Shown one piece after another: positions 1-59,856 of a stretch of DNA of 59,856 nucleotides (position 1 is the stretch's first letter; every line of letters starts with the position of its first letter). Under the pieces are notes generated by a model. That model did not search any database, was not told the DNA's origin, and saw nothing but the letters and a program-made list of their open reading frames with translations. Made by a program: the position numbers and the translations under genes. The stretch lies in assembly GCA_028702435.1 (NCBI GenBank), contig JAQVOX010000001.1, positions 1 through 59,856 of the forward strand, read 5' to 3'. This stretch comes from Desulfotomaculaceae bacterium (lineage in GTDB: Bacteria > Bacillota > Desulfotomaculia > Desulfotomaculales > Pelotomaculaceae).

Positions 1-948
1 AGTTTGGTTTTCTCTTTAGTGCTAGCAGTTCTGCTTGCTTATTTGATCAACCCTCTGGTCAGCGCCATCGAAGCAAGGGGTACGCCAAGATATGGGGCGA
101 TCTTGCTGGTTTATCTAGCTTTGTTCTTTTTTTTTGCCGGTATTTTTTTGTATGGTGTGCCCCGGATCATTGGGCAGCTAAACAGCCTGGCTGAAACAAT
201 ACCCCGGTATTCCTTGCAGGCCCAGGAGATTGCTCAATCAATTCAGACACATTATATTGATCTCGGTATTCCGGATGGAATGAGGCAAGTTATCGATGAG
301 CGTATCTACTGGATGGAAGAGATCGTTTTACAACAACTTAATAAAACAATTGCGGCCTTAATCGGCGCCGCCGGGAGTATATTAAAAATTTTACTTGCGC
401 CGGTACTGGCCTTTTATTTTTTAAAAGATATACATTTAATAAAAAAGAAAAGTATATCAGTCCTACCGCAAGAATGGCGGGAAGATATTAGCAATCTCCT
501 TCATGAAATAGACAAGGTTTTAGGTAGTTTTATTAGGGGTTATTTTTTAGTGGCAGCGATTGTGGGAGCACTGACAGCTGTTAGCATGGCCCTGCTAGGT
601 ATGGAGTTTGCGCTGATGCTTGGTCTTATCGCCGGTATAACTGAAATAATTCCTTATTTCGGCCCGGTAATTGGGGCCGTGCCGGCTATTATACTGGCAT
701 TTTTGCACTCAGAGTGGCTTGCGCTAAAGGTAGCGCTTACTTTTTTAATTATTCATCAGCTGGAGGGAAATGTTATTTCCCCTAAAATACTGGGGGATAA
801 AGTGGGGTTGCACCCACTGCTGGTAATATTCAGCCTTTTTGCCGGGGGCGAACTTTACGGTCTGACGGGGATGCTGCTGAGTGTGCCTGTAGCGGCCGTA
901 ATAGGGGTGATCCTAATATATGTTTATAACCGGGTGATGATATCATAA
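1..948 (+). CDS. AI-2E family transporter (PerM/UPF0118-type permease), 5' end probably cut by window edge
   Basis: Multi-TM protein with the family-typical C-terminal half (IPYFGPVIGAVPA, HPLLVIFSLFAGGELYGLTGMLLSVP). The frame is open to base 1. Confidence 0.8.
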   Translation, partial: SLVFSLVLAVLLAYLINPLVSAIEARGTPRYGAILLVYLALFFFFAGIFLYGVPRIIGQLNSLAETIPRYSLQAQEIAQSIQTHYIDLGIPDGMRQVIDERIYWMEEIVLQQLNKTIAALIGAAGSILKILLAPVLAFYFLKDIHLIKKKSISVLPQEWREDISNLLHEIDKVLGSFIRGYFLVAAIVGALTAVSMALLGMEFALMLGLIAGITEIIPYFGPVIGAVPAIILAFLHSEWLALKVALTFLIIHQLEGNVISPKILGDKVGLHPLLVIFSLFAGGELYGLTGMLLSVPVAAVIGVILIYVYNRVMIS

Positions 949-969
949 TCCTATTATTTGTGTCTTTTC

Positions 970-999
970 TTGACACTTCATAGCAGCATTCTGTATAAT
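970..999 (+). promoter_or_regulatory. sigma-A type promoter upstream of alaS
   Basis: TTGACA (970-975), 18-nt spacer, TATAAT (994-999). Confidence 0.5.
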
Positions 1000-1065
1000 T
1001 AAAGCGAAAATATGGGTTTTTTTAGATCGATATTGATAGTGATAAATGGGAGGCTATTTAATTTG

Positions 1066-3705
1066 ATGACTGGTCATGAGATTAGAGAGATTTTCTTAAA
1101 ATTTTTTGAAAATAAAGGGCATACGATCTTACCCAGCGCCTCTCTCATACCTCTAAATGATCCGAGCATCCTTTGGACGGCTGCTGGAATGGTGCCTTTT
1201 AAGCCGTATTTTACCGGATCTTCCAAACCGGAGTTTTCCAGAGTGACAACCTGCCAGAAATGTATTCGCACTCCGGATATTGAATCAGTAGGTCGGACTG
1301 CTCGTCATCATACATTTTTTGAAATGTTGGGCAACTTTTCTTTTGGGGACTATTTTAAAGAGAGCGCTATACCTTGGGCTTGGGAATTTGTGACTGAACA
1401 ATTGCGCTTGCCGCCCGAACGGCTATGGATCACCGTTTATCAGGATGACGATGAAGCATTTGATATCTGGCACCGGGTAGTTGGTGTGCCGGCCGACCGT
1501 ATTGTGAGAATGGGTAAAGACACTAACTTTTGGGAAATTGGCGTTGGACCCTGCGGTCCATGTTCGGAGATCCATGTTGATCTTGGCGCTGAGCGTGGTT
1601 GCGGTGTACCGGGTTGTGCCGTAGGCTGCGAGTGCGACCGGTACTTGGAAATTTGGAATTTGGTTTTTATCCAGTACTTTAGAGATGAGGAAGGTAATTA
1701 TTCACCTCTGGCTAATAAGGGTATTGATACCGGGATGGGCCTGGAACGAGTAGCCTCGGTGCTCCAGAATGTACCGACGAATTTCGAAACCGATTTGCTC
1801 CGTGAAATCGTGGATTTCACCGCTGAGCTAATTGGTCTAAAATATGGTATTGAGAGCAAGGTTGATCTGGCTCTGAAGGTAATTGCGGACCATTGCCGGG
1901 CGATAACTTTTGCTGTTACCGACGGCGCCCTACCTTCAAATGAAGGTAGGGGATATGTAATCCGGCGCCTTCTGCGGCGGGCTGTCCGTTTAGGTAGGCT
2001 AATGGGAATGCAGGGACTTTTTATGAGTCAGGTGGCAGGCACTGTCATTAGCCAAATGGGCAAGGCTTACCCGGAGTTGGTGGAGCGGCAAGATCACGTT
2101 TTAAAGGTTATTCTGGCTGAGGAAGAGCGTTTCGGAGAAACCCTGGCCCAGGGTACGGAAATGTTAAACCAGATTATCGCCGGTCTAAAAGCGTCAGGTG
2201 GTTCAGTTATTCCGGGAGTAAGTGCATTTAAGCTTTACGATACCTACGGCTTCCCCTTGGAATTGACCCGGGAAATAGCTGCCGAGCAGGGACTAACGGT
2301 GGACTCGGAGGGATTTGGGGATGCTATGGAAGGCCAGCGGCAACTGGCCAGGAGCGCCAGGCGGGAGACTGAATATATCTCCGAGCGGGACGCTTTCTTT
2401 AAGGACTTGCGTGAGCGGGTTGGTTCCACCACTTTTGTAGGATATAATTCATTAGAGGCTGAGTCCAGCGTCCTGGGCATATTAAAAGGTGGGGAAAGAG
2501 TAAAGTCGGCGTCAGCCGGGCAGGAGATCGAATTTGTCCTTGATGTTACTCCCTGTTATGCAGAATCCGGCGGGCAGGTTGGCGATTTTGCCCGGGTTAC
2601 TGCCCCTGAACTGGATGTGGAAGTTTTTGAAGTGAGTAAACCGGTAGAAAATCTTTTTATCCACCGTGGTAAAGTAATCAATGGGGTGATCAAAGAACAG
2701 GACCTAATTCAGGTACAGGTGGATTCTGCCAGGCGTGCCGCTATTTGCCGCAACCATTCTACCACCCACCTGATACACAAGGCTTTAAGGGAAGTGCTGG
2801 GTGGGCACGTCAATCAGGCAGGTTCACTGGTAGAGCCGGAAAGACTACGCTTTGACTTTACTCATTATGGTGCTATGTCCCAGGATGAATTAAAGCGCGT
2901 AGAAAGTATTGTCAACCGTGCGGTGCTGGCTAACCTGCCTGTGGAGGTCTTTGAGACTTCGGTTGCAGAAGCGCGCGCGCTTGGAGCGGCCGCTCTTTTT
3001 GGTGAAAAATACGGGGAACGGGTCAGGGTGGTTAAAATGGGTGACTTTAGCTTAGAGCTGTGCGGTGGTACCCATCTTCGCTCTACCGCTGAGGCGGGTT
3101 TGTTTAAGATAGTAGGAGAAAGCAGTGTTGGGGCTGGGCTGCGCCGGATCGAAGCGGTAACCGGGGAAGGAGCTTTAACCTACATCGAGGAGCGGGAGAA
3201 ACAATTTGCTGAGATTGCCCGACTGCTCAAGGCGCCGCCGCATAAGACAGCGCACCGGGTGGAGGGATTGCTTCAAAATATTAAAGATCTTGAGGCCGAG
3301 AGCGAGATGCTCCAGGCCAGGCTGGCCAGATATCAGATGCAGGAATTGCTGGACCGGGTGCAAGAGATAAAAGGGGTAAAAGTGTTGGCCGGGCAGGTTG
3401 CTACCCCGGACATGGACAGCCTGCGCGGCATGGTTGACCTTTTGAGAGATAAAATTGGCACCGGTGTAATTGTATTAGGCAGCGAGTCCAATGGTAAGGT
3501 AAACTTGGTTGCTGCGGTTACCAAGAATTTGTTGGACAGAGGCCTGCACGCCGGTAAATTGATCAAGGAAGTGGCTGCCCTGGTTGGCGGTGGCGGTGGC
3601 GGCCGGCCCGAGCTAGCCCAGGCCGGCGGCAAGGATCCGTCCCGCTTGAATGAAGCATTAGGGACAGCCTATCAGGAGGCGGGAAGGCAAATTAAGGATT
3701 CATAA
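1066..3705 (+). CDS. alaS: alanine--tRNA ligase
   Basis: N-terminus MTGHEIREIFLKFFENKGH, editing-domain motifs HSTTHLIH and CGGTH, C-terminal DHHA1 tail GGGGGRPELAQAGG. I moved the start from 1012 to the ATG at 1066; TTG 1063 is also possible. Confidence 0.97.
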   Translation: MTGHEIREIFLKFFENKGHTILPSASLIPLNDPSILWTAAGMVPFKPYFTGSSKPEFSRVTTCQKCIRTPDIESVGRTARHHTFFEMLGNFSFGDYFKESAIPWAWEFVTEQLRLPPERLWITVYQDDDEAFDIWHRVVGVPADRIVRMGKDTNFWEIGVGPCGPCSEIHVDLGAERGCGVPGCAVGCECDRYLEIWNLVFIQYFRDEEGNYSPLANKGIDTGMGLERVASVLQNVPTNFETDLLREIVDFTAELIGLKYGIESKVDLALKVIADHCRAITFAVTDGALPSNEGRGYVIRRLLRRAVRLGRLMGMQGLFMSQVAGTVISQMGKAYPELVERQDHVLKVILAEEERFGETLAQGTEMLNQIIAGLKASGGSVIPGVSAFKLYDTYGFPLELTREIAAEQGLTVDSEGFGDAMEGQRQLARSARRETEYISERDAFFKDLRERVGSTTFVGYNSLEAESSVLGILKGGERVKSASAGQEIEFVLDVTPCYAESGGQVGDFARVTAPELDVEVFEVSKPVENLFIHRGKVINGVIKEQDLIQVQVDSARRAAICRNHSTTHLIHKALREVLGGHVNQAGSLVEPERLRFDFTHYGAMSQDELKRVESIVNRAVLANLPVEVFETSVAEARALGAAALFGEKYGERVRVVKMGDFSLELCGGTHLRSTAEAGLFKIVGESSVGAGLRRIEAVTGEGALTYIEEREKQFAEIARLLKAPPHKTAHRVEGLLQNIKDLEAESEMLQARLARYQMQELLDRVQEIKGVKVLAGQVATPDMDSLRGMVDLLRDKIGTGVIVLGSESNGKVNLVAAVTKNLLDRGLHAGKLIKEVAALVGGGGGGRPELAQAGGKDPSRLNEALGTAYQEAGRQIKDS

Positions 3706-3706
3706 T

Positions 3707-4180
3707 TTATCCTTTATGCGGTATGGTGATGATCATAGCAATTTCCTCACAATTAGGGAATTTAGGGCAGTTAACGCACTCCCGCCAAACTTTTTGGGGC
3801 AGCGTTTCCTTGTCTACTACATGGAAGCCGCATTTTTCAAAGAACTCCTGTTGGTAGGTGAGGACAAATACCCGGGGGATGGCCAGTTCACGCGCTTCAT
3901 CAATAAACATATCGATCAGTTTACGGCCAATACCCTGGCCGGTGTATTCCGCAGCGACAGCCAGGGCGCGGATCTCAGCCAGGTCTTCCCAGATAATATT
4001 TAATGCTCCGACGCCTATTACCAGACCCTTGTTTTCAGCAATAATGAATTCACGTAGGCCTTCATAAAGTTTAAACCGTGGCCGAGCCAGCATTAGACCC
4101 CGGTCGGCATAATAAGTAATTAAGGAATGAATAGTCTCTACATCAGTAATTTTAGCCTTGCGATATAGCATATACACCAA
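3707..4180 (-). CDS. GNAT family N-acetyltransferase
   Basis: Acetyl-CoA binding motif QGIGRKLI in a 157-aa GNAT-sized protein, with a C-terminal CVNCPKFPNC. Confidence 0.8.
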   Translation of the reverse strand: MVYMLYRKAKITDVETIHSLITYYADRGLMLARPRFKLYEGLREFIIAENKGLVIGVGALNIIWEDLAEIRALAVAAEYTGQGIGRKLIDMFIDEARELAIPRVFVLTYQQEFFEKCGFHVVDKETLPQKVWRECVNCPKFPNCEEIAMIITIPHKG

Positions 4181-4331
4181 GCACCTTTCCCTGGAATTAG
4201 TAAGTATTATATATTAGCCGGGCATCTCACTCAATACCTTTTTAGCAGGTGGGTATTAACAATAGAGGAAAAGAAAAACACTGGTCGAATACTTTTAGAG
4301 AACATTACAGGGAAAGGGGGGGGTTGGTGAA

Positions 4332-4592
4332 ATGTCCTGGGATAATTCGGAAGAGACCGTGATGTTTAAGATCCAGGGCGAAGACTATAACCAAGCCCGG
4401 GATATTCTCCTAAAAGTTTACGCTGCCTTAATAGAAAAGGGTTATAATCCTATTAACCAGCTTGTCGGTTACTTTTTGTCAGGGGATCCATCCTATATTA
4501 CCAGCCATGGTAATGCCCGTAGCCTGATCCGCCGCCTGGAGCGGGATGAATTGCTGGAGGAAATAGTTAAAAGCTACCTTGAGGAAAAATAG
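4332..4592 (+). CDS. IreB family regulatory phosphoprotein (UPF0297, YrzL-like)
   Basis: 86 aa with the motif [40 protein letters not shown], in the conserved position after alaS and before ruvX. Confidence 0.85.
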
Positions 4593-4645
4593 GTTTAGAA
4601 CCACATTTACTGGAGAAAGATATATTAGCAAAGGAATGCCTACTC

Positions 4646-5083
4646 ATGAGAATAATGGGCCTGGATTGGGGAGAGAAGAGGATCGGAGTTGCGGTAAGTG
4701 ACCCGATGGGCTGGACTGCCCAAGGTGTAGAAGTAATAAATAGTAAAGGCTCAACTAAAGCGGATATGAACATAATCAAGGAGTTTGCTCAGAAATATAA
4801 TGCCGAACTAGTAGTCATCGGATTGCCTAGAAATATGGATGGAAGTTTTGGCCCGCAAGCAGAAAAAATTAAAGCTTTGGCCAAACTATTATCTAGTAAA
4901 ATTGCACTTCCTGTCGAGTTGTGGGATGAACGCTTAACGACTATAGCAGCGGAAAAACTCTTAATCCAAGCTGACATGAGCCGGGCGAAGCGCCGGCGGG
5001 TGATTGATAAAATGGCTGCTGTATTAATCCTGCAGGGATATCTGGACTACCTTAGCAGAAAAAAGGACTTACAGGATGATTAA
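4646..5083 (+). CDS. ruvX: Holliday junction resolvase-like protein RuvX (YqgF)
   Basis: MRIMGLDWGEKRIGVAVSD N-terminus, ~145 aa, synteny. Confidence 0.9.
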   Translation: MRIMGLDWGEKRIGVAVSDPMGWTAQGVEVINSKGSTKADMNIIKEFAQKYNAELVVIGLPRNMDGSFGPQAEKIKALAKLLSSKIALPVELWDERLTTIAAEKLLIQADMSRAKRRRVIDKMAAVLILQGYLDYLSRKKDLQDD

Positions 5084-5167
5084 TTGGCAAATTTAGCAGG
5101 ATTTGTTGACAGACAACAATTTTAAGTATAATATTGATATTAAATTTGTATTAGAGAGGTGAGTACT

Positions 5168-5431
5168 GTGGCTGAACAGGAAGAGGTAATAACCTTAATT
5201 GACGAAGAGGGAGCGGAACTTGACTTTACAGTCATTGATATTATAGAAGTGTCTGGTTCCGAATACGCAATCCTATTGCCTGTGGAAGAAGAAAACGATG
5301 AAGCTATTATATTAAAAATTGCCAGCGATGATCAGGGAAATGAATTACTAGTTGACATTGAAGAGGACGATGAATGGGAAAAAGTGGCGGACGCCTGGGA
5401 AGAAAGGATGGCTGAGGAGGAAAAAAATTAA
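5168..5431 (+). CDS. DUF1292 domain protein (UPF0473, YrzB-like)
   Basis: Acidic small protein with ITLIDEEGAELDFTVIDIIEVSGSEYAILLP. GTG 5168 has better RBS spacing (GAGAGGTG) than GTG 5159. Confidence 0.8.
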   Translation: MAEQEEVITLIDEEGAELDFTVIDIIEVSGSEYAILLPVEEENDEAIILKIASDDQGNELLVDIEEDDEWEKVADAWEERMAEEEKN

Positions 5432-5437
5432 ATTGGG

Positions 5438-5472
5438 GCTGGTTGCGAGTTGTTTCCACAAGCGGCTTTTTT
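5438..5472 (+). terminator. possible intrinsic terminator after the DUF1292 gene
   Basis: Imperfect hairpin GCTGGTTG...CAAGCGGC followed by TTTTTTG. Confidence 0.4.
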
Positions 5473-5610
5473 GTTAACCGATCCAGTTTGAAAATGTTTT
5501 TAGCACAGAGATAGTATACTATAATTTTAATATATATAATTAAGGGGTCCTTGGAAAGTACCGAAGCGATGATTTAGTAGCGTGTAAATTTAGAAGAAGA
5601 ACGGTGTTGG

Positions 5611-7110
5611 TTGTCTTTGAAAAACAACCGTAACAAAATAATTTATTGTTTTTTAATTGTAGTCCTGATCATTACCCCGCTGGCTTTTTTAAGTTCGGGG
5701 TTTTTTAATTCCCCCTCGGAGAAAGTGTTGCCTGGTGTAAAAGTAATGGGGATTAGCCTCGCAGAGCTGACTCGGTCTGAGGGAATAAATAAACTGGCTG
5801 AATTGGAAAAGAACCTCCGTTCATCTAGAGTAATGCTCCATTATCAGAACGAGAATTGGCCGCTACTGCTAAGTGAAGTGGGACTGGATCTTGATGAGGA
5901 GTCAATCATGGATGCAGCCTTGAGCGCCGGGCGAAGTGGCTCATTGTTCCAACAGTGGCAGGATCGGAAACGCTTTAAACAAAGCGGTAGCTCTATTATA
6001 CCGGTTATAGGGTTCGATGAAGAAAAACTAGAACAACGGGTTAAAGAGCTAACCAAGGGGGTTACAGTTGAGCCCATAAATGCTAATTTTAGTATTAGCG
6101 GTAACGATAACGTCACTGTAGTGCCCGCTAAGGACGGTACCGGTGTAGATCAGGAAAAACTAAAGAACGACATTGCTACAGTACTAATTGAAAATAAGAA
6201 ATTAGAAGTGGAGCTTGCTTTGGTGGCCATATCACCGGCCCGCTCAACCAGTATGGTTGAATCGATGGGGGTAAATGGGCTGTTGGCCGCATATTCGACT
6301 AGATTCGATCCTAATAAAGTAAGCCGCACCTACAATATCCGTGTGGCGGCAAAGGCTTTTGATGAACAGATCATCCTTCCCGGACACGAGGTTGCCTTTA
6401 ATACAGTAGTTGGGCCGCGCAGCTCGGAAGCAGGCTATAAAAATGCTCCGGTAATTGTCAATAACGAGATTGTTGATGGTCTGGGAGGCGGTGTTTGCCA
6501 GGTATCGACTACACTTTATAACTGTGTCTTATTGGCCGGCCTAGAGATTGTAGAACGTTATAACCACTCCCTGCCGGTCGGCTATATCCCCATTGGCCGT
6601 GATGCTACCGTGGTATACGATAATCTGGACTTCAAGTTTCGCAATAGCACTGATAACTGTATTTTTATCAAGTCTTTTGTTACCGGTGGAACTATTGGTT
6701 TTAAGTTTTACGGTAATACTGCCCATAAGCGGGATGTTAAGGTAAACACCTGGGTTACCCAGGAAATTGAGCCTGAAGTAGTTTACGAAAATGATCCCAA
6801 CCTGCCAATGGATGAGCAGGTGGTGAAGCAAGGGGGCGCCAAAGGGTTTAGAGTATCAGCAGAGCGCATTATCAGTCGGAACGGGGTAGAAGAAAAAAGG
6901 GAGCGACTGCCTTCCAGTGAATATAGACCGGTGACAAAGGTAATTGCAGTAGGAACATTGGAGCAGGACTTACCGCAAATTTCTCCTTCTACGCTTCCAC
7001 CGCCGGAAGACTGGTCTAACGTTTCTACTACGGGTAACAAACTGCCTATTGGTGAACAGGAAAGCGGGAATATTGGCAGCCAACCAGCTGGTGACAACAA
7101 CGGCAGGTAG
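5611..7110 (+). CDS. VanW family protein with C-terminal G5-like domain
   Basis: N-terminal TM segment, VanW core GGGVCQVSTTLYN, G5-like segment VVKQGGAKGFRVSAERII...VTKVIAVGT. Confidence 0.85.
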   Translation: MSLKNNRNKIIYCFLIVVLIITPLAFLSSGFFNSPSEKVLPGVKVMGISLAELTRSEGINKLAELEKNLRSSRVMLHYQNENWPLLLSEVGLDLDEESIMDAALSAGRSGSLFQQWQDRKRFKQSGSSIIPVIGFDEEKLEQRVKELTKGVTVEPINANFSISGNDNVTVVPAKDGTGVDQEKLKNDIATVLIENKKLEVELALVAISPARSTSMVESMGVNGLLAAYSTRFDPNKVSRTYNIRVAAKAFDEQIILPGHEVAFNTVVGPRSSEAGYKNAPVIVNNEIVDGLGGGVCQVSTTLYNCVLLAGLEIVERYNHSLPVGYIPIGRDATVVYDNLDFKFRNSTDNCIFIKSFVTGGTIGFKFYGNTAHKRDVKVNTWVTQEIEPEVVYENDPNLPMDEQVVKQGGAKGFRVSAERIISRNGVEEKRERLPSSEYRPVTKVIAVGTLEQDLPQISPSTLPPPEDWSNVSTTGNKLPIGEQESGNIGSQPAGDNNGR

Positions 7111-7276
7111 GCCGGCAGTACGGAAAGTGGCGACCTTAGCTCGGTCAGGGGCTATATTCAGGGAAAGACCGCTGAATATTTCGGGTGGAGGGGTTATGGA
7201 ATCAGAAATACTTGTGGGAAGATAACTGAAGTCTCTTATAAATGATTACAATATAAGATAAAAGGTACTATTTGCT

Positions 7277-8320
7277 ATGGACAGGTATAAAAAAAATATT
7301 AATGCAAGCAGACCGCCGGTAAAGTATCGGTACTACTTTATGGTTCCGGCTGGTTTTTTTTGTCTAGCTGTGATTATTTTACTAGGTTTACTGCTGCCTG
7401 TTGCGCCTAAGGGACAGGCTATTGAAGTGGTGGTTACAGTTCTCCCTCAGAGCCCGGCCGGGCAGGTTGGGGCGCTGCTGCAACAGAAAAAGCTAGTGCG
7501 CAGTGCCTTTGTATTCAGCCTATACGCCAGGTACAAAGGCATGGACGGGCTGATCAAAGCGGGCGAATATAGTCTCAGTAATGGACTTTCAACACCGGAG
7601 GTCCTTTCTGAACTGGTTAACGGCCGCCTGGCAGTCCAATCTTTTACCGTCCCGGAAGGTTTTACAACTGCCCAAATTGCTGACTTGCTTGTGAGTAAAG
7701 GGTTGGTTAACCGCGAACGTTTTTATTGGGCGGTGGCAAACGAAAGTTATAGCTACTCGTTTATCAAGGGGATATCCAATACCGAAAAGCGTCTTGAGGG
7801 GTATCTTTTTCCGGATACTTACCAGGTCTTCAGAGGTTGTAGCGAGAGTTCGATCATTGAGATGATGTTGCAACGTTTTGAAAAGGAAATAGATGAATTA
7901 GATTATCTAGCGCAGGTGCAAAAAGCAGGATTGACCCTGCACCAGGCGGTAACCATCGCGTCGCTATTGGAGCGGGAAGCTGTATTTGACGCGGAAAAGT
8001 CTTTCATTGCCGGGGTCATATTAAACCGCATGGCGAGGTCCATGCCACTCCAGGTGGACGCAACGGTGCAATATGCGCTGGGAACGCATCAGCCGAAGGT
8101 TTATTACAAAGACCTGCAAGTAGAGTCACCTTACAACACCTACCGAACGTGCGGTCTGCCGCCCGGGCCGATAGCCATGCCGGGCAGGGCTTCATTGCTT
8201 GCTGCAGTTAAGCCGGCAACAACCAGTTACCTTTATTACGTTGCCCGTCCTGATGGCTCTCATGCTTTTGCCAACACGCTAGATGAACATAATTCACACA
8301 TAGAGAGGTATTTACAGTGA
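7277..8320 (+). CDS. mltG: endolytic murein transglycosylase MltG (YceG-like)
   Basis: N-terminal TM segment, EGYLFPDTY and ASLLEREA motifs, LQVDATVQYA. Confidence 0.92.
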   Translation: MDRYKKNINASRPPVKYRYYFMVPAGFFCLAVIILLGLLLPVAPKGQAIEVVVTVLPQSPAGQVGALLQQKKLVRSAFVFSLYARYKGMDGLIKAGEYSLSNGLSTPEVLSELVNGRLAVQSFTVPEGFTTAQIADLLVSKGLVNRERFYWAVANESYSYSFIKGISNTEKRLEGYLFPDTYQVFRGCSESSIIEMMLQRFEKEIDELDYLAQVQKAGLTLHQAVTIASLLEREAVFDAEKSFIAGVILNRMARSMPLQVDATVQYALGTHQPKVYYKDLQVESPYNTYRTCGLPPGPIAMPGRASLLAAVKPATTSYLYYVARPDGSHAFANTLDEHNSHIERYLQ

Positions 8321-9534
8321 AACGACCGGAATTGCTTGCCCCTGCCGGGGACTTAGAGAAATTAAAGATTGCCGTGCTTTACGGCGCGGATGCAGTATAT
8401 ATCGGCGGCCGGCATTTTAGCCTGCGGGCCGGGGCAGGTAACTTCAGTGAGGCAGAAATAGCCGAAGGGTTAAGGTTTGCCCACACAAAAGGCGTTCGGG
8501 TGTACGTTGCGGTAAACATTTTTGCCCATAATCAAGACCTGGGTTTGTTGCCGGATTATCTTGATTTAATGCAAAGATTAGGGGTAGACGGGGTAATCGT
8601 ATCCGATCCGGGGGTAATTAGCTTGCTCAGAAAGCGTCACCCGGACCTACCTGTACACCTGAGCACACAAGCGAATACAACCAACTGGGCGGCAGCGCGC
8701 TTCTGGGAAGAACAGGGGATATCCAGGATTATTCTGTCCCGCGAGCTTTCTTTAGCTGAAATAAAAGAGATCCGCCCGCGGGTAGGAGTTGAGTTGGAAA
8801 TGTTTGTACATGGCGCCATGTGTATAGCTTATTCCGGCCGCTGTCTTTTAAGCAGCTACTTGACCGGAAGAGGCGCAAATAAGGGCGACTGCGCCCAGTC
8901 CTGCCGCTGGAAATACGCTCTCGTTGAGGAGAATAGGCCGGGAGAGTATCTTCCTTTTGCAGAAGATGAAAGAGGATCTTATATCTTGAGCTCACGGGAT
9001 CTTTGTCTGATTGAGCAACTTCCGGAACTTATTGGGGCAGGGGTCAATAGTTTTAAAATTGAAGGCAGGATGAAGAGCATTCATTACGTGGCCGGGGTGG
9101 TAAAAGCTTACCGGGAGGCGCTAGACGCTTATTGGGCCGGCGGAGCACTAAGCTTTGACCCGGTATGGCTGGAGGAGATTGGTAAAGTAAGCCACCGGGA
9201 ATATACTACCGGTTTTCTTTTCGGCAGACCTGGTGCAGCGGGCCAGCACTGCCATAGCAAAATATACCGGCGCCGCTACTCTTTTATCGGGTTGGTCCGG
9301 GGCTACGATGCGCAGACCGGTTTGGCCACCATTGAACAACGCAACCGCTTTGCCGTTGGCGACGAGGTAGAGATACTTATGCCAACGGGCCGGCCGGTAC
9401 AGCACCGGATCAAGGCTATTTATGATGAAGAAGGCAATGTTCTGGAAATTGCTCCACACCCGCAGCAAATCGTAAAAATACCTGTTGATCGTGAGTTAGC
9501 GGTTTATTCAATGCTGAGAAAGCCGCTAGAGTAA
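8317..9534 (+). CDS. peptidase U32 family protein (YrrN/YrrO-like)
   Basis: MKRPELLAPAG start, U32 signature E..VHGAMCIAYSGRCLLS, 4-nt GTGA overlap with the mltG stop. Confidence 0.9.
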   Translation: MKRPELLAPAGDLEKLKIAVLYGADAVYIGGRHFSLRAGAGNFSEAEIAEGLRFAHTKGVRVYVAVNIFAHNQDLGLLPDYLDLMQRLGVDGVIVSDPGVISLLRKRHPDLPVHLSTQANTTNWAAARFWEEQGISRIILSRELSLAEIKEIRPRVGVELEMFVHGAMCIAYSGRCLLSSYLTGRGANKGDCAQSCRWKYALVEENRPGEYLPFAEDERGSYILSSRDLCLIEQLPELIGAGVNSFKIEGRMKSIHYVAGVVKAYREALDAYWAGGALSFDPVWLEEIGKVSHREYTTGFLFGRPGAAGQHCHSKIYRRRYSFIGLVRGYDAQTGLATIEQRNRFAVGDEVEILMPTGRPVQHRIKAIYDEEGNVLEIAPHPQQIVKIPVDRELAVYSMLRKPLE

Positions 9535-9555
9535 CCCCTGTGCAAAAACCGATGA

Positions 9556-9969
9556 TTAATCAGTGGTTCCAGAATTACTCTGATAATATTTGCAATTGTT
9601 GCAAAGGTCTGCCTGATCTTGAATCACGATGCAATATGATTCATCTTCCTTCCAGCAAGGTTTGGACTTGTTTACTGCCTCACCTTTATTTCTAATTTTG
9701 CTATCCTGGCAACTTATGGTTTTCCAGCAAGAGTACATAGCAATAACTTGTTGCACCCCCGCAATATTTAATCCTTTTATATTAATTAGGTTGTGAATAA
9801 ATTTTAAGCGTTTCAGGTCATTGTTAGAATATAACCTCTGCTTATTTTTTCTGGCCGGATGGATCAGGTTGTTTTTTTCCCATATGCGAAGTGTTTCAGG
9901 GTGAACTTCAAGAAATTGTGCAACTATGCCAATGTTTAACATCGGTTTATCGTCATCCCAGGCGGGCAT
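9556..9969 (-). CDS. MerR family transcriptional regulator with Cys-rich C-terminal domain
   Basis: HTH IGIVAQFLEVHPETLRIWEKNNLIHPARKNKQRLYSNNDLKRLKFI, then six Cys in the last ~60 aa (CWKTISC, PCW, YC, CNNC). RBS AAGGGAG. Confidence 0.75.
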   Translation of the reverse strand: MPAWDDDKPMLNIGIVAQFLEVHPETLRIWEKNNLIHPARKNKQRLYSNNDLKRLKFIHNLINIKGLNIAGVQQVIAMYSCWKTISCQDSKIRNKGEAVNKSKPCWKEDESYCIVIQDQADLCNNCKYYQSNSGTTD

Positions 9970-10004
9970 TTAATCGCTCCCTTAGAAATAAAATTTATAA
10001 GTTT

Positions 10005-10033
10005 ATTATATACTTACTAATATTATTTGTAAA
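10005..10033 (-). promoter_or_regulatory. sigma-A type promoter for the MerR-like gene
   Basis: On the minus strand: TTTACA (10033-10028), 17-nt spacer, TATAAT (10010-10005). Confidence 0.5.
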
Positions 10034-10318
10034 TAACCCGAATAACTATTGAAACCGTTTGTAAGGTTTTTAATAGTAAAAGACTAGGGTAATGTTTCAA
10101 TATACCATTACAACAATATTGGTTCTCCTTTTTATAAATAATTTATAAAATTAAGCTATGTTTATTGAAAATTATTAATGAATAAAGATAATATAAAATT
10201 TAGATAATAATTATAGACACTATTTTAGTTGGATTGCCGGTAGCAAGTGGAATTAGTGGTTTATTACTAACCGGGAAATCCCGGCTTGTTTATTTTTAGC
10301 TTTAGGAGAGGATAAAAG

Positions 10319-11551
10319 TTGAAAAAAGATTCAGGAGTAATGGTAATAACACTGACAATAATATTCTTTCTTTCTGCTTTCTGTTATGTGCCTGTATTAA
10401 AGGAGAATTCAATTTCTGCCCTGTCAACCGCCGGGTTTTTTCAGAAACAACCAAAGGAAGCACCTGAATACCTGCCGGGTAGTTTTGCCACAATTATTGA
10501 CGAACAGGAAAATGTACTGTCAATGATGTCTAGAGCTGTGTATATAGGTGATGAAATTTACACTTCTGAAGGGGAGATTTACCGGTTGGACAAGGTGCAG
10601 GGCGACCGGGCTGTAGCAAAATTTTTAGGTATCGATGCGCAAATAGTAGCCTATAATGAGTTTTACGCCGCTCAGGAAATACCGGTAATTAGCAATAAAA
10701 CCGAAAAAAACCCGGCGCCACCGGCCAACTTTGCTATTTACCATACTCACAGCGCCGAGTCATACATACCTTCCGACGGCACCGCGTCCATCAACTTCAA
10801 AGGTGGTATCTACAAGGTAGGAATGGTCATGGCCGAAAGTTTAAGAAAAGCTGGGATGGAGGTAAATTACGACCAGGCCCCGCACGACCCGCACGATAAT
10901 AACGCTTATGTTCGTTCGCGGCGGACGGCCGCAAAACTGTTGAGTACCAACCCGGTGGCGATGTTTGACGTACATCGTGACGGCGTACCCGATCCAAATT
11001 TTTATAGAGATAAAGTCAGCGGTAACGTTGTAGCCAGGATCCGCCTGGTAGTGGGCCGGGAAAACCCGCGCATGTCGGCTAACCTGGATTTTGCCAAACA
11101 GATGCTGACTGCTGTAAATGATGTCCATCCTAAAGTGGTCAAAGAAATTTTTGTGGGAAAAGGTGACTATAACCAGGACCTATTGCCCACCGCCCTGCTC
11201 ATCGAAGCAGGCACTTATACCAATACCAGGGAGGAAGCTGAGCGGGGTGTTAACCTGTTTGCCGGGGCGCTACCCACAGCTCTGGGAATAAGTTCTGCTT
11301 CTCCGGCTCCGAAAGGACCGGAAGCTCCAGGTAAATCTACGGAGGCAGTAAGAGGATCGTGGAAGGCGCTGGGATGGCTTCTGGGACTGACTATTTTTGT
11401 CGGCCTAGCCTTTCTTTTTGTTAATGACGGAAAACTAACCACTGCCGGAACAAGGTTTCTAGATTTGATTAAAGAGGTTATGCCCTTTTTGCCGCGCCGG
11501 GCGGCACGTAAGCCGGGGATTAATAACGGAGATAAAAAGAATAACGAGTAA
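10319..11551 (+). CDS. spoIIP: stage II sporulation protein P
   Basis: N-terminal TM segment, IYHTHSAESYIPSDG and FDVHRDG motifs typical of SpoIIP amidase, RBS GGAGAGG before TTG. Confidence 0.9.
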   Translation: MKKDSGVMVITLTIIFFLSAFCYVPVLKENSISALSTAGFFQKQPKEAPEYLPGSFATIIDEQENVLSMMSRAVYIGDEIYTSEGEIYRLDKVQGDRAVAKFLGIDAQIVAYNEFYAAQEIPVISNKTEKNPAPPANFAIYHTHSAESYIPSDGTASINFKGGIYKVGMVMAESLRKAGMEVNYDQAPHDPHDNNAYVRSRRTAAKLLSTNPVAMFDVHRDGVPDPNFYRDKVSGNVVARIRLVVGRENPRMSANLDFAKQMLTAVNDVHPKVVKEIFVGKGDYNQDLLPTALLIEAGTYTNTREEAERGVNLFAGALPTALGISSASPAPKGPEAPGKSTEAVRGSWKALGWLLGLTIFVGLAFLFVNDGKLTTAGTRFLDLIKEVMPFLPRRAARKPGINNGDKKNNE

Positions 11552-11602
11552 CGATAAATGAGGGTAAATAAGGTAGTTACTGGTGAATTGTCTGAAAAGG
11601 TA

Positions 11603-11630
11603 AAGGACAGGCTGTGCCTGCCCTTTTTTT
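11603..11630 (+). terminator. intrinsic terminator after spoIIP
   Basis: AAGGACAGGC-TGT-GCCTGCCCTT hairpin with one mismatch, followed by a T7 run. Confidence 0.7.
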
Positions 11631-11787
11631 ATGTTAAAAAATACTAATGATCAATTAGTATTCCAGTAATTAATAAATATATATTTGATGTATTTGAAGT
11701 GTTACTTAATATAATAGTTATAAATATTCTTTGAGATTATTTAGGTTTAAGTGGTTAAAATTTATTAAATTAGTTACTATAATATTA

Positions 11788-11817
11788 TTGACATTTAGAA
11801 TTTATATTGTATATAAT
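11788..11817 (+). promoter_or_regulatory. sigma-A type promoter of the NifX-like/DUF5320/MinD-Fd operon
   Basis: TTGACA (11788-11793), 18-nt spacer, TATAAT (11812-11817), in an AT-rich intergenic region. Confidence 0.55.
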
Positions 11818-11932
11818 GTTTATGAAACATAGACCATAACTATTTTGGTATTCACTAAAAGGTAAAAACTGTTTGGTGATTTTACAGACCAGTGATTAAA
11901 AAGACAAGTTTGAATGAAAGAGGTGTATATAA

Positions 11933-12295
11933 TTGAAAATAGCAATTTCTGCCCAGGGACAAAACCTTGAAAGTCGTGTAGATCAACGGTTTGGCCGGTG
12001 CAGCTGGTTTATCGTTGCTGACCCGGAAACGGGTGATTACCAGGCAGTGAGTAATGATCAAAACCTTAACGCTGCTCAGGGCGCCGGCATTCAATCCGCA
12101 GAAATAGTTAGCCGTCAGGGAGTAGAGGCTGTGATTACCGGGCACTGTGGACCAAAAGCTTTTCGGACCCTAAATGTTGCCGGCATTAAGATATTCACAG
12201 GTGCAGAGGGCACGGTAGCAGAGTCCCTGGAGAAATACAAAAGCGGTTTGCTCACAGAAGCGAAGGAAGCAGATGTAGAAGGTCACTGGAGTTAA
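11933..12295 (+). CDS. NifB/NifX family molybdenum-iron cluster-binding domain protein (COG1433-type)
   Basis: MKIAISAQG...RFGRCSWFIV...AAQGAGIQSAEIV...GVEAVITGHCGPKAF. RBS AGAGGTG before TTG. Confidence 0.85.
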   Translation: MKIAISAQGQNLESRVDQRFGRCSWFIVADPETGDYQAVSNDQNLNAAQGAGIQSAEIVSRQGVEAVITGHCGPKAFRTLNVAGIKIFTGAEGTVAESLEKYKSGLLTEAKEADVEGHWS

Positions 12296-12330
12296 GCTTG
12301 AGTAAATTAATTGAGAAAGAGGTGTGCGAG

Positions 12331-12534
12331 ATGCCGAGGGGAGATGGAACAGGACCGCAGGGCCAGGGTACGGGAACAGGCAGGCGTTTGGGTCCGTGCG
12401 GGACCGGTAGCGGGCAAGGTCGTGGTGGAAGAGGTCTCGGCCGGGGGCGTTGTGGCTGGAGTGGTGGCCCGGGAGCCGGACAGGGTCAGGGCCAAGGTCG
12501 CGGCGGTCAGGGCCAAGGCCGCGGCAGGCGTTAA
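12331..12534 (+). CDS. DUF5320-like small protein, extremely Gly/Arg/Gln-rich
   Basis: Starts with MPRGDGTGPQGQGTGTGRRLGPC, the DUF5320 N-terminal signature as I recall it. The rest is an RGG/GQG repeat. I moved the start to the ATG at 12331 with RBS AGAGG. Confidence 0.65.
   Translation: MPRGDGTGPQGQGTGTGRRLGPCGTGSGQGRGGRGLGRGRCGWSGGPGAGQGQGQGRGGQGQGRGRR
12484..12525 (+). repeat. 2 x 21-nt tandem repeat inside the Gly/Arg-rich ORF
   Basis: GGTCAGGGCCAAGGTCGCGGC / GGTCAGGGCCAAGGCCGCGGC, one mismatch, in frame (GQGQGRG x2). Confidence 0.9.
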
Positions 12535-12569
12535 TTTTTAAGAAACTTTGTAGAGGGAGGTAGTGGAGC

Positions 12570-12917
12570 ATGCCAGGCTTTAACGGAACCGGACCGGCAG
12601 GTATGGGAACAATGACCGGACGCGGAAGAGGATATTGTATCAGCAATATTATCCCTGGTACCAGGTTTGCAACTGAAACTTGGAGCGGCCGTGGCGCCCG
12701 GCGCGGCTGGGGTTGGCAGCAATCCGACTTTACCACTGGAATGTTAGCTGGACTGGGCTTATACTTGGGCCATTCTTTGTTGAAAAGGCATTTTGCACCT
12801 GCGATAAGCGGGGAAGATGAGCTAAACCTGCTTAAAGAAGAAGTCGGCTATCTGGAAAATGCCCTTGCACAGGCTAAAAACCGCATTGAAGAACTGGAAA
12901 GCGAAGAAAAGAAATAG
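12570..12917 (+). CDS. DUF5320 family protein with C-terminal coiled coil
   Basis: MPGFNGTGPAGMGTMTGRGRGYC N-terminus, a hydrophobic patch, then the heptad-like LNLLKEEVGYLENALAQAKNRIEELESEEKK. Confidence 0.7.
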   Translation: MPGFNGTGPAGMGTMTGRGRGYCISNIIPGTRFATETWSGRGARRGWGWQQSDFTTGMLAGLGLYLGHSLLKRHFAPAISGEDELNLLKEEVGYLENALAQAKNRIEELESEEKK

Positions 12918-12939
12918 CATACCCGGTAGGGAGAATAAA

Positions 12940-13800
12940 ATGACTACAAGATTGACTATTGCCTTGGCGAGCGGCAAGGGAGGAACCGGTAAGACTACTG
13001 TTGCTGTGAATCTAGCTAGCGCTGCCGCCGCCGCAGGATATGAAGTTTGTTATGTGGATTGTGATGTGGAAGAGCCGAATGGGCATCTCTTCTTGAACCC
13101 CCGCATCAGGCGCCGTTACCCGGCCAATGTGCCGGTTCCAGTAGTTGATTCGGAGCGGTGTACCGCCTGCGGCGCCTGCGGGGAAATTTGTCAATACAGT
13201 GCGATCGTATGTATTAATAAAAATGTCCTCACTTTTGAAAAAATGTGTCATGGCTGTGGTGGTTGCCAACTGGTTTGCCCGGTGGCTGCCATTACCGAAA
13301 AGGACCGAGAAACCGGTGTCGTAGAAGAAGGCGAAGCCGGGCAGATAGCTTTTGTTCATGGCAGGCTCAATGTAGGCGAGGCTATGAGCCCGCCGTTAAT
13401 CAGGGCCGTGCGTGCGGCAGGGCAAAATAAGGCCTTAAATATTATTGATGTGCCCCCGGGGACCTCCTGCCCGGTAATTGCAGCCATTAGAGGAGTAGAC
13501 TTAGTTATTTTAGTAACCGAACCGACCCCCTTTGGGCTGAATGACCTGGACCTGGCCTTAGATATGGTTAAAGAGCTAGGGATCCCCCACGCCGTAGTGG
13601 TGAACAGGTCCGAACCGAGTAACAATCTAGCCCGTAATTTCTGCAAGGAAAGGGAAGTCAAATTACTGGCGGAGATTGCGGATGACCGCAGGGTAGCTGA
13701 AGCTTACTCCAGGGGCGAGTTGGCATTTTGGTCTGCCCCGGGTTATCAGGCAGTTTTTGATGACCTCCTGAGCTCTATTGTGAAAGAGGCGAGAAAGTGA
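12940..13800 (+). CDS. MinD/ParA-type P-loop ATPase with inserted 2x[4Fe-4S] ferredoxin domain (COG1149-type)
   Basis: Deviant Walker A ASGKGGTGKTT; CTACGACGEIC and CHGCGGCQLVCP motifs. I moved the start to the ATG at 12940 (RBS GGTAGGGAG). Confidence 0.88.
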   Translation: MTTRLTIALASGKGGTGKTTVAVNLASAAAAAGYEVCYVDCDVEEPNGHLFLNPRIRRRYPANVPVPVVDSERCTACGACGEICQYSAIVCINKNVLTFEKMCHGCGGCQLVCPVAAITEKDRETGVVEEGEAGQIAFVHGRLNVGEAMSPPLIRAVRAAGQNKALNIIDVPPGTSCPVIAAIRGVDLVILVTEPTPFGLNDLDLALDMVKELGIPHAVVVNRSEPSNNLARNFCKEREVKLLAEIADDRRVAEAYSRGELAFWSAPGYQAVFDDLLSSIVKEARK

Positions 13801-14675
13801 AAGAGATAATTGTAATCAGCGGTAAAGGGGGTACCGGTAAGACAAGCGTGGCCGCTTCTTTAGTTGCCCTGGCTAAAAGGTCGGTGGTGGCGGACTGCGA
13901 TGTGGATGCAGCCGACCTGCACTTGGTGCTTGATCCTCAGATTGAAAAAGTTGAGGATTTTTCCGGTGGCAAGGGCGCCACAATTATACCCGACAAGTGC
14001 AGCGATTGTGGAAAGTGTTATGAACTCTGCCGTTTTGAGGCCATAATCAAAGATGATGGTAAGAAGCCGGCTTATGCCATCGACCCTATAGCCTGTGAAG
14101 GGTGTGGAGTCTGCAGCTACTTTTGCCCGGAGAAAGCAATTGCATTCGAGCCTGTTGTTAACGGCCGGTGGTTTATTTCCGCTACCCGCTACGGCCCGAT
14201 GGTCCATGCCAGGCTTGGCATTGCGGCAGAAAATTCCGGCAAGCTGGTTTCCCTGGTACGCAGCCAGGCAAAAGCGCTTGCTGAAAAAGACGATTTGCCT
14301 TTTATTATTGTTGATGGTCCGCCGGGTATTGGTTGTCCGGTTATTGCGTCGATCACCGGCGCCGATGCGGTACTGATTATTACTGAACCCACTGTTTCTG
14401 GTGAACACGACCTGGAGCGGGTGGCTGAGCTGGCCGGACACTTTAAAATACCGACTTTTGTCTGTATCAATAAGTTTGATCTTAACCTGGAAAAAAGTAA
14501 AAATATCGAAGAAAAATCCATGGCCAGCGGTATCACCGTTATTGGTAGGATCCATTATGACCGGGCCGTAACCCAAGCCCAGGTAAAAAAGCTTCCGGTA
14601 GTAGAGTTTACCGGTTCTACTGTGGCAAAAGATATCATAGCTATTTGGGACAACCTCATAAAAGAACTAAACTAA
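13797..14675 (+). CDS. MinD/ParA-type P-loop ATPase with inserted 2x[4Fe-4S] ferredoxin domain (paralog)
   Basis: ISGKGGTGKTS Walker A; CSDCGKCYELC and CEGCGVCSYFCP. 4-nt overlap with the previous gene. Confidence 0.88.
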   Translation: MKEIIVISGKGGTGKTSVAASLVALAKRSVVADCDVDAADLHLVLDPQIEKVEDFSGGKGATIIPDKCSDCGKCYELCRFEAIIKDDGKKPAYAIDPIACEGCGVCSYFCPEKAIAFEPVVNGRWFISATRYGPMVHARLGIAAENSGKLVSLVRSQAKALAEKDDLPFIIVDGPPGIGCPVIASITGADAVLIITEPTVSGEHDLERVAELAGHFKIPTFVCINKFDLNLEKSKNIEEKSMASGITVIGRIHYDRAVTQAQVKKLPVVEFTGSTVAKDIIAIWDNLIKELN

Positions 14676-14693
14676 ATTAAAAAGGAGATTACT

Positions 14694-15038
14694 ATGAAAA
14701 TCGTTTTACCTATAGCAGGGAACCAATTATGTATGCATTTTGGCCATTGTGAAATGTTTCAAATTTTTAATGTCGATCCGGTAACTAAAGAAATTACTAG
14801 CACGGAAACATTTACTCCCCCGCCGCATGAGCCTGGCCTGTATCCCAGACTGCTGGGCGAAAAGGGGGCAAACATCATCATCGCCGGTGGTATGGGCCCG
14901 CGGGCGCAGGAATTGTTCAACCGTAATAATATAGAAGTCGTAGTTGGCGCTAGTTCTGCTACCGGTAGCCCTGAAGATGTAGTCAGGGAGTATTTAGAAG
15001 GCTCTTTGCAAACCGGCGACAATGCCTGCAGCCACTAA
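14694..15038 (+). CDS. NifB/NifX family cluster-binding domain protein (second copy)
   Basis: MKIVLPIAG...HFGHCEMFQIF...GANIIIAGGMGPRA. RBS AAGGAG. Confidence 0.85.
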   Translation: MKIVLPIAGNQLCMHFGHCEMFQIFNVDPVTKEITSTETFTPPPHEPGLYPRLLGEKGANIIIAGGMGPRAQELFNRNNIEVVVGASSATGSPEDVVREYLEGSLQTGDNACSH

Positions 15039-15577
15039 TGATCTAGGTTGAAGTTAAGGAGCATGACAGTACTTTTTTATTAAATTCCATACCGGAAAGG
15101 TCGGTTCAATAAAATATTGTTTTAATATGTGTATTGGCTAAAGTAAGGGCTAGGTTGGCATAGTTATAAGTAATCGCCGGCAAACATCCTGGCAAAATAT
15201 TTTAGCCAAATTTTTTTGAGGGGCGCCGGTTGGGTGTCGGGTGCATTTAGGGAGGTATTTTTAGAATGAGAAAGGTTTGTTTTGATCATAGTGCTATGCT
15301 ACTATACCTGTACCCCCCTGTGGCCATTTCTGTATAAGTAACTTATAAATAAATATTTAAGATGTTTAGATATTATTGTTGATTATTTATGCAGATGGGA
15401 ATTATAATATTTATGAGCAATGACCGCAATCTAGTGGTGTTTAAGCTATATTCTACCCGAATGCGTGCTTTAGGAGTAAATGAAAAGTATGTACTGAAAG
15501 ATTTATTGTTGTTAGTATACGACCAGATAGGTGATATTTATGGTTTTCATAATAATAGCTAACAGGAGATAAATTTA

Positions 15578-16006
15578 ATGCAAATCTACGATAATGAAAA
15601 ACTTATAGAGCATTTTATGAATCCATGTAATGTGGGGAGAATTGACAATGCTGATGGAATTGGAATGGCAGGCGATCCTTCCTGCAGCGACTACGTAAAG
15701 ATATACATAAAAGTCGGTGATGGTCAATTAATGGATATAAAATATGAAGTACATGGTTGCCCGGCAGCTATTGCTACTTCCAGCGTTTTTAGCGAACTGG
15801 TTAAAGGAAAGGCAATATACGATGCCCTGGAAATAAATGACCAGGATGTTGTTGAAGCTTTGAACGGTTTACCGGAGCAAAAATTACATTGTTCTTGTAT
15901 GGCCGTGGAAGCTTTCGATAAAGCTATTATCGACTGGGTCATACGGACCCTGCCGGAATATAAGGAAGAGATCGAGTCTATGATGGAGCATCTATCCCAA
16001 AAATAG
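15578..16006 (+). CDS. NifU N-terminal/IscU-like Fe-S cluster scaffold protein
   Basis: NPCNVGRI, DPSCSD, HGCPAAIATSS and LHCSCMAVEA give the three scaffold Cys. Confidence 0.85.
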   Translation: MQIYDNEKLIEHFMNPCNVGRIDNADGIGMAGDPSCSDYVKIYIKVGDGQLMDIKYEVHGCPAAIATSSVFSELVKGKAIYDALEINDQDVVEALNGLPEQKLHCSCMAVEAFDKAIIDWVIRTLPEYKEEIESMMEHLSQK

Positions 16007-16087
16007 ATTGGGTTTTTAAAATCATATATTTTTCTAATGAAAGCATGACAGATTTTAAATAATAACATACAGGAGGATATCTAATTT

Positions 16088-16909
16088 ATGTCAGATTGTG
16101 CTTATGAAAACGAAAGTAATAATGGACAAGCTAATGAAACGAAAACGGGCATTGAAAAATTAGCCCAAAATAATTTTAGCAGTATTAAAAATGTAATAGC
16201 TGTAGCTAGTGGTAAAGGTGGTGTAGGGAAATCTTCAGTGACATCACTTCTTGCCTGTGAATTTAAGAGGAAAGGCCAAATTGTCGGCGTGCTGGACGCA
16301 GACATTACCGGTCCCAGCCTGCCCAAAATGTTTGGCCTTAAGAGTGGGGTAAGAAGCAATGGCTCTGCGTTATTCCCTTCAATCAGCGATAATGGGATCA
16401 GAGTTATGTCACTAAACTTATTGACAGGCAAAGAAGATGACCCGGTTATCTGGCGTGGGCCGATAATCGCCGGTACCGTTAAACAGTTTTGGACTGATGT
16501 CGCCTGGGGGGACCTTGATTACCTTTTTGTAGATTTACCCCCAGGAACTGGTGACGTGCCTTTAACTGTAATGCAGTCCCTGCCTCTTAACGGGCTGGTA
16601 GTTGTATCATCACCGCAAGATCTGGCCGTGATGATTGTAAGTAAGGCCATCAAAATGGCCCAAATGATGAATATTCCTATACTTGGACTGGTTGAAAATA
16701 TGAGTAGTTTTATTTGCCCCCATTGCGGAGAAGAATTTTCGTTGTTTGGCCATGCCCAGGGCAAAGAAATAGCTGAGAAATTCCAAATTCCGTTTATCGG
16801 TAGTTTACCAATTGACCCTCACCTTTCAGAACTCTGTGACCAGGGTAAGATTGAGGAGTATCAAAGTAATCTTTTCCATGATTTTATACCTGAAAAGTCA
16901 ATTCAATAG
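16088..16909 (+). CDS. Mrp/NBP35 (ApbC) family Fe-S cluster carrier ATPase
   Basis: VASGKGGVGKSS Walker A, DLPPGTGD, CPHCGEEF (CxxC) motif. Confidence 0.92.
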   Translation: MSDCAYENESNNGQANETKTGIEKLAQNNFSSIKNVIAVASGKGGVGKSSVTSLLACEFKRKGQIVGVLDADITGPSLPKMFGLKSGVRSNGSALFPSISDNGIRVMSLNLLTGKEDDPVIWRGPIIAGTVKQFWTDVAWGDLDYLFVDLPPGTGDVPLTVMQSLPLNGLVVVSSPQDLAVMIVSKAIKMAQMMNIPILGLVENMSSFICPHCGEEFSLFGHAQGKEIAEKFQIPFIGSLPIDPHLSELCDQGKIEEYQSNLFHDFIPEKSIQ

Positions 16910-16958
16910 AAAAGATTACTGAAAATTTGTTGCTAAATTTTCAAAAAAAGGAGGTAAT

Positions 16959-17486
16959 ATGTCATTATATCGATTCTCCGGTAGAACACCGGTAATAGGC
17001 GCCGGAAGTTATGTGAGTGAGCTGGCCATGGTCATTGGAGATGTTAAGATTGGTGAAAACTGCTATGTAGGCCACGGCACTATTCTCAGAGGAGATTACG
17101 GAACGATCGAAATTGGTCCGGGCACTGCTGTAGAGGAGGGTACAGTTATTCATGCCCCCCCTGGCGGTACCTGCCGGATTGGGAAAAGTGTCACCTTGGG
17201 GCACGGCTGTATAGTTCATGGGGATGATATTGGAGACTATGCATTAATTGGATTAGGTTCTGTTGTAAGTCTCAATGCCATAGTCGGTTCTTGGGCTATT
17301 GTGGCCGAAGGCTGTGTGGTAAAGAATAAACAGGTTATTCCCGAAAAAGTTGTTGTAGCAGGTAGCCCGGCCCGTATTGTTAGAAATACTGAACCTAGAG
17401 ACGTAGAATTTTGGACATGGGTTAAGCAGCTTTATGTTAATTTAGCCCATCAATATTTACGGGAGGGTATGGAAAAAATAGGTTAG
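16959..17486 (+). CDS. gamma carbonic anhydrase family / hexapeptide-repeat protein
   Basis: Left-handed beta-helix hexapeptide repeats, with His residues in the GHGTILRGD...IHAPPG context. 175 aa. Confidence 0.88.
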   Translation: MSLYRFSGRTPVIGAGSYVSELAMVIGDVKIGENCYVGHGTILRGDYGTIEIGPGTAVEEGTVIHAPPGGTCRIGKSVTLGHGCIVHGDDIGDYALIGLGSVVSLNAIVGSWAIVAEGCVVKNKQVIPEKVVVAGSPARIVRNTEPRDVEFWTWVKQLYVNLAHQYLREGMEKIG

Positions 17487-17556
17487 TTTTCAATCATGGT
17501 TACGGTGAACATGAGCACTTGGTCATGAGTTTTTGCATTGCGGGTAGTAAGTTGAC

Positions 17557-17590
17557 AGCCGGGCTTCATTAATGAAGCCCGGCTATTTTT
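17557..17590 (+). terminator. intrinsic terminator
   Basis: Perfect hairpin AGCCGGGCTTCATT/AATGAAGCCCGGCT followed by ATTTTT. Confidence 0.85.
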
Positions 17591-17684
17591 AGTTAAATAG
17601 ACCAGGGTTTTTTATGTACGTATAGATGAAAACATTTCAGGCTATGCTTATATATATAGCTTTTTTTAGAAAGGCTGGAAGACG

Positions 17685-19379
17685 GTGGATATAAAGAGGC
17701 AAAAAAGGCTGATTACAGCTTTTTATTTTTTTGTGTTAGTGCTGGGACTTCTTGCTGTTAGACTCTGGGTAATTCAGGTTAGGGACGGGGACAATTACGC
17801 TATTATGGCTCTGGAACAGGGAAGTAGCTCGGTGGTTTTAGAAGATGTATGCAGGGGGAGAATCCTGGACAGAAACCTGATGCCTTTAACTGGTGCAAGA
17901 GTTGGTGATCGGGTAGTTTTCTTTCCTGCATTAATAGAAGATAAGGACTTAGTACTGCAGGTCCTCTCAGAAACACTTAATACTCCACAACAGGAGTTAG
18001 CTGGTTTTCTGTACGATCCCAGCTATTTGCCGTTAACGCTGTTGCCGGAGCAATCCAAGGCTGTTAAAGAATATGACTGGAAAGGAGTGACAGTATTACC
18101 TGTAAGCTTTAGGTATGGGGACCGGCCGCTGGCAGCGCAAGTAGTGGGACACCTGGGTCGAATTTCCTCGAAAGAGGAATTATCTTTATTAAGCGAGAGG
18201 AGTAACAAGCTCTACCGGTTTAGCGATTTAGTCGGCAAATCAGGTCTTGAATTTTTTTATGAGACGGAACTCAAAGGGGGAAGACCGGAACGAGCAGTGA
18301 GGATTTTTTACGACGCGGAGGGAAATCTTTTAAAGGGTTCCGTCTTTCAAGTAGAGGATGATGTCAGGGACAAAACCAGAAGGGATTTGGTGCTCACTAT
18401 TGACGCCCGGATTCAGAGTATTGTTGAAGAGGTGATGGACCAAAGAGTAGCAAAGGGCGCGGTAGTAGTGATGGAGGCCGGTACGGGAGACCTTCTCGCT
18501 ATGGCTGGACGTCCATCCTATCATCCCGCACAGGTGGAAGTATATTTGCAAAATGGCGGGGAGGAACGTTTTTTTGACCATTGTACCGCACTATACCCGC
18601 CTGGCTCTATTTTTAAAATAGTAGTGGCTGCGGCCGCTCTTGAGGAAGGTATAGCTAGGCTAAATAGCCGGTTCACCTGTCATGGGGAAAATGAGCAATT
18701 AATCCATTGCTGGAAGGACGCCGGGCACGGCAGTATTACTTTTGCACAAGCATTTGCCGCATCCTGCAACCCTGTTTTTGCGCGATTGGGCTTAAGCTTG
18801 GGAGACTCAAAAATAATAGAATATGCCCAAAGGTTAGGTCTTGACAACCAGGTTGTTACCGGTTACCCGGTACCGCCCGACCACCGCCAGGACCTGAATC
18901 TGATTAACGCTCCTAATAGTCTGGTAAACAGCAGCGTCGGCCAGGGACCTGTTCTAGCTACTCCGGTGCAGGTGACTGCTATGTTAAATGCGGTTGTTTC
19001 TGATGGTATCTACCGGTTACCACGCCTGGTCAAAGAGTTACGTGAAAGCAACGGGAAAGTAGCCCGGGAGTTTACTGCGGACCCCGGCCGAAAAGCAATC
19101 CAGCCTGATACCGCTAGTGAGCTGCGCCGGTTATTAGAACTGGTAATTGATGAGGGCGCCGGAAGTGAGGCCATGGCGCCACTTTTCGGTAGCGCCGGTA
19201 AAACCGGATCAGCCCAGGTGGGCGATAGTGGACAGGTAAACGCTTGGTTTACCGGCTACGCCCCCCGGGCAAATCCATGCTATATTGTGACGGTGCTGGT
19301 AGAAGGCGGGGCCAGCGGCGCCGAGTCGGCAGCCCCTGTTTTCCGAGAAATTATGGAGCAAATCTTGAGTTTAGACTAG
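17685..19379 (+). CDS. class B penicillin-binding protein (FtsI/SpoVD-type transpeptidase)
   Basis: N-terminal TM segment, PBP dimerisation domain, SIFK (SxxK), SCN (SxN) and KTGSA (KTG) motifs. Confidence 0.9.
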   Translation: MDIKRQKRLITAFYFFVLVLGLLAVRLWVIQVRDGDNYAIMALEQGSSSVVLEDVCRGRILDRNLMPLTGARVGDRVVFFPALIEDKDLVLQVLSETLNTPQQELAGFLYDPSYLPLTLLPEQSKAVKEYDWKGVTVLPVSFRYGDRPLAAQVVGHLGRISSKEELSLLSERSNKLYRFSDLVGKSGLEFFYETELKGGRPERAVRIFYDAEGNLLKGSVFQVEDDVRDKTRRDLVLTIDARIQSIVEEVMDQRVAKGAVVVMEAGTGDLLAMAGRPSYHPAQVEVYLQNGGEERFFDHCTALYPPGSIFKIVVAAAALEEGIARLNSRFTCHGENEQLIHCWKDAGHGSITFAQAFAASCNPVFARLGLSLGDSKIIEYAQRLGLDNQVVTGYPVPPDHRQDLNLINAPNSLVNSSVGQGPVLATPVQVTAMLNAVVSDGIYRLPRLVKELRESNGKVAREFTADPGRKAIQPDTASELRRLLELVIDEGAGSEAMAPLFGSAGKTGSAQVGDSGQVNAWFTGYAPRANPCYIVTVLVEGGASGAESAAPVFREIMEQILSLD

Positions 19380-19609
19380 GAGAGCAGCTTTTCCAGCTCA
19401 CTCCGGTTAAAACCTATAACTACCTGATCGCCGGAAGTAATTGTTGGGACAGCCAAACGACCGGTTTTCTTAACCATGTCATCCCTAGCGCGCGCGTCAT
19501 CGGCCACATTAACTTCCTTGTATAGAACACCCTTTTGTGAAAGATACTCCTTCACGTGGTTGCAATGAGGTCAAGTGGGTGTTGTATAAACAGTTACTTC
19601 ATGTATCAT
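19376..19609 (-). CDS. glutaredoxin/NrdH-like redoxin with in-frame TGA at the first CxxC position (candidate selenoprotein, U-P-H-C); alternatively a pseudogene
   Basis: My own translation is MIHEVTVYTTPT[TGA]PHCNHVKEYLSQKGVLYKEVNVADDARARDDMVKKTGRLAVPTITSGDQVVIGFNRSELEKLLS. RBS GGGGGA. The TGA is at 19571-19573. Confidence 0.6.
19537..19555 (-). promoter_or_regulatory. candidate bacterial SECIS hairpin
   Basis: GUGAAGG-AGUAU-CUUUCAC starts 15 nt after the UGA. An outer helix AACACCC/GGGUGUU (19577-19583 / 19526-19532) encloses it. Confidence 0.4.
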
Positions 19610-19653
19610 ATATTATTCCCCCTGAGAAACCCCGCCGCATTGCTGCGGGACTC

Positions 19654-19869
19654 TTAAAATGTTGGTAAACTATCCAAATTATTATTTTCAGAGTCATCAG
19701 GATTGCTTCTAAGATATTCTTTTCCTGTTCTTGATTTCGCTACATTTACCCCTTCTATTTTTCCTTCCTTCGCCATCATGATGGCCTCATCAATACTGTA
19801 GATATTATTGTTGAACATGACGTCGGTGATATCGCCTTCCGAGTTTCTCTTTACTCTTTCAATGTTCAA
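19654..19869 (-). CDS. DUF3892 domain small protein
   Basis: GDITDVMFNNNIYSIDEAIMMAKEGKIEGVNVAKSRTGKEYLRSNPDDSENNNLDSLP. I shortened it to TTG 19869, preceded by GAGGGGG. The longer 119-aa form has an implausible N-terminus. Confidence 0.65.
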   Translation of the reverse strand: MNIERVKRNSEGDITDVMFNNNIYSIDEAIMMAKEGKIEGVNVAKSRTGKEYLRSNPDDSENNNLDSLPTF

Positions 19870-20072
19870 TTTCTTAACCCCCTCACGTAATAGTATTACC
19901 GTAAAAAGCAATATTATCAGTTTGTTTATCAGAAATTTGCAGTGGCTATTGCTAGTATATCCGCCTGTCATAGGGATTGACGCTGGATATGTTTTGCATA
20001 TACAATTATACAATTATAGATAAAGGAAAAAGCAAGCATGTAAAATATGTAAAGTAAACATACTAGTATAAT

Positions 20073-20160
20073 CCTGGAGCTAGCATCGGTAAATAACACA
20101 CAACTTGTGAGACTTTTAACATGACTGTTATTTTGGCGGTTGTGTTAGAAGTCTCATTTT
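20073..20160 (+). ncRNA. structured 5' leader, possibly a degenerate yybP-ykoY (Mn2+) riboswitch with terminator-like helix
   Basis: CUGGAGCUAGCAUCGGUAAA core. Interleaved helices ACACAAC/GUUGUGU (20098-20104 / 20139-20145) and GAGACUU/AAGUCUC (20109-20115 / 20149-20155), then AUUUUAUU. Confidence 0.3.
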
Positions 20161-20184
20161 ATTGTATTAAAAAGGAGTAAGACT

Positions 20185-20429
20185 ATGTGGTTAGCATTTA
20201 TAGGTACAGTGGCAATGGTAGTGCTGGCTGATATGGGGGGTAAAATACAGTTGCTGGCGATGGTGTTTGCCACGCGCTTTCCCGCAAGGGCTGTCTTTGG
20301 GGTGTGCTAATTAGCAACTATACTAAAATGCTTTGGCAGTTGCTCTGGGTGTCTATTGGGGCAACCTTGTTCGACATGGAGGTAGCTAAAGCTATTGCAG
20401 CAGGTTCTTTTATTCAAATCTTTCCGTAG
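20185..20429 (+). pseudogene. frameshifted single-domain UPF0016 (GDT1/TMEM165-type cation exporter) remnant
   Basis: MWLAFIGTVAMVVLADMGGKIQLLAMVFATRFPARAVFGV then a stop. It continues in the +1 frame (VLISNYTKMLWQLLWVSIGATLF...[13 protein letters not shown]) after a G4 run at 20299-20302. The ExGD(K/R)(T/S) motif is degenerate. Confidence 0.4.
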
Positions 20430-21117
20430 CGAATTCCTTGGATAGCTTGCCCAGAGCCTTCTTTTCGATACGTGACACGTATGAGCGGGATATGCCGAGG
20501 TTTTTTGCTATTTCGCGCTGAGTTTGCCGCGTCATGTTATCCAGGCCGAATCTGAGTTCAAGTACTTTTTTTTCCCGTCCTGTTAGCTTGCGTACTTTTT
20601 CCCTGAGATGTTTTCGTTCAAAGTTGCTTTCCACTATTTCTACCACTACTTCAGGGTGAGTGCCTAATATATCAACTAAAGTGATCTCATTGCCTTCTTT
20701 ATCCACACCGATAGGATCATATAGTGATACCTCTGATTTCACTTTCTTTGTATACCGTAGATGCATTAAGATTTCATTTTCGATACAACGGGCTGCATAG
20801 GTCGCCAGGCGAGCCCCTTTCCCGGGATTGAAGGTGTTGATAGCTTTGATTAGACCAATGGCGCCGATAGAAATCAGGTCCTCTGAATCTTCCCCAGTGT
20901 TATCGAATTTTTTCACCACATGTGCAACCAGGCGTAAATTTCTCTCAGCAAGGACTTTGCGTGCTTCCTCGTCACCGCTAGCTAGTAGGCGAAGGTATTC
21001 TAATTCTTCTTTCTCTGATAGCGGCTGTGGAAATGAATTATTAGCAATATACGAGACGAGCAGCAAGAGGCCGTTGACTAGAGATACCACAGTCAAAGCC
21101 CAGATACCAGATAGCAT
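20410..21117 (-). CDS. sigK: RNA polymerase sporulation sigma factor SigK (pro-sigma-K), uninterrupted
   Basis: Pro-sequence plus [75 protein letters not shown]. Confidence 0.92.
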
Positions 21118-21374
21118 CGATGTTTACCCCTTTCCTTAAAAAAATTGCTAGATAAGCTTCGGATAAGTAATAATATGAAAAAAGTAAATGTAAGGTGCAA
21201 GTCCATTGTCAAAATATAAATACTATTGGTTTATGATTGTGACAGATTGCATCACGTAAACAAGTTTTTATGGGAGGCTTGACTGAATTACTTGTTTCTA
21301 AGGTGCAGACCGGGGTAGAATGTCTATGTACGGGGAAATTTAGACAGGTTTGTTAATTTCGGAGGTAGGTTCAT

Positions 21375-21986
21375 ATGATTAATGCTACCGGGGTGATCCT
21401 GGCTGGAGGGAAAAGCTCTCGTATGGGCGCCAATAAGGCTTTGATCAATATTGGAAAAAAAGGTATGATTGAGCGTGTGGCAAGTGAGCTGGAAAAAGTA
21501 TGTGCAGAAGTTTTAGTTTCCGGCGGTGATGAAAAGAACGGAAAACAGTTGGGCCTGAAGGTTGTCCCCGACATGATTCCGGGGCGGGGGCCGCTTAGTG
21601 GTATTCATGCTTCCCTTCACGTTGCGGAATATGACATTTGCTTGGTAGCGGCCTGTGATATGCCTTTTATTAGAGCTGAGCTGGCAAGCTTAATGCTTCA
21701 GGAAGTAAAAGGCTATGATGCCGCTGTGCCCAGACATGGGATTTACCTCCAGCCGCTGTTCGCCGTATACTGTAAAAGCTGTCTACCAGCCCTTGAAGGG
21801 TATTTAAATTCAGGGGGAATTGCAGTTGCTAAATCATTACCACTGCTCAGGGTAAATTATGTTAGTGAAGAAAAAGTTGGTTTATTGACTGATGTAGAGA
21901 CTGTTTTTTTTAATGTTAATACGCCGGAAGATTTAACTAAGGCTAGAAAAATGGACCGAAAAACTAAAGAGAATAGTCAGATTTAA
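21375..21986 (+). CDS. mobA: molybdenum cofactor guanylyltransferase
   Basis: GVILAGGKSSRMG N-terminus, PDMIPGRGPLSGIHA, ACDMPF. Confidence 0.88.
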   Translation: MINATGVILAGGKSSRMGANKALINIGKKGMIERVASELEKVCAEVLVSGGDEKNGKQLGLKVVPDMIPGRGPLSGIHASLHVAEYDICLVAACDMPFIRAELASLMLQEVKGYDAAVPRHGIYLQPLFAVYCKSCLPALEGYLNSGGIAVAKSLPLLRVNYVSEEKVGLLTDVETVFFNVNTPEDLTKARKMDRKTKENSQI

Positions 21987-22023
21987 AATATCATATGTAT
22001 AATCAAGAAAGGTAACATAAGTT

Positions 22024-22542
22024 TTGTTGAAAATTTTTTATCCTAGAATTTTTGTGTCTTCGGTAACGGATATTCAACTGGAAATGCTTAGAGGGCTAGG
22101 AATAAAAGGAGTTCTCTTTGACCTGGATAATACTATTGTTAGTAGGGACTCAAGTCAGTTCCCCCCTGAGGTTTACGACTACTTAAATAAGTTGCGTGCA
22201 CAAGGTTTTAAGTTAGGGATAATTTCTAATAACGGCCGCAGGCGGGTGACCTCTATCGCCGGCCTGCTAGGGATCCCATCGGTATATAGAGCGGTCAAAC
22301 CCTGGGCAGGGCCGTTTCGGCGTGCTTTGAAAATGCTGGGGACTTCTGCCCGGGAGACTGCCCTGGTTGGCGACCAGATATTTACCGATATACTGGGGGG
22401 AAATTTGGCCGGCCTGCATACGATCCTGGTTGTCCCCATGGATGGAAAGGATTTTTGGGGCTCGCGGCTAATCACCCGTCCTTTGGAAAAGCTGGTGTTG
22501 GCCAGGCTGAGCAAATACACGGAGATAATTCATGAAAAATAG
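22024..22542 (+). CDS. YqeG family HAD-IIIA phosphatase
   Basis: GVLFDLDNTIV (DxDxT), ISNN, VGDQIFTDILGGN. Confidence 0.85.
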   Translation: MLKIFYPRIFVSSVTDIQLEMLRGLGIKGVLFDLDNTIVSRDSSQFPPEVYDYLNKLRAQGFKLGIISNNGRRRVTSIAGLLGIPSVYRAVKPWAGPFRRALKMLGTSARETALVGDQIFTDILGGNLAGLHTILVVPMDGKDFWGSRLITRPLEKLVLARLSKYTEIIHEK

Positions 22543-23428
22543 GATTAGTGGCCGTACCAGAGTGTGCGGGATTTTTGGTTACCCCGTCGAACACTCTTTT
22601 TCCCCGGCCATGCACAACGCTGCCTTTTCTGCTCTCGGCCTGAATTTTGTCTATGTGCCTTTTCTGGTTGAGCCGGATAATCTTTCGGCAGCGGTTGAAG
22701 CGGTGAAGACACTAGGGCTTACCGGAGTAAACGTAACTATTCCGCATAAACAGGCGGTACTGCCGCTCTTGGATGAAACCACTGAAGCCGCTGCGGTGAT
22801 TGGCGCTGTCAATACCATCGTTAATCAATCAGGGCGCCTGCTTGGTGATAATACTGATGGAAAGGGATTTCTACGTGCGCTTGAAGAAAAGACCGGGTTT
22901 ACCCCTACCGGCAAAACAATACTAATTCTGGGTGCAGGCGGCGCGGCGCGGGCTGTAGCAGTTCAGTTAGCCCTGGCTGGAGTAAAGAAAGTGTTTTTGA
23001 CCAATCGCTCCAGGGAACGGGCAGAACTATTGGCTGCTCTACTTGCTGACAAAACAACGGCGGTAGTTGAAGTGGTTTCCTGGCCGGGCGGCAAGAAAAA
23101 CCAGCGACTGGTTGAAATGCTGCGGGGTATCGAATTGGTGGTTCAGACCACCCCAATTGGCATGTATCCTGATGAAGGTTCAGCCCTATCGTTGCCTGAC
23201 GGCATATTCAGGCCAGGACAGATAGTCTGCGACCTGATCTATAATCCAGTTGAAACGCTTTTTCTAAAGAATGCCCGCCGTGCCGGCGCAACGGCAATAA
23301 ATGGGCTGGGAATGTTATTATACCAGGGCGTCCTGGCCTTTGAGCTATGGACAGGTGTGGCCGCACCGGTCGGGGTGATGAGGCAAGCGCTGGCTGATAG
23401 TATTTACAGTCATGCTCCGCACAGGTGA
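22532..23428 (+). CDS. aroE: shikimate dehydrogenase
   Basis: GYPVEHSFSPAMHN, NVTIPHK, GAVNT, GDNTDG, LGAGGAARA. Confidence 0.93.
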   Translation: MKNRISGRTRVCGIFGYPVEHSFSPAMHNAAFSALGLNFVYVPFLVEPDNLSAAVEAVKTLGLTGVNVTIPHKQAVLPLLDETTEAAAVIGAVNTIVNQSGRLLGDNTDGKGFLRALEEKTGFTPTGKTILILGAGGAARAVAVQLALAGVKKVFLTNRSRERAELLAALLADKTTAVVEVVSWPGGKKNQRLVEMLRGIELVVQTTPIGMYPDEGSALSLPDGIFRPGQIVCDLIYNPVETLFLKNARRAGATAINGLGMLLYQGVLAFELWTGVAAPVGVMRQALADSIYSHAPHR

Positions 23429-23476
23429 ACAACAATTAGTTCTTTTTTGAATAAACTTTTACTGGGGGAAACGAAA

Positions 23477-24637
23477 TTGCTAAGATACCTTACTGCGGGG
23501 GAATCCCACGGGCCGGCGCTGACTGCGATCATAGAAGGTATGCCGGCAGGGGTTACTCTGACCGGGGATTATGTCAACAGGCAGTTGGCCCGCCGGCAGG
23601 GGGGATACGGCCGCGGCGCCAGGATGAAAATTGAGAGCGATGAAGTGCGCTTCCTGTCCGGAGTACGCGGTGGGTTGACCTTGGGTAGCCCGATTACGCT
23701 TCAGGTGGCTAATAAGGACTGGGACAACTGGTCAGAGGTAATGGCGCCGGAACCAGGTACGCGGCTGGACGAACGGGTTGTCACCCGGCCCAGGCCGGGA
23801 CACGCCGATCTTGCGGGAGCGGTTAAGTACGGTCACCGCGATATCCGTAATGTGCTGGAACGTTCCAGTGCCAGGGAGACTGCAGCCAGGGTGGCTGTGG
23901 GCAGTGTAGCCAGGAGACTTCTTGATGAACTGGGAATTAAGGTGACCGGCCAGGTAGTGCGGATTGGAAGCGTTGAGGCCAGGGCTCTCGGTTGCTGTAA
24001 GGAGGATTTGGCTGACGCACTGGCTGGATCGCAGCTCTTGTGTAGCGATCCGGAAGCGGAGCGGCGGATGATCGATGCCATTGATCAGGCACGTGAACAA
24101 GGTGATACACTTGGAGGTATCTTCCAAATCAGGGCTTATGGTGTTCCAGCCGGACTGGGAAGCTACGTACATTGGGACCGGAGGCTAGACGGACGCCTGG
24201 CTGCGGCATTAATGAGCATTCAGGCGGTAAAGGGGGTAGAAATAGGGTTAGGGTTCAACGCGGCAGGGCAGGCTGGATCGTTAGTTCAAGATGAAATATT
24301 TTACGAGCATGGGCGTGGTTTTTTTCGCCGGTCCAACCACGCTGGTGGGGTTGAAGGCGGCGTAACTAATGGCGAGATATTAATTTTGAACGCTGCTATG
24401 AAACCGATACCAACACTTTACCGGCCGCTGCAAAGTGTAGACTTGATCACTAAAGAGCCTTTATCTGCTTCTATTGAGCGCTCCGACGTTTGTGCCGTCC
24501 CTGCAGCCTGTGTGATCGGTGAGGCTGTGGTAGCCTGGGAACTGGCCCGGGCTTGCCTGGAAAAGTGCGGGGGGGATACTTTGGCTGAATTAAAGGGTAA
24601 TTGGGAAAAGTACCTGTTGTATCTAAGGCAGGTGTAA
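23477..24637 (+). CDS. aroC: chorismate synthase
   Basis: [42 protein letters not shown] moved the start to TTG 23477 (RBS GGGGGA). Confidence 0.95.
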
Positions 24638-24642
24638 TTTTA

Positions 24643-25161
24643 TTGAAAAAAAATATTGTTTTAATAGGGTTTATGGGGACCGGTAAGACTTCGATCGGTC
24701 GCCGCTTGGCCTTGCGTCTCAAGATGAAATTTATTGATACAGATGCGGAAATTGAAAATATTACCGGTAAATCGGTGACTCGGATAATTGCACGCGATGG
24801 ATTGATCCGTTTCCGTTCCGAAGAAGCGCTGCTAATCAAAAAACTTTCACTGCGGGAAGGTTTGGTAATTTCAACCGGTGGGGGGATGGTGTTATTTCCC
24901 GAAAACGTGCGCCTCTTGAAAGAAAACGGTATTTTAATCGGTCTTTTTGCATCGCCGGAAATTATCTTTAACCGGTTAAAAAAGAAGAAAAACCGGCCCT
25001 TGCTAATGAAAGGAAACATGAAGGAGCAGATTGAGGCTCTAATGAAAGAGCGCCATGGAGCTTACGATGTGTCTGATTTTTCTGTGGATACGGGAAATTT
25101 ATCCCAGGAAGAGGCGGTGGAAATGATTATCCGCTACCTCAAGGAAGAGCAATATTGCTAG
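24643..25161 (+). CDS. aroK: shikimate kinase
   Basis: NIVLIGFMGTGKTSIGRRLA Walker A, FRSEE, STGGG. I moved the start to TTG 24643. Confidence 0.9.
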   Translation: MKKNIVLIGFMGTGKTSIGRRLALRLKMKFIDTDAEIENITGKSVTRIIARDGLIRFRSEEALLIKKLSLREGLVISTGGGMVLFPENVRLLKENGILIGLFASPEIIFNRLKKKKNRPLLMKGNMKEQIEALMKERHGAYDVSDFSVDTGNLSQEEAVEMIIRYLKEEQYC

Positions 25162-25236
25162 AGGTAAGATTTCGATAGCTAATTTGAGCGGGGCAATATT
25201 AAATCTATATAAGCAATAACGGGAGTTGTATCAACT

Positions 25237-26319
25237 TTGGAAATAATTAAAGTAGACCTGGGAGCTAGGAGTTACAATATTTATATCGGGTCTGACATCT
25301 TGCAGGACTTGGGCAGGTATTTAAAGGAACTGCCGGTAGGAAAAAAGGTCCTGGTGATTACCAATCCTAATGTGCGGCATCTTTACGGCAAGATTGTAAA
25401 AGAGTGCTTGTCCGGCGCTGGTTATAACGTATTAGTAGGAGAAATGGGTGACGGTGAAGAATATAAAACAATGGTTACTGCCGAGCGCTTTTACGACCTG
25501 GCCTATGAGAGCGGGATCGACCGTTTAAGTCCGGTGGTTGCCCTTGGTGGCGGTGTTGTCGGGGATACGGCCGGTTATGTGGCTGCCACATACCTGCGTG
25601 GAGTTCCGCTGATTCAGGTACCCACAACTTTGCTGGCCCAGGTGGATAGCAGTGTTGGCGGCAAAGTAGCGGTAAACCACCCCAGGGGGAAAAATATTAT
25701 CGGGGTATTTTACCAGCCCCATCTAGTGCTGGCCGATATCAACGTGTTAAAGACATTGCCACCGCGTGAATTAAGGTCTGGGTTGGCTGAAGTGATTAAG
25801 TACGGGGTAATTTGGAATGAAGAGTTTTTTTTCTGGCTGGAGGAAAATATCGAGCCGCTACTGGCTGGTGAGGCAGGCTCGCTTGTACATGTAGTGCGGG
25901 AGTCCTGCCGGATCAAAGCCAAAGTTGTGGAGGCTGACGAAACTGAAAGTGGCCTGAGGGCTATTTTGAACTACGGACATACTGTCGGCCATGCCGTTGA
26001 GGCCTTGACCGGATACAAGAAATACACCCACGGTGAGGCAGTGGGTATTGGGATGGTGGTTGCTGCTCGGCTGGCGTGGTCGCTGGATCTTTTAGGTTTC
26101 TCTGAGCTTTCTCGGATCGAAGCACTGGTCCGCCGGGCCGGTTTGCCGCATAAATTGCCGGAAAATCTTTTGCTTGAAGATCTTGTGGAAAGTTTCTTGC
26201 ATGACAAAAAAGTTACCGGCGGTAACCTGACTTTTGTCTTGCCCGAGCGTATCGGTAAGGTAGACATCAGAAAAGATTTAACCAGGAAAATACTAATTGA
26301 TTTTTTGAATTTGCGATAG
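25237..26319 (+). CDS. aroB: 3-dehydroquinate synthase
   Basis: ALGGGVVGDTAGYVAATYLRGV, VPTTLLAQVDSSVGGK, NYGHTVGHA. Confidence 0.95.
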   Translation: MEIIKVDLGARSYNIYIGSDILQDLGRYLKELPVGKKVLVITNPNVRHLYGKIVKECLSGAGYNVLVGEMGDGEEYKTMVTAERFYDLAYESGIDRLSPVVALGGGVVGDTAGYVAATYLRGVPLIQVPTTLLAQVDSSVGGKVAVNHPRGKNIIGVFYQPHLVLADINVLKTLPPRELRSGLAEVIKYGVIWNEEFFFWLEENIEPLLAGEAGSLVHVVRESCRIKAKVVEADETESGLRAILNYGHTVGHAVEALTGYKKYTHGEAVGIGMVVAARLAWSLDLLGFSELSRIEALVRRAGLPHKLPENLLLEDLVESFLHDKKVTGGNLTFVLPERIGKVDIRKDLTRKILIDFLNLR

Positions 26320-26341
26320 CCCTGAACCAGGTCTTCTAAGT

Positions 26342-26365
26342 GGGGGCAGAAAAGTCACTGCCCCC
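26342..26365. terminator. hairpin between convergent aroB and the CBM-like gene (no clear U-tract)
   Basis: GGGGGCAG-aaaagtca-CTGCCCCC. Confidence 0.45.
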
Positions 26366-26374
26366 GGTGTATCC

Positions 26375-26668
26375 CTAGCGAATGGCCCAGTTACTGCCGT
26401 TGTTATTATCCCAGTTGTTGGCTGAGTCCTTAAAGCAAAAGATGGTCTTATCGTTTTTCATTCTTATGGTTTTTTCCCATCCCTGAAAGGATTTATCCAT
26501 TTTCTGAGTGCTCGGATCCATCCAGCGATCGCCGGATCCATGGTGCAAGTAAACCTGGTCGGCTCCGGATTTTGCTAGCAGGCCGTTATAACAAATAGTA
26601 ACTTCATTGCCGAAAGCGTTGGGTTTTACTTCCACACCCTTTTGAAAATCATTCCATCCTCTTGCCAT
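26375..26668 (-). CDS. small carbohydrate-binding module protein (CBM25/CBM53-like starch-binding fold)
   Basis: ICYNG...QVYLHHG...W...GWEKTI...IFCFKDSANNWDNNNGSNW pattern. 97 aa with no signal peptide. Confidence 0.55.
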   Translation of the reverse strand: MARGWNDFQKGVEVKPNAFGNEVTICYNGLLAKSGADQVYLHHGSGDRWMDPSTQKMDKSFQGWEKTIRMKNDKTIFCFKDSANNWDNNNGSNWAIR

Positions 26669-26848
26669 TAGAGATCCCCCTTTGCAAAATTATTTGAAAC
26701 TATTTATTATGTTGGTTTATTAGTGAGGTTTTTATAACCGTTTATTTATGTAAAAATCTATATAAATATTCATTATTGCTATATATTTCAACAATATTAT
26801 AAATGGATAGCATAAATCGCTATTATTATTATTGATTGGAGGTTAACT

Positions 26849-27262
26849 ATGGTTAAACAAATGTTTTTTAGCGCCGGCGAAGGGAGGTATCGGATCGACT
26901 TGTTGGTTTCGGTTACCGGGGATGGTCTGGTTGTACAGCTTTTTGGCGGTGAGAAGACTCATGTCGGTGCTGTAGCGATCGGTTTGCCCAGGCCAGGCCT
27001 CAGCGACCCGGCTAAAATTAGTTGTAATACAATTGTTATTCCCTTGCTGGGACACAAAGATGACGAGGTAGCAAAACCTGTAGCCGAGGAGATAGTTGTT
27101 GCCTGTGGCAAGCCTGTGGTAGTGGCGGCAGGCATTCACTTAGATCATGCCGGTCCGGGAGAGATCGAGACACTGGTAGAGAACTGTTTTGCCGCGGTAA
27201 GGTTGTTAATCGGTAGCCCGGCTTTAGCTGCTGTTATGATAAACGGGGGGAAAGGTGTTTGA
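26849..27262 (+). CDS. LpdD-like protein (prenylated-flavin chaperone family of UbiD-type decarboxylase systems)
   Basis: GGEKTHVGAVAIGLPRP, GHKDDEVAKPVAEEI, AAGIHLDHA..EI; similarity recalled by eye only. Confidence 0.5.
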   Translation: MVKQMFFSAGEGRYRIDLLVSVTGDGLVVQLFGGEKTHVGAVAIGLPRPGLSDPAKISCNTIVIPLLGHKDDEVAKPVAEEIVVACGKPVVVAAGIHLDHAGPGEIETLVENCFAAVRLLIGSPALAAVMINGGKGV

Positions 27263-27333
27263 TGGTTTAGTCGTAATTATATAATGCTCTACAGGCGCAT
27301 TTCTAGTTTTGTCGCGCCGGGTGTTCGGAAGAT

Positions 27334-27359
27334 AGCGGGCTGTACCCGCTTTTTATTTT
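27334..27359 (+). terminator. intrinsic terminator
   Basis: AGCGGG-ctgta-CCCGCT followed by TTTTTATTTT. Confidence 0.75.
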
Positions 27360-27421
27360 GACGTTTATTATGATAAAATACGCATAAATCCAAATAATTT
27401 CCGGGGAGAGATTCGAGCTTC

Positions 27422-28189
27422 ATGATTAATCCGGTTGCAATTCAAGTAGGCGCCTTTCCCATTTACTGGTATGGAATAATAATGACTGCTGCTTTCATTA
27501 TTGCTACGGCGCTAGCTTATCGTTTTGCCTTGCAAAGCGATATTAATCCGGAGCATATTTTTAATTTATTAATCCTAATCATTCCTGCGGCAATAATCGG
27601 AGCCAGGCTGTATTACGTCTTTTTTAGCTGGGAGGATTACAGCCATAACCTTCTGGACGTATTAGCCATCCGGCAGGGTGGATTGGCCATTCATGGCGGC
27701 CTGCTGGGGGGGGTGCTTGCCGGTTTCTATTATGTTAGAAAACATCATCTTGATTTTTGGAAAATGGCTGACATTCTTGCTCCCTGTATTATTCTTGGCC
27801 AGGCCATTGGCCGCTGGGGCAATTTTATCAACCAGGAAGCATTCGGTGGCCCCGTTTCCAGGGAATTTATTAACAGTTTCCCTGGCTTCATCCAGAAACA
27901 GATGTTTATCGGGGGGCAATACCACCACCCAACTTTTTTGTATGAATCTTTATGGAATTTGTTTGTCTTTATTGTTTTAATGGTTAGCCGTAAGCGGGTA
28001 AAGTTCCAGGGCCAGATTTTTTTATTATATTTGACTTTATATTCCACCGGTCGTTTTTTTATCGAGGGTCTGCGCACGGACAGTCTGATGTTGGGACCGG
28101 TGCGGGTGGCCCAACTAGTCAGCTTGTTCTTGCATGCAGTGGCGCTAGTGTTTTATAGAACCAAAAGAAGGAGGGCAAGTCAAACATAA
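27422..28189 (+). CDS. lgt: prolipoprotein diacylglyceryl transferase
   Basis: YWYGIIM, GARLYYV, HGGLLGG, GRWGNFINQEAFG, GRFFIEGLRTDS. Confidence 0.93.
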   Translation: MINPVAIQVGAFPIYWYGIIMTAAFIIATALAYRFALQSDINPEHIFNLLILIIPAAIIGARLYYVFFSWEDYSHNLLDVLAIRQGGLAIHGGLLGGVLAGFYYVRKHHLDFWKMADILAPCIILGQAIGRWGNFINQEAFGGPVSREFINSFPGFIQKQMFIGGQYHHPTFLYESLWNLFVFIVLMVSRKRVKFQGQIFLLYLTLYSTGRFFIEGLRTDSLMLGPVRVAQLVSLFLHAVALVFYRTKRRRASQT

Positions 28190-28246
28190 AATTTTTCAGA
28201 AGGTGCATACTTATTACAAAAGTTTTAAGCACCATTAAAAGGAGGA

Positions 28247-28486
28247 TTGGATAACTTGTTTTCTAGCCTTTTTGAGCATAGAGGGAGTGATTTGCTGGCG
28301 CGTGAACAGGCTTCTTTTTATGTTCGCGATGCCCAGAAAGGAACAGTAGAGATGGGAATGCTGCTCCAGCAAATAGCGTCTGTAGGGGCCGATCACCCCG
28401 AATTGTCCCAACCATGTTCCAAACTTTTGCAGCTCAACGCGCAGGTCGGAGACACCTTAGTACAGGCGCAAAATGCACTGAAATAG
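28247..28486 (+). CDS. hypothetical small helical protein
   Basis: ORF with AAGGAGG just upstream; the start is ambiguous (TTG 28247 or TTG 28256). I recognise no family. Confidence 0.35.
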   Translation: MDNLFSSLFEHRGSDLLAREQASFYVRDAQKGTVEMGMLLQQIASVGADHPELSQPCSKLLQLNAQVGDTLVQAQNALK

Positions 28487-28545
28487 CACAATTTGCCGGG
28501 GGGTGCATGTTGCCGCAGGTTTTGCGCGGTAAAACTGTTCTGTTC

Positions 28546-28574
28546 TTGACTTTTGGTTGAGGAACCTATAAAAT
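28546..28574 (+). promoter_or_regulatory. sigma-A type promoter for tRNA-Pro
   Basis: TTGACT (28546-28551), 17-nt spacer, TAAAAT (28569-28574). Confidence 0.5.
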
Positions 28575-28598
28575 AATTATTGTAATGTAAATTATTTT

Positions 28599-28676
28599 CG
28601 GGGCGTAGCTCAGTTTGGCTAGAGCGCTACCTTGGGGTGGTAGAGGTCGCACGTTCAAGTCGTGTCGCTCCGACCA
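28599..28676 (+). tRNA. tRNA-Pro (anticodon GGG), CCA encoded
   Basis: Hand-folded cloverleaf: acceptor CGGGGCG/CGCTCCG, D arm GCTC/GAGC, anticodon arm CTACC-TTGGGGT-GGTAG, T arm GCACG-TTCAAGT-CGTGT, discriminator A plus CCA. Confidence 0.93.
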
Positions 28677-28716
28677 ATGAAATTAAGGGGTTTAATGCCC
28701 TAGCGAATATTCCCAT

Positions 28717-28766
28717 AAAGAGAGATTCATCTAATCACATTTAGATGAAGCTCTCTTTATTTTTTT
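28717..28766 (+). terminator. intrinsic terminator after tRNA-Pro
   Basis: 18-bp hairpin AAAGAGAGATTCATCTAA/TTAGATGAAGCTCTCTTT with one mismatch, followed by ATTTTTTT. Confidence 0.85.
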
Positions 28767-28878
28767 CAAGATTCATTTTTCTTGCTGCTACTGAGGGGTG
28801 GTGAGAGGTTTCTTTGCCAATAGAGTTATTGTATAATGTCTAACATGGAATTAGAGTCAGAAGGGGAGACAAGATCAT

Positions 28879-30099
28879 ATGGTGGCAAAAATTCAAATGC
28901 AGGCGCCGTTGGTTGAGATAGACGGCGACGAGATGACCAGGGTGATCTGGCAGTATATCAAAGACATTTTATTGACGCCTCACATAGACTTAAAAACAGT
29001 ATACTATGACCTGAGACTAAAAAAAAGAGATGAATCTGATGATCGGATTACGGTAGAAGCGGCGGAGGCCACTAAAAAGTACGGGGTAGCGGTCAAATGC
29101 GCCACGATCACGCCTAATGCCCAGCGGGTCAAGGAATATAACCTGAAGCAGATGTGGAAAAGCCCCAACGGCACAATCCGGGCCATTTTGGACGGGACGG
29201 TTTTTCGCGCGCCCATAATCGTAAAGAATATCAAACCCTTTGTGAAAACATGGGAAAAACCGATTACGATCGCCCGGCATGCCTACGGTGATATTTACAA
29301 GGGGGTGGAAATGAAGGTCGAAACCGGCGGGATGGCGGAAATTGTTTTCACCGGTGAGGACGGGCAACAAATGCGGGAGGTCATCCATGAATTTGCCGGC
29401 CCCGGCATGATCATGGCTATGCACAACCTGGACCAGTCCATCGCCAGTTTTGCCAGATCCTGCTTCAACTACGCGCTGGACCAAAAGCAGGACCTGTGGT
29501 TTGCAACCAAGGACACTATCTCCAAAAAATATGATCATAATTTTAAAGATATTTTTCAAGATATCTTTGACGCCGAGTATCGGGAAAAGTTTTCCGAGGC
29601 GGGCATCGAGTACTTTTACACGCTGATTGACGACGCTGTGGCCCGGGTCATCCGCAGTCCGGGCGGGTTTATTTGGGCTTGCAAAAACTACGACGGCGAC
29701 GTGATGTCGGATATGGTGGCCACGGCCTTTGGCAGCCTGGCCATGATGACCTCGGTTCTGGTGTCACCCGATGGCTTTTACGAATTTGAGGCGGCCCACG
29801 GCACGGTGACCAGGCACTATTACCAGTATCAAAAGGGTGAAGAAACTTCCACCAACCCGGTGGCCACCCTATTTGCCTGGACCGGGGCACTGCGGAAAAG
29901 AGGCGAAATGGACGGCGCCGATCGCCTGGCTCAATTTGCCGGCGTCCTGGAAGAAGCCGCCATTGACACTATTGAAGCCGGGATCATGACCAAAGATCTG
30001 GCTTTACTCGCGGCAGGCGACAAGAAAGTAGTCACCACCCGGGAGTTCCTGGAGGCAGTCAATGCCCGCTTGGGGCAAAGTTTATGTGAACATGTATAA
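28879..30099 (+). CDS. icd: NADP-dependent isocitrate dehydrogenase, eukaryote-like (IDH1/2-type) homodimeric subfamily
   Basis: [49 protein letters not shown]. Confidence 0.93.
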
Positions 30100-30131
30100 C
30101 TCTGGGGTGAGCCCTGGAGTGGTATAAATAA

Positions 30132-30165
30132 GCAGGGGCAGAAGATCCTGTTCTTCTGCCCCTGC
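30132..30165. terminator. bidirectional hairpin terminator between convergent icd and hcp
   Basis: 14-bp perfect stem GCAGGGGCAGAAGA/TCTTCTGCCCCTGC. Confidence 0.8.
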
Positions 30166-30179
30166 TGCAAGCATGGTTA

Positions 30180-31733
30180 TTAGCCGAGGATTGCCTGTAA
30201 GTCCGCTTCCGGGGTGCTAATGGGCTTGATATTGAATTTATCCACCAAAATGTTCAGCACATTTGGAGAAATAAACGCCGGTAGGGTGGGACCGAGATAG
30301 ATGTCCTTGATCTCTAACGACAACAGCGTCAGTAAGACGCAAACGGCTTTCTGTTCGAACCACGATAGAACAATCGACAGGGGGAGTTCGTTGACCCCGC
30401 AGTTAAACGCGCCGGCTAGCGCCACCGCTACTTGAATGGCGGAATAAGCGTCATTGCACTGGCCCATGTCCATTATCCGTGGCAAACCGCCAATTTCACC
30501 GATGTTGAGGTCATTAAAGCGGTATTTACCGCAGCCAAGGGTGAGCACGACCGTGTCCGGAGGCGTCTTTTTCACAAAATCAGTGTAGTAACTTCTGCTT
30601 GTCCTGGCGCCGTCGCAACCGCCCACCAGGAAGAAATGCTTGATCGCGCCGGCCTTGACGGCGTCAATCACCTTGTCGGCCACGCCCAGCACGGTGTTGT
30701 GGGCAAACCCGGTCATTAGCTCGGAGCCACCGTTGATCCCGGTTAGGTTTTGGTCTTCAGCCCACCCGCCCAGTTCCAGCGCCTTATTGATTACCGGGGT
30801 GAAATCCTTGACCCCGTTTTCCCCTTTAATGTGAGTGACACCCGGATAGCCGACCGCGTCGGTGGTAAAGATCCGGTCTGAGTAAGACGGCCGGGGCGGC
30901 ATCAGGCAGTTAGTGGTATAGAGCACCGCACCGGGTATATTGTCAAATTCTTGGCGCTGGTTCTGCCAGGCCGTACCGAAATTGCCTTTCAGGTGGGCAT
31001 ATTGCTTTAGCTCCGGGTAGCCGTGGGCCGGAAGCATTTCCCCGTGGGTGTAAATGTTAATGCCCTTACCCTCAGTCTGCGCCAGGAGCTGTTTTAAGTC
31101 ATGCAGGTCGTGGCCGGTGACTACAATGAACGGTCCCTTGTTAATCGTTGTCGGGACTTTAACCGGAACAGGATGCCCGTAAGTCGAGGTGTTGGCCTGG
31201 TCGAGCAGGGCCATGCATTTGAGGTTAACCTGTCCAAACTCCATGAGAAGGTCCAGCCACTCTGCGGGCGTATGCTCTTCACCGATGGCGCGCATGCCTT
31301 GGTAAAACCAGGCGGTCACCTCGTCATCTGTAAAGCCCAGGACGTGGGCGTGCCAGGCGTAAGCAGCCATGCCGCGGAGCCCGAAAAGAAGGGTGGAGCG
31401 AAGCGATACCACGTCAGGGTCACCCTGCCAAAGGTCATTGACGTCTGGGTCCGCTGCACCACCTAATGCTTCTTTTTTAGTCTGAGCAAGGTCCTTGAGC
31501 TCGTCAATACGGCTTCCATCGAAGTTGACGTTAGTGATTGCAGCAAAAAGACCCTGCATCATCAGTTTGTCTGTGTCCTGATCCGGGTTTTGGCCCAGTG
31601 CGGCACGGGCCAGACCGACCAGCGCGCAGGTCAACTCGTCTAACTTTGCGGCGATATCCGGCTGTTTGCCGCATACGCCTACTTTGGTGCATCCTTTGCC
31701 CCCGACGGTTTGCTCACATTGAAAACAAAACAT
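30180..31733 (-). CDS. hcp: hybrid cluster protein (hydroxylamine reductase)
   Basis: MFCFQCEQTVGGKGCTKVGVCGK N-terminal cluster motif; the rest is Hcp-like throughout (GHDL, GGCDG, MGQCNDA). Confidence 0.95.
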   Translation of the reverse strand: MFCFQCEQTVGGKGCTKVGVCGKQPDIAAKLDELTCALVGLARAALGQNPDQDTDKLMMQGLFAAITNVNFDGSRIDELKDLAQTKKEALGGAADPDVNDLWQGDPDVVSLRSTLLFGLRGMAAYAWHAHVLGFTDDEVTAWFYQGMRAIGEEHTPAEWLDLLMEFGQVNLKCMALLDQANTSTYGHPVPVKVPTTINKGPFIVVTGHDLHDLKQLLAQTEGKGINIYTHGEMLPAHGYPELKQYAHLKGNFGTAWQNQRQEFDNIPGAVLYTTNCLMPPRPSYSDRIFTTDAVGYPGVTHIKGENGVKDFTPVINKALELGGWAEDQNLTGINGGSELMTGFAHNTVLGVADKVIDAVKAGAIKHFFLVGGCDGARTSRSYYTDFVKKTPPDTVVLTLGCGKYRFNDLNIGEIGGLPRIMDMGQCNDAYSAIQVAVALAGAFNCGVNELPLSIVLSWFEQKAVCVLLTLLSLEIKDIYLGPTLPAFISPNVLNILVDKFNIKPISTPEADLQAILG

Positions 31734-31854
31734 AGTGTGTACCTCCTTAAAATTTTTTTGTACTGTTCATAATTTTTAAACTAATTTTTTCCGCTGTCAT
31801 CTTAGAAAGCTTTTCACCGTTAAGGCTTACTTACCAGCGTCATTTTGTAAAGTT

Positions 31855-31860
31855 ATTATA
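31855..31860 (-). promoter_or_regulatory. predicted -10 box of the hcp promoter
   Basis: TATAAT on the minus strand. It overlaps a plus-strand TATAAT (31857-31862) within ATTATAAT. Confidence 0.4.
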
Positions 31861-31882
31861 ATCTATTAAAAATATAAATACG

Positions 31883-31896
31883 GTAACTGTAGTTAC
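31883..31896. promoter_or_regulatory. perfect palindrome GTAAC-TGTA-GTTAC, candidate Crp/Fnr (HcpR-type) operator
   Basis: 5-4-5 Fnr-like architecture. Its centre lies 41.5 nt upstream of the TSS implied by the minus-strand -10 box, and it ends 22 nt before the regulator ATG. Confidence 0.5.
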
Positions 31897-31918
31897 TAAA
31901 AAGCAAAGGTGGGTGAAA

Positions 31919-32680
31919 ATGATTAACAAGTGGGTGAAAGTTTTTCCCCAGTGCGCATTATTTAAGGACATCAGCCCGGAAGATTTGAGCCTTGTGTTTG
32001 GATGCCTGCAGCCTAAGATACAAAGTTATGAAAAGAATGAATACGTAACCATTGCCGGCGACGATTTCACCGGTGTCGGGATAGTGCTGGCCGGTGAGGT
32101 GGTAGTGTCCAAAGAAAATACAGCCGGAAACCGGATTATTATGGCGGTAAATAGCCCAGGCGAGTTATTTGGTGAGATAGCGGCGTTTTCAGGGGAAGGA
32201 GTATGGCTGGTCACAGTAGAGGCCCGGGAAGCATGCACGGTTATGTTCTTGCCGGCGGGGAAGATCGTCAGCAGTTGTGAAAGATCATGTGCGAGCCACC
32301 AGCAGTTAATTGTGAACATGCTCCATATCTTTTCGGATAAAGCCCGCGTGCTGCACCGGAAGGTAGAATACCTGGCGATTAAGAGCTTGCGTGGAAAAAT
32401 TAGCGCTTTTCTTTTAGAACATTATCAAAAGACCGGTAACGACATTTTGGTAATGCCTCTGAAACGGAATGAGCTGGCGGATTTCTTGAACGTTACCCGC
32501 CCGGCTCTTTCACGCGAGATGAGCAGGTTGAGGGATGAGGGAGTTATAGATTTTCAAAGGGATGCGATAAAAATTAAGTCGGTAGACACCTTAAAAAGTA
32601 TCGCTGGTCTGGGGGATTATTCCGTCACCAAAAAAAAGGAAACGACCCCCCGTGGATTAATGTTGTCAAGTAGGTTCTAG
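31919..32680 (+). CDS. Crp/Fnr family transcriptional regulator (HcpR-like by divergent position to hcp)
   Basis: cNMP-binding-like beta-roll (GELFGEIA) and C-terminal HTH (ELADFLNVTRPALSREMSRLRDEGVI). I moved the start to ATG 31919 (RBS AAGGTGG). Confidence 0.8.
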   Translation: MINKWVKVFPQCALFKDISPEDLSLVFGCLQPKIQSYEKNEYVTIAGDDFTGVGIVLAGEVVVSKENTAGNRIIMAVNSPGELFGEIAAFSGEGVWLVTVEAREACTVMFLPAGKIVSSCERSCASHQQLIVNMLHIFSDKARVLHRKVEYLAIKSLRGKISAFLLEHYQKTGNDILVMPLKRNELADFLNVTRPALSREMSRLRDEGVIDFQRDAIKIKSVDTLKSIAGLGDYSVTKKKETTPRGLMLSSRF

Positions 32681-32788
32681 AACTCAAGGTATGCTAAATA
32701 GCTCTGGTAATGGAAACAATGGTGTTGAATATGGTGGAATAAGTTGACTAAACTATCCCGATCAAATAAAAACGAGGGAGGAAATTTT

Positions 32789-34387
32789 TTGAATAACAAA
32801 GACATCAATTTTGCACCCAAGATAATCAGTGATTACTTTATTGAATTAACAAAAAAATCCCACCCGTCAGGCGGGGAAGATCCGCTTCGCCAATGGGTCA
32901 TTGAAAAAGTTACGGCTGTTCAAAATAAATATACCGACAACAGAGGTAAGGTCAAAGTCAAATTTTATCACCCGGAAGCAAAAGAACCGGGCGAGCGAAT
33001 AATTTTGCTGCAGCGAGAGGGTTCCAACCTTTATGTAGACAAATTGCCAATTATTTTGCAGGCTCATTTGGATATGGTAGCAGTTCCCGGTGAAAAAATT
33101 TTCCCGTTAAAATTAGATAAATATATAGAGAACAACAACACCTGGCTTAGAGCCCTAAAGGATCTTGAACATCCTGAAAAAGGGGGTACAACTCTTGGCG
33201 CGGATGACGGCATTGGGGTAGCTGCAATTTTATCTGTCTTAGAAGAAGAGACCTTGCAAGATGCGCCTTTGGAGTGCCTATTCACCGTTCAGGAAGAAAC
33301 CGACATGGCCTGCGCCAGGAATTTTGATGTAAATCTACTTACCGGTTCAAAATTCATCAATCTTGATGCGGCGGATTTAAAAGTAATTATCTATGGCAGC
33401 GCCGGCGGCTGCGCCAGTGTATATAAAAGAAAAGTTGTCTGTAGAGAAAGTATGGAGAGTAGCCAAACCTTCCGCATTTCCGTGGCAGGGTTAAAAAGCG
33501 GCCACTCCGGAGCCGATATAAATAAAGGCAGACAAAATGCCATTAAAATTATCACGGATATATTGGTAAGATTAAATGGCAGGATAAACCGGATTAATGC
33601 TGCCGGCAGGATCAATAGTTACGATTTGCTCCTGCACACTATTAAAAGAACTGACCGAGTAGTGCAGAATTCAATTCCTGCCGGAGCGGAAGCAGTGGTT
33701 TCTGTTCCGGTTGCTCAGGCAGATAATTTCGTTGAGGATATTAATAAATTATTGGATTTAACAAGAGCGGCAAATATGCCTATTGAAGATCAATTAAGTA
33801 CTTCGGTAAGGGTTGCCGACTCTAGAGAGTTGCCAATGACGGCGGCCTGCACTGATTCTGCGCTGCTCTTGCTGAAGCAATTGCCGCATGGTGTGATTAG
33901 TATGATCCCGGCCCGCCCTGACCTTGTGGAAACATCAACTAATCTTTTCGACGTCGCAATTTGTGCTGGCGAGCTGCAAATCAGATCTTTTAACCGGAGT
34001 TCCAACACAGAAGCTCTTTCATGCTTAAATAACATTCAAATGAATATGGCCGGGTGTCTTGGCTTTGAACCAACAATTAACATTGATCATTTTCCGCTAT
34101 GGCAGCCTGATGATTCTTCTGAGCTTTTGCAAACTGCAAAATCAGTTTATCAAGAAATATATGGTCCCGAGGCGGAAGCAACAGTAATCCACGCCGGCCT
34201 GGAATGCGGGTGGATTATGGAAAGGTGCGGTACCAAAGTCGAGTGCATCTCTATTGGACCCACAATTCAAGATCTTCATTCCGAAAATGAAAGTCTACAA
34301 CTAGAGGATAACGGGACAAACACCATAGAATCCTATTACCATGCCGTGCTCAAAATAATTTTAAATTCTTTGGCCGGGCAAGGCTGA
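32789..34387 (+). CDS. pepD: aminoacyl-histidine dipeptidase (M20C, PepD-type)
   Basis: LQAHLDMV, GADDGIGVAA, FTVQEETDM, HAGLECG. I moved the start to TTG 32789 (RBS GAGGGAGG). Confidence 0.88.
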   Translation: MNNKDINFAPKIISDYFIELTKKSHPSGGEDPLRQWVIEKVTAVQNKYTDNRGKVKVKFYHPEAKEPGERIILLQREGSNLYVDKLPIILQAHLDMVAVPGEKIFPLKLDKYIENNNTWLRALKDLEHPEKGGTTLGADDGIGVAAILSVLEEETLQDAPLECLFTVQEETDMACARNFDVNLLTGSKFINLDAADLKVIIYGSAGGCASVYKRKVVCRESMESSQTFRISVAGLKSGHSGADINKGRQNAIKIITDILVRLNGRINRINAAGRINSYDLLLHTIKRTDRVVQNSIPAGAEAVVSVPVAQADNFVEDINKLLDLTRAANMPIEDQLSTSVRVADSRELPMTAACTDSALLLLKQLPHGVISMIPARPDLVETSTNLFDVAICAGELQIRSFNRSSNTEALSCLNNIQMNMAGCLGFEPTINIDHFPLWQPDDSSELLQTAKSVYQEIYGPEAEATVIHAGLECGWIMERCGTKVECISIGPTIQDLHSENESLQLEDNGTNTIESYYHAVLKIILNSLAGQG

Positions 34388-34494
34388 TAAATAATAGCCG
34401 CCCGGAGTTCCTCTATAACTAACGCTCCGGAAAAAAAGGAAATAACCCTCCTATGGAGTATTAATTAATTAAAATATGTATGGGGAGGGATTCC

Positions 34495-35196
34495 ATGAGA
34501 AAATATTTTTCGCTTGTGCTGCTGCTGGTATTTGTTTCTTGTCTGTTATTGACAGGCTGCGGTTCCAGCAAAAAAGAAACCGCCGGCAATAATGCGCAGA
34601 CTTACAGTGACGAACCGCTTACCGAACTTTTTGCCCGGGGTGAAAATATTGAAGGTATTTCTTTTGATTACCATGTTACCTCGCAGGATTTAACAACGAA
34701 TGGGAAAATGTGGATAGATGGTGAAAGGATAAAAAACGAATCCTCTGTAGAGGGGAAGCAGATCGTATCTATCATTGACGGTAATACGTATTTCACCTAT
34801 TCCCCGGACGAAAATATGGCAATGAAAATGGTTCTCGATCAGCAAAAAAATGAAACCTCCCAAAACCCCTTTGATTACGGTAAAGATGTCGATACTAGTC
34901 CGGACAAATATAAAGTGCTGGACAGAACAGTATACGACGGGGTCATGTGTAAGGTAGTAGCAGTTACTGGTGCTGACGGAAAAGAAAATCTGAAGATGTG
35001 GGTACGGGAAGATTACGGTTTTCCTATTCGTCTGGAAATAGTTGAAGCAGACGCCGGCAAGGTGGTTATTGAGTATAAGAATATTAAAATTGAAAAACAA
35101 CCGGTGGAAATATTCCAGCTACCGGCAGGTGTGAACATAACCGATGCGAGTGACATGCTTAAGGGTTTGTCTGATTTGCCGGGTATCGGGCAGTAA
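34495..35196 (+). CDS. putative lipoprotein, LolA-like/DUF4367-like fold
   Basis: Signal peptide with lipobox LLTGC. The beta-rich body (GKMWIDGERIKNE...DGNTYFTYSP...MWVREDYGFPIRLE) resembles lipoprotein-carrier folds. Confidence 0.7.
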   Translation: MRKYFSLVLLLVFVSCLLLTGCGSSKKETAGNNAQTYSDEPLTELFARGENIEGISFDYHVTSQDLTTNGKMWIDGERIKNESSVEGKQIVSIIDGNTYFTYSPDENMAMKMVLDQQKNETSQNPFDYGKDVDTSPDKYKVLDRTVYDGVMCKVVAVTGADGKENLKMWVREDYGFPIRLEIVEADAGKVVIEYKNIKIEKQPVEIFQLPAGVNITDASDMLKGLSDLPGIGQ

Positions 35197-35197
35197 A

Positions 35198-35335
35198 ATG
35201 AAAAAAACAATCTTTAGGCTTTTTCTATTAGGAACCTCTCTGCTATCAGTTGCTTTTGGAGTTAGGCGCGGTGAGGTGGAGGAAGTCATGCAAAAAGCGA
35301 TTAATCTTTGCCTGGAGTGCATTGGCATTGGCTGA
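35198..35335 (+). CDS. 45-aa membrane micro-protein with C-terminal CLECIGIG (CD1871A-like CXXC family, from memory)
   Basis: MKKTIFRLFLLGTSLLSVAFGVRRGEVEEVMQKAINLCLECIGIG. The ATG is 1 nt after the upstream stop. It falls below the ORF-track size once trimmed to this start. Confidence 0.65.
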   Translation: MKKTIFRLFLLGTSLLSVAFGVRRGEVEEVMQKAINLCLECIGIG

Positions 35336-36182
35336 TTTAAAGCGGAAAGCAGTCCAGTTTACCTCTGCCATATTGTTCAATAGCCATGCGGAGGGCTTTG
35401 CCAGGGGTACTATTTACCGTGGAAATATGAAACAATTCTGCCTGCCGGTGCTAAACTGCTATTCCTGCCCGGGCGCCATCGGTTCCTGCCCGATCGGGTC
35501 GCTGCAGGCCGTGGCTGCCGGGATCACCTACCAGTTTTCTTTCTACGTGGCCGGCTTTCTGGCCCTGGTGGGGCTGGTTGTCGGTAAAATGGCCTGTGGC
35601 TGGCTATGCCCCTTCGGCTTGCTGCAAGACCTGCTCTACCGTATCCCGTCTTTCAAAGGGGTACTGCCGCTGTGGACCCGCTACTTTAAGTATGCCGTGA
35701 TGGTTTTCTTGATTCTGCTGCTGCCGGCGCTAGCCGTCGATCAGTTCGGCCTTGGCGCCCCATTATTTTGCAAGTGGCTTTGCCCGGCAGGCACACTGGA
35801 GGCTGCCCTGCCTCTTGCTATAGCCAGCGAAGGGATTAGGAATGCGTTAGGTGCACTCTTTTATTGGCGCCTGGCGTGGCTATTGCTAATCATTTTTTTG
35901 TGTGTGATATTTCAAAGAGCATTTTGTCTTACGCTCTGCCCTCTTGGGGCTATCTATTCCGTATTTAACCGGATCAGTATCTTCAGCATACGCCTTGATG
36001 AAAAACTGTGCACAAAGTGCGGCCGCTGCGCAGAGGTATGTCACCTTAGACTTCCGGAGATTGCCGGACCCAATCACCCGGAATGCATCCGCTGTCTGAA
36101 ATGCGTAAAAAGTTGCCCTACGGGAGCAATGGACTGGCACATAGACGTTTTAGGTAAAAAGGAGGAGCAAAAATGTGTTTAA
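35328..36182 (+). CDS. NapH/MauN-like integral-membrane polyferredoxin (4Fe-4S binding protein)
   Basis: NCYSCPGAIGSCPIGSLQ; three CxxxCP(F/A/L)G motifs (CGWLCPFG, CKWLCPAG, CLTLCPLG); C-terminal CTKCGRCAEVC and CIRCLKCVKSCP. The start is uncertain; TTG 35328 overlaps the micro-protein stop. Confidence 0.85.
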   Translation: MADLKRKAVQFTSAILFNSHAEGFARGTIYRGNMKQFCLPVLNCYSCPGAIGSCPIGSLQAVAAGITYQFSFYVAGFLALVGLVVGKMACGWLCPFGLLQDLLYRIPSFKGVLPLWTRYFKYAVMVFLILLLPALAVDQFGLGAPLFCKWLCPAGTLEAALPLAIASEGIRNALGALFYWRLAWLLLIIFLCVIFQRAFCLTLCPLGAIYSVFNRISIFSIRLDEKLCTKCGRCAEVCHLRLPEIAGPNHPECIRCLKCVKSCPTGAMDWHIDVLGKKEEQKCV

Positions 36183-36924
36183 GCTGATTGCCAGGGTGCT
36201 TGTCCTTCTTGTGTTTTTATTTGTCTTGGGAGGCTGCTCCGGCAGCAGGGACGAAGAGGCAGGTATAAATTTTGTAGAAACTGGCACTGCAGATCAGGTT
36301 CCGGTAGAGCAGCCGGTGCAGCAGCAATCTCTAGCGTCTGAAGAAAACGGGCAGACGGCAAAACAGCAGAATATGACATCAAGCCCATCTAATGATTTGC
36401 AAACTTCTGAACCAGAGCAGTTGCAAGACAGTTCCAAAGCAGCAGAAAGCGAAGCTAAGACGGAACCTTTTGCCGGCCCGGCTGTGGTAAAGGACTATTC
36501 CCTCAGCGTGGGCGGGTACTTTCCGCCTTTTAATCTAGCCGGCTTGGACGGGAAGCAATATCAATCGGTTAATGTATTCAGCGCCAATCAAGTGACCCTA
36601 GTTAATTTCTGGGCAACTTTTTGCGGGCCATGTATCCGGGAAATGCCCGCTTTGGAGCAGCTCAGGCAGAACTATCAGGGTCGTAGTCTGGGTCTGATTG
36701 GGATTGTGCTGGATTCCAAAAAGGCGGATACAGCAAGATCAATGGTTACCAGACTAGGCACAGGTTATCCTCATCTACTTGATGATGGCTGGTTCGGACC
36801 ATATATTTATGCGGTGCCACAAACATTCCTGGTCGACAATGAAGGGAAAATCTTGCAGGCTATGACCGGTGCAAAATCATTGCAACAATTCAGCGACACG
36901 GTTGACCCTTACCTCAGGCATTAA
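36175..36924 (+). CDS. TlpA/ResA-like thiol-disulfide oxidoreductase lipoprotein
   Basis: Lipobox LGGC, a long Q/S/E-rich linker, thioredoxin fold with WATFCGPC. GTG 36175 follows AAAGGAGGAG and overlaps the upstream stop by 8 nt. Confidence 0.88.
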   Translation: MFKLIARVLVLLVFLFVLGGCSGSRDEEAGINFVETGTADQVPVEQPVQQQSLASEENGQTAKQQNMTSSPSNDLQTSEPEQLQDSSKAAESEAKTEPFAGPAVVKDYSLSVGGYFPPFNLAGLDGKQYQSVNVFSANQVTLVNFWATFCGPCIREMPALEQLRQNYQGRSLGLIGIVLDSKKADTARSMVTRLGTGYPHLLDDGWFGPYIYAVPQTFLVDNEGKILQAMTGAKSLQQFSDTVDPYLRH

Positions 36925-37065
36925 ATTAACCGTTTTAGCAGGCTGGGGGAAATTTGCGCCTACAGTTAAAAAGCTAATAACTGACCATTAATAACCCGCT
37001 GTCTGGAGAATAATTACCTGTTTCTCAGGACAAATTATTTACAAACAGATGCGGGAGGTACAGTT

Positions 37066-37515
37066 ATGATGGAACATCACCCGATTGAAGGATTAATAAA
37101 AACAGCCATGGAAAGTATTAGAGAAATGGTGGATGTAAATACGGTAGTGGGCGATCCTGTGGAAACGCCTGATGGAACAGTAATAATTCCTGTTTCTCGT
37201 GTTGCTTGTGGTTTTGTGGCCGGGGGGGGCAAATTTGAGACTGAGCAGGAAGATAAGCAAGTTTCAGGGGAAACATCAATACCTGCTTTTGGCGGGGGCA
37301 GTGGTGCTGGAGTTTCGGTGAAGCCGATCGGCTTTTTAGTTGTCGGGAATGGGCAGGTGCGTTTTTTGCCTGTAGAAGGAAATATGGTGGTCGACCGGTT
37401 AATTGATTTGGCGCCGCAGCTCATTGCCCAATTGCAATCCATGTTCGGACAAGGCGAATGTAAACCGGAAAGTAAAGCTAATGGGCAGATGGCAACAACA
37501 CAGCCGGTATTATAA
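37066..37515 (+). CDS. ytfJ: sporulation protein YtfJ (GerW family)
   Basis: HPIEGLIKTAMESIREMVDVNTVVGDPVETPDGTVIIPVSRV, GGGSGAGVSVKPIGFLVV. Confidence 0.88.
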   Translation: MMEHHPIEGLIKTAMESIREMVDVNTVVGDPVETPDGTVIIPVSRVACGFVAGGGKFETEQEDKQVSGETSIPAFGGGSGAGVSVKPIGFLVVGNGQVRFLPVEGNMVVDRLIDLAPQLIAQLQSMFGQGECKPESKANGQMATTQPVL

Positions 37516-37678
37516 GCTCTCAGAAATTCTTTAAACACCTTATATTTCTTGGAAACTGGGGTTTCAGGGAGTAAAGATATTACAATGTAAAAAGAAATCT
37601 AACTGGTTAGTGCATTACCGGCTTAGAATATAAATAATAATTAAAACGCAATTTTTTATACATCTTAATAACAAATTT

Positions 37679-37712
37679 AAAAAGGATGCATCATTAATAA
37701 GGCATCCTTTTT
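37679..37712 (+). terminator. intrinsic terminator (symmetric A/T flanks)
   Basis: AAAAAGGATGC-loop-GCATCCTTTTT. Confidence 0.7.
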
Positions 37713-37914
37713 AAATTATCGCACTTGTATGGAGGGTGTTATTTACTTTTAATTAAGGAGAGGATAATTTATTTTTGGTCCCTAATCCTATTAATAATGC
37801 CAGGCAATTTGAAAATTTATTGATTATACTAATAAAATTTTACAAAAAAGCAGGAAGATGTTACTTTGACCCCGAAAAGAAGGTGGCAAAAGAAATACTG
37901 GAGGAGAAAATTTT

Positions 37915-39018
37915 TTGGAGGACAGAATATACTGGTTGGGGTGGCAATGTCTTTTGCCCGGTATAGGTAAACGGTTATGGACACTTGTTGAACATTTTGG
38001 GTCGCCCGAAGCGGCATGGGAAGCTTCTGCCAAAGAATTATCCGGTGCACCCGGTATTGGCGCAGAGGGCCCGGACGGATTGGTCCAGCGCAAGGCTAAT
38101 CTGGATCTCGAAGATTTGGTTGCAAAATTGGAAGCTTCGGGTATTTCTTTTTATTGTTATAGTGAACCTGGCTACCCTGAAAAATTACTTTCAATTTTTG
38201 ACCCGCCGCCGGTAATATTTGTTCGTGGCCAATTTAAAGCCGGCGATAGTCTGGCGGTGGCGATGGTAGGCTCGCGAAAGCCGTCACCTTATGGCCAAAT
38301 AGTAGCCGAAAGACTCGCTAAAGATCTGGCTGCTGTTGATGTGACTATCATCAGCGGCATGGCCAGGGGCATTGATACTGTAGTCCATAAAGGGGCCCTG
38401 GCGGCTAATGGCAGGACTGTGGCGGTCATGGGCAGCGGCTTGGATGTAGTCTATCCAAGGGAAAACAAAAGGTTAATGGAACAGATCATTGCCAATGGAT
38501 TGGTGATCAGTGAATTTCCTCCCGGCTCACCTCCGGAAGCGTGGCATTTTCCCGCCCGTAACCGGATTATCAGTGGGCTGGCGCTGGCAACAGTAGTTGT
38601 AGAAGCCGGTGAGCGAAGTGGCGCCTTGATTACGGCGGATTTTGCCCTGGAACAGGGGCGCGATGTAATGGCGGTACCGGGTAATATAGTAAATCCCTTG
38701 AGCCGGGGGCCACATCGCCTGATCAAACAAGGGGCGAGGCTAGTAGAAGGCGCCGGTGATATTTTGGACGAACTGGGATTAGAAAAACTCTTTCCAGCCA
38801 ATCAGGTGGGGGATGGTGGTTCGGTTAAAATGAGTGCTGATGAGGAAGCGCTTTACCGGTTACTGGCACTAGATCCGGTTTCTTTGGATGAGTTGATCGT
38901 CAAGTCCGGGCTTACGTCCCAAAAAGTGATGGCCGCCTTGATGTACTTGGAAATAAAGGGATTCGTCAGGCAAATGCCGGGCAAGTCTTACACTCGTACC
39001 GGCCGAAATTTATTCTAA
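37915..39018 (+). CDS. dprA: DNA-processing protein DprA (Smf)
   Basis: VGSRKPSPYG, ISGMARGIDTVVHKGAL, VMGSGLDVVYPREN, and a C-terminal winged-helix-like tail. Confidence 0.92.
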   Translation: MEDRIYWLGWQCLLPGIGKRLWTLVEHFGSPEAAWEASAKELSGAPGIGAEGPDGLVQRKANLDLEDLVAKLEASGISFYCYSEPGYPEKLLSIFDPPPVIFVRGQFKAGDSLAVAMVGSRKPSPYGQIVAERLAKDLAAVDVTIISGMARGIDTVVHKGALAANGRTVAVMGSGLDVVYPRENKRLMEQIIANGLVISEFPPGSPPEAWHFPARNRIISGLALATVVVEAGERSGALITADFALEQGRDVMAVPGNIVNPLSRGPHRLIKQGARLVEGAGDILDELGLEKLFPANQVGDGGSVKMSADEEALYRLLALDPVSLDELIVKSGLTSQKVMAALMYLEIKGFVRQMPGKSYTRTGRNLF

Positions 39019-39110
39019 ACAAAGGCTTAAGGGATAGATATAAGAATAATATGCTATAATATGTGGCAATAAAAGCCGGGAAGTACGGGAAGTAAATGAG
39101 GTGTTAGTAT

Positions 39111-41255
39111 TTGTCTAAGACTTTAGTAATAGTTGAATCTCCTGCTAAAGCAAAAACTATCAGTAAATTTCTAGGAAGGAAATATGTGGTTAAAGCTTCC
39201 CTGGGACATGTTCGTGATTTACCCAAAAGCCAGTTTGGGGTGGATGTGCAGAACGGGTTTAGCCCTAAATATATAACCATCCGCGGTAAAGGTGATACTA
39301 TTAAGGAATTAAGGATGGCCGGGAAGAAAGCGGAACAGGTTTTAATTGCCTCCGACCCGGACCGGGAGGGGGAGGCCATAGCTTGGCATCTCCAGAATAT
39401 TTTAGATATATCCAGTGAAAAGCCTTGCCGCATCGAATTTAATGAGATCACCAAGCAGGCTATTCAAGATGCGGTAAAAAACCCCAGAGTGATTGACGCC
39501 AACCGGGTTAATGCCCAGCAGGCGCGACGGATTCTGGACCGGTTGGTAGGTTATAACCTGAGTCCCTTGCTGTGGCGAAAAATAAAAAAAGGACTTAGCG
39601 CCGGCCGGGTGCAATCGGTAGCAGTCAGACTAATCTGTGACCGTGAAGAAGAGATCCAGTCTTTTAATCCTGAGGAATACTGGACGCTCACAGGTAGTTT
39701 TGTAAAAGATGGATGCGCTCCCTTCGAGGGGAAACTTTTTAAATATAAGGGCCGAAAAATCAATGTTAACAGTGCGGAAAAAATACAAGAATTATTAGAT
39801 GACCTCGAGGGCGCCAGTTACTCAGTGTCTAAAGTTGTTCGCAGGGAAAAAAGCCGCAAGTCGGCGCTGCCTTTTATTACCAGTACTCTGCAGCAGGAGG
39901 CCTCCCGGAAGCTAAATTTCACTACCAGAAAAACCATGCTGATTGCCCAGCAGCTTTATGAGGGGCTTGACCTGGGCAAGGAGGGAACTACCGGCCTGGT
40001 GACTTATATCCGTACCGATTCCACCAGGGTCTCTGAAACAGCTCGTGATGAGGCAAAAAATTATATTCGGGAGCGGTTAGGTGACCAGTACGTGGGCAGA
40101 GTAACCGCTAGGCCGGGCGGGAAGGGTAAAGTCCAAGACGCCCATGAGGCTATCCGCCCCACTTCGATCAACCGTGAACCGAACTTAGTTAAAGATTTTC
40201 TTACTAACGATCAGTTTAAATTATATAAGTTGATTTGGTCCCGTTTTCTAGCCAGCATGATGAGTCCGGCTATTTTTGATACCACCAGTGTTGATATCAG
40301 CGCCAGGGATTACCTGTTCCGGGCCACCGGCTCGGTGATTAAATTTCCTGGTTTTATGAAAGTATACACCGAGGGCAGGGATGATGAGGAAAAAGATGAA
40401 GAAAAACAGATCCCGGAATTAAACGAAGGGGATAGTTTAATAGCACGCTCTCTAACTCCGAAACAGCACTTTACCCAACCGCCGCCTCGTTACACAGAAG
40501 CGACCCTGGTTAAAATTTTAGAAGAAAAGGGAATCGGCAGGCCCAGTACGTATGCACCAATTGTGGGGACCATTATTAAAAGGGGTTACGTGGTCAGGGA
40601 CAAGAAACAACTTTATCCCACAGAACTCGGTACAATGGTGGTTGATTTGTTAAAAAAACATTTTCAAGATATCATTGGGGTCGAGTTTACTGCAGGTATG
40701 GAAGAAAAATTGGACAGCGTGGAAGAAGGTGTGCTGGACTGGGTACAGGTTCTTGATCGATTTTATACCCCTTTTAGCCGGACCTTGCTCAAGGCGGAAG
40801 AGGAAATCGGACATGTCCAGCCTGCTGATGAAGTCACTGAAGAGATCTGTGAGCAATGCGGCCGCAACATGGTGATCAAAATGGGCCGTTATGGCAAATT
40901 TCTGGCCTGCCCGGGTTTTCCGGAATGCCGCAGTACCAAGCCGCTCTTAGAGCCTACCGGGGTTAACTGCCCCCGCTGTACGGGAGAGTTGGTCGCCCGC
41001 CGCAGCAAGAAGGGGAGAAAGTTTTTCGGCTGCAGCTGCTACCCGGAATGTGATTTTGTCACCTGGGATCAACCTTCTCAAACAAAGTGCCCTGAGTGTG
41101 GGGGCTTAATGTTGGAAAAAAGGTCCGGAAAGAAAATCATCCTTAGCTGTATTAACGAAAAATGCAGCCGGAGTCGTGTCCCGGCGGAAAATCAAGCACG
41201 CCGGAAACGTACCATTGCCGAAAAAAGGACAGCGGTAGGGAAAACATCGACGTAA
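39111..41255 (+). CDS. topA: DNA topoisomerase I
   Basis: TOPRIM LVIVESPAKAKTI, DPDREGEAI, active-site YIRTDS, and three C-terminal CxxC...CxxC zinc ribbons. Confidence 0.97.
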   Translation: MSKTLVIVESPAKAKTISKFLGRKYVVKASLGHVRDLPKSQFGVDVQNGFSPKYITIRGKGDTIKELRMAGKKAEQVLIASDPDREGEAIAWHLQNILDISSEKPCRIEFNEITKQAIQDAVKNPRVIDANRVNAQQARRILDRLVGYNLSPLLWRKIKKGLSAGRVQSVAVRLICDREEEIQSFNPEEYWTLTGSFVKDGCAPFEGKLFKYKGRKINVNSAEKIQELLDDLEGASYSVSKVVRREKSRKSALPFITSTLQQEASRKLNFTTRKTMLIAQQLYEGLDLGKEGTTGLVTYIRTDSTRVSETARDEAKNYIRERLGDQYVGRVTARPGGKGKVQDAHEAIRPTSINREPNLVKDFLTNDQFKLYKLIWSRFLASMMSPAIFDTTSVDISARDYLFRATGSVIKFPGFMKVYTEGRDDEEKDEEKQIPELNEGDSLIARSLTPKQHFTQPPPRYTEATLVKILEEKGIGRPSTYAPIVGTIIKRGYVVRDKKQLYPTELGTMVVDLLKKHFQDIIGVEFTAGMEEKLDSVEEGVLDWVQVLDRFYTPFSRTLLKAEEEIGHVQPADEVTEEICEQCGRNMVIKMGRYGKFLACPGFPECRSTKPLLEPTGVNCPRCTGELVARRSKKGRKFFGCSCYPECDFVTWDQPSQTKCPECGGLMLEKRSGKKIILSCINEKCSRSRVPAENQARRKRTIAEKRTAVGKTST

Positions 41256-41278
41256 TAAAACTATAGGTGATGATAATA

Positions 41279-42622
41279 ATGGCTGAGCGGGAAGTTGTTA
41301 AAGTAATCGGGGCAGGTTTGGCCGGCGTTGAGGCGGCCTGGCAATTGGCGAACCGGGGCATTATGGTTAATCTATATGAAATGAGGCCTGATCGTAAATC
41401 GCCTGCCCACCATACCGGTGATTTTGCGGAATTGGTTTGTAGCAACTCTTTGCGCGCTAACGCTCTAGAAAATGCCGCCGGTCTTTTAAAAGAAGAAATG
41501 CGCTTGTTAAACTCATTAATTATGGCTTGTGCTGAGAAAACAAGAATACCGGCCGGTGGCGCCCTTGCTGTTGATCGCAATACTTTTGCCCGCCTGGTCA
41601 CTGAGAAATTAGTAGCACACCCACTGGTAAAAGTTTTCCGCCAGGAGGTTATGCGCATACCTCAGGATGGAGTGGTGATCCTGGCCACCGGGCCGCTTAC
41701 TTCTGAGTCCATGGCTGAAAGTATTAAAGAGTTTACCGGAGAAAGCCATTTATATTTTTACGATGCCGTGGCCCCCATTGTGACCTATGAGTCAATAAAG
41801 ATGAATAAAATATTTCGTTCTTCCCGTTATGGAAAAGGTGCGGCTGACTATTTAAACTGTCCGATGGACCAGGATGAGTATCAAATTTTTTGGCAGGCCT
41901 TGGTACAAGCAGAGACTGCCCCGCGTCATGAGTTTGAGCAGGAAACCTTCTTTGAGGGGTGCATGCCTGTAGAAGTACTGGCAAGGCGGGGTAAGGAGAC
42001 CCTGCTCTTCGGACCGCTTAAACCAGTCGGACTGACCGACCCCAAAACTGGCCGGAGACCATACGCGGTAGTGCAGTTGAGACAGGACAATGCCGAAGGG
42101 ACAATGTTCAATCTAGTCGGGTTTCAGACAAATCTGAAGTGGGATGAACAGCGCCGGGTGATTAAGCTTATTCCCGGCCTTGAAGAGGCAGAGTTTGCCC
42201 GGTTTGGGGTTATGCACCGGAATACTTACATAAACGCCCCGGTATTATTGAATTCCTACTTTCAGAGCAAAAAACGGCCATCGTTATTTTTTGCCGGTCA
42301 AGTAACCGGGGTTGAAGGATATGTCGAATCTGCTGCTTCCGGCTTGATGGCTGGTATTAACGCTGCTTTGCTGGTTGCCGGCAGGGAGTTGGTCCAATTT
42401 CCGCGCGACAGCGCGCACGGTGCGCTGTCGCATTATATTACCACTGCCGACCCGTCACATTTTCAGCCGATGAATATAAACTTTGGACTTTTCCCCCCGC
42501 TGGCAGGCAAAATCAGGGATAAAAAAGAACGGTACAGAATGCTTGCCGAAAGGGCGCTCGATTCGATTAGAAAGTTTGATGAAATAATTAAGATAAAGGA
42601 TCATACATGTTCAGCTATATAG
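41279..42622 (+). CDS. trmFO: methylenetetrahydrofolate--tRNA-(uracil-5-)-methyltransferase TrmFO
   Basis: [19 protein letters not shown] motif, [28 protein letters not shown] moved the start to ATG 41279. Confidence 0.95.
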
Positions 42623-43584
42623 ATAGTTTTCTTATTTATTTGAAAACAGAAAAAAATGCTTCCCCCATGACCATCGAAAGCTACCAGAAAGACTTATTTC
42701 TTGGTCTGGATTTTTTTGCCGGCCAATTTAAAAAAGCTGATCATATGCTTCATCCAGCTGAGCTGGACCACCGGGTTTTTCGGAGCTATCTGGCCTTTTC
42801 GCAGCAAAAAGGCCATTCCCGGGCTACTATGGCCAGACGGCTGGCAGCATGGCGGTCATTTTACCGCTACCTCGTAAGGGAGGAAATAGTAACGGAAAAC
42901 CCCGTGTCAAGGCTCTCTAATCCCAGGCTGGAAAAGCGGCTGCCTGGATTTTTATATGAAGGTGAAGCGAAGCTGCTGGTGGAAGCGCCTGATTTAAAAA
43001 GCCCTCTGGGGATCAGGGACCGGGCGCTCCTGGAAACTTTATATGCCGGCGGGTTACGGATAAATGAGCTGGTGTCATTGAATCTGAGTGACTTTGACCT
43101 GAATGAGGGATATGTCCGGGTGATGGGTAAAAGAGCCCGAGAAAGATTGATTCCCCTAGGACGGCAGGCGGTAAAAGCTTTAGTCAGCTATTTGCATGAC
43201 TCCCGCCCGCTGTTGTTGATAAGAGCGGTTGCAAATAAACCTAACATTGCTGCTAATATGGAAAATAAGCCTGTTACTAAACGGCAGTCTTCAAATTTTG
43301 AACATGCGGTTTTCCTGAATCGATGGGGAGTAAGGTTGTCGGGGAGGGGTATCCGTAAAATGGTGGATAAATATGTAAAGAAGGTGAGTATCGATAGGAA
43401 TGTCAGTCCGCATATGTTCCGTCATTCCTTTGCCACCCATCTTATAAACGCCGGCGCCGACCTGCGTTCTGTTCAGGAACTATTGGGCCATGCCAGCCTT
43501 TCCAGCACTCAGATATATACGCATATAACCAGTGAGAGACTAAAGCAAGTGTACCGGAAATCACATCCGCGGGCGGAAGAATAA
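42607..43584 (+). CDS. xerC: tyrosine recombinase XerC (CodV-type)
   Basis: [43 protein letters not shown], and its position ahead of hslVU-codY. Confidence 0.92.
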
Positions 43585-43653
43585 TTACATAAACTGATAT
43601 CATTTGCGTTATGCCGGCATAGATCTATATGAAATTATTTGGGGGGAGCAGCT

Positions 43654-44184
43654 ATGTTTCATGCTACTACTATCGTTGCGGTAAAAAAAGAAGGGAAAAT
43701 AGCTATTGCCGGAGATGGCCAGGTGACCTTCGGGCAGAACACCATCATTAAAAAAGGCGCCAGGAAAATCAGAAGGCTTTATAAAGAGCAGGTTGTCGCC
43801 GGTTTTGCTGGTTCAGTGGCCGACGCTTTTACTTTATTCGAAAAGTTTGAAGGAAGGTTGGAGGAATATCACGGCAATTTACAGAGGGCTGCTGTTGAGC
43901 TGGCGAAGGAATGGCGTACTGATAAGATTTTGCGCCAACTCGAGGCCATGTTAATAGTGGCTGGTAAAGAAGACCTGCTGCTCATCTCCGGCAGCGGTGA
44001 GGTAATCGAGCCCGACGACGGTGTGGCCGCTATTGGCTCCGGAGGTCCCTATGCCCTGGCAGCGGCACGTGCTCTAATCAGGCACACCCAAATGAGCGCA
44101 TACGACATCGCCCATGAGTCACTGGCCATCACCGCGGATATTTGCGTATACACTAATGATCATATTACGGTTGAAGAGGTATAA
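43654..44184 (+). CDS. hslV: ATP-dependent protease subunit HslV
   Basis: [11 protein letters not shown]-terminus, [28 protein letters not shown] moved the start to ATG 43654. Confidence 0.95.
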
Positions 44185-44224
44185 CGTTAATAAAACTCCC
44201 GTAGTACTAAAAAATATAAAAATT

Positions 44225-44259
44225 CCGACGTCCGACGTCTGATGACCGACGACCGAACT
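44225..44259 (+). repeat. five tandem degenerate heptamers in the hslV-hslU spacer
   Basis: CCGACGT CCGACGT CTGATGA CCGACGA CCGAACT. Confidence 0.8.
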
Positions 44260-44274
44260 TGGAGGGTCTGAATT

Positions 44275-45669
44275 GTGGAGGAATTAACCCCACGCCGTAT
44301 TGTTGAAGAGCTCGATAAATATATTGTGGGTCAGAGTAAGGCTAAAAGAGCAGTAGCAGTCGCTTTGCGCAACCGCTACCGTCGCAAGAGACTGCCAGAG
44401 GAATTGATTGATGAAGTTATACCGAAAAACATCTTGATGATCGGGCCGACCGGTGTCGGCAAGACCGAAATTGCCCGCCGCCTGGCTAAACTGGTCAAAG
44501 CCCCCTTTGTTAAAGTAGAAGCCACGAAGTTTACCGAGGTGGGCTATGTCGGTAGAGATGTGGAAGGGATGATTCGGGACCTGGTGGAAACAGCGATCCG
44601 GATGGTCAAAGAGGAGAAGATGACTGAAGTCGAAAGCAAGGCCCAGAGGATCGCCGAAGAAAGAATAATTGAGTTGCTGGCGCCATACCCGGTGCAGGAA
44701 ACATCACCGCGCAACCCATTGGAAATGATCTTTGGCGGCGCCAAGCCACCGGAACCAGTCGACCAGAGCCATGAGCAAAAAACAAAGCGCATTGATTTTG
44801 AAAGGGAAATGCTCAAGGAAAAGCTTTCAAAAGGGCATCTGGAGAATGAAATTGTGGAGATAGAGGTAGAAGACAACAAGCCGCCGATGCTGGAGGTTTT
44901 TACCGGTTCGGGTATGGAAGAAATGGGAGTTAATCTCCAGGATATGCTTGGCGGCTTTCTACCGAAGAAAAAGCGCAGCCGTAAAGTGACCGTGCAGGAA
45001 GCCAGGAAAATCCTTATTCTGCAAGAAGCGCAAAAATTGATTGATATAGATGAAGTTACTTCTAAGGCGATTGAACGAGTAGAGGATGACGGGATTGTCT
45101 TTCTGGATGAGATCGATAAAATAGCCGGCCAGGAGGGGTATGGCCCTGACGTTTCTAGGGGCGGGGTACAGCGGGATATTCTGCCTATAGTGGAAGGGTC
45201 TACTGTGGTGACAAAATATGGTCCGGTTAAAACTGATCATATTTTATTTATAGCTGCCGGAGCTTTCCACATTACTAAGCCTTCCGACCTGATTCCGGAA
45301 CTCCAGGGCCGTTTTCCGATCCGTGTTGAACTGGAAAGCCTAACCTGTGCGGATTTTTTGCAAATTTTGACCGAGCCGAGAAACGCGTTAATTAAGCAGT
45401 ATATTGAGCTTTTAGCGACAGAAGGAGTGTCTGTTAAGTTTTCAAGCAATTCGCTTGAAGAAATTGCGAAAATAGCGTATACTGTGAATGAGCAGACTGA
45501 GAATATTGGTGCTCGGCGATTGCACACGATTCTGGAAAAGTTAATGGAAGATTTATCTTTTGATGCTCCTGAAATTAGTGGTAAGATAGTTGAGATAAAT
45601 CGCGATAATGTTATTGAAAAATTAGAGGAAGTAGTTAGAAACGAGGATTTGAGTCGCTATATTTTGTAA
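44275..45669 (+). CDS. hslU: ATP-dependent protease ATPase subunit HslU
   Basis: [46 protein letters not shown]. Confidence 0.96.
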
Positions 45670-45687
45670 GGGGGAAGTAACTACGGG

Positions 45688-46497
45688 ATGCAGGAACTAT
45701 TGGAAAAAACACGTGATATGAATAAGTTGATATTAGATTCATTGGTTAGCGCTGTGGATTTTAATTGTGTGGCCAAGGTCCTTAGCAAAAATATTAAAGC
45801 AAGTGTATATATTATTAACGCACAGGGAAAAATACTGGGATACGCCTACCTTGAGGGGTGGGTCTGTGACTTTATGAGAGAAATTGTTGAAGGTAATGGC
45901 GAATTCCCTGCGGAATATAACGAGAGCTTAATGAAAATTAACGATACTACTGCTAACTTCGGCACCCAGATCGGCGATTCTTGTCTTTTCGGGATGGAGT
46001 CTTGTGATTTCAAAGATAAACGAACCGCATTGATCCCTATTAGCGGGCCTGGTTCCCGTGTCGGCACCTTGATCATGGCCAGGTTTGGTAAGCGTTTTAA
46101 TGATGAGGATCTTCTATTGGGAGAATACGGCGCAACTTTAGTAGCCCTGGCGATAATCAGGACTAAGTCCAGGAAGGCGGAGGAGGAAGCCCGTAAGCGG
46201 GCAACCGTTCAAGTAGCGCTTGATACTTTGTCATTTTCCGAATTGGATGCCATTCGACATATTTTTGAGGAGCTCGGAGGCGATGAAGGTCTTCTAGTAG
46301 CGAGTAAAATTGCTGACCGGGTAGGGATTACCAGGTCAGTTATTGTAAATGCCTTACGTAAGTTTGAAAGCGCGGGAGTAATTGAATCTAAATCTCTAGG
46401 GATGAAAGGTACTTACATCCACGTGCTTAATGATTACCTGTTTGATGAATTGGACAAACTCGTCAAGTGTAAAAAAATGCCAATCATGAAAGCATAA
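45688..46497 (+). CDS. codY: GTP-sensing pleiotropic transcriptional regulator CodY
   Basis: MQELLEKTR, GAF-like N-terminal domain, C-terminal HTH ASKIADRVGITRSVIVNALRKFESAGVIESKSLGMKGTYI. Confidence 0.95.
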   Translation: MQELLEKTRDMNKLILDSLVSAVDFNCVAKVLSKNIKASVYIINAQGKILGYAYLEGWVCDFMREIVEGNGEFPAEYNESLMKINDTTANFGTQIGDSCLFGMESCDFKDKRTALIPISGPGSRVGTLIMARFGKRFNDEDLLLGEYGATLVALAIIRTKSRKAEEEARKRATVQVALDTLSFSELDAIRHIFEELGGDEGLLVASKIADRVGITRSVIVNALRKFESAGVIESKSLGMKGTYIHVLNDYLFDELDKLVKCKKMPIMKA

Positions 46498-46517
46498 TTC
46501 TAGTAAATATGTGTACA

Positions 46518-46546
46518 GCCTCGGCTTGCGCCGGGGCCTTATTTAT
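46518..46546 (+). terminator. intrinsic terminator after codY
   Basis: GCCTCGGC-ttgc-GCCGGGGC followed by CTTATTTAT. Confidence 0.7.
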
Positions 46547-46671
46547 GGTAAAATGCCGGATAGCGTGAATTACACACGTTGCTTGATTTTGGCAAGGGTG
46601 CCCTACTTTACGGGTCTTGCAGGGGATGAAGGCAACGGAGGGCCAAAACCACAGTGGGAGGAGGTGTATTT

Positions 46672-47370
46672 ATGGGTGTGATTTCAATGAAGCAATTATT
46701 GGAAGCAGGGGTTCACTTCGGCCATCAAACCCGCCGGTGGAATCCTAAAATGGCTCCTTTTATCTTTACAGACCGTAATGGTATCTACATTATAGACTTG
46801 CAAAAGACTGTCAGGAAGGTAGAGGAAGCGTATAACTTTGTTAAGCAGCTTTCTCTGGAAGGTGATGCTATTCTTTTTGTCGGTACAAAGAAGCAAGCCC
46901 AGGAATCAATACGGGAAGAAGCGGAACGGTGTGGGATGTTTTATGTAAACCAGCGTTGGTTAGGCGGTATGCTTACTAACTTCCAGACCATTAGACGCCG
47001 GATCGACCGTCTGCACGAGTTGGAAAAAATGGAAAGCAATGGTACTATGGAGGTGCTCCCTAAAAAAGAAGTAGCCGAATTGTTGCATGAAAAGGAAAAA
47101 CTGCAAAAGTTTTTGGGTGGTATCAAAGACATGCGGCGTCTTCCGGCGGCACTTTTTATTGTGGATCCTCGTAAGGAACGCATTGCTGTTGCCGAAGCAC
47201 GAAAACTAGGCATCCCTATTGTGGCTATTGTAGATACCAACTGCGATCCCGATGAGATTGACTATATTATACCAGGTAATGATGATGCCATTAGGGCGGT
47301 TCGCCTTTTAACTGCTAAAATGGCTGAGGCTGTTCTCGAGGGCAAGCAAGGAGAACAACTTGCAGAATAA
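46672..47370 (+). CDS. rpsB: 30S ribosomal protein S2
   Basis: [23 protein letters not shown] moved the start to ATG 46672 after GGGAGGAGGTG. Confidence 0.97.
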
Positions 47371-47380
47371 ACGATCATTC

Positions 47381-47427
47381 AGGCGGGGGTTGTCTATAGG
47401 GAACCCCTGCCTTATTTCTTGTTTTCT
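47381..47427 (+). terminator. hairpin terminator/attenuator between rpsB and tsf
   Basis: 11-bp stem AGGCGGGGGTT/AACCCCTGCCT (one G-U pair) followed by a T-rich tract. Confidence 0.8.
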
Positions 47428-47507
47428 TATGTTTGATTGAGCGGGGGAAAACTTGGATATAATAATATAACATGAAAAAATGCTCTGTAAAGGAGGATAT
47501 TTGCAAT

Positions 47508-48951
<1,444 letters not shown>

Positions 48952-48956
48952 CTTTA

Positions 48957-49514
48957 ATGCTAAAAGAGATCATTAATGATGCTGAAAGTAGTATGAAAAA
49001 AACTATTGACGTAGTAAAGAAAGAGTTTGCCTCTTTGCGGGCCGGGCGTGCAACTCCGGCACTCTTGGATAAAATTAGCGTTAATTATTATGGTGTGCCG
49101 ACGCCTATTAACCAACTTGCTAATGTTTCTGTTCCTGAGGCTAGGCTGCTAGTAATTCAACCGTGGGACAAAGGAGTTTTGCCCGAAGTTGAGCGTGCGA
49201 TTATGAAGTCCGACCTTGGTATCACACCAACTAGCGACGGTACGGTAATTAGACTGGCCATCCCCCAGCTTACTGAGGAGAGACGGGCTGATTTAGTGAA
49301 GGTGGTTAGGAAAAAAGCTGAAGAAGGACGGGTAGCAGTGCGTAATCTGCGTCGTGATACTAATGAAAAACTCAAAGTCCAGCAAAAAGACGTTAAGATG
49401 TCAGAAGATGAGTTAAAGCGCAGCCAGGACGAGGTGCAGAAACTTACTGACCGTTACGTTAAGGAAATAGACGGGCTCTTATCAACAAAGGAACAAGAGA
49501 TCATGCAGGTATAA
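48957..49514 (+). CDS. frr: ribosome recycling factor
   Basis: EFASLRAGRATPALLD, IQPWD, PQLTEERR. I moved the start to ATG 48957. Confidence 0.96.
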   Translation: MLKEIINDAESSMKKTIDVVKKEFASLRAGRATPALLDKISVNYYGVPTPINQLANVSVPEARLLVIQPWDKGVLPEVERAIMKSDLGITPTSDGTVIRLAIPQLTEERRADLVKVVRKKAEEGRVAVRNLRRDTNEKLKVQQKDVKMSEDELKRSQDEVQKLTDRYVKEIDGLLSTKEQEIMQV

Positions 49515-49519
49515 TAGAA

Positions 49520-49729
49520 ATGAGTCAATTACCTGACGTTATTGGTTTTCCTTTAGAGGAAGCTATTGAGCATTGCAAGACGATGGGATATACTGTTAAT
49601 ATATTACTCGCTAGGCCGGTTAGGGAGTTCTCCGGCGAGAAACTGCGAGTTGTGCGTTTTAAGTTGGTTTCAAAAAATAAAGGGGAGTTAACCGTGGTTT
49701 ATGAGGATACAATGAAAGGAGGTGGGTGA
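49520..49729 (+). CDS. hypothetical 69-aa protein
   Basis: ORF directly after frr, with its stop overlapping the ferredoxin ATG (TGATG). I recognise no family; the LPDVIGFPLEEA opening is weakly PASTA-like. Confidence 0.5.
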   Translation: MSQLPDVIGFPLEEAIEHCKTMGYTVNILLARPVREFSGEKLRVVRFKLVSKNKGELTVVYEDTMKGGG

Positions 49730-49902
49730 TGGTGGCCTATAAGATTACTGATGACTGTGTGGGTTGTGGCACTTGTAAAGATTCATGTCCAAATGAAGCA
49801 ATTATTGATGATGGTGATGTATGTAGGATTGATTCGGATTTGTGTAAAGACTGCGGTGTCTGCATTGATTCCTGCCCCACGGGAGCCATTATTGAAGAGT
49901 AG
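49729..49902 (+). CDS. 2x[4Fe-4S] clostridial-type ferredoxin (57 aa, below ORF-track cutoff)
   Basis: My own translation is MVAYKITDDCVGCGTCKDSCPNEAIIDDGDVCRIDSDLCKDCGVCIDSCPTGAIIEE, with two CxxCxxCxxxCP motifs. Confidence 0.85.
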   Translation: MVAYKITDDCVGCGTCKDSCPNEAIIDDGDVCRIDSDLCKDCGVCIDSCPTGAIIEE

Positions 49903-49908
49903 TGGAAC

Positions 49909-49940
49909 AACCCCCTCACCTATTCGAGGGGGTTATTTAT
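49909..49940 (+). terminator. intrinsic terminator after the ferredoxin gene
   Basis: AACCCCCTC-loop-GAGGGGGTT followed by ATTTAT. Confidence 0.8.
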
Positions 49941-49965
49941 ATATGCCCCGGGAGGACATAGTTTA

Positions 49966-50757
49966 ATGATTAAGAAAATCTTTGACTTTTTCCGGCACAA
50001 AAAAAAGTCTGATCAGGTGCTGGAAGCTCAAGAGTTGTTAAAAGTCATTGATAAACAAAAATTGCCCAGACACATTGCCATTATCATGGATGGCAACGGC
50101 AGGTGGGCACAGAGGCGGGGAATGCCTCGTGCATCTGGCCACCGGGCCGGAACAGAAGCTCTCAGGGATGTAATCAAGCTTTGTTGTGAGCTGAATATCC
50201 AGGTGCTAACAGTATATGCTTTCTCCACTGAAAACTGGAAAAGACCTAAAGATGAAGTTAATATCCTGATGGCGCTGTTGGTCGAATACTTAAATAAGGA
50301 AAAAAATGAATTACACCAAAATGGGGTACGGATAAATCCGATCGGTAGGTTGGAGGAATTGCCGCAACCGGCCCTAGATGCCCTGATTAAGGCTGTTGAG
50401 TTAACCCGTGAAAATAAAAATCTTATTCTTAACGTAGCCTTGAACTACGGCGGGCGAACAGAAATTATTGACGTCATACGGGCGATCGCAGCCGATGTGG
50501 AAAAAGGCTCTCTGAAAGCTAACCAGATTGATGCCAGTATGGTTTCGGAACATTTATACACTGCCGGCCAGCCTGACCCGGATTTATTAATTCGGCCTTC
50601 TGCTGATTCCCGCATAAGCAATTTTTTACTGTGGCAGTTAGCTTACACCGAATTCTGGTTTACTTCTACGCTGTGGCCTGATTTTCGGCGCGCCCATTTA
50701 TTGCAGGCGCTGGTTGATTTTCAGCGGCGAGAGCGTCGTTTCGGAGGTTTAAAGTGA
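49966..50757 (+). CDS. uppS: isoprenyl transferase (undecaprenyl diphosphate synthase)
   Basis: HIAIIMDGNGRWA, FSTENWKRP, RISNFLLWQLAYTEF. Confidence 0.95.
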   Translation: MIKKIFDFFRHKKKSDQVLEAQELLKVIDKQKLPRHIAIIMDGNGRWAQRRGMPRASGHRAGTEALRDVIKLCCELNIQVLTVYAFSTENWKRPKDEVNILMALLVEYLNKEKNELHQNGVRINPIGRLEELPQPALDALIKAVELTRENKNLILNVALNYGGRTEIIDVIRAIAADVEKGSLKANQIDASMVSEHLYTAGQPDPDLLIRPSADSRISNFLLWQLAYTEFWFTSTLWPDFRRAHLLQALVDFQRRERRFGGLK

Positions 50758-50786
50758 GATCGAACAACTGACAGGCTGGTGAAGAT

Positions 50787-51575
50787 GTGTTATTACAAAG
50801 AGTTTTAAGCGCCCTGGTGGGCATACCCCTGATTGTACTGGTCGTTTGGCATGGTGGTTTGCCGCTGCTGTTGCTAATCGCAGTTATTATTTTTTTTGGG
50901 TTAAGGGAAATGAATGTAATGCTGTCCAATTTGGGACTGAAACCGTCGTTATGGCTAGCCTTGGCTGGAGGTTTAGTTTTAATTGTTGGCGCATATCTTT
51001 ATAATGATGGTTATCCAGGGCCGACAATCACAATAATATTATTCCTTCAGCTGATCGCAACCGTGGTATTATACCCGCATTACTCATTGTTGGACAGTGC
51101 AGGTACTCTAATGGGGACTCTCTATGTGGGTCTGATGAGTTACTTTTATCTGATCAGAACTTTGCCGGACGGCTGGATTTGGCTTATTTTTATGTTTGCC
51201 TGTACCTGGAGCTGTGATACCGCAGCTTATTTTTCAGGAAAAGCTTTTGGCAAGAGAAGGCTTGCTCCGGAGTTAAGCCCCAAGAAAACGCTTGAAGGGG
51301 CTATTGGCGGCTTAATTGGCAGTCTATTAATTGCTTATATTTTTACCCTTATTTATCCTTTTTTATCTGTACTCAAATTGCTGTTATTGGGGGCTTTGTT
51401 GGGTATTGCCGCCGAGGTGGGTGACCTGCTCGAGTCTGCATTTAAAAGACAGGCCGGTGTTAAAGATTCAAGCACCTTGATACCGGGCCATGGCGGGATT
51501 CTCGACCGTTTTGACAGCGCCCTGTTTACCGCCCCGCTTGTGTATTATTACGTTAGGTTATTTATAATGGTTTGA
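50787..51575 (+). CDS. cdsA: phosphatidate cytidylyltransferase
   Basis: Multi-TM protein with SPKKTLEG and the signature GDLLESAFKRQAGVKDSSTLIPGHGGILDRFDS. Confidence 0.92.
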   Translation: MLLQRVLSALVGIPLIVLVVWHGGLPLLLLIAVIIFFGLREMNVMLSNLGLKPSLWLALAGGLVLIVGAYLYNDGYPGPTITIILFLQLIATVVLYPHYSLLDSAGTLMGTLYVGLMSYFYLIRTLPDGWIWLIFMFACTWSCDTAAYFSGKAFGKRRLAPELSPKKTLEGAIGGLIGSLLIAYIFTLIYPFLSVLKLLLLGALLGIAAEVGDLLESAFKRQAGVKDSSTLIPGHGGILDRFDSALFTAPLVYYYVRLFIMV

Positions 51576-51588
51576 GGAGACAATAAAA

Positions 51589-52635
51589 TTGCCCAAGAAT
51601 TTACTGATCATCATCTATATCATCCTAGCCGTTGTCCTTGCCCTTGCCGCTGTTATCTACGTACTGCCAATATTGATTCCGTTTATTATCGCCATCGTGT
51701 TTAGTTCCTTGATGGAACCGATCATCAGGCTGCTGCAGCACAGGGTGAGAATTCCCCGCGGGATGGCCACTCTCGTAGCTATGGTTGTTGTATTTGGCGG
51801 AATCGGAATCGTTTTTACCGTGATTGTATTACGACTGGTGGCGGAGTTGATGCACCTTTCGGTTTCGCTGCCTGGGGTCGTCGCAGAACTCAGGGTATAT
51901 TATCAAGATCTGATTGAGAAAGCAACAGTTTTCTACATAAGTCTTCCACCAGGTGTTAACGCTTCCCTTGAACAAAGTATAAACAGCCTCGCCATGAACC
52001 TCCAGGGCTTGATCACCGGCTTTGTTAATTACATACTGCAATTTATTTCATATCTTCCCGGCACATTGACCATTCTGTTGGTGAGTGGCCTAGCTACTTA
52101 TTTTTTTGCCAGGGACCGCAGCTTAATTGTTCAATTTTACTTGCGTGTTATTCCGGCCCCCTGGGGAACAAAATCTATAGAAGTAATGCGTGCAATAGCT
52201 GCTGCATTTACCAAATATATTCGTGCGCAGGCTATTTTGATTACCATTACTATCATCCTTAGTATTGCCGGGCTATCTCTAATTGGAGCCAATTACGCCG
52301 TTACTGTGGGCCTGTTAATTGGTCTATTTGACCTTATCCCTGTTCTTGGTCCGGCAACCGTCTTCTTGCCTTGGATCATCTGGTCTCTGGCTACAGGCGC
52401 CACTGGTTTAGGGATTAAACTGAGTATTTTATACATGGTTTTGGCCACGGTCAGACAGATTTTTGAAACCAAGATTGTCTCCGCTAGCCTCGGATTGCAC
52501 CCGTTAGCAACGCTTATTTCAATGTATGCTGGTTTGAAAATTATGGGTTTTGCTGGTTTAGTTGTTGGTCCGATTTTGCTTATTGCTATCCAGGCTACTT
52601 TAAAAGCGGGAGTATTGAACCATAAAATAAAGTAA
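51589..52635 (+). CDS. AI-2E family transporter (YtvI-like sporulation integral membrane protein)
   Basis: Multi-TM protein with IPVLGPATVFLPW and LGLHPLATLISMYAGLKIMGFAGLVVGP. It is a paralog of the gene at the window start. Confidence 0.8.
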   Translation: MPKNLLIIIYIILAVVLALAAVIYVLPILIPFIIAIVFSSLMEPIIRLLQHRVRIPRGMATLVAMVVVFGGIGIVFTVIVLRLVAELMHLSVSLPGVVAELRVYYQDLIEKATVFYISLPPGVNASLEQSINSLAMNLQGLITGFVNYILQFISYLPGTLTILLVSGLATYFFARDRSLIVQFYLRVIPAPWGTKSIEVMRAIAAAFTKYIRAQAILITITIILSIAGLSLIGANYAVTVGLLIGLFDLIPVLGPATVFLPWIIWSLATGATGLGIKLSILYMVLATVRQIFETKIVSASLGLHPLATLISMYAGLKIMGFAGLVVGPILLIAIQATLKAGVLNHKIK

Positions 52636-52680
52636 CGTCCTTGAGAAATAAAAAATATAATTAATTTATTGGAGATTAAT

Positions 52681-53841
52681 GTGAAAAAGATAGTTGTTCT
52701 TGGTAGTACAGGCTCAATTGGCAGGCAAACCCTGGAGGTAATTAATAGGTGGCCTGAGGAGTTTAAAATTGTTGGCCTAGCGGCAGGGGGGAACTGGCAG
52801 CTATTGGCAGAGCAGATCAGGCAGTTCCGGCCTGATGCTGCTGTCTTAGCCGGCGAGCAGGAACTGCGCTCGCTTCGTGATGCGCTAAATCCTGCCGAAA
52901 CCCCGGATTTAGCTTGGGGCAAGTATGGCCTGGAAGATCTGGCCAGGTTGCCGCAGGCCGACATTGTTGTTGTTGCCGTTACTGGGGCCACCGGGATCTA
53001 CCCGACTATCGCCGCTATTAGTGCCGGCAAGGTTGTGGCCCTGGCCAACAAGGAAACACTGGTTGCCGCCGGGCATCTGGTCATGGACCTGGTTGACCGT
53101 AAAAAAACCGCCCTGCTGCCTATTGACAGCGAACATTCTGCGATCTGGCAGTGTCTGGCCGGCCAGGCTAATAGCGCTGTTGAAAAAATCATCCTTACTG
53201 CCTCCGGAGGGCCTTTCCGGAATTTGAGCCTTAAGGAAATGGAAAACGTAACAGTAGCTATGGCGCTTTGTCACCCTAACTGGCAAATGGGTAATAAAAT
53301 TACCATTGATTCAGCGACTTTGATGAACAAAGGTTTGGAAATAATAGAAGCAAAATGGTTGTTTGGGGTAAGCTATGAGCAAATAGAAGTGGTGGTTCAC
53401 CCGCAGAGTATTATCCATTCAGCGGTTGAGTTTTTAGACGGGTCGGTGATCGCCCAAATGGGACTGCCGGATATGCGCCTGGCGATTCAGTATGCCCTAA
53501 CCTATCCGGAGCGCCGGCCAGGTAACCGGCCTGGGTTAAAGCTGACCGGCTTACACAGTTTGACTTTTGAGGAGCCGGATATGAAAAAGTTCCCGTCGTT
53601 AAAACTTGCCATTGATGCTGGTAAGGCCGGTGGTACTATGCCCGCAGTGTTAAATGCTGCCAATGAAATTGCCGTTTCCTCGTTTTTAGAAGGAAAGCTT
53701 TCATTTCGGGCCATACCGGCTGTCGTCAGTGCCGTTATGGAAAAGCACCGGATCATTAACCGGCCTGGTCTTGAAGAAATTATGGAAGCGGATCGTTGGG
53801 CCAGAAAGACTGGAGCTGATTTGGGTAAAAGTTTAATTTAG
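52681..53841 (+). CDS. dxr: 1-deoxy-D-xylulose 5-phosphate reductoisomerase
   Basis: KKIVVLGSTGSIG, LANKE, DSEHSA, TASGGPF, HPNWQMG. I moved the start to GTG 52681. Confidence 0.96.
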   Translation: MKKIVVLGSTGSIGRQTLEVINRWPEEFKIVGLAAGGNWQLLAEQIRQFRPDAAVLAGEQELRSLRDALNPAETPDLAWGKYGLEDLARLPQADIVVVAVTGATGIYPTIAAISAGKVVALANKETLVAAGHLVMDLVDRKKTALLPIDSEHSAIWQCLAGQANSAVEKIILTASGGPFRNLSLKEMENVTVAMALCHPNWQMGNKITIDSATLMNKGLEIIEAKWLFGVSYEQIEVVVHPQSIIHSAVEFLDGSVIAQMGLPDMRLAIQYALTYPERRPGNRPGLKLTGLHSLTFEEPDMKKFPSLKLAIDAGKAGGTMPAVLNAANEIAVSSFLEGKLSFRAIPAVVSAVMEKHRIINRPGLEEIMEADRWARKTGADLGKSLI

Positions 53842-53878
53842 CTGCTTCATCTGGATTAAACGTGGGTGGTGTTTGATA

Positions 53879-54916
53879 ATGTTAACCTTTATCGCTTCGA
53901 TATTTGTATTTGGACTGTTGATTATATTTCATGAATTTGGACACTTCACTGTGGCCAAATGGGTTGGTATTAAAGTACACGAATTCAGCCTGGGCCTCGG
54001 ACCCAAGCTGTTCGGCATCCATAAAGGGGAGACCGCCTATAATTTGCGTGCCCTGCCCGTGGGTGGTTTTGTGCGCATGGCTGGGATGGATCCGGAAGAA
54101 GAGGACGAAAAAGATACTGAGCGCGGCTTTAATCAGAAAACTGTCGGGCAGCGGGCAGCCGTAATTTTTGCCGGACCGCTAATGAATTTCTTACTGGCCG
54201 TGATTCTATTGGCACTGGTTTTCGTGTTTCAGGGCGTACCGGTGAACACAACGAAGGTTCAGGAGGTTATACCTGCTTACCCTGCGGAAAAGGCTGGTAT
54301 CATTACGGGGGATAAAATAGTTGCTATAAACGGTCAATATGCCGAAGCCTGGGAAGAGTTAGTAGCCATGATTAGTGAGCGACCTCATGAGCAAATTACT
54401 GTTACTGTAAAGCGGGGTGATGTCGAAAAACAGTTTAACCTCACAACTGTCAGTGATAATCAGGACGGACGAGGAATGATCGGCATTGTACCGGAATTCG
54501 GCTATCAGAAAGCAGGGCCAGTATCCGCAGTAGCCATGGGATTTGATTGGACCGGCAGAGTTACTTTAATGATCATGGACTATATTCCTAAAATGATTGT
54601 TGGACAAGAGCCGGCAGATCTCGGTGGACCGGTGCGGGTAGTTGCTGAGATTGGTAAGGCAGCACAGGTTGGGGTCTTATTTCTCATTCAGCTGGCGGCC
54701 TTTTTGAGTATCAACCTGGGATTATTTAATTTGTTCCCAATCCCTGCCCTCGATGGCAGCCGGCTTCTCTTTCTGGGCTGGGAAAAGGTATTTGGCCGGC
54801 CGGTAGACCCGGTTAAGGAAAACTACATACACCTGATTGGCTTAGGGCTATTATTGATGCTTATGGTAGTTATCACTTATAATGATATTATTCAAATATT
54901 TCTAACGCAACAGTAG
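53879..54916 (+). CDS. rseP: RIP metalloprotease RseP/RasP (M50 site-2 protease)
   Basis: HEFGH motif, internal PDZ (GDKIVAING), NLFPIPALDG. ATG 53879 is preferred over TTG 53873 on RBS spacing. Confidence 0.92.
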   Translation: MLTFIASIFVFGLLIIFHEFGHFTVAKWVGIKVHEFSLGLGPKLFGIHKGETAYNLRALPVGGFVRMAGMDPEEEDEKDTERGFNQKTVGQRAAVIFAGPLMNFLLAVILLALVFVFQGVPVNTTKVQEVIPAYPAEKAGIITGDKIVAINGQYAEAWEELVAMISERPHEQITVTVKRGDVEKQFNLTTVSDNQDGRGMIGIVPEFGYQKAGPVSAVAMGFDWTGRVTLMIMDYIPKMIVGQEPADLGGPVRVVAEIGKAAQVGVLFLIQLAAFLSINLGLFNLFPIPALDGSRLLFLGWEKVFGRPVDPVKENYIHLIGLGLLLMLMVVITYNDIIQIFLTQQ

Positions 54917-54927
54917 GGGCAGCAATA

Positions 54928-55977
54928 ATGAAAAGAAGACAAAGTAGACCTGTTTTTTTTGGTAAATTGCAAGTAGGTGGCGACGCTCCGGTTAGTATTC
55001 AGTCTATGACGAATACCGATACCAGGGATGTTGCCGCGACTATTTCTCAAATAAATGAGCTGGCAGCCGCTGGTTGTGAAATCATTCGGGTAGCAGTGCC
55101 TGACCAGGAGGCAGCTGGGGTTTTACCAGCTATTTTAAAAGGGATAGATATTCCATTAATTGCCGACATTCATTTTGATTATCGGTTAGCGCTGGGTGCT
55201 CTCAGGGCAGGTGTGCATGGTCTGAGGATAAACCCCGGTAATATCGGCGGCAGGGAGCAGGTAGCGGCTGTAGTGAGGGCGGCCCAGGACCGTGGTGCCC
55301 CTATCCGTATTGGGGTAAATGCTGGTTCGTTGGAAAAAGAACTGCTTGAGCGGTATGGTGGGGTGTCCGCTGCTGCGATGGTAGAGAGCGCTATGCGCCA
55401 CATTGATATACTGGAGAAACTTCACTTTCATGATGTTAAGGTATCATTAAAAGCTTCCGGCATTCCTTTAATGCTGGAAGCTTACCGCCTTCTAGCGGCT
55501 CAAGTGGACTACCCCTTCCACATTGGGGTAACCGAGGCAGGAACTATACGCTCAGGGACAGTAAAGTCTGCGGTTGGGATTGGTATACTTTTAAATGAAG
55601 GAATAGGCGACACGATCAGAGTATCCTTGACCGGACACCCTTGTCATGAAATTCGGGTTGGCTATGACATCCTTAAAGCTTTGGGAATTCGGCAGCGGGG
55701 CATAGAATTAATTTCCTGCCCCACCTGTGGACGAACACAAATAGACCTAATTAAAATTGCCGGTCAGGTAGAGGAAAAGCTGCAGTTTTGGGACAAGCCG
55801 ATTAAGGTGGCGGTTATGGGCTGTGTGGTAAATGGTCCGGGTGAGGCCAGAGAGGCTGACGTCGGTATTGCCGGCGGCAAAGGATCAGGTCTTATTTTCC
55901 GCAAAGGCAAGGTAATCCGGAAAGTGCCGGAAGACCAACTGTTGGAAGAATTGCTTAAAGAAATAGAATCGATATAA
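54928..55977 (+). CDS. ispG: 4-hydroxy-3-methylbut-2-en-1-yl diphosphate synthase (flavodoxin)
   Basis: [33 protein letters not shown]. Confidence 0.96.
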
Positions 55978-55999
55978 AAATATACCTTGGAGGAGTTTC

Positions 56000-57709
56000 A
56001 TGCGAACAACAGAATTGTTAGCTCCAACATTAAGGGAAGTACCGGCCGAGGCGGAAGTAATTAGCCATAAGCTCTTATTAAGAGCTGGTTTTATCCGCCG
56101 GGAAACAGCAGGGGTATACACTTATTTACCTTTGGCTATGCGCGTACTGAACAAGATAAATCAGATTATTCGTGAGGAAATGGACCGCCAGGGCGGGCAG
56201 GAACTGCTGATGCCGATCATCCAGCCGGCTGAACTCTGGCAGGAATCCGGTCGCTGGGACGTTTACGGTCCTGAGTTATTTCGTCTAAAAGACCGGCACA
56301 ACCGGGAATTTGCCCTGGGACCCACTCATGAAGAAATCATTACCGCTTTGGTACGGAGTGAAGTTAGCTCTTACAAGCAACTCCCACTTTTGCTCTACCA
56401 GATTCAGAACAAATACCGGGATGAGCGCCGGCCACGTTTTGGTTTGCTGCGCAGCCGGGAATTTATTATGAAAGATCTATACTCCTTTGACCGCGATGAT
56501 GAAGGTTTGCAAATCAGCTACCAGAAAATGCATGAGGCCTATACGCGCATATTCCAACGCTGTGGTCTGCGCTTCCGTCCGGTGGAGGCCGATTCCGGAG
56601 CCATCGGGGGAAGTGATACACATGAATTTATGGTGCTGGCCGATTCGGGGGAGGCTGCTGTACTGTTTTGCGAGAAAGAAGAATGTGATTATGCTGCCAA
56701 TGTGGAGAAAGCAGCGCAAGTTATAGTTACGGCCGGGCACGATGAAGAGCCGGAACTGCTTGCTGAGATGTCGACTCCGGGCGCGCACACGGTAGAAGAG
56801 GTTTCTTCCTTCTTAAAGGTAACCCCGCAAAAAATTATTAAGACCTTGCTTTATGAAACAGGGCTGGAAGTGGTAGCCGTGCTGGTCAGGGGTGACCGGG
56901 AGGTTAATGAAATTAAGCTGGCGAACGCCCTGGGCTGCCTGCATTTGAGTTTGGCCGGACCGGACACGGTGCGTAGTATCACCGGGGCGCAGGTAGGGTT
57001 TGCCGGACCGGTAAAGCTTAATGTTAAAATAGTGGCTGACCTGGAGGTGGCGGCCATAGTCAATGCCGTTGCCGGCGCCAACAAGGATGATACTCATTTG
57101 ATCAATGTTAACCCGGCCCGCGACTTTAACATTGATGTTGTTGCCGATGTTAGGATGGTACGGGCCGGTGAACCGTGTCCGCGATGTGGGGAAGCGTTAA
57201 TTGAAGCCAAAGGAATTGAAGTCGGTCAGATTTTTAAGCTTGGGGACAAGTATAGTAAAGCGCTGAGGGCTGTTTATCTGGATGAAAGCGGCCGCAGTAG
57301 GTCGCTGATCATGGGCTGTTACGGTATTGGCGTAACCCGGACAATGGCGGCGGCTATTGAGCAAAATAATGACCGGGACGGAATTATCTGGCCGGCCGCC
57401 ATCGCTCCGTTTCAAGTGGTAGTGGTGCCGGTCAGTAACAAGGATGAAACACAGGTGTCTACGGCCGAAGTAGTGTATAACCGGCTGGTTGCAGCCGGGT
57501 TTGAAGCATTACTTGATGACCGGTCCGAACGTGCCGGAGTAAAATTTAAAGATGCCGACCTGATTGGTTACCCCCTGCGAGTTACTATCGGGGCCAAAGC
57601 GTTGGCTAATAAACAAGTTGAAGTCCGGGTACGTAGGACTGGTGAAGTACTGATGATTGATCAGGATGAATTGGAAAACCGTATTGGGGAGCTCCTGGGT
57701 GGGCTGTAA
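56000..57709 (+). CDS. proS: proline--tRNA ligase (bacterial type with INS editing domain)
   Basis: [39 protein letters not shown]. Confidence 0.97.
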
Positions 57710-58857
57710 TGGTTAAAAAGATATTGATTCTATCAGTCACTGTCGGTACTGGACACATGCGAACGGCCGAAGCCTTGCAGAAAGCAGCAGATTGTCTCTA
57801 CCCGGAGATTACGGTTGAGATCCTGGATACTTTCCGCTATGCTAGCCCTTTGGTGGAAAAAGTTGTTTTGGGCACATATATAGAAATACTAAAAATGAGC
57901 CCGGCGGTATATGGCTTTTTGTATCGCCAGGCTGAACATGGTCAGCCTTTGTCCGGCCGGGGAAAGCTGGAGTTTAACCGGATTTTGAATATGCTGGCGG
58001 CGCCCAGGCTGGTTAAATATATTCAAGCATATAAACCGGAGGTAATCGTCTGCACGCACCCCTTTCCACTGGGGATTATCTCTTACATGAAAAAGAAGGG
58101 GCTTTTTACGGGGCTGGTTTTTGCCCCGATCACCGACTTTACCATTCATTCTTTTTGGGTTTTCCCGGAGGTGGATTATTATCTAGTCGGAGCGGAACAA
58201 TTGCTGGAGCAGTGTGAAGAATTTGGGGTTAGCCGGGATAAAGTGCGGTTTACCGGGATACCCATAGATCCGGCCTTTGGTTTTCCCGGCAATGAAAAAG
58301 AATTAAGAGGTAAGCTTGGGTTCAAGCCTGATCTGCCCTTAATTTTGATTACGGGCGGCGGACTGGGCATGGGCGGCCTGGAAGCGGCAGTTAAGGCCTT
58401 GAGCGCATCCGCCGTTAATTGCCAGCTAATGGTTGTTACCGGTACTAACACTTTGCTGCAAGAAAAACTAGAAAAGCTCTCATCTTCCTTGTCTTGTAGT
58501 ATAAAAATTTATGGTTATATTAATAATATACACCAGTTAATGGCTGCAGCAGATTTGATGGTTGGAAAAGCAGGTGGGCTTTCTTGCGCGGAGGCCATGG
58601 CGGTAGGTCTGCCAATTTTTGTTGTTGATCCGCTACCTGGACAGGAAGAAAGAAATGCGGAATTTTTAGCCGCTACGGGGGCCGGCGTAAGGGTTAAAGA
58701 ACAAGATTTGGTGGCTCAGGTGCTGGCCTACCTGGCAGATAGTGACCGGTTGCTGGCGATGGCTCGCTCTGCAGTCGCCTTAGGTCGGCCCAGGGCAGCC
58801 TGTGATGCTATGAATATAATCGCTAAAGCGCTAACAAATAGTAAAGAAGTAATCTGA
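57709..58857 (+). CDS. GT28/MGDG-synthase family glycosyltransferase (UgtP-like diacylglycerol glycosyltransferase)
   Basis: LILSVTVGTGHMRTAEAL N-terminus and C-terminal GKAGGLSCAEAMAVGLP. TAATG overlap with the proS stop. Confidence 0.85.
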   Translation: MVKKILILSVTVGTGHMRTAEALQKAADCLYPEITVEILDTFRYASPLVEKVVLGTYIEILKMSPAVYGFLYRQAEHGQPLSGRGKLEFNRILNMLAAPRLVKYIQAYKPEVIVCTHPFPLGIISYMKKKGLFTGLVFAPITDFTIHSFWVFPEVDYYLVGAEQLLEQCEEFGVSRDKVRFTGIPIDPAFGFPGNEKELRGKLGFKPDLPLILITGGGLGMGGLEAAVKALSASAVNCQLMVVTGTNTLLQEKLEKLSSSLSCSIKIYGYINNIHQLMAAADLMVGKAGGLSCAEAMAVGLPIFVVDPLPGQEERNAEFLAATGAGVRVKEQDLVAQVLAYLADSDRLLAMARSAVALGRPRAACDAMNIIAKALTNSKEVI

Positions 58858-58870
58858 AAGCAGAACGACC

Positions 58871-58899
58871 TTGTCAACAAATGTTTTTTATGTTATACT
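58871..58899 (+). promoter_or_regulatory. sigma-A promoter with extended -10 upstream of rimP-nusA
   Basis: TTGTCA (58871-58876), 17-nt spacer ending in TGT, TATACT (58894-58899). Confidence 0.55.
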
Positions 58900-58935
58900 C
58901 ATAAGGAGTGGCCAAGGGGAGAAATGTGGTTTTCC

Positions 58936-58968
58936 AAAGAGTGGGTAACACCCACTCTTTCGTATTCT
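58936..58968 (+). terminator. leader hairpin (attenuator/terminator) between the promoter and rimP
   Basis: AAAGAGTGGG-taaca-CCCACTCTTT followed by CGTATTCTC, which is a weak U-tract. Confidence 0.6.
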
Positions 58969-59008
58969 CATGGATAACTAAATGAGTGGAATATAGGAGG
59001 GGGACCCA

Positions 59009-59488
59009 GTGGCGGGTAATCGGGTAGTGAAATTAGTGCAACAAACGGCTTTACCCATTGTTCAGGAGGCCGGGATGGAGTTAGTTGATGTTGAGTTTGT
59101 AAAAGAGGGTGGCCGCTGGTACTTACGCATTTTTATAGATAAACCGGGTGGCATCAATCACGAGGACTGCCGGTTTGTTTCAGAAAAGATGGACCGGTTG
59201 CTTGATGAGCATAACCTGGTAGCACACGCTTATGCTTTGGAAGTATCCTCTCCCGGTATTGAAAGGCCGCTCAAACATTTAAATGATTTTAACCGGTTTG
59301 CAGACAGGTTGGCTAACATTACCACTTATACTGCGATTAACGGCCTGAAAAAGTTTCGCTGTCGCCTACAGGGCACACGCGGGGCTGCAGTGGCAATTGA
59401 TATGGGAGGAGTAGACTTCTTAATTCCTTTTGAGCAGATTGCGTCAGCACGGCTGGCAGGGGATTTTAATTGTTCAGGGAGGAAGTAG
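59009..59488 (+). CDS. rimP: ribosome maturation factor RimP
   Basis: GMELVDVEFVKEGGRWYLRIFIDKPGGI, LEVSSPGIERPL. Confidence 0.92.
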   Translation: MAGNRVVKLVQQTALPIVQEAGMELVDVEFVKEGGRWYLRIFIDKPGGINHEDCRFVSEKMDRLLDEHNLVAHAYALEVSSPGIERPLKHLNDFNRFADRLANITTYTAINGLKKFRCRLQGTRGAAVAIDMGGVDFLIPFEQIASARLAGDFNCSGRK

Positions 59489-59489
59489 A

Positions 59490-59856
59490 ATGAATATAGA
59501 ATTTTTAGAAGCCCTGAAAGACCTGGAAAAAGAAAAGGGTATTGCATTAGATGTCTTACTGGAGGCTATTGAGGCCGCGCTATTGTCCGCTTACAAGCGA
59601 AATTTCGGCTCCTTACAGAATGCCCGAGTCCATATTGATCGCGAAACCGGGGATTTTAAGGTTTATACTCAGCGCGCGGTGGTCGGGCAGGTAGAGGACC
59701 CGCGTTTGGAAATAACCGTTGAGGAAGCCCAGAAAATAAATCCCAGCTATGATCTGGACGATATTGTGGAAGATGAGGTTACCCCGCGAAATTTTGGCCG
59801 TATTGCTGCTCAAACAGCTAAGCAGGTAGTCGTTCAGAGAATTCGTGAAGCAGAAA
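59490..59856 (+). CDS. nusA: transcription termination/antitermination factor NusA (3' end beyond window)
   Basis: My own translation is MNIEFLEALKDLEKEKGIALDVLLEAIEAALLSAYKRNF...FGRIAAQTAKQVVVQRIREAE. The ATG at 59490 follows GGGAGGAAG. Confidence 0.95.
   Translation, partial: MNIEFLEALKDLEKEKGIALDVLLEAIEAALLSAYKRNFGSLQNARVHIDRETGDFKVYTQRAVVGQVEDPRLEITVEEAQKINPSYDLDDIVEDEVTPRNFGRIAAQTAKQVVVQRIREAE

Follow-up and report, generated by a model that had tools for sequence, protein, structure and literature searches.

What is the role of a compact block of nine genes, in an anaerobic spore-former, that combines NifX-type proteins, DUF5320 proteins, ferredoxin-inserted MinD-type ATPases, a NifU-type scaffold and an Mrp-type carrier? 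The block lies within the window, the whole 59,856 nucleotide stretch of Desulfotomaculaceae DNA that was analysed, and is flanked there by sporulation and cell-wall genes (SpoIIP, SpoVD-like PBP). From its sequence, it is very probably an ORP-type ('orange protein') gene cluster, in a Gram-positive version of Desulfotomaculaceae/Pelotomaculum-like character. Its features are as follows.

11788..11817, forward strand: promoter P1, predicted, perfect sigma-70-type TTGACA-N18-TATAAT, score 12/12
11820..11839, forward strand: operator-like imperfect palindrome TTATGAAACATAGACCATAA, directly after the P1 -10 box
11933..12295, forward strand: NifX1, single-domain PF02579 (90 bits), orange-protein (Orp8)-type carrier
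12331..12534, forward strand: DUFa, 67-aa Gly/Arg/Gln-rich protein with the DUF5320 N-terminal motif MPRGDGTGP; Pfam DUF5320 at 26.4 bits, just beneath the cut-off of 27
12570..12917, forward strand: DUFb, full-length DUF5320 (71.3 bits) with N-terminal motif, Gly/Arg/aromatic middle and C-terminal coiled-coil-like helix
12940..13800, forward strand: ATPa, MinD/Mrp-class ATPase (Orp3/Orp4-type) with a deviant Walker A motif and, as an insert, a 2x[4Fe-4S] ferredoxin domain
13797..14675, forward strand: ATPb, ATPase paralogous to its partner ATPa and with a 2x[4Fe-4S] insert of its own; the first 4 nt overlap the end of ATPa
14694..15038, forward strand: NifX2, PF02579 (66.6 bits), stand-alone homologue of the MrpORP C-terminal 'Di-Nase' domain
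15039..15577, no strand: non-coding gap of 539 bp, in which P2 is followed by the operator-like motif once more
15379-15408, within the gap: predicted NifU promoter P2, score 10/12
15411-15430, within the gap: operator-like motif, second copy, from the motif alignment
15578..16006, forward strand: NifU/IscU-type Fe-S scaffold, PF01592 (NifU_N), 117 bits
16088..16909, forward strand: Mrp/NBP35-type Fe-S carrier ATPase, PF10609 (NUBPL/Mrp ParA-type), 311.9 bits
16959..17486, forward strand: gamma-carbonic-anhydrase/PaaY-like hexapeptide protein, Hexapep family
17557..17584, forward strand: predicted intrinsic terminator, 12-bp stem with 8 G-C pairs, 4-nt loop and T-rich tail

The nine open reading frames, the perfect promoter and the terminator were all confirmed where an earlier note had placed them. 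All nine frames are on the forward strand, with a Shine-Dalgarno sequence 6–10 nt 5' of every start, including those of DUFa (12331) and ATPa (12940). Intergenic distances in gene order are 35, 35, 22, -4, 18, 539, 81 and 49 nt, so the 4-nt overlap and the gap of about 540 bp reported in that note are correct. Its description of the first six genes as a near-mirror duplication holds in the sense of ancient paralogy and not of recent duplication, given the low identity of ATPa to ATPb (32%) and of NifX1 to NifX2 (22%) and the fixed order of the two ATPase genes across phyla.

The window holds two perfect TTGACA-N18-TATAAT-type matches, where chance would give 0.05. P1, which is predicted to drive the six-gene block, has its -35 and -10 boxes kept 5' of the NifX1 orthologue in the four closest loci (L001-L004). 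The motif ATGA(A/G)...TGnCCATAA is present at equal offset in promoters from five genomes, five of them of NifX1 and two of NifU, and its alignment places it after the -10 box at both P1 and P2; counted across the whole window, the pattern is not above chance. The predicted separate promoter of the NifU-Mrp unit lies in a region (15343-15437) with 79% identity to the sequence upstream of NifU in L001. The 539-bp gap has neither an Rfam match nor a coding remnant, and its sole terminator-like site (15176-15193) is weak. The predicted terminator at 17557..17584 would end the NifU-Mrp-gamma-CA unit, in which the gamma-CA-like gene is probably co-transcribed.

The identity of the cluster is evident in the NifX-type proteins and Mrp. 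The best solved-structure match to NifX1 is the Desulfovibrio gigas ORP (2WFB, E 4.4e-20), followed by MTH1175. NifX2 matches positions 265-365 of the NCBIfam MrpORP model NF041136 (E 5e-34, 118 bits), ends in CSH and bears the published MrpORP motifs CxHFGHCE (as CMHFGHCE) and TPPPHxPGxxP (as TPPPHEPGLYP). Mrp, with its GKGGVGKS and CPHC motifs, matches positions 2-232 of the same model at 333 bits. In L001, L002 and L004 NifX2 is directly followed by Mrp. Mrp lies no more than 4 kb from the ATPase pair in 40 out of 80 related loci, and in 13 of these 40 cases a NifX domain is part of the same gene. Mrp and NifX2 are assigned as the putative P-loop half and the other half, respectively, of a split MrpORP (Orp9).

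Gene order points the same way. Locus L081 encodes a relative that is 75% identical to D. gigas ORP, and reads in order: a G/Q/R-rich open reading frame, the ORP gene, an ATPase gene (46% to ATPa), a second ATPase gene (49% to ATPb) and a NifX-type gene (37% to NifX2). NifX1 is 46% identical to this ORP homologue and occupies the same position. The shared order indicates direct synteny between the block and an ORP locus.

The earlier note held that the combination of COG1149, COG1433 and DUF5320 has no experimentally assigned function. This is contradicted for the set of COG1149, COG1433 and Mrp, known from Desulfovibrio vulgaris as the ORP complex: the physical complex has been pulled down, its regulator OrpR characterised and the biochemistry of MrpORP studied (PMC6345978, PMC8359166). 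Orp3, Orp4 and Orp8 co-purify in Desulfovibrio (PMC6345978, PMC8359166), and in vitro Orp3/Orp4 receive the [4Fe-4S] cluster of MrpORP, a transfer that the Fe-S trafficking role proposed in the note fits (PMC6345978). Orp8 corresponds to NifX1, and Orp3 and Orp4 to ATPa and ATPb; the orthology to Orp3 and Orp4 rests on their published descriptions and on L081. The systems also differ. MrpORP (Orp9) is one fused protein in Desulfovibrio, whereas here it is split into NifX2 and Mrp. The sigma-54/OrpR control of Desulfovibrio is absent, and there are instead sigma-70-type promoters with a common operator-like motif. Unlike that of Desulfovibrio, the module has a NifU scaffold of its own together with two DUF5320 genes, and the 539-bp gap with its separate promoter divides it into two predicted transcription units.

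Both ATPases are CbiA/MinD-type P-loop proteins in Pfam with two Fer4 motifs apiece, ATPa having a ParA match as well, and both carry the deviant Walker A motif GKGGTGKT. The eight ferredoxin cysteines and the switch-II cysteine (Cys177 in ATPa) are 99-100% conserved in the orthologues of each, with 77 in the ATPa set. The AlphaFold2 model of ATPa (pLDDT 91.9) has a MinD/Mrp-class fold, the nearest solved folds being MinD, FleN, Cfd1, ApbC and HypB; the 2x[4Fe-4S] insert was not found in MinD, FleN, Cfd1 or ApbC. A specifically NifH-like logic, as had been suggested, is not borne out by these folds, nor by the profile comparison with NifH, in which alignment is confined to the segment from the P-loop to switch I.

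Conservation of the locus was surveyed in 80 GTDB species-level genomes from many anaerobic phyla, taking 4 kb around the ATPase pair as the near zone. The module is confined to anaerobic lineages. Module genes co-occur 10-20 times more densely within this zone than farther out in the same loci, which upholds the view of a single conserved metallocluster-related module. In all 75 loci holding both ATPase genes, ATPa precedes ATPb on one strand, and the two are fused in L052 and L065. NifX-type genes lie in the near zone in 72 of the 80 loci (0.242 hits/kb inside, 0.020 beyond), and the claim that they do not serve nitrogenase here is supported. Open reading frames with the DUF5320 N-terminal motif (n=80, in 53 of the 80 loci) lie within 5 kb of the pair in 78 cases and upstream on the same strand in 72; DUFa has orthologues at the equivalent position in L001, L002, L004 and L007. 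No literature on DUF5320 was found. NifU is within 4 kb of the pair in 20 of the 80 loci and never beyond. The NifU here, which scores 152.5 bits against the NifU_clost model TIGR03419 (cut-off 187.9), is 75% identical to that encoded upstream of NifX1 in L001, and is a predicted dedicated scaffold of the module. The module lacks a gene for cysteine desulfurase.

Synteny with L001-L004 is limited to the module genes, as the flanks differ. The gamma-CA-like gene, counted as a member in the earlier note, is near the ATPase pair in just one of the 80 loci and missing from the four closest; its product scores 114 bits against NF050158 (cut-off 250). The Hcp proposed as a client of the module (30180-31733) is on the minus strand 12.7 kb from the block, adjoins its own Crp/Fnr-type regulator, and has no counterpart in the 80 loci apart from a single weak fragment match. 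Neither gene therefore belongs to the module.

The best overall explanation, and probably the correct one, is an ORP-type cluster that handles inorganic Fe-S/metal-sulfide clusters. How its parts might work together is a matter on which confidence is evenly balanced. ATPa and ATPb, both MinD/Mrp-class ATPases with a deviant Walker A motif, would pair as an ATP-dependent heterodimer, with two [4Fe-4S] clusters in the inserted ferredoxin domain of each. These clusters may be supplied by a line encoded within the module, presumably running from the NifU scaffold through a carrier dimer of Mrp whose CxxC motif would hold a [4Fe-4S] cluster. The heterodimer would bind the small PF02579 carriers: NifX1, of the orange-protein/Orp8 type, with potential for non-covalent binding of anionic metal-sulfide species, and NifX2, of the MrpORP C-domain type, with a potential Cys/His cluster site. 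The two Gly/Arg-rich DUF5320 proteins may join this complex, which as a whole would bind, assemble, store or transfer inorganic Fe-S/metal-sulfide clusters under strongly reducing conditions.

A storage role like that of IssA is less probable, and is the foremost of the alternatives. IssA has an IPR003731 domain, as do the NifX-type proteins, and a cationic Gly/aromatic tail, and is a proposed thioferrate wrapper; reduction of its store frees fragments that are built into [4Fe-4S] clusters in acceptor proteins. Here, NifX1 and the cationic DUF5320 proteins would act in trans to nucleate and wrap an anionic iron-sulfide polymer (thioferrate) or related thiometallate, and the Fe-S ATPase pair, using ATP and possibly low-potential electrons, would load this store or mobilise it into NifU/Mrp to provide clusters. 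Of the 67 residues of DUFa 30 are Gly and 11 are Arg, and its pI is 12.0. A virtual fusion of NifX1 and DUFa has the published characteristics of the IssA clade (pI 9.5, 4 Cys, and Gly making up 50% of the final 40 residues), as do four real NifX1-type fusions in cis (L006, L011, L023 and L043). PF02579 and DUF5320 are on one polypeptide by Pfam in L005, with further NifX-DUF5320 fusions in related loci; this suggests a resemblance to IssA. The scores of NifX1 against ORP (75 bits) and against the IssA-clade member MTH1175 (71 bits) are also nearly equal. [quoted passage not shown] However, the likeness of DUF5320 to the IssA tail is at the level of composition only, Gly/Arg-rich tails are also found in RNA-binding and phase-separating proteins, and NifX1 alone is acidic (pI 5.1). 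The authors of the MrpORP study state that an IssA-type tail is absent from Orp9 (PMC6345978).

It is unlikely that the module is an ATP-dependent machine that delivers Fe-S or complex clusters to, and repairs, further anaerobic redox enzymes, the Hcp for example, as first proposed. The presence of NifU as scaffold and Mrp as carrier, the restriction to anaerobic lineages, and the in vitro transfer from MrpORP not just to Orp3/Orp4 but also to apo-aconitase (PMC6345978) are consistent with delivery. Against this, Orp3/Orp4 are receivers and not donors of clusters in the published assays (PMC6345978), none of the 15 neighbour families seen most often in the 80 loci is a candidate client enzyme, and the location and occurrence of Hcp described above do not associate it with the module.

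More doubtful still is a MinD-like spatial or cell-division system, in which the ATPase pair would position the septum or a polar structure and the metal clusters would be redox sensors. The Desulfovibrio ORP authors propose a role in cell division (PMC8359166), OrpR inactivation leads to morphological defects and MrpORP is located at one cell pole (PMC6345978, PMC8359166). The MinD-class fold (best Foldseek match archaeal MinD 1HYQ), the amphipathic C-terminal helix of both ATPases and the sporulation and cell-wall flanks are compatible with such a system. However, the helices, which have no net positive charge, do not tell one reading from another, NCBIfam MinD models score the ATPases at 63 bits, far below the cut-off of 201.75, and the flanking genes differ already in the closest relatives. 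Of the 15 neighbour families seen most often in the 80 loci, none is for division or partition, and the constant partners are the cluster carriers NifX, Mrp and NifU.

Whether a Mo-Cu cluster is the physiological ligand of ORP is debated. Detoxification or delivery of thiomolybdate or thiotungstate in sulfidic habitats, with a Mo-Cu (or W) sulfide cluster on NifX1, is the least probable reading: D. gigas ORP and homologues do bind a non-covalent [S2MoS2CuS2MoS2] cluster (PMC6345978), and NifX1 resembles the close ORP relative of L081, but genes for Mo/W transport or molybdopterin are absent both from the 15 neighbour families seen most often and from the annotated genes of the window.

The ORP cluster itself, conserved across anaerobes and partly studied in Desulfovibrio, was known already. 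What is new is the version found in this spore-former, whose two DUF5320 genes point to a possible connection with iron-sulfur storage that can be tested.

The nine open reading frames were found on the forward strand where the earlier note had placed them, and its family calls are backed by Pfam and NCBIfam. Every start has a Shine-Dalgarno sequence 6–10 nt upstream, including the two starts chosen by that note at 12331 and 12940. The features of the block are as follows.

11788–11817 (+), P1, promoter of the six-gene block
11933–12295 (+), NifX1, NifX-like protein (Pfam PF02579)
12331–12534 (+), DUFa, DUF5320 protein (PF17253), 26.4 bits, marginally below the cut-off of 27 and matching the N-terminal half of the model only
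12570–12917 (+), DUFb, DUF5320 protein (PF17253), 71.3 bits, above the Pfam cut-off of 27
12940–13800 (+), ATPa, P-loop ATPase with CbiA/ParA and two Fer4 motifs (Pfam)
13797–14675 (+), ATPb, P-loop ATPase with CbiA/ParA and two Fer4 motifs (Pfam)
14694–15038 (+), NifX2, NifX-like protein (Pfam PF02579)
15379–15408 (+), P2, promoter of the NifU unit
15578–16006 (+), NifU, NifU_N scaffold (PF01592, 117 bits)
16088–16909 (+), Mrp, Mrp/NUBPL-type ATPase (PF10609, 311.9 bits)
16959–17486 (+), hexapeptide protein resembling gamma-CA/PaaY
17557–17584 (+), terminator with a 12-bp stem

The intergenic distances, in gene order, are 35, 35, 22, −4, 18, 539, 81 and 49 nt. P1 and the terminator, both proposed previously, are present. 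P1 is a perfect TTGACA-N18-TATAAT sequence, of which two copies occur in the 60 kb against 0.05 expected; the second is at 970–999, just 5' of the alanyl-tRNA synthetase gene (1012–3705). Since NifU, with its own promoter, sits between NifX2 and Mrp, two transcription units are predicted, one of six genes from P1 and the other from P2 through NifU, Mrp and the gamma-CA-like gene to the terminator. No Rfam family matched the window at the gathering threshold, and at E ≤ 1 over 11500–17750 there was a chance match only. The P1 leader has a fold z-score of −0.6 and contains no riboswitch or leader RNA. The GC content is 0.53 at 12001–14000 compared with about 0.40–0.42 in the flanks, a local rise that falls on the DUF5320 genes, rich in Gly and Arg codons (GGN/CGN), and on the ATPa gene.

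The earlier note had described this gene combination as having no experimentally assigned function, which is out of date, as work on the orange protein (ORP) complex goes back to 2011. A single Desulfovibrio system has been worked on for about 15 years. The members of the complex are two MinD-like ATPases, Orp3 and Orp4, with two [4Fe-4S] ferredoxin motifs each, as well as Orp5, the Mo-Cu 'orange protein' homologue Orp8, and Orp9, also called MrpORP (PMC6345978). The block is very probably an ORP-type cluster, judging from the Di-Nase motifs of NifX2, the match of NifX1 to D. gigas ORP and reciprocal matches to the locus of an ORP relative. NifX2 carries both published MrpORP Di-Nase motifs, as CMHFGHCE (CxHFGHCE) and TPPPHEPGLYP (TPPPHxPGxxP), and ends in CSH compared with the published C-terminal CDH of this domain. 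The top solved-structure match of NifX1 is D. gigas ORP (2WFB, E 4.4e-20). The NCBIfam model for the iron-sulfur cluster carrier protein MrpORP (NF041136) is matched by Mrp over model positions 2–232 (333 bits) and by NifX2 over positions 265–365 (118 bits, E 5e-34), neither alone reaching the cut-off of 450 bits.

A search with the 2WFB sequence led to the locus of its closest relative on a long contig (L081; protein P0140, 75% identical). The gene order there is DUF134, a small G/Q/R-rich ORF, ORP (P0140), two ATPases, NifX and an FmdB zinc ribbon. Reciprocal matches pair NifX1 with ORP (46%), ATPa with the first ATPase (46%), ATPb with the second (49%) and NifX2 with the downstream NifX (37%), and these genes stand in the same order in both, with NifX1 and P0140 in the same place 5' of the ATPases. 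The G/Q/R-rich ORF (L081 9414–9752) lies directly 5' of the ORP homologue and encodes 112 aa with a central Cys and repeats of the type (GQGR)n; it is not DUF5320 by Pfam. Because orp7 holds this position in D. vulgaris, Orp7 may, by analogy, be a DUFa-like protein.

Like the ORP system of D. vulgaris Hildenborough, the window has two paralogous MinD-type ATPases of ~31 kDa with two [4Fe-4S] ferredoxin motifs each, a single-domain PF02579 orange-protein homologue, and an Mrp/NBP35 P-loop domain with CxxC plus a Di-Nase domain with CxHFGHCE/TPPPHxPG. Both are confined to anaerobes. What is new is that MrpORP is split into two genes, with NifU and the 539-bp gap between them; that the cluster includes a NifU scaffold and two DUF5320 genes, neither of which is mentioned in the ORP literature found; and that the host is a Gram-positive spore-former. 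According to the published phylogeny, fusion of the Mrp and Di-Nase domains arose several times (PMC6345978). The genes of the block are all co-directional, whereas those of Desulfovibrio form two divergent operons with sigma-54 promoters and OrpR between them. Predicted sigma-70-type promoters with an operator-like motif stand in place of this control, which is also new.

Conservation was assessed in 80 loci, L001 to L080, from a scan that took a single genome for each GTDB species and was anchored on ATPa. These loci come from Bacillota, Planctomycetota, Desulfobacterota, Armatimonadota, Spirochaetota, Acidobacteriota, Ignavibacteria, Dehalococcoidia, Omnitrophota and other groups. Public data hold at least 8,000 ATPa-like proteins, and the nearest relatives of the block are in Desulfotomaculaceae and Pelotomaculum MAGs, with ATPa 80–91% identical. 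The nine window proteins were used as queries against the six-frame ORFs of the loci, and the parts of each locus more than 4 kb from the ATPase pair served as control. Co-occurrence above background, a check that the earlier note had proposed, was found: the families are denser within 4 kb of the ATPase pair than further out.

Matches to window proteins around the ATPase pair in 80 loci (loci with a match within 4 kb; matches per kb near, and further out)
NifX-type: 72/80; 0.242, 0.020
Mrp: 40/80; 0.077, 0.004
DUF5320 (phmmer): 37/80; 0.089, 0.004
NifU: 20/80; 0.045, 0
Gamma-CA-like: 1/80; 0.002, 0

The gamma-CA-like gene, formerly counted with the module, is thus a local addition. In every one of the 75 loci holding both ATPases, ATPb comes next after ATPa on the same strand, with a gap of less than 400 nt in 63; in two more, L052 (9764–11818) and L065 (9971–11824), the two are a single fused ORF. 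Where Mrp genes adjoin the pair, 13 out of 40 are fused to a NifX domain, as in the MrpORP architecture, and 27 are separate. A search for the DUF5320 N-terminal motif found 80 ORFs in 53 of the 80 loci; 78 of these ORFs are within 5 kb of the ATPase pair and 72 are upstream of it on the same strand. Synteny with the four closest loci (L001–L004) is confined to the module genes, which therefore behave as a unit; the window and these four do not share SpoIIP, the U32 peptidase, the MerR-like gene, the gamma-CA-like gene or the PBP. The MerR/HspR-like regulator, with a Cys-rich C-terminal extension, is encoded at 9556–9969 (−), 1.8 kb upstream and beyond SpoIIP, and such a gene is near the module in 0 out of 80 loci.

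Other families recur beside the ATPase pair in other phyla. A third paralogue of NifX, bearing a Gly/Arg linker and a zinc ribbon, is found in 40 loci, followed by FmdB Zn_ribbon_8 (27), sigma-54 activators (EBP; 24), MBL-fold (19), DUF89/ARMT1 (19), radical SAM (18), DUF134 (17), TrmO_N+CGGC (17) and methyltransferase (12) families; examples of such neighbours are at L059 6279–7022, L031 11947–12204, L024 6331–7719 and L069 6245–6649. None of these families is found in the window.

In an alignment of promoters from five genomes, five of NifX1 and two of NifU, the −35 and −10 boxes are kept. Directly 3' of the −10 box in both types of promoter, across the five genomes, is the motif TTATGA(A/G)-N6-7-(A/G)TGnCCATAA. 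Its copies are as follows.

Window 11820–11839, operator-like motif
Window 15411–15430, operator-like motif
L001 5859–5880 (approximate), operator-like motif
L001 5235–5256 (approximate), operator-like motif

The sharing of this motif is consistent with a putative common operator, probably for a repressor, that would co-regulate both units. One extra site occurs in the window, 5' of the ORF at 27422, and in total the motif is no more frequent there than chance would give. Upstream of the block no sigma-54 consensus occurs, and the 60-kb window has no homologue of an OrpR-type activator, sigma-54 activators of this family adjoining the cluster in 24 of the 80 other loci.

In L001, a locus of Pelotomaculum sp. 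whose ATPa is 80% identical, the genes run NifU, NifX1, DUFa, DUFb, ATPa, ATPb, NifX2, Mrp. NifU is therefore 5' of NifX1 and Mrp comes straight after NifX2, whereas in the window NifU and its promoter are located between NifX2 and Mrp. Window positions 15343–15437 are 79% identical to the region upstream of NifU in L001 (5166–5261), which is the only homologous match of the 539-bp gap; the rest of the gap shows neither a coding remnant nor a match in Rfam. On this comparison NifU seems to have been relocated together with its own promoter as one cassette, splitting a NifX2-Mrp pair that is contiguous in L001, L002 and L004. In L001 a small 2x[4Fe-4S] ferredoxin gene (9966–10145) lies after Mrp and before the terminator, where the window has the gamma-CA-like gene.

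ATPa and ATPb are 32% identical and both have the deviant Walker A sequence GKGGTGKT, including the signature lysine of nucleotide-sandwich dimers; in each, switch I (DCDV...) is followed by an inserted ferredoxin domain of the 2x[4Fe-4S] type. In 77 ATPa and 71 ATPb orthologues the eight ferredoxin Cys are 99–100% conserved and the switch-II Cys (PPGxxCP; Cys177 of ATPa and Cys180 of ATPb) is invariant (100%). The fixed gene order, translational coupling and natural fusions argue for an obligate heterodimer, a predicted arrangement in keeping with the report that Orp3, Orp4 and Orp8 co-purify. An AlphaFold2 model of ATPa (pLDDT 91.9) has archaeal MinD, FleN, Cfd1, ApbC and ATPase-type HypB as its nearest solved structures (Foldseek, TM-score about 0.6), and no solved structure contains the ferredoxin insert. 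ATPa and ATPb are of the same P-loop class as the Mrp/NBP35/ApbC carriers (ApbC, Nbp35-Cfd1, Ind1), with Cfd1 and ApbC among the nearest folds, but in place of CxxC they have the ferredoxin insert and the invariant switch-II Cys. Mrp itself shares GKGGVGKS, CxxC (as CPHC) and PF10609 with these carriers; it scores 219.5 bits against the ApbC equivalog cut-off of 348 and is therefore not ApbC proper. NifU scores 152.5 bits against NifU_clost, below the equivalog cut-off of 187.9, and contains a total of five Cys, of which the ones in the GDPSC, HGC and LHC stretches are likely ligand positions.

With NifH, BchL/ChlL and CfbC the predicted ATPa/ATPb dimer shares the character of a dimeric deviant-Walker-A ATPase with Fe-S clusters. 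The ungapped spacing from Walker B Asp to Cys, read by eye, is equal in ATPa (DVPPGTSC) and NifH (DVLGDVVC). However, the clusters of ATPa and ATPb are predicted in the separate ferredoxin insert, not at a bridging Cys97/Cys132 site. A profile alignment (hhalign) with A. vinelandii NifH covers only the segment from the P-loop to switch I, 49 N-terminal columns, so the sequence and model place the family in the MinD/Mrp class and not the NifH class. This alignment puts ATPa Cys41 on NifH Cys38 (the 'CD' motif of switch I), which is not known to be a cluster ligand. Pfam Fer4_NifH gives 23.1 bits, below its cut-off of 25. An Fe protein of the NifH/BchL type, with bridging Cys97/Cys132 and full-length homology, was rejected on the 49-column alignment and because MinD, FleN, Cfd1 and ApbC rank well above it in Foldseek. 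The cell-division ATPase MinD was also rejected, the scores being 63 bits for minD_arch (cut-off 201.75) and 48.7 for minD_bact (cut-off 212.9). The C-terminal helix of the ATPase is amphipathic with a net charge of 0, compared with the cationic membrane-targeting helix of MinD, and speaks neither for nor against a MinD type. An ATP-gated Fe-S function for the pair is plausible.

In the best-supported mechanistic model, Fe-S clusters would be assembled on NifU, and an Mrp dimer holding [4Fe-4S] on its CxxC would, we infer, load the ferredoxin inserts of the ATPa/ATPb heterodimer. The ATP-gated heterodimer, with the NifX-type carriers and DUF5320, would then act on inorganic Fe-S or metal-sulfide species. 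Taken whole, this model has about an even chance of being right. Both the physical ORP complex and the loading of its ATPases with [4Fe-4S] by Mrp, the latter in vitro, are known for Desulfovibrio proteins only (PMC6345978).

DUF5320 has only incidental mentions in the literature searched, and as far as found there is no earlier description of its systematic association or fusion with ORP-type clusters. A word-indexed DUF5320 search returned 18 close relatives, which is no measure of distribution. DUFa is a polycation of 67 residues, including 30 Gly and 11 Arg, with a pI of 12.0. In DUFb the N-terminal motif MPxxxGTGPxGxG...GRGxGxC is followed by a Gly/Arg/aromatic central part and then by a C-terminal helix in which Glu, Leu and Lys are abundant. 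In three loci a NifX domain is fused through a Gly/Arg/Met-rich linker to a DUF5320 coiled coil (L005 4649–5296(−), L010 4607–5254 and L073 3956–4516); the L005 protein matches both PF02579 (92.6 bits) and PF17253 (33.2 bits). Further fusions join NifX1, a tail and NifX2 (L019 1155–2159, L068 387–1232), NifX, a tail and ferredoxin (L014 8383–9261), NifX, a tail and a zinc ribbon (L076 9407–9997), and, also among the related loci, the DUF5320 N-terminal motif and a zinc ribbon.

[quoted passage not shown] The IPR003731/PF02579 domain is common to IssA and the window, and the cationic, Gly-rich disordered segment would come from the adjacent DUF5320 genes, as it does in cis in some related loci. 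In the window, however, the tail is a separate polypeptide and NifX1 is acidic. By the published criteria for the IssA clade (pI ≥ 9, <5 Cys and ≥ 20% Gly in the last 40 residues), NifX1 alone fails with a pI of 5.1 and 12% Gly, while a virtual NifX1+DUFa fusion passes with a pI of 9.5, 4 Cys and 50% Gly, as do four natural NifX1-type fusions in ORP-type clusters of other loci, in cis. NifX1 is also nearly as close to MTH1175, a member of this clade, as to ORP. The NifX-tail-DUF5320 fusions match the IssA architecture, a likeness of composition and architecture that is not proof of homology or function.

By analogy, the block could carry out IssA-like storage and mobilisation in trans. The DUF5320 proteins would be detached IssA-type tails which, with the orange-protein-type NifX, bind an anionic thioferrate-like or thiometallate polymer, and the ATPase heterodimer would load this store or reductively mobilise it into NifU and Mrp. 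This is unlikely, but if true, the heterodimer would be the previously missing ATP-driven machine for the Fe-S store and the ORP complex a system for storing and mobilising Fe-S that is widespread among anaerobes.

Delivery of clusters to client enzymes, or their repair, is a doubtful alternative, for which the earlier note had named Hcp as an example. The window does encode a Prismane-family hybrid-cluster protein (530 bits) at 30180–31733 (−), divergent from a Crp/Fnr-type regulator at 31913–32680 (+), and the pair looks like an HcpR-type arrangement that is not tied to the module. The Hcp part of this alternative is without support and Hcp is not related to the module, as the 80 loci contain no Hcp gene and one weak fragment match. 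A MinD-like role in positioning or division is suggested by the Desulfovibrio phenotypes, but division genes are not among the 15 most frequent neighbour families and such a role is very improbable. Handling of Mo, W or Cu thiometallates has hardly any likelihood.

With Fe-S supply through NifU, Mrp and the ATPase pair as the preferred model, the block belongs, as a solid and ordinary member, to a widespread system and offers one useful new lead. ORP-type clusters are kept across anaerobic phyla, and the window has a compact version under predicted sigma-70-type promoters. It keeps the whole supply line together, namely the scaffold, the carrier, the Fe-S ATPase pair and the NifX carriers, with DUF5320 in addition. 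The location of DUF5320 beside the ATPase pair, and its fusion to NifX in some genomes, is a lead on what ORP does and on the storage and distribution of Fe-S in anaerobes.

Follow-up and report, generated by a model that had tools for sequence, protein, structure and literature searches.

A predicted YruB/glutaredoxin-like selenoprotein gene with an in-frame TGA codon and a conserved SECIS hairpin in a Desulfotomaculaceae bacterium

A glutaredoxin-like gene whose frame is interrupted by a single TGA, at the first cysteine position of the CxxC redox motif, lies on the minus strand of the DNA analyzed here (59,856 nt from a Desulfotomaculaceae bacterium, hereafter the window). The gene is almost certainly a genuine selenoprotein gene, belonging to a bacterial selenoprotein glutaredoxin family. 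Since this family is already known, the locus matters mainly as a correction of annotation, and it reveals no new mechanism. Very probably, the locus encodes a 77-residue YruB/glutaredoxin-like oxidoreductase with selenocysteine (Sec, U) as the predicted attacking residue, and, as judged by sequence comparison, the in-frame TGA almost certainly encodes Sec.

A glutaredoxin-like frame with TGA at codon 13

The features of the locus, with their positions in the window, are as follows.

19376..19609, minus strand: glutaredoxin-like coding sequence of 77 residues (M1 to S77) plus TAG; predicted selenoprotein of the YruB family
19617..19622, minus strand: Shine-Dalgarno (SD)-like GGGGGA, 7 nt 5' of ATG 19609
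19609-19607, minus strand: start codon ATG, read directly from the sequence
19571..19573, minus strand: TGA, codon 13, predicted Sec and attacking residue of U-P-H-C; TGA in 78 of 82 copies
19562..19564, minus strand: TGC, Cys16, resolving cysteine of UxxC; numbered as U13/C16 of Clostridium Grx1
19537..19555, minus strand: bacterial SECIS hairpin over codons V19-Q25, identified from bSECIS constraints, pairing and synonymous-site freezing
19445..19447, minus strand: CCA, Pro55 within the conserved AVPT loop, where thioredoxin-fold proteins have their cis-proline (alignment A1)
19378-19376, minus strand: stop codon TAG of the glutaredoxin-like gene, read directly from the sequence
19376..19555, minus strand: 59-aa GTG-initiated fragment reported by ORF finders and gene callers, from the mechanical ORF listing
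19377..19379, plus strand: stop codon TAG of the penicillin-binding-protein gene (17685-19379, convergent), which shares 2 nt with the glutaredoxin stop

The first-pass annotation had described a complete glutaredoxin-like frame of 77 codons running from 19609 to 19376, and the translation matched this base for base. No further disruption besides the TGA was seen in the window copy, and the C-terminus (...EKLLS-TAG) is without UGA. The proposed ribosome-binding site GGGGGA was found at 19622-19617, but its distance to the ATG, given earlier as ~9 nt, was measured as 7 nt. The TGA was confirmed at the position of the N-terminal redox cysteine, i.e., at the first position of CxxC within TPT-U-PHC.

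Profile and structure comparisons were made with U read as C. Pfam PF00462 was matched over its entire length (residues 5-64 on profile positions 1-60 of 60) with 66.3 bits against a gathering threshold of 22.9, and the YruB-family model TIGR02196 of NCBIfam was matched over 72 positions (2-73 of 74) with 92.9 bits against a curated cutoff of 88.55. The closest solved structure, PDB 7c10 ('Glutaredoxin'), which reads TCPHC...VKEFLS..., showed 51% identity over 73 residues, full length (E = 1.5e-18). Its TCPHC aligned with U13-P-H-C16, and the protein has the characters of a thioredoxin-fold dithiol oxidoreductase, namely C/UxxC following strand 1 and a conserved proline loop ahead of strand 3. 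In alignment A1, A53, V54, P55 and T56 were invariant in all eight proteins, and the VP pair, which aligns with the AVP of 7c10, was present in every one of the 82 translated copies; the fold family suggests that Pro55 adopts the cis conformation. Three other assignments were rejected: NrdH-redoxin (TIGR02194, 51.8 bits against a cutoff of 85.75), the classical glutathione-dependent glutaredoxin 3 (TIGR02181, 57.9 bits against 90), and UXX-star (NF041212, 64.9 bits against 66), whose Sec three residues before the stop is not present here. As the TIGR02181 score fell below the cutoff, dependence on glutathione should not be assumed.

The gene was compared across 82 copies from the window and 80 GTDB species genomes, with L083 taken from a separate look-up. 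The aligned codon was TGA in 78 of the 82, and this, together with a conserved hairpin (see below), answers the question raised in the first-pass annotation of whether orthologues carry TGA or TGC. The four remaining copies had a Cys codon (TGT in L004, TGC in L075 and L083) or a Ser codon (TCA in L063). Cys also occupied the Sec column in the homologues L086-L092 and in solved glutaredoxins, giving a Sec/Cys pair. The copies span Pelotomaculum, other Desulfotomaculia, Clostridia and Dehalococcoidia, and their phylum range covers Bacillota, Chloroflexota and one delta-proteobacterial MAG. Upstream of the TGA, a start codon was located 10 to 16 codons 5' in all 81 orthologous copies examined, preceded in nearly all of these by a GGAGG-type SD within 20 nt. 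Over the eight codons 5' of the TGA, the entropies at the three codon positions (0.46, 0.34, and 1.64 bits) showed a coding pattern, and on the 3' side the TG of the Cys16 codon (columns 34-35 of alignment A2) was invariant. Of the 38 confirmed window genes, 5 terminate normally at TGA, and the codon is thus not reassigned throughout the genome. A scan of the window found no second redox gene interrupted by TGA.

The SECIS hairpin and the proposed decoding

A 7-bp hairpin had been proposed 15 nt past the UGA, with GUGAAGG (19555-19549) and CUUUCAC (19543-19537) enclosing the loop AGUAU (19548-19544), and it is present as described. RNAfold adds one A-U pair, which results in an 8-bp stem (19555-19548 paired with 19544-19537, including one G-U) and a GUA loop (19547-19545). 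The published bSECIS constraints ask for a loop of 3 to 9 nt, an upper stem of 4 to 16 bp, a G in the first two loop positions, 16 to 37 nt from UGA to loop, and a minimum free energy of -7.5 kcal/mol or lower. The hairpin lies within all of them, with a GUA (or A-GUA-U) loop, an 8-bp stem, a distance of 23 (22) nt, and -10.3 kcal/mol, which supports the earlier proposal. The energy itself, computed for a 48-nt segment, was not exceptional (z = -0.77; 48 of 200 shuffles folded as well or better). The hairpin is taken as real because it is conserved, not because of its folding energy.

Conservation was evident both in the pairing and in the sequence. Across 80 distinct sequences, 94.4% of cells were paired. 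The consensus, GUGAARGA-GUW-UCUUUCNC, begins 15 nt 3' of the UGA, and the 19-nt element (GUGAARGAGUWUCUUUCNC) is nearly letter-identical in Bacillota, Chloroflexota and the delta-proteobacterial MAG. The loop G is nearly invariant and the loop U invariant (alignment A2). Synonymous sites within the hairpin were frozen compared to the same amino acids elsewhere in the same genes, which shows a constraint at the RNA level: Val was GTG in 80/80 (35% elsewhere), Glu was GAG in 79/79 (37%), Leu was CTT in 77/81 (14%), and Ser was TCN in 81/81 (57%). The Lys codon is free to vary between AAA and AAG, either base of which pairs with U. No compensatory two-sided covariation was seen in the hairpin, which is conserved as sequence. 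RNAalifold gave an empty consensus for the 81-sequence alignment, and the named structures were therefore tested by pair counts. Rfam gave no match in the window at gathering thresholds, and at permissive thresholds a chance-level PYLIS_3 match on the opposite strand (E = 3.3) was the only one in 19300-19700.

An outer helix of AACACCC (19583-19577) and GGGUGUU (19532-19526) had also been proposed. The two segments are complementary in the window, but conservation gave the helix no support and it was rejected: 67% of cells pair, three wobble-position pairs are unpaired in 45 to 60 of the 80 sequences, and the helix is absent from the minimum-free-energy fold. Covariation of the outer helix and the hairpin, scored together, was no better than in shuffles.

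Cys forms were expected to have lost the hairpin, and this expectation was used as a natural control, which proved only partly informative. The Cys lineage of L075, L086 and L087 had lost the hairpin (CTC AGC), and in L088 it was weakened (CTA). It was kept in the Cys forms L004, L083 and L089-L092; of the latter four, which are homologues from metagenomes, all retained the stem-forming codons and two the full 8-bp stem. The hairpin is thus not strictly tied to TGA. Recent conversion from Sec to Cys is the simplest explanation for these forms, although this is not proven.

In the mechanism that we propose, translation would begin at ATG 19609, and the mRNA hairpin (19555-19537), located 15 nt past the UGA and with GU opening its apical loop, would recruit SelB together with GTP and Sec-tRNASec. 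We infer that Sec, as opposed to another residue, would be inserted at the UGA (19573-19571) in place of termination, after which translation would run on to the TAG at 19378-19376. The mature protein would then carry Sec13-Pro-His-Cys16 at the start of helix 1. In the predicted catalytic cycle, Sec13 would attack an oxidized partner, the putative substrate being a disulfide or a sulfenic/selenenic intermediate, and Cys16 would resolve the mixed bond into an internal selenenylsulfide, which an upstream reductant may then reduce.

No selA, selB or selD was found in the 60-kb window (38 genes annotated), nor did searches of the window and of 60 related loci, which cover a small fraction of each genome, find a tRNA-Sec. 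The orthologue of Pelotomaculum thermopropionicum SI (PTH_1073, annotated as 59 aa) has the same TGA and hairpin, and the genome of this strain is recorded with SelD(+U) and the Sec trait. The first-pass proposal of a glutaredoxin/NrdH-type UxxC selenoprotein and its SECIS was thus upheld by the Sec/Cys pair in the 82 copies, by the coding constraint and the starts with SD sequences upstream of the TGA, by a hairpin that fits the bSECIS constraints and is frozen at synonymous sites, and by a relative with the Sec trait.

Other readings of the TGA

Recoding by Sec had been preferred over decay from the window alone, and the comparison agrees with this preference. One stop in an otherwise intact frame, in a gene which the annotations of relatives treat as a fragment, could also indicate a glutaredoxin recently inactivated by a nonsense mutation from TGC or TGT to TGA. 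The chance of this is negligible: the same TGA is found in most copies and in several phyla, by which decay is effectively refuted, purifying selection is seen on both sides of it, the upstream starts and SD sequences are conserved, and the frame in the window is otherwise undisrupted. It is highly improbable that the true product is the 59-aa fragment from GTG 19555, or a 43-aa one, with the upstream 12 codons forming a leader ORF that ends at the TGA. These are the starts chosen by gene callers, but the products would be without strand 1 and the whole redox motif, and GTG 19555 lies inside the conserved hairpin and is not preceded by an SD. Moreover, the peptide VTVYTTPT-x-PHC encoded upstream shows conservation at the protein level and can be aligned with solved glutaredoxins. 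There is likewise only a very slight chance that the TGA of the window arose through an error of sequencing or assembly. TGA is one base away from TGC and TGT, either of which could be the true codon, and the clade includes Cys variants (L004, L083), but most of the independent assemblies, among them the finished genome AP009389.1, read TGA.

A UGA recoded as Cys, or as a Sec/Cys mixture, by a tRNASec-like tRNA(ReC) with the SECIS and a SelB-type factor would yield an ordinary CxxC glutaredoxin, or a protein that switches with selenium supply. The tRNA(ReC) has been reported to decode UGA as Cys with a downstream SECIS, the same paper names Cys decoding as a limit of bioinformatic selenoprotein calls, and the Cys forms with an intact hairpin would fit. 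We nevertheless consider this reading quite unlikely, given that no tRNA(ReC) was found in the window or the 60 related loci (covering little of each genome), and that the Sec trait of P. thermopropionicum and the validated Sec-containing Grx1 of Clostridium make Sec the default. Somewhat less unlikely, but still doubtful, is that the SECIS does more than recruit SelB, as might be suggested by its near-invariance across phyla and its persistence in several Cys-form genes. It could then serve facultative Sec/Cys decoding (tRNA(ReC)-type and selenium-dependent) or be part of a horizontally transferred Sec cassette. If facultative decoding were true, the clade would be a natural system toggling Se/S chemistry at a single codon.

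Known relatives, annotation, and gene neighborhood

With Sec as the predicted residue at codon 13, the protein falls into an experimentally validated family of prokaryotic selenoproteins, Grx UxxC (PF00462). The closest case that has been studied is Grx1 of Clostridium sp. OhILAs (Clostridium/Alkaliphilus oremlandii; Kim et al. 2011), of which a U13C/C16S mutant was used in PMC4479559. According to the literature, it is the one relative for which selenium in the polypeptide is demonstrated. Grx1 is also small (~80 aa), with a thioredoxin fold and Sec13 plus Cys16 in UxxC. It is described as reducing the selenoprotein MsrA and using glutathione, whereas the window locus has no adjacent msrA; the window protein also differs in its clade (Desulfotomaculia) and in a longer KTGRLAVPT loop. 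Zhang et al. (2006, PMC1794560) listed Grx selenoproteins in Geobacter sulfurreducens, Moorella thermoacetica and Alkaliphilus metalliredigenes, the only three organisms known to have them at the time. These are of the same class, Grx homologues of selenoprotein-rich anaerobes in which Sec takes the place of the redox Cys, and the likeness is at class level. To these three organisms, the window and related loci add Pelotomaculum-like Desulfotomaculia and many Dehalococcoidia MAGs.

The TIGR02196 model describes CxxC proteins, while the window protein has Sec for the first Cys. NrdH-redoxins resemble the protein in size and fold, and in having strand 4 followed by a GF(N/R)xxE-type motif. Thioredoxin reductase, which reduces NrdH-type proteins, is a plausible reductant in glutathione-poor Bacillota. 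The UXX-star selenoproteins (NF041212 and subfamilies) have a distantly related glutaredoxin-like fold and also contain Sec, but three residues from the C-terminus and not in an N-terminal UxxC. The SECIS shares with the bSECISearch consensus (PMC13188914), of the E. coli fdhF type, a hairpin inside the coding sequence just 3' of the UGA and a small loop opening with GU. In contrast to the E. coli elements, to which it is unrelated in sequence, it is unusually invariant in its 19 nt across phyla and is not maintained by covariation.

The full gene is indeed missing from the ORF track, as had been pointed out, but it is not altogether invisible there, since the 59-aa GTG-initiated ORF is listed. 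The expectation that gene callers would drop the gene was not borne out: they report truncated 59-aa or 43-aa fragments or translate the TGA as Trp. In the protein database, the window itself is represented by a 43-aa call (P0008), and relatives by equivalent 59-aa calls, among them PTH_1073. Because public records contain these fragments or Trp at the Sec site, Pelotomaculum, other Desulfotomaculia and many Dehalococcoidia MAGs have proteomes that lack the redox-active protein. The uniform hairpin offers a simple signature by which the whole clade could be recovered. For the syntrophic anaerobes of this clade, selenium would have a use in thiol-redox maintenance, besides formate dehydrogenases.

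When neighbor genes were clustered across loci, no operon partner proved to be conserved, and neither an adjoining msrA nor ribonucleotide reductase genes near the locus were found. The convergent neighbors were variable across the related loci, with a penicillin-binding protein (downstream of the gene) in 33, a triple-HTH regulator in 25, and a thioredoxin in 21. In the window, the overlap noted earlier between the stops of the glutaredoxin-like and penicillin-binding-protein genes was confirmed; the plus strand reads CTAG at 19376-19379, and two bases are common to both stop codons.

Gene structure and family of the glutaredoxin-like product

When the sequence was re-read, every coordinate that the first-pass annotation had given for the glutaredoxin-like (Grx) open reading frame (ORF), its internal TGA and the hairpin behind it proved correct.

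Features of the Grx locus
19609 (ATG) to 19378-19376 (TAG), minus strand: Grx ORF, 77 codons by reading frame
7 nt before the ATG at 19609, minus strand: GGGGGA, from the sequence
19573-19571, minus strand: in-frame TGA at codon 13, context TPT-TGA-PHC, the sole interruption of the frame
19555-19537, minus strand: hairpin GUGAAGG / AGUAU / CUUUCAC, 15 nt after the UGA
17685-19379, plus strand: penicillin-binding-protein (PBP) gene, convergent to Grx

The reported overlap of the Grx and PBP stops was also found, with two bases shared and the plus strand reading CTAG at 19376-19379. The gene had been called invisible in the ORF track; this was true of the full gene, although a 59-aa ORF with a GTG start (19376-19555) was present as the only entry for the locus in the mechanical ORF list. 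Directly upstream of Grx, on the same strand, lies a DUF3892 gene (19654-20013, minus). Behind this gene comes an inverted repeat rich in GC (CCCGCAGCAATGCGGCGGG, 19630-19651), 8 nt before the Grx SD, which a consensus terminator scan did not flag.

For profile and structure comparisons, the TGA was translated as Cys. The product matched the whole of the Pfam Glutaredoxin domain PF00462 (66.3 bits, threshold 22.9) and the glutaredoxin-like YruB family, NCBIfam TIGR02196 (92.9 bits, curated cutoff 88.55), and it stayed under the NCBIfam cutoffs for the NrdH, glutaredoxin 3 and UXX-star families. Given the score below the cutoff for classical glutaredoxin 3, glutathione dependence should not be assumed. 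The best match among solved structures was 7c10, "Glutaredoxin" (E = 1.5e-18, 51% identity over the whole length), which contains TCPHC and VKEFLS.

Conservation of the TGA and of the frame upstream of it

Three full-length relatives came up in a protein search, along with seven shorter ones of 43-59 aa that start just past the TGA position, the window's own 43-aa call (P0008) and PTH_1073 of Pelotomaculum thermopropionicum SI being among the seven. At the DNA level, one genome per GTDB species was scanned, giving 80 loci, and the homologous codon was located in each. Whether orthologues carry TGA there had been raised at first pass, and they do, in 78 of 82 gene copies with the window included; the other states were TGT (L004), TGC (L075) and TCA (L063). 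The taxa represented included Pelotomaculum, Desulfofundulus, Desulfocucumis, other Desulfotomaculia, Thermincola, Ammonifex and Natronincola, as well as many Dehalococcoidia/Chloroflexota MAGs and one delta-proteobacterial MAG. Among the database proteins, P0002 is a genuine TGC form; the "W" at this site in P0003, an ENA protein, corresponds to TGA in the DNA, the translation table used reading TGA as Trp.

The complete ORF in the finished genome of P. thermopropionicum is MERNITVYTTPT-TGA-PHCSHVKEFLSQKG..., with AAGGAG in front. PTH_1073 (L084:2946-3180, AP009389.1) is entered there as a hypothetical protein of 59 aa; the start of the true ORF lies 18 codons further upstream, so that the TGA (Sec) codon falls inside it. 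The delta-proteobacterial MAG (L071) has two tandem Grx copies (2413-2650 and 2991-3260) with TGA at the UxxC of both. In one of them a further TGA interrupts the frame (SGR-TGA-QVPV) where the paralogue has Arg; it may mark a pseudogene, reflect a long-read error or be another recoding site. The TCA (Ser) in a Chloroflexota MAG (L063:1619-1621), one base from TGA and with the hairpin intact, may be an assembly error or an SxxC variant.

Over the eight codons 5' of the TGA, column entropy averaged 0.46 bits at the first codon position, 0.34 at the second and 1.64 at the third, which is the mark of a translated peptide under purifying selection, in one frame with the part 3' of the TGA. An ATG, GTG or TTG lay 10-16 codons 5' of the TGA in all 81 copies examined, preceded in nearly all of them by a GGAGG-type ribosome-binding site, and the 59-aa fragment would have neither strand 1 nor the fold's redox motif. 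Together with the 78/82 TGA count, the coding periodicity and these starts uphold the earlier description of a single stop, read through, in an intact frame. TGA was the ordinary terminator of 5 of the 38 family-confirmed window genes, so it is not reassigned in this genome.

The hairpin downstream of the TGA

RNAfold adds one A-U pair to the hairpin, giving an 8-bp stem and a GUA loop. All four published bSECIS constraints (PMC13188914) are satisfied.

Published bSECIS ranges and values at this locus
Apical loop: 3-9 nt; here 3 (or 5) nt
Upper stem: 4-16 bp; here 8 (or 7) bp
Loop G: within the first two positions; here GUA (or AGUAU)
UGA to loop: 16-37 nt; here 23 (22) nt
MFE: <= -7.5 kcal/mol; here -10.3 kcal/mol

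By itself, the fold was unremarkable (-10.3 kcal/mol, z = -0.77, 48/200 shuffles equal or better). In a gapless 90-column nucleotide alignment of orthologues, the stem (columns 43-50 with 54-61) was paired in 94.4% of cells, with a nearly invariant G and an invariant U in the loop. RNAalifold gave no consensus structure from the orthologue alignment, and no two-sided covariation was seen in the stem, so the hairpin is conserved as sequence. The decisive test compared hairpin codons with the codons that these genes use for the same amino acids at other positions.

Codon use inside the hairpin and in the rest of these genes
Val: GTG in hairpin 80/80; 35% elsewhere
Glu: GAG in hairpin 79/79; 37% elsewhere
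Leu: CTT in hairpin 77/81; 14% elsewhere
Ser: TCN in hairpin 81/81; 57% elsewhere
Phe/Tyr: T-ending in hairpin 74/81; about 47% elsewhere

The Lys codons AAA and AAG, which differ in a base that can pair with U either way, occurred in background proportions. On this sequence comparison, the codon freezing is an RNA-level constraint added to the protein constraint, and the SECIS-like hairpin noted at first pass stands. The outer 7-bp helix proposed with it does not: 67% of cells were paired, three wobble-position pairs were unpaired in 45-60 of 80 sequences, and the apparent pairing came from Pro and Gly codons, whose first two positions are fixed. Covariation measures for outer helix and hairpin scored together were no better than shuffles.

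Loss of the hairpin in Cys forms is an only partly clean natural control. In the Cys-form lineage L075/L086/L087, the peptide VKEFLSQKG is identical, Leu-Ser is encoded by CTC AGC and the hairpin is abolished (-0.8 kcal/mol); its closest Sec-form relative, L079, keeps CTT TCC. Another Cys form, L088, has CTA for Leu, and neither AGY nor CTA occurred at the hairpin Leu-Ser in any TGA form. The Cys forms (TGC/TGT) L004, L083 and L089-L092, the last four being metagenome contigs, still have stem-forming codons, with a shorter, 6-bp stem in L090 and L091 (Ser TCC). The simplest reading of such retention would be recent replacement of Sec by Cys, and the overall pattern suggests repeated, recent switches.

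Probable selenocysteine decoding and genomic setting

The conserved TGA, the coding constraint upstream of it and the SECIS-type hairpin strongly favor the selenoprotein reading of the first-pass annotation over decay, and codon 13 is very probably decoded as Sec. A known caveat is that a SECIS-associated UGA could be read as Cys by the tRNA(ReC) system, which is able to decode UGA with a SECIS in this way. UxxC glutaredoxins (PF00462) form one of the prokaryotic selenoprotein families listed as having experimental support, and a selenoprotein glutaredoxin was catalogued in 2006 in Geobacter sulfurreducens, Moorella thermoacetica and Alkaliphilus metalliredigenes (PMC1794560); the locus is therefore an unannotated addition to a known family. 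The finding leaves knowledge of recoding unchanged, and its value lies in annotation, as a whole clade of Grx selenoprotein genes is truncated in public records.

None of the 38 annotated window genes is a sel gene, and the one tRNA in the window is tRNA-Pro. P. thermopropionicum SI, which carries an orthologue, is the best proxy for the Sec machinery of the source genome; Table S1 of PMC2432076 records for it the Sec and selenouridine traits and a SelD that itself contains Sec.

Gene architecture, conserved UGA, constrained hairpin and family membership are all observed. By the established bacterial Sec pathway, SelB with GTP and Sec-tRNASec would bind the loop of the hairpin when the UGA occupies the A site, and would insert Sec13. 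From the fold family and Clostridium Grx1, whose Sec13 and Cys16 match the window protein in position, Sec13 would be the nucleophile, Cys16 would resolve the intermediate to a selenenylsulfide, and an external reductant would recycle the protein.

No msrA or nrd gene adjoins Grx in the window. Its neighbors vary among related loci: PBP in 33, a triple-HTH (XRE-type) regulator in 25 and thioredoxin in 21, the last two convergent and immediately 3' of Grx (thioredoxin, e.g., at L032:3317-3925, minus); regulator and thioredoxin are absent from this position in the window. The window's genes are those for housekeeping and sporulation in a Bacillota genome (alaS, mltG, spoIIP, Fe-S carrier genes, PBP, a sigma factor, aro genes, topA, xerC, hslUV and codY). 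An Fe-S carrier/assembly-type cluster (12859-16909, plus) comprises two CbiA/ParA ATPases with 4Fe-4S ferredoxin inserts, a Nitro_FeMo-Co (NifX/NifB-like) protein, a NifU N-terminal-domain protein and an Mrp/NUBPL-type ParA. Other redox-stress genes near the locus encode a hybrid-cluster protein (Prismane) divergent from a Crp/Fnr-type regulator (30180-32680), and a NapH-like ferredoxin protein followed by a ResA/TlpA-like thiol:disulfide oxidoreductase (35250-36924).
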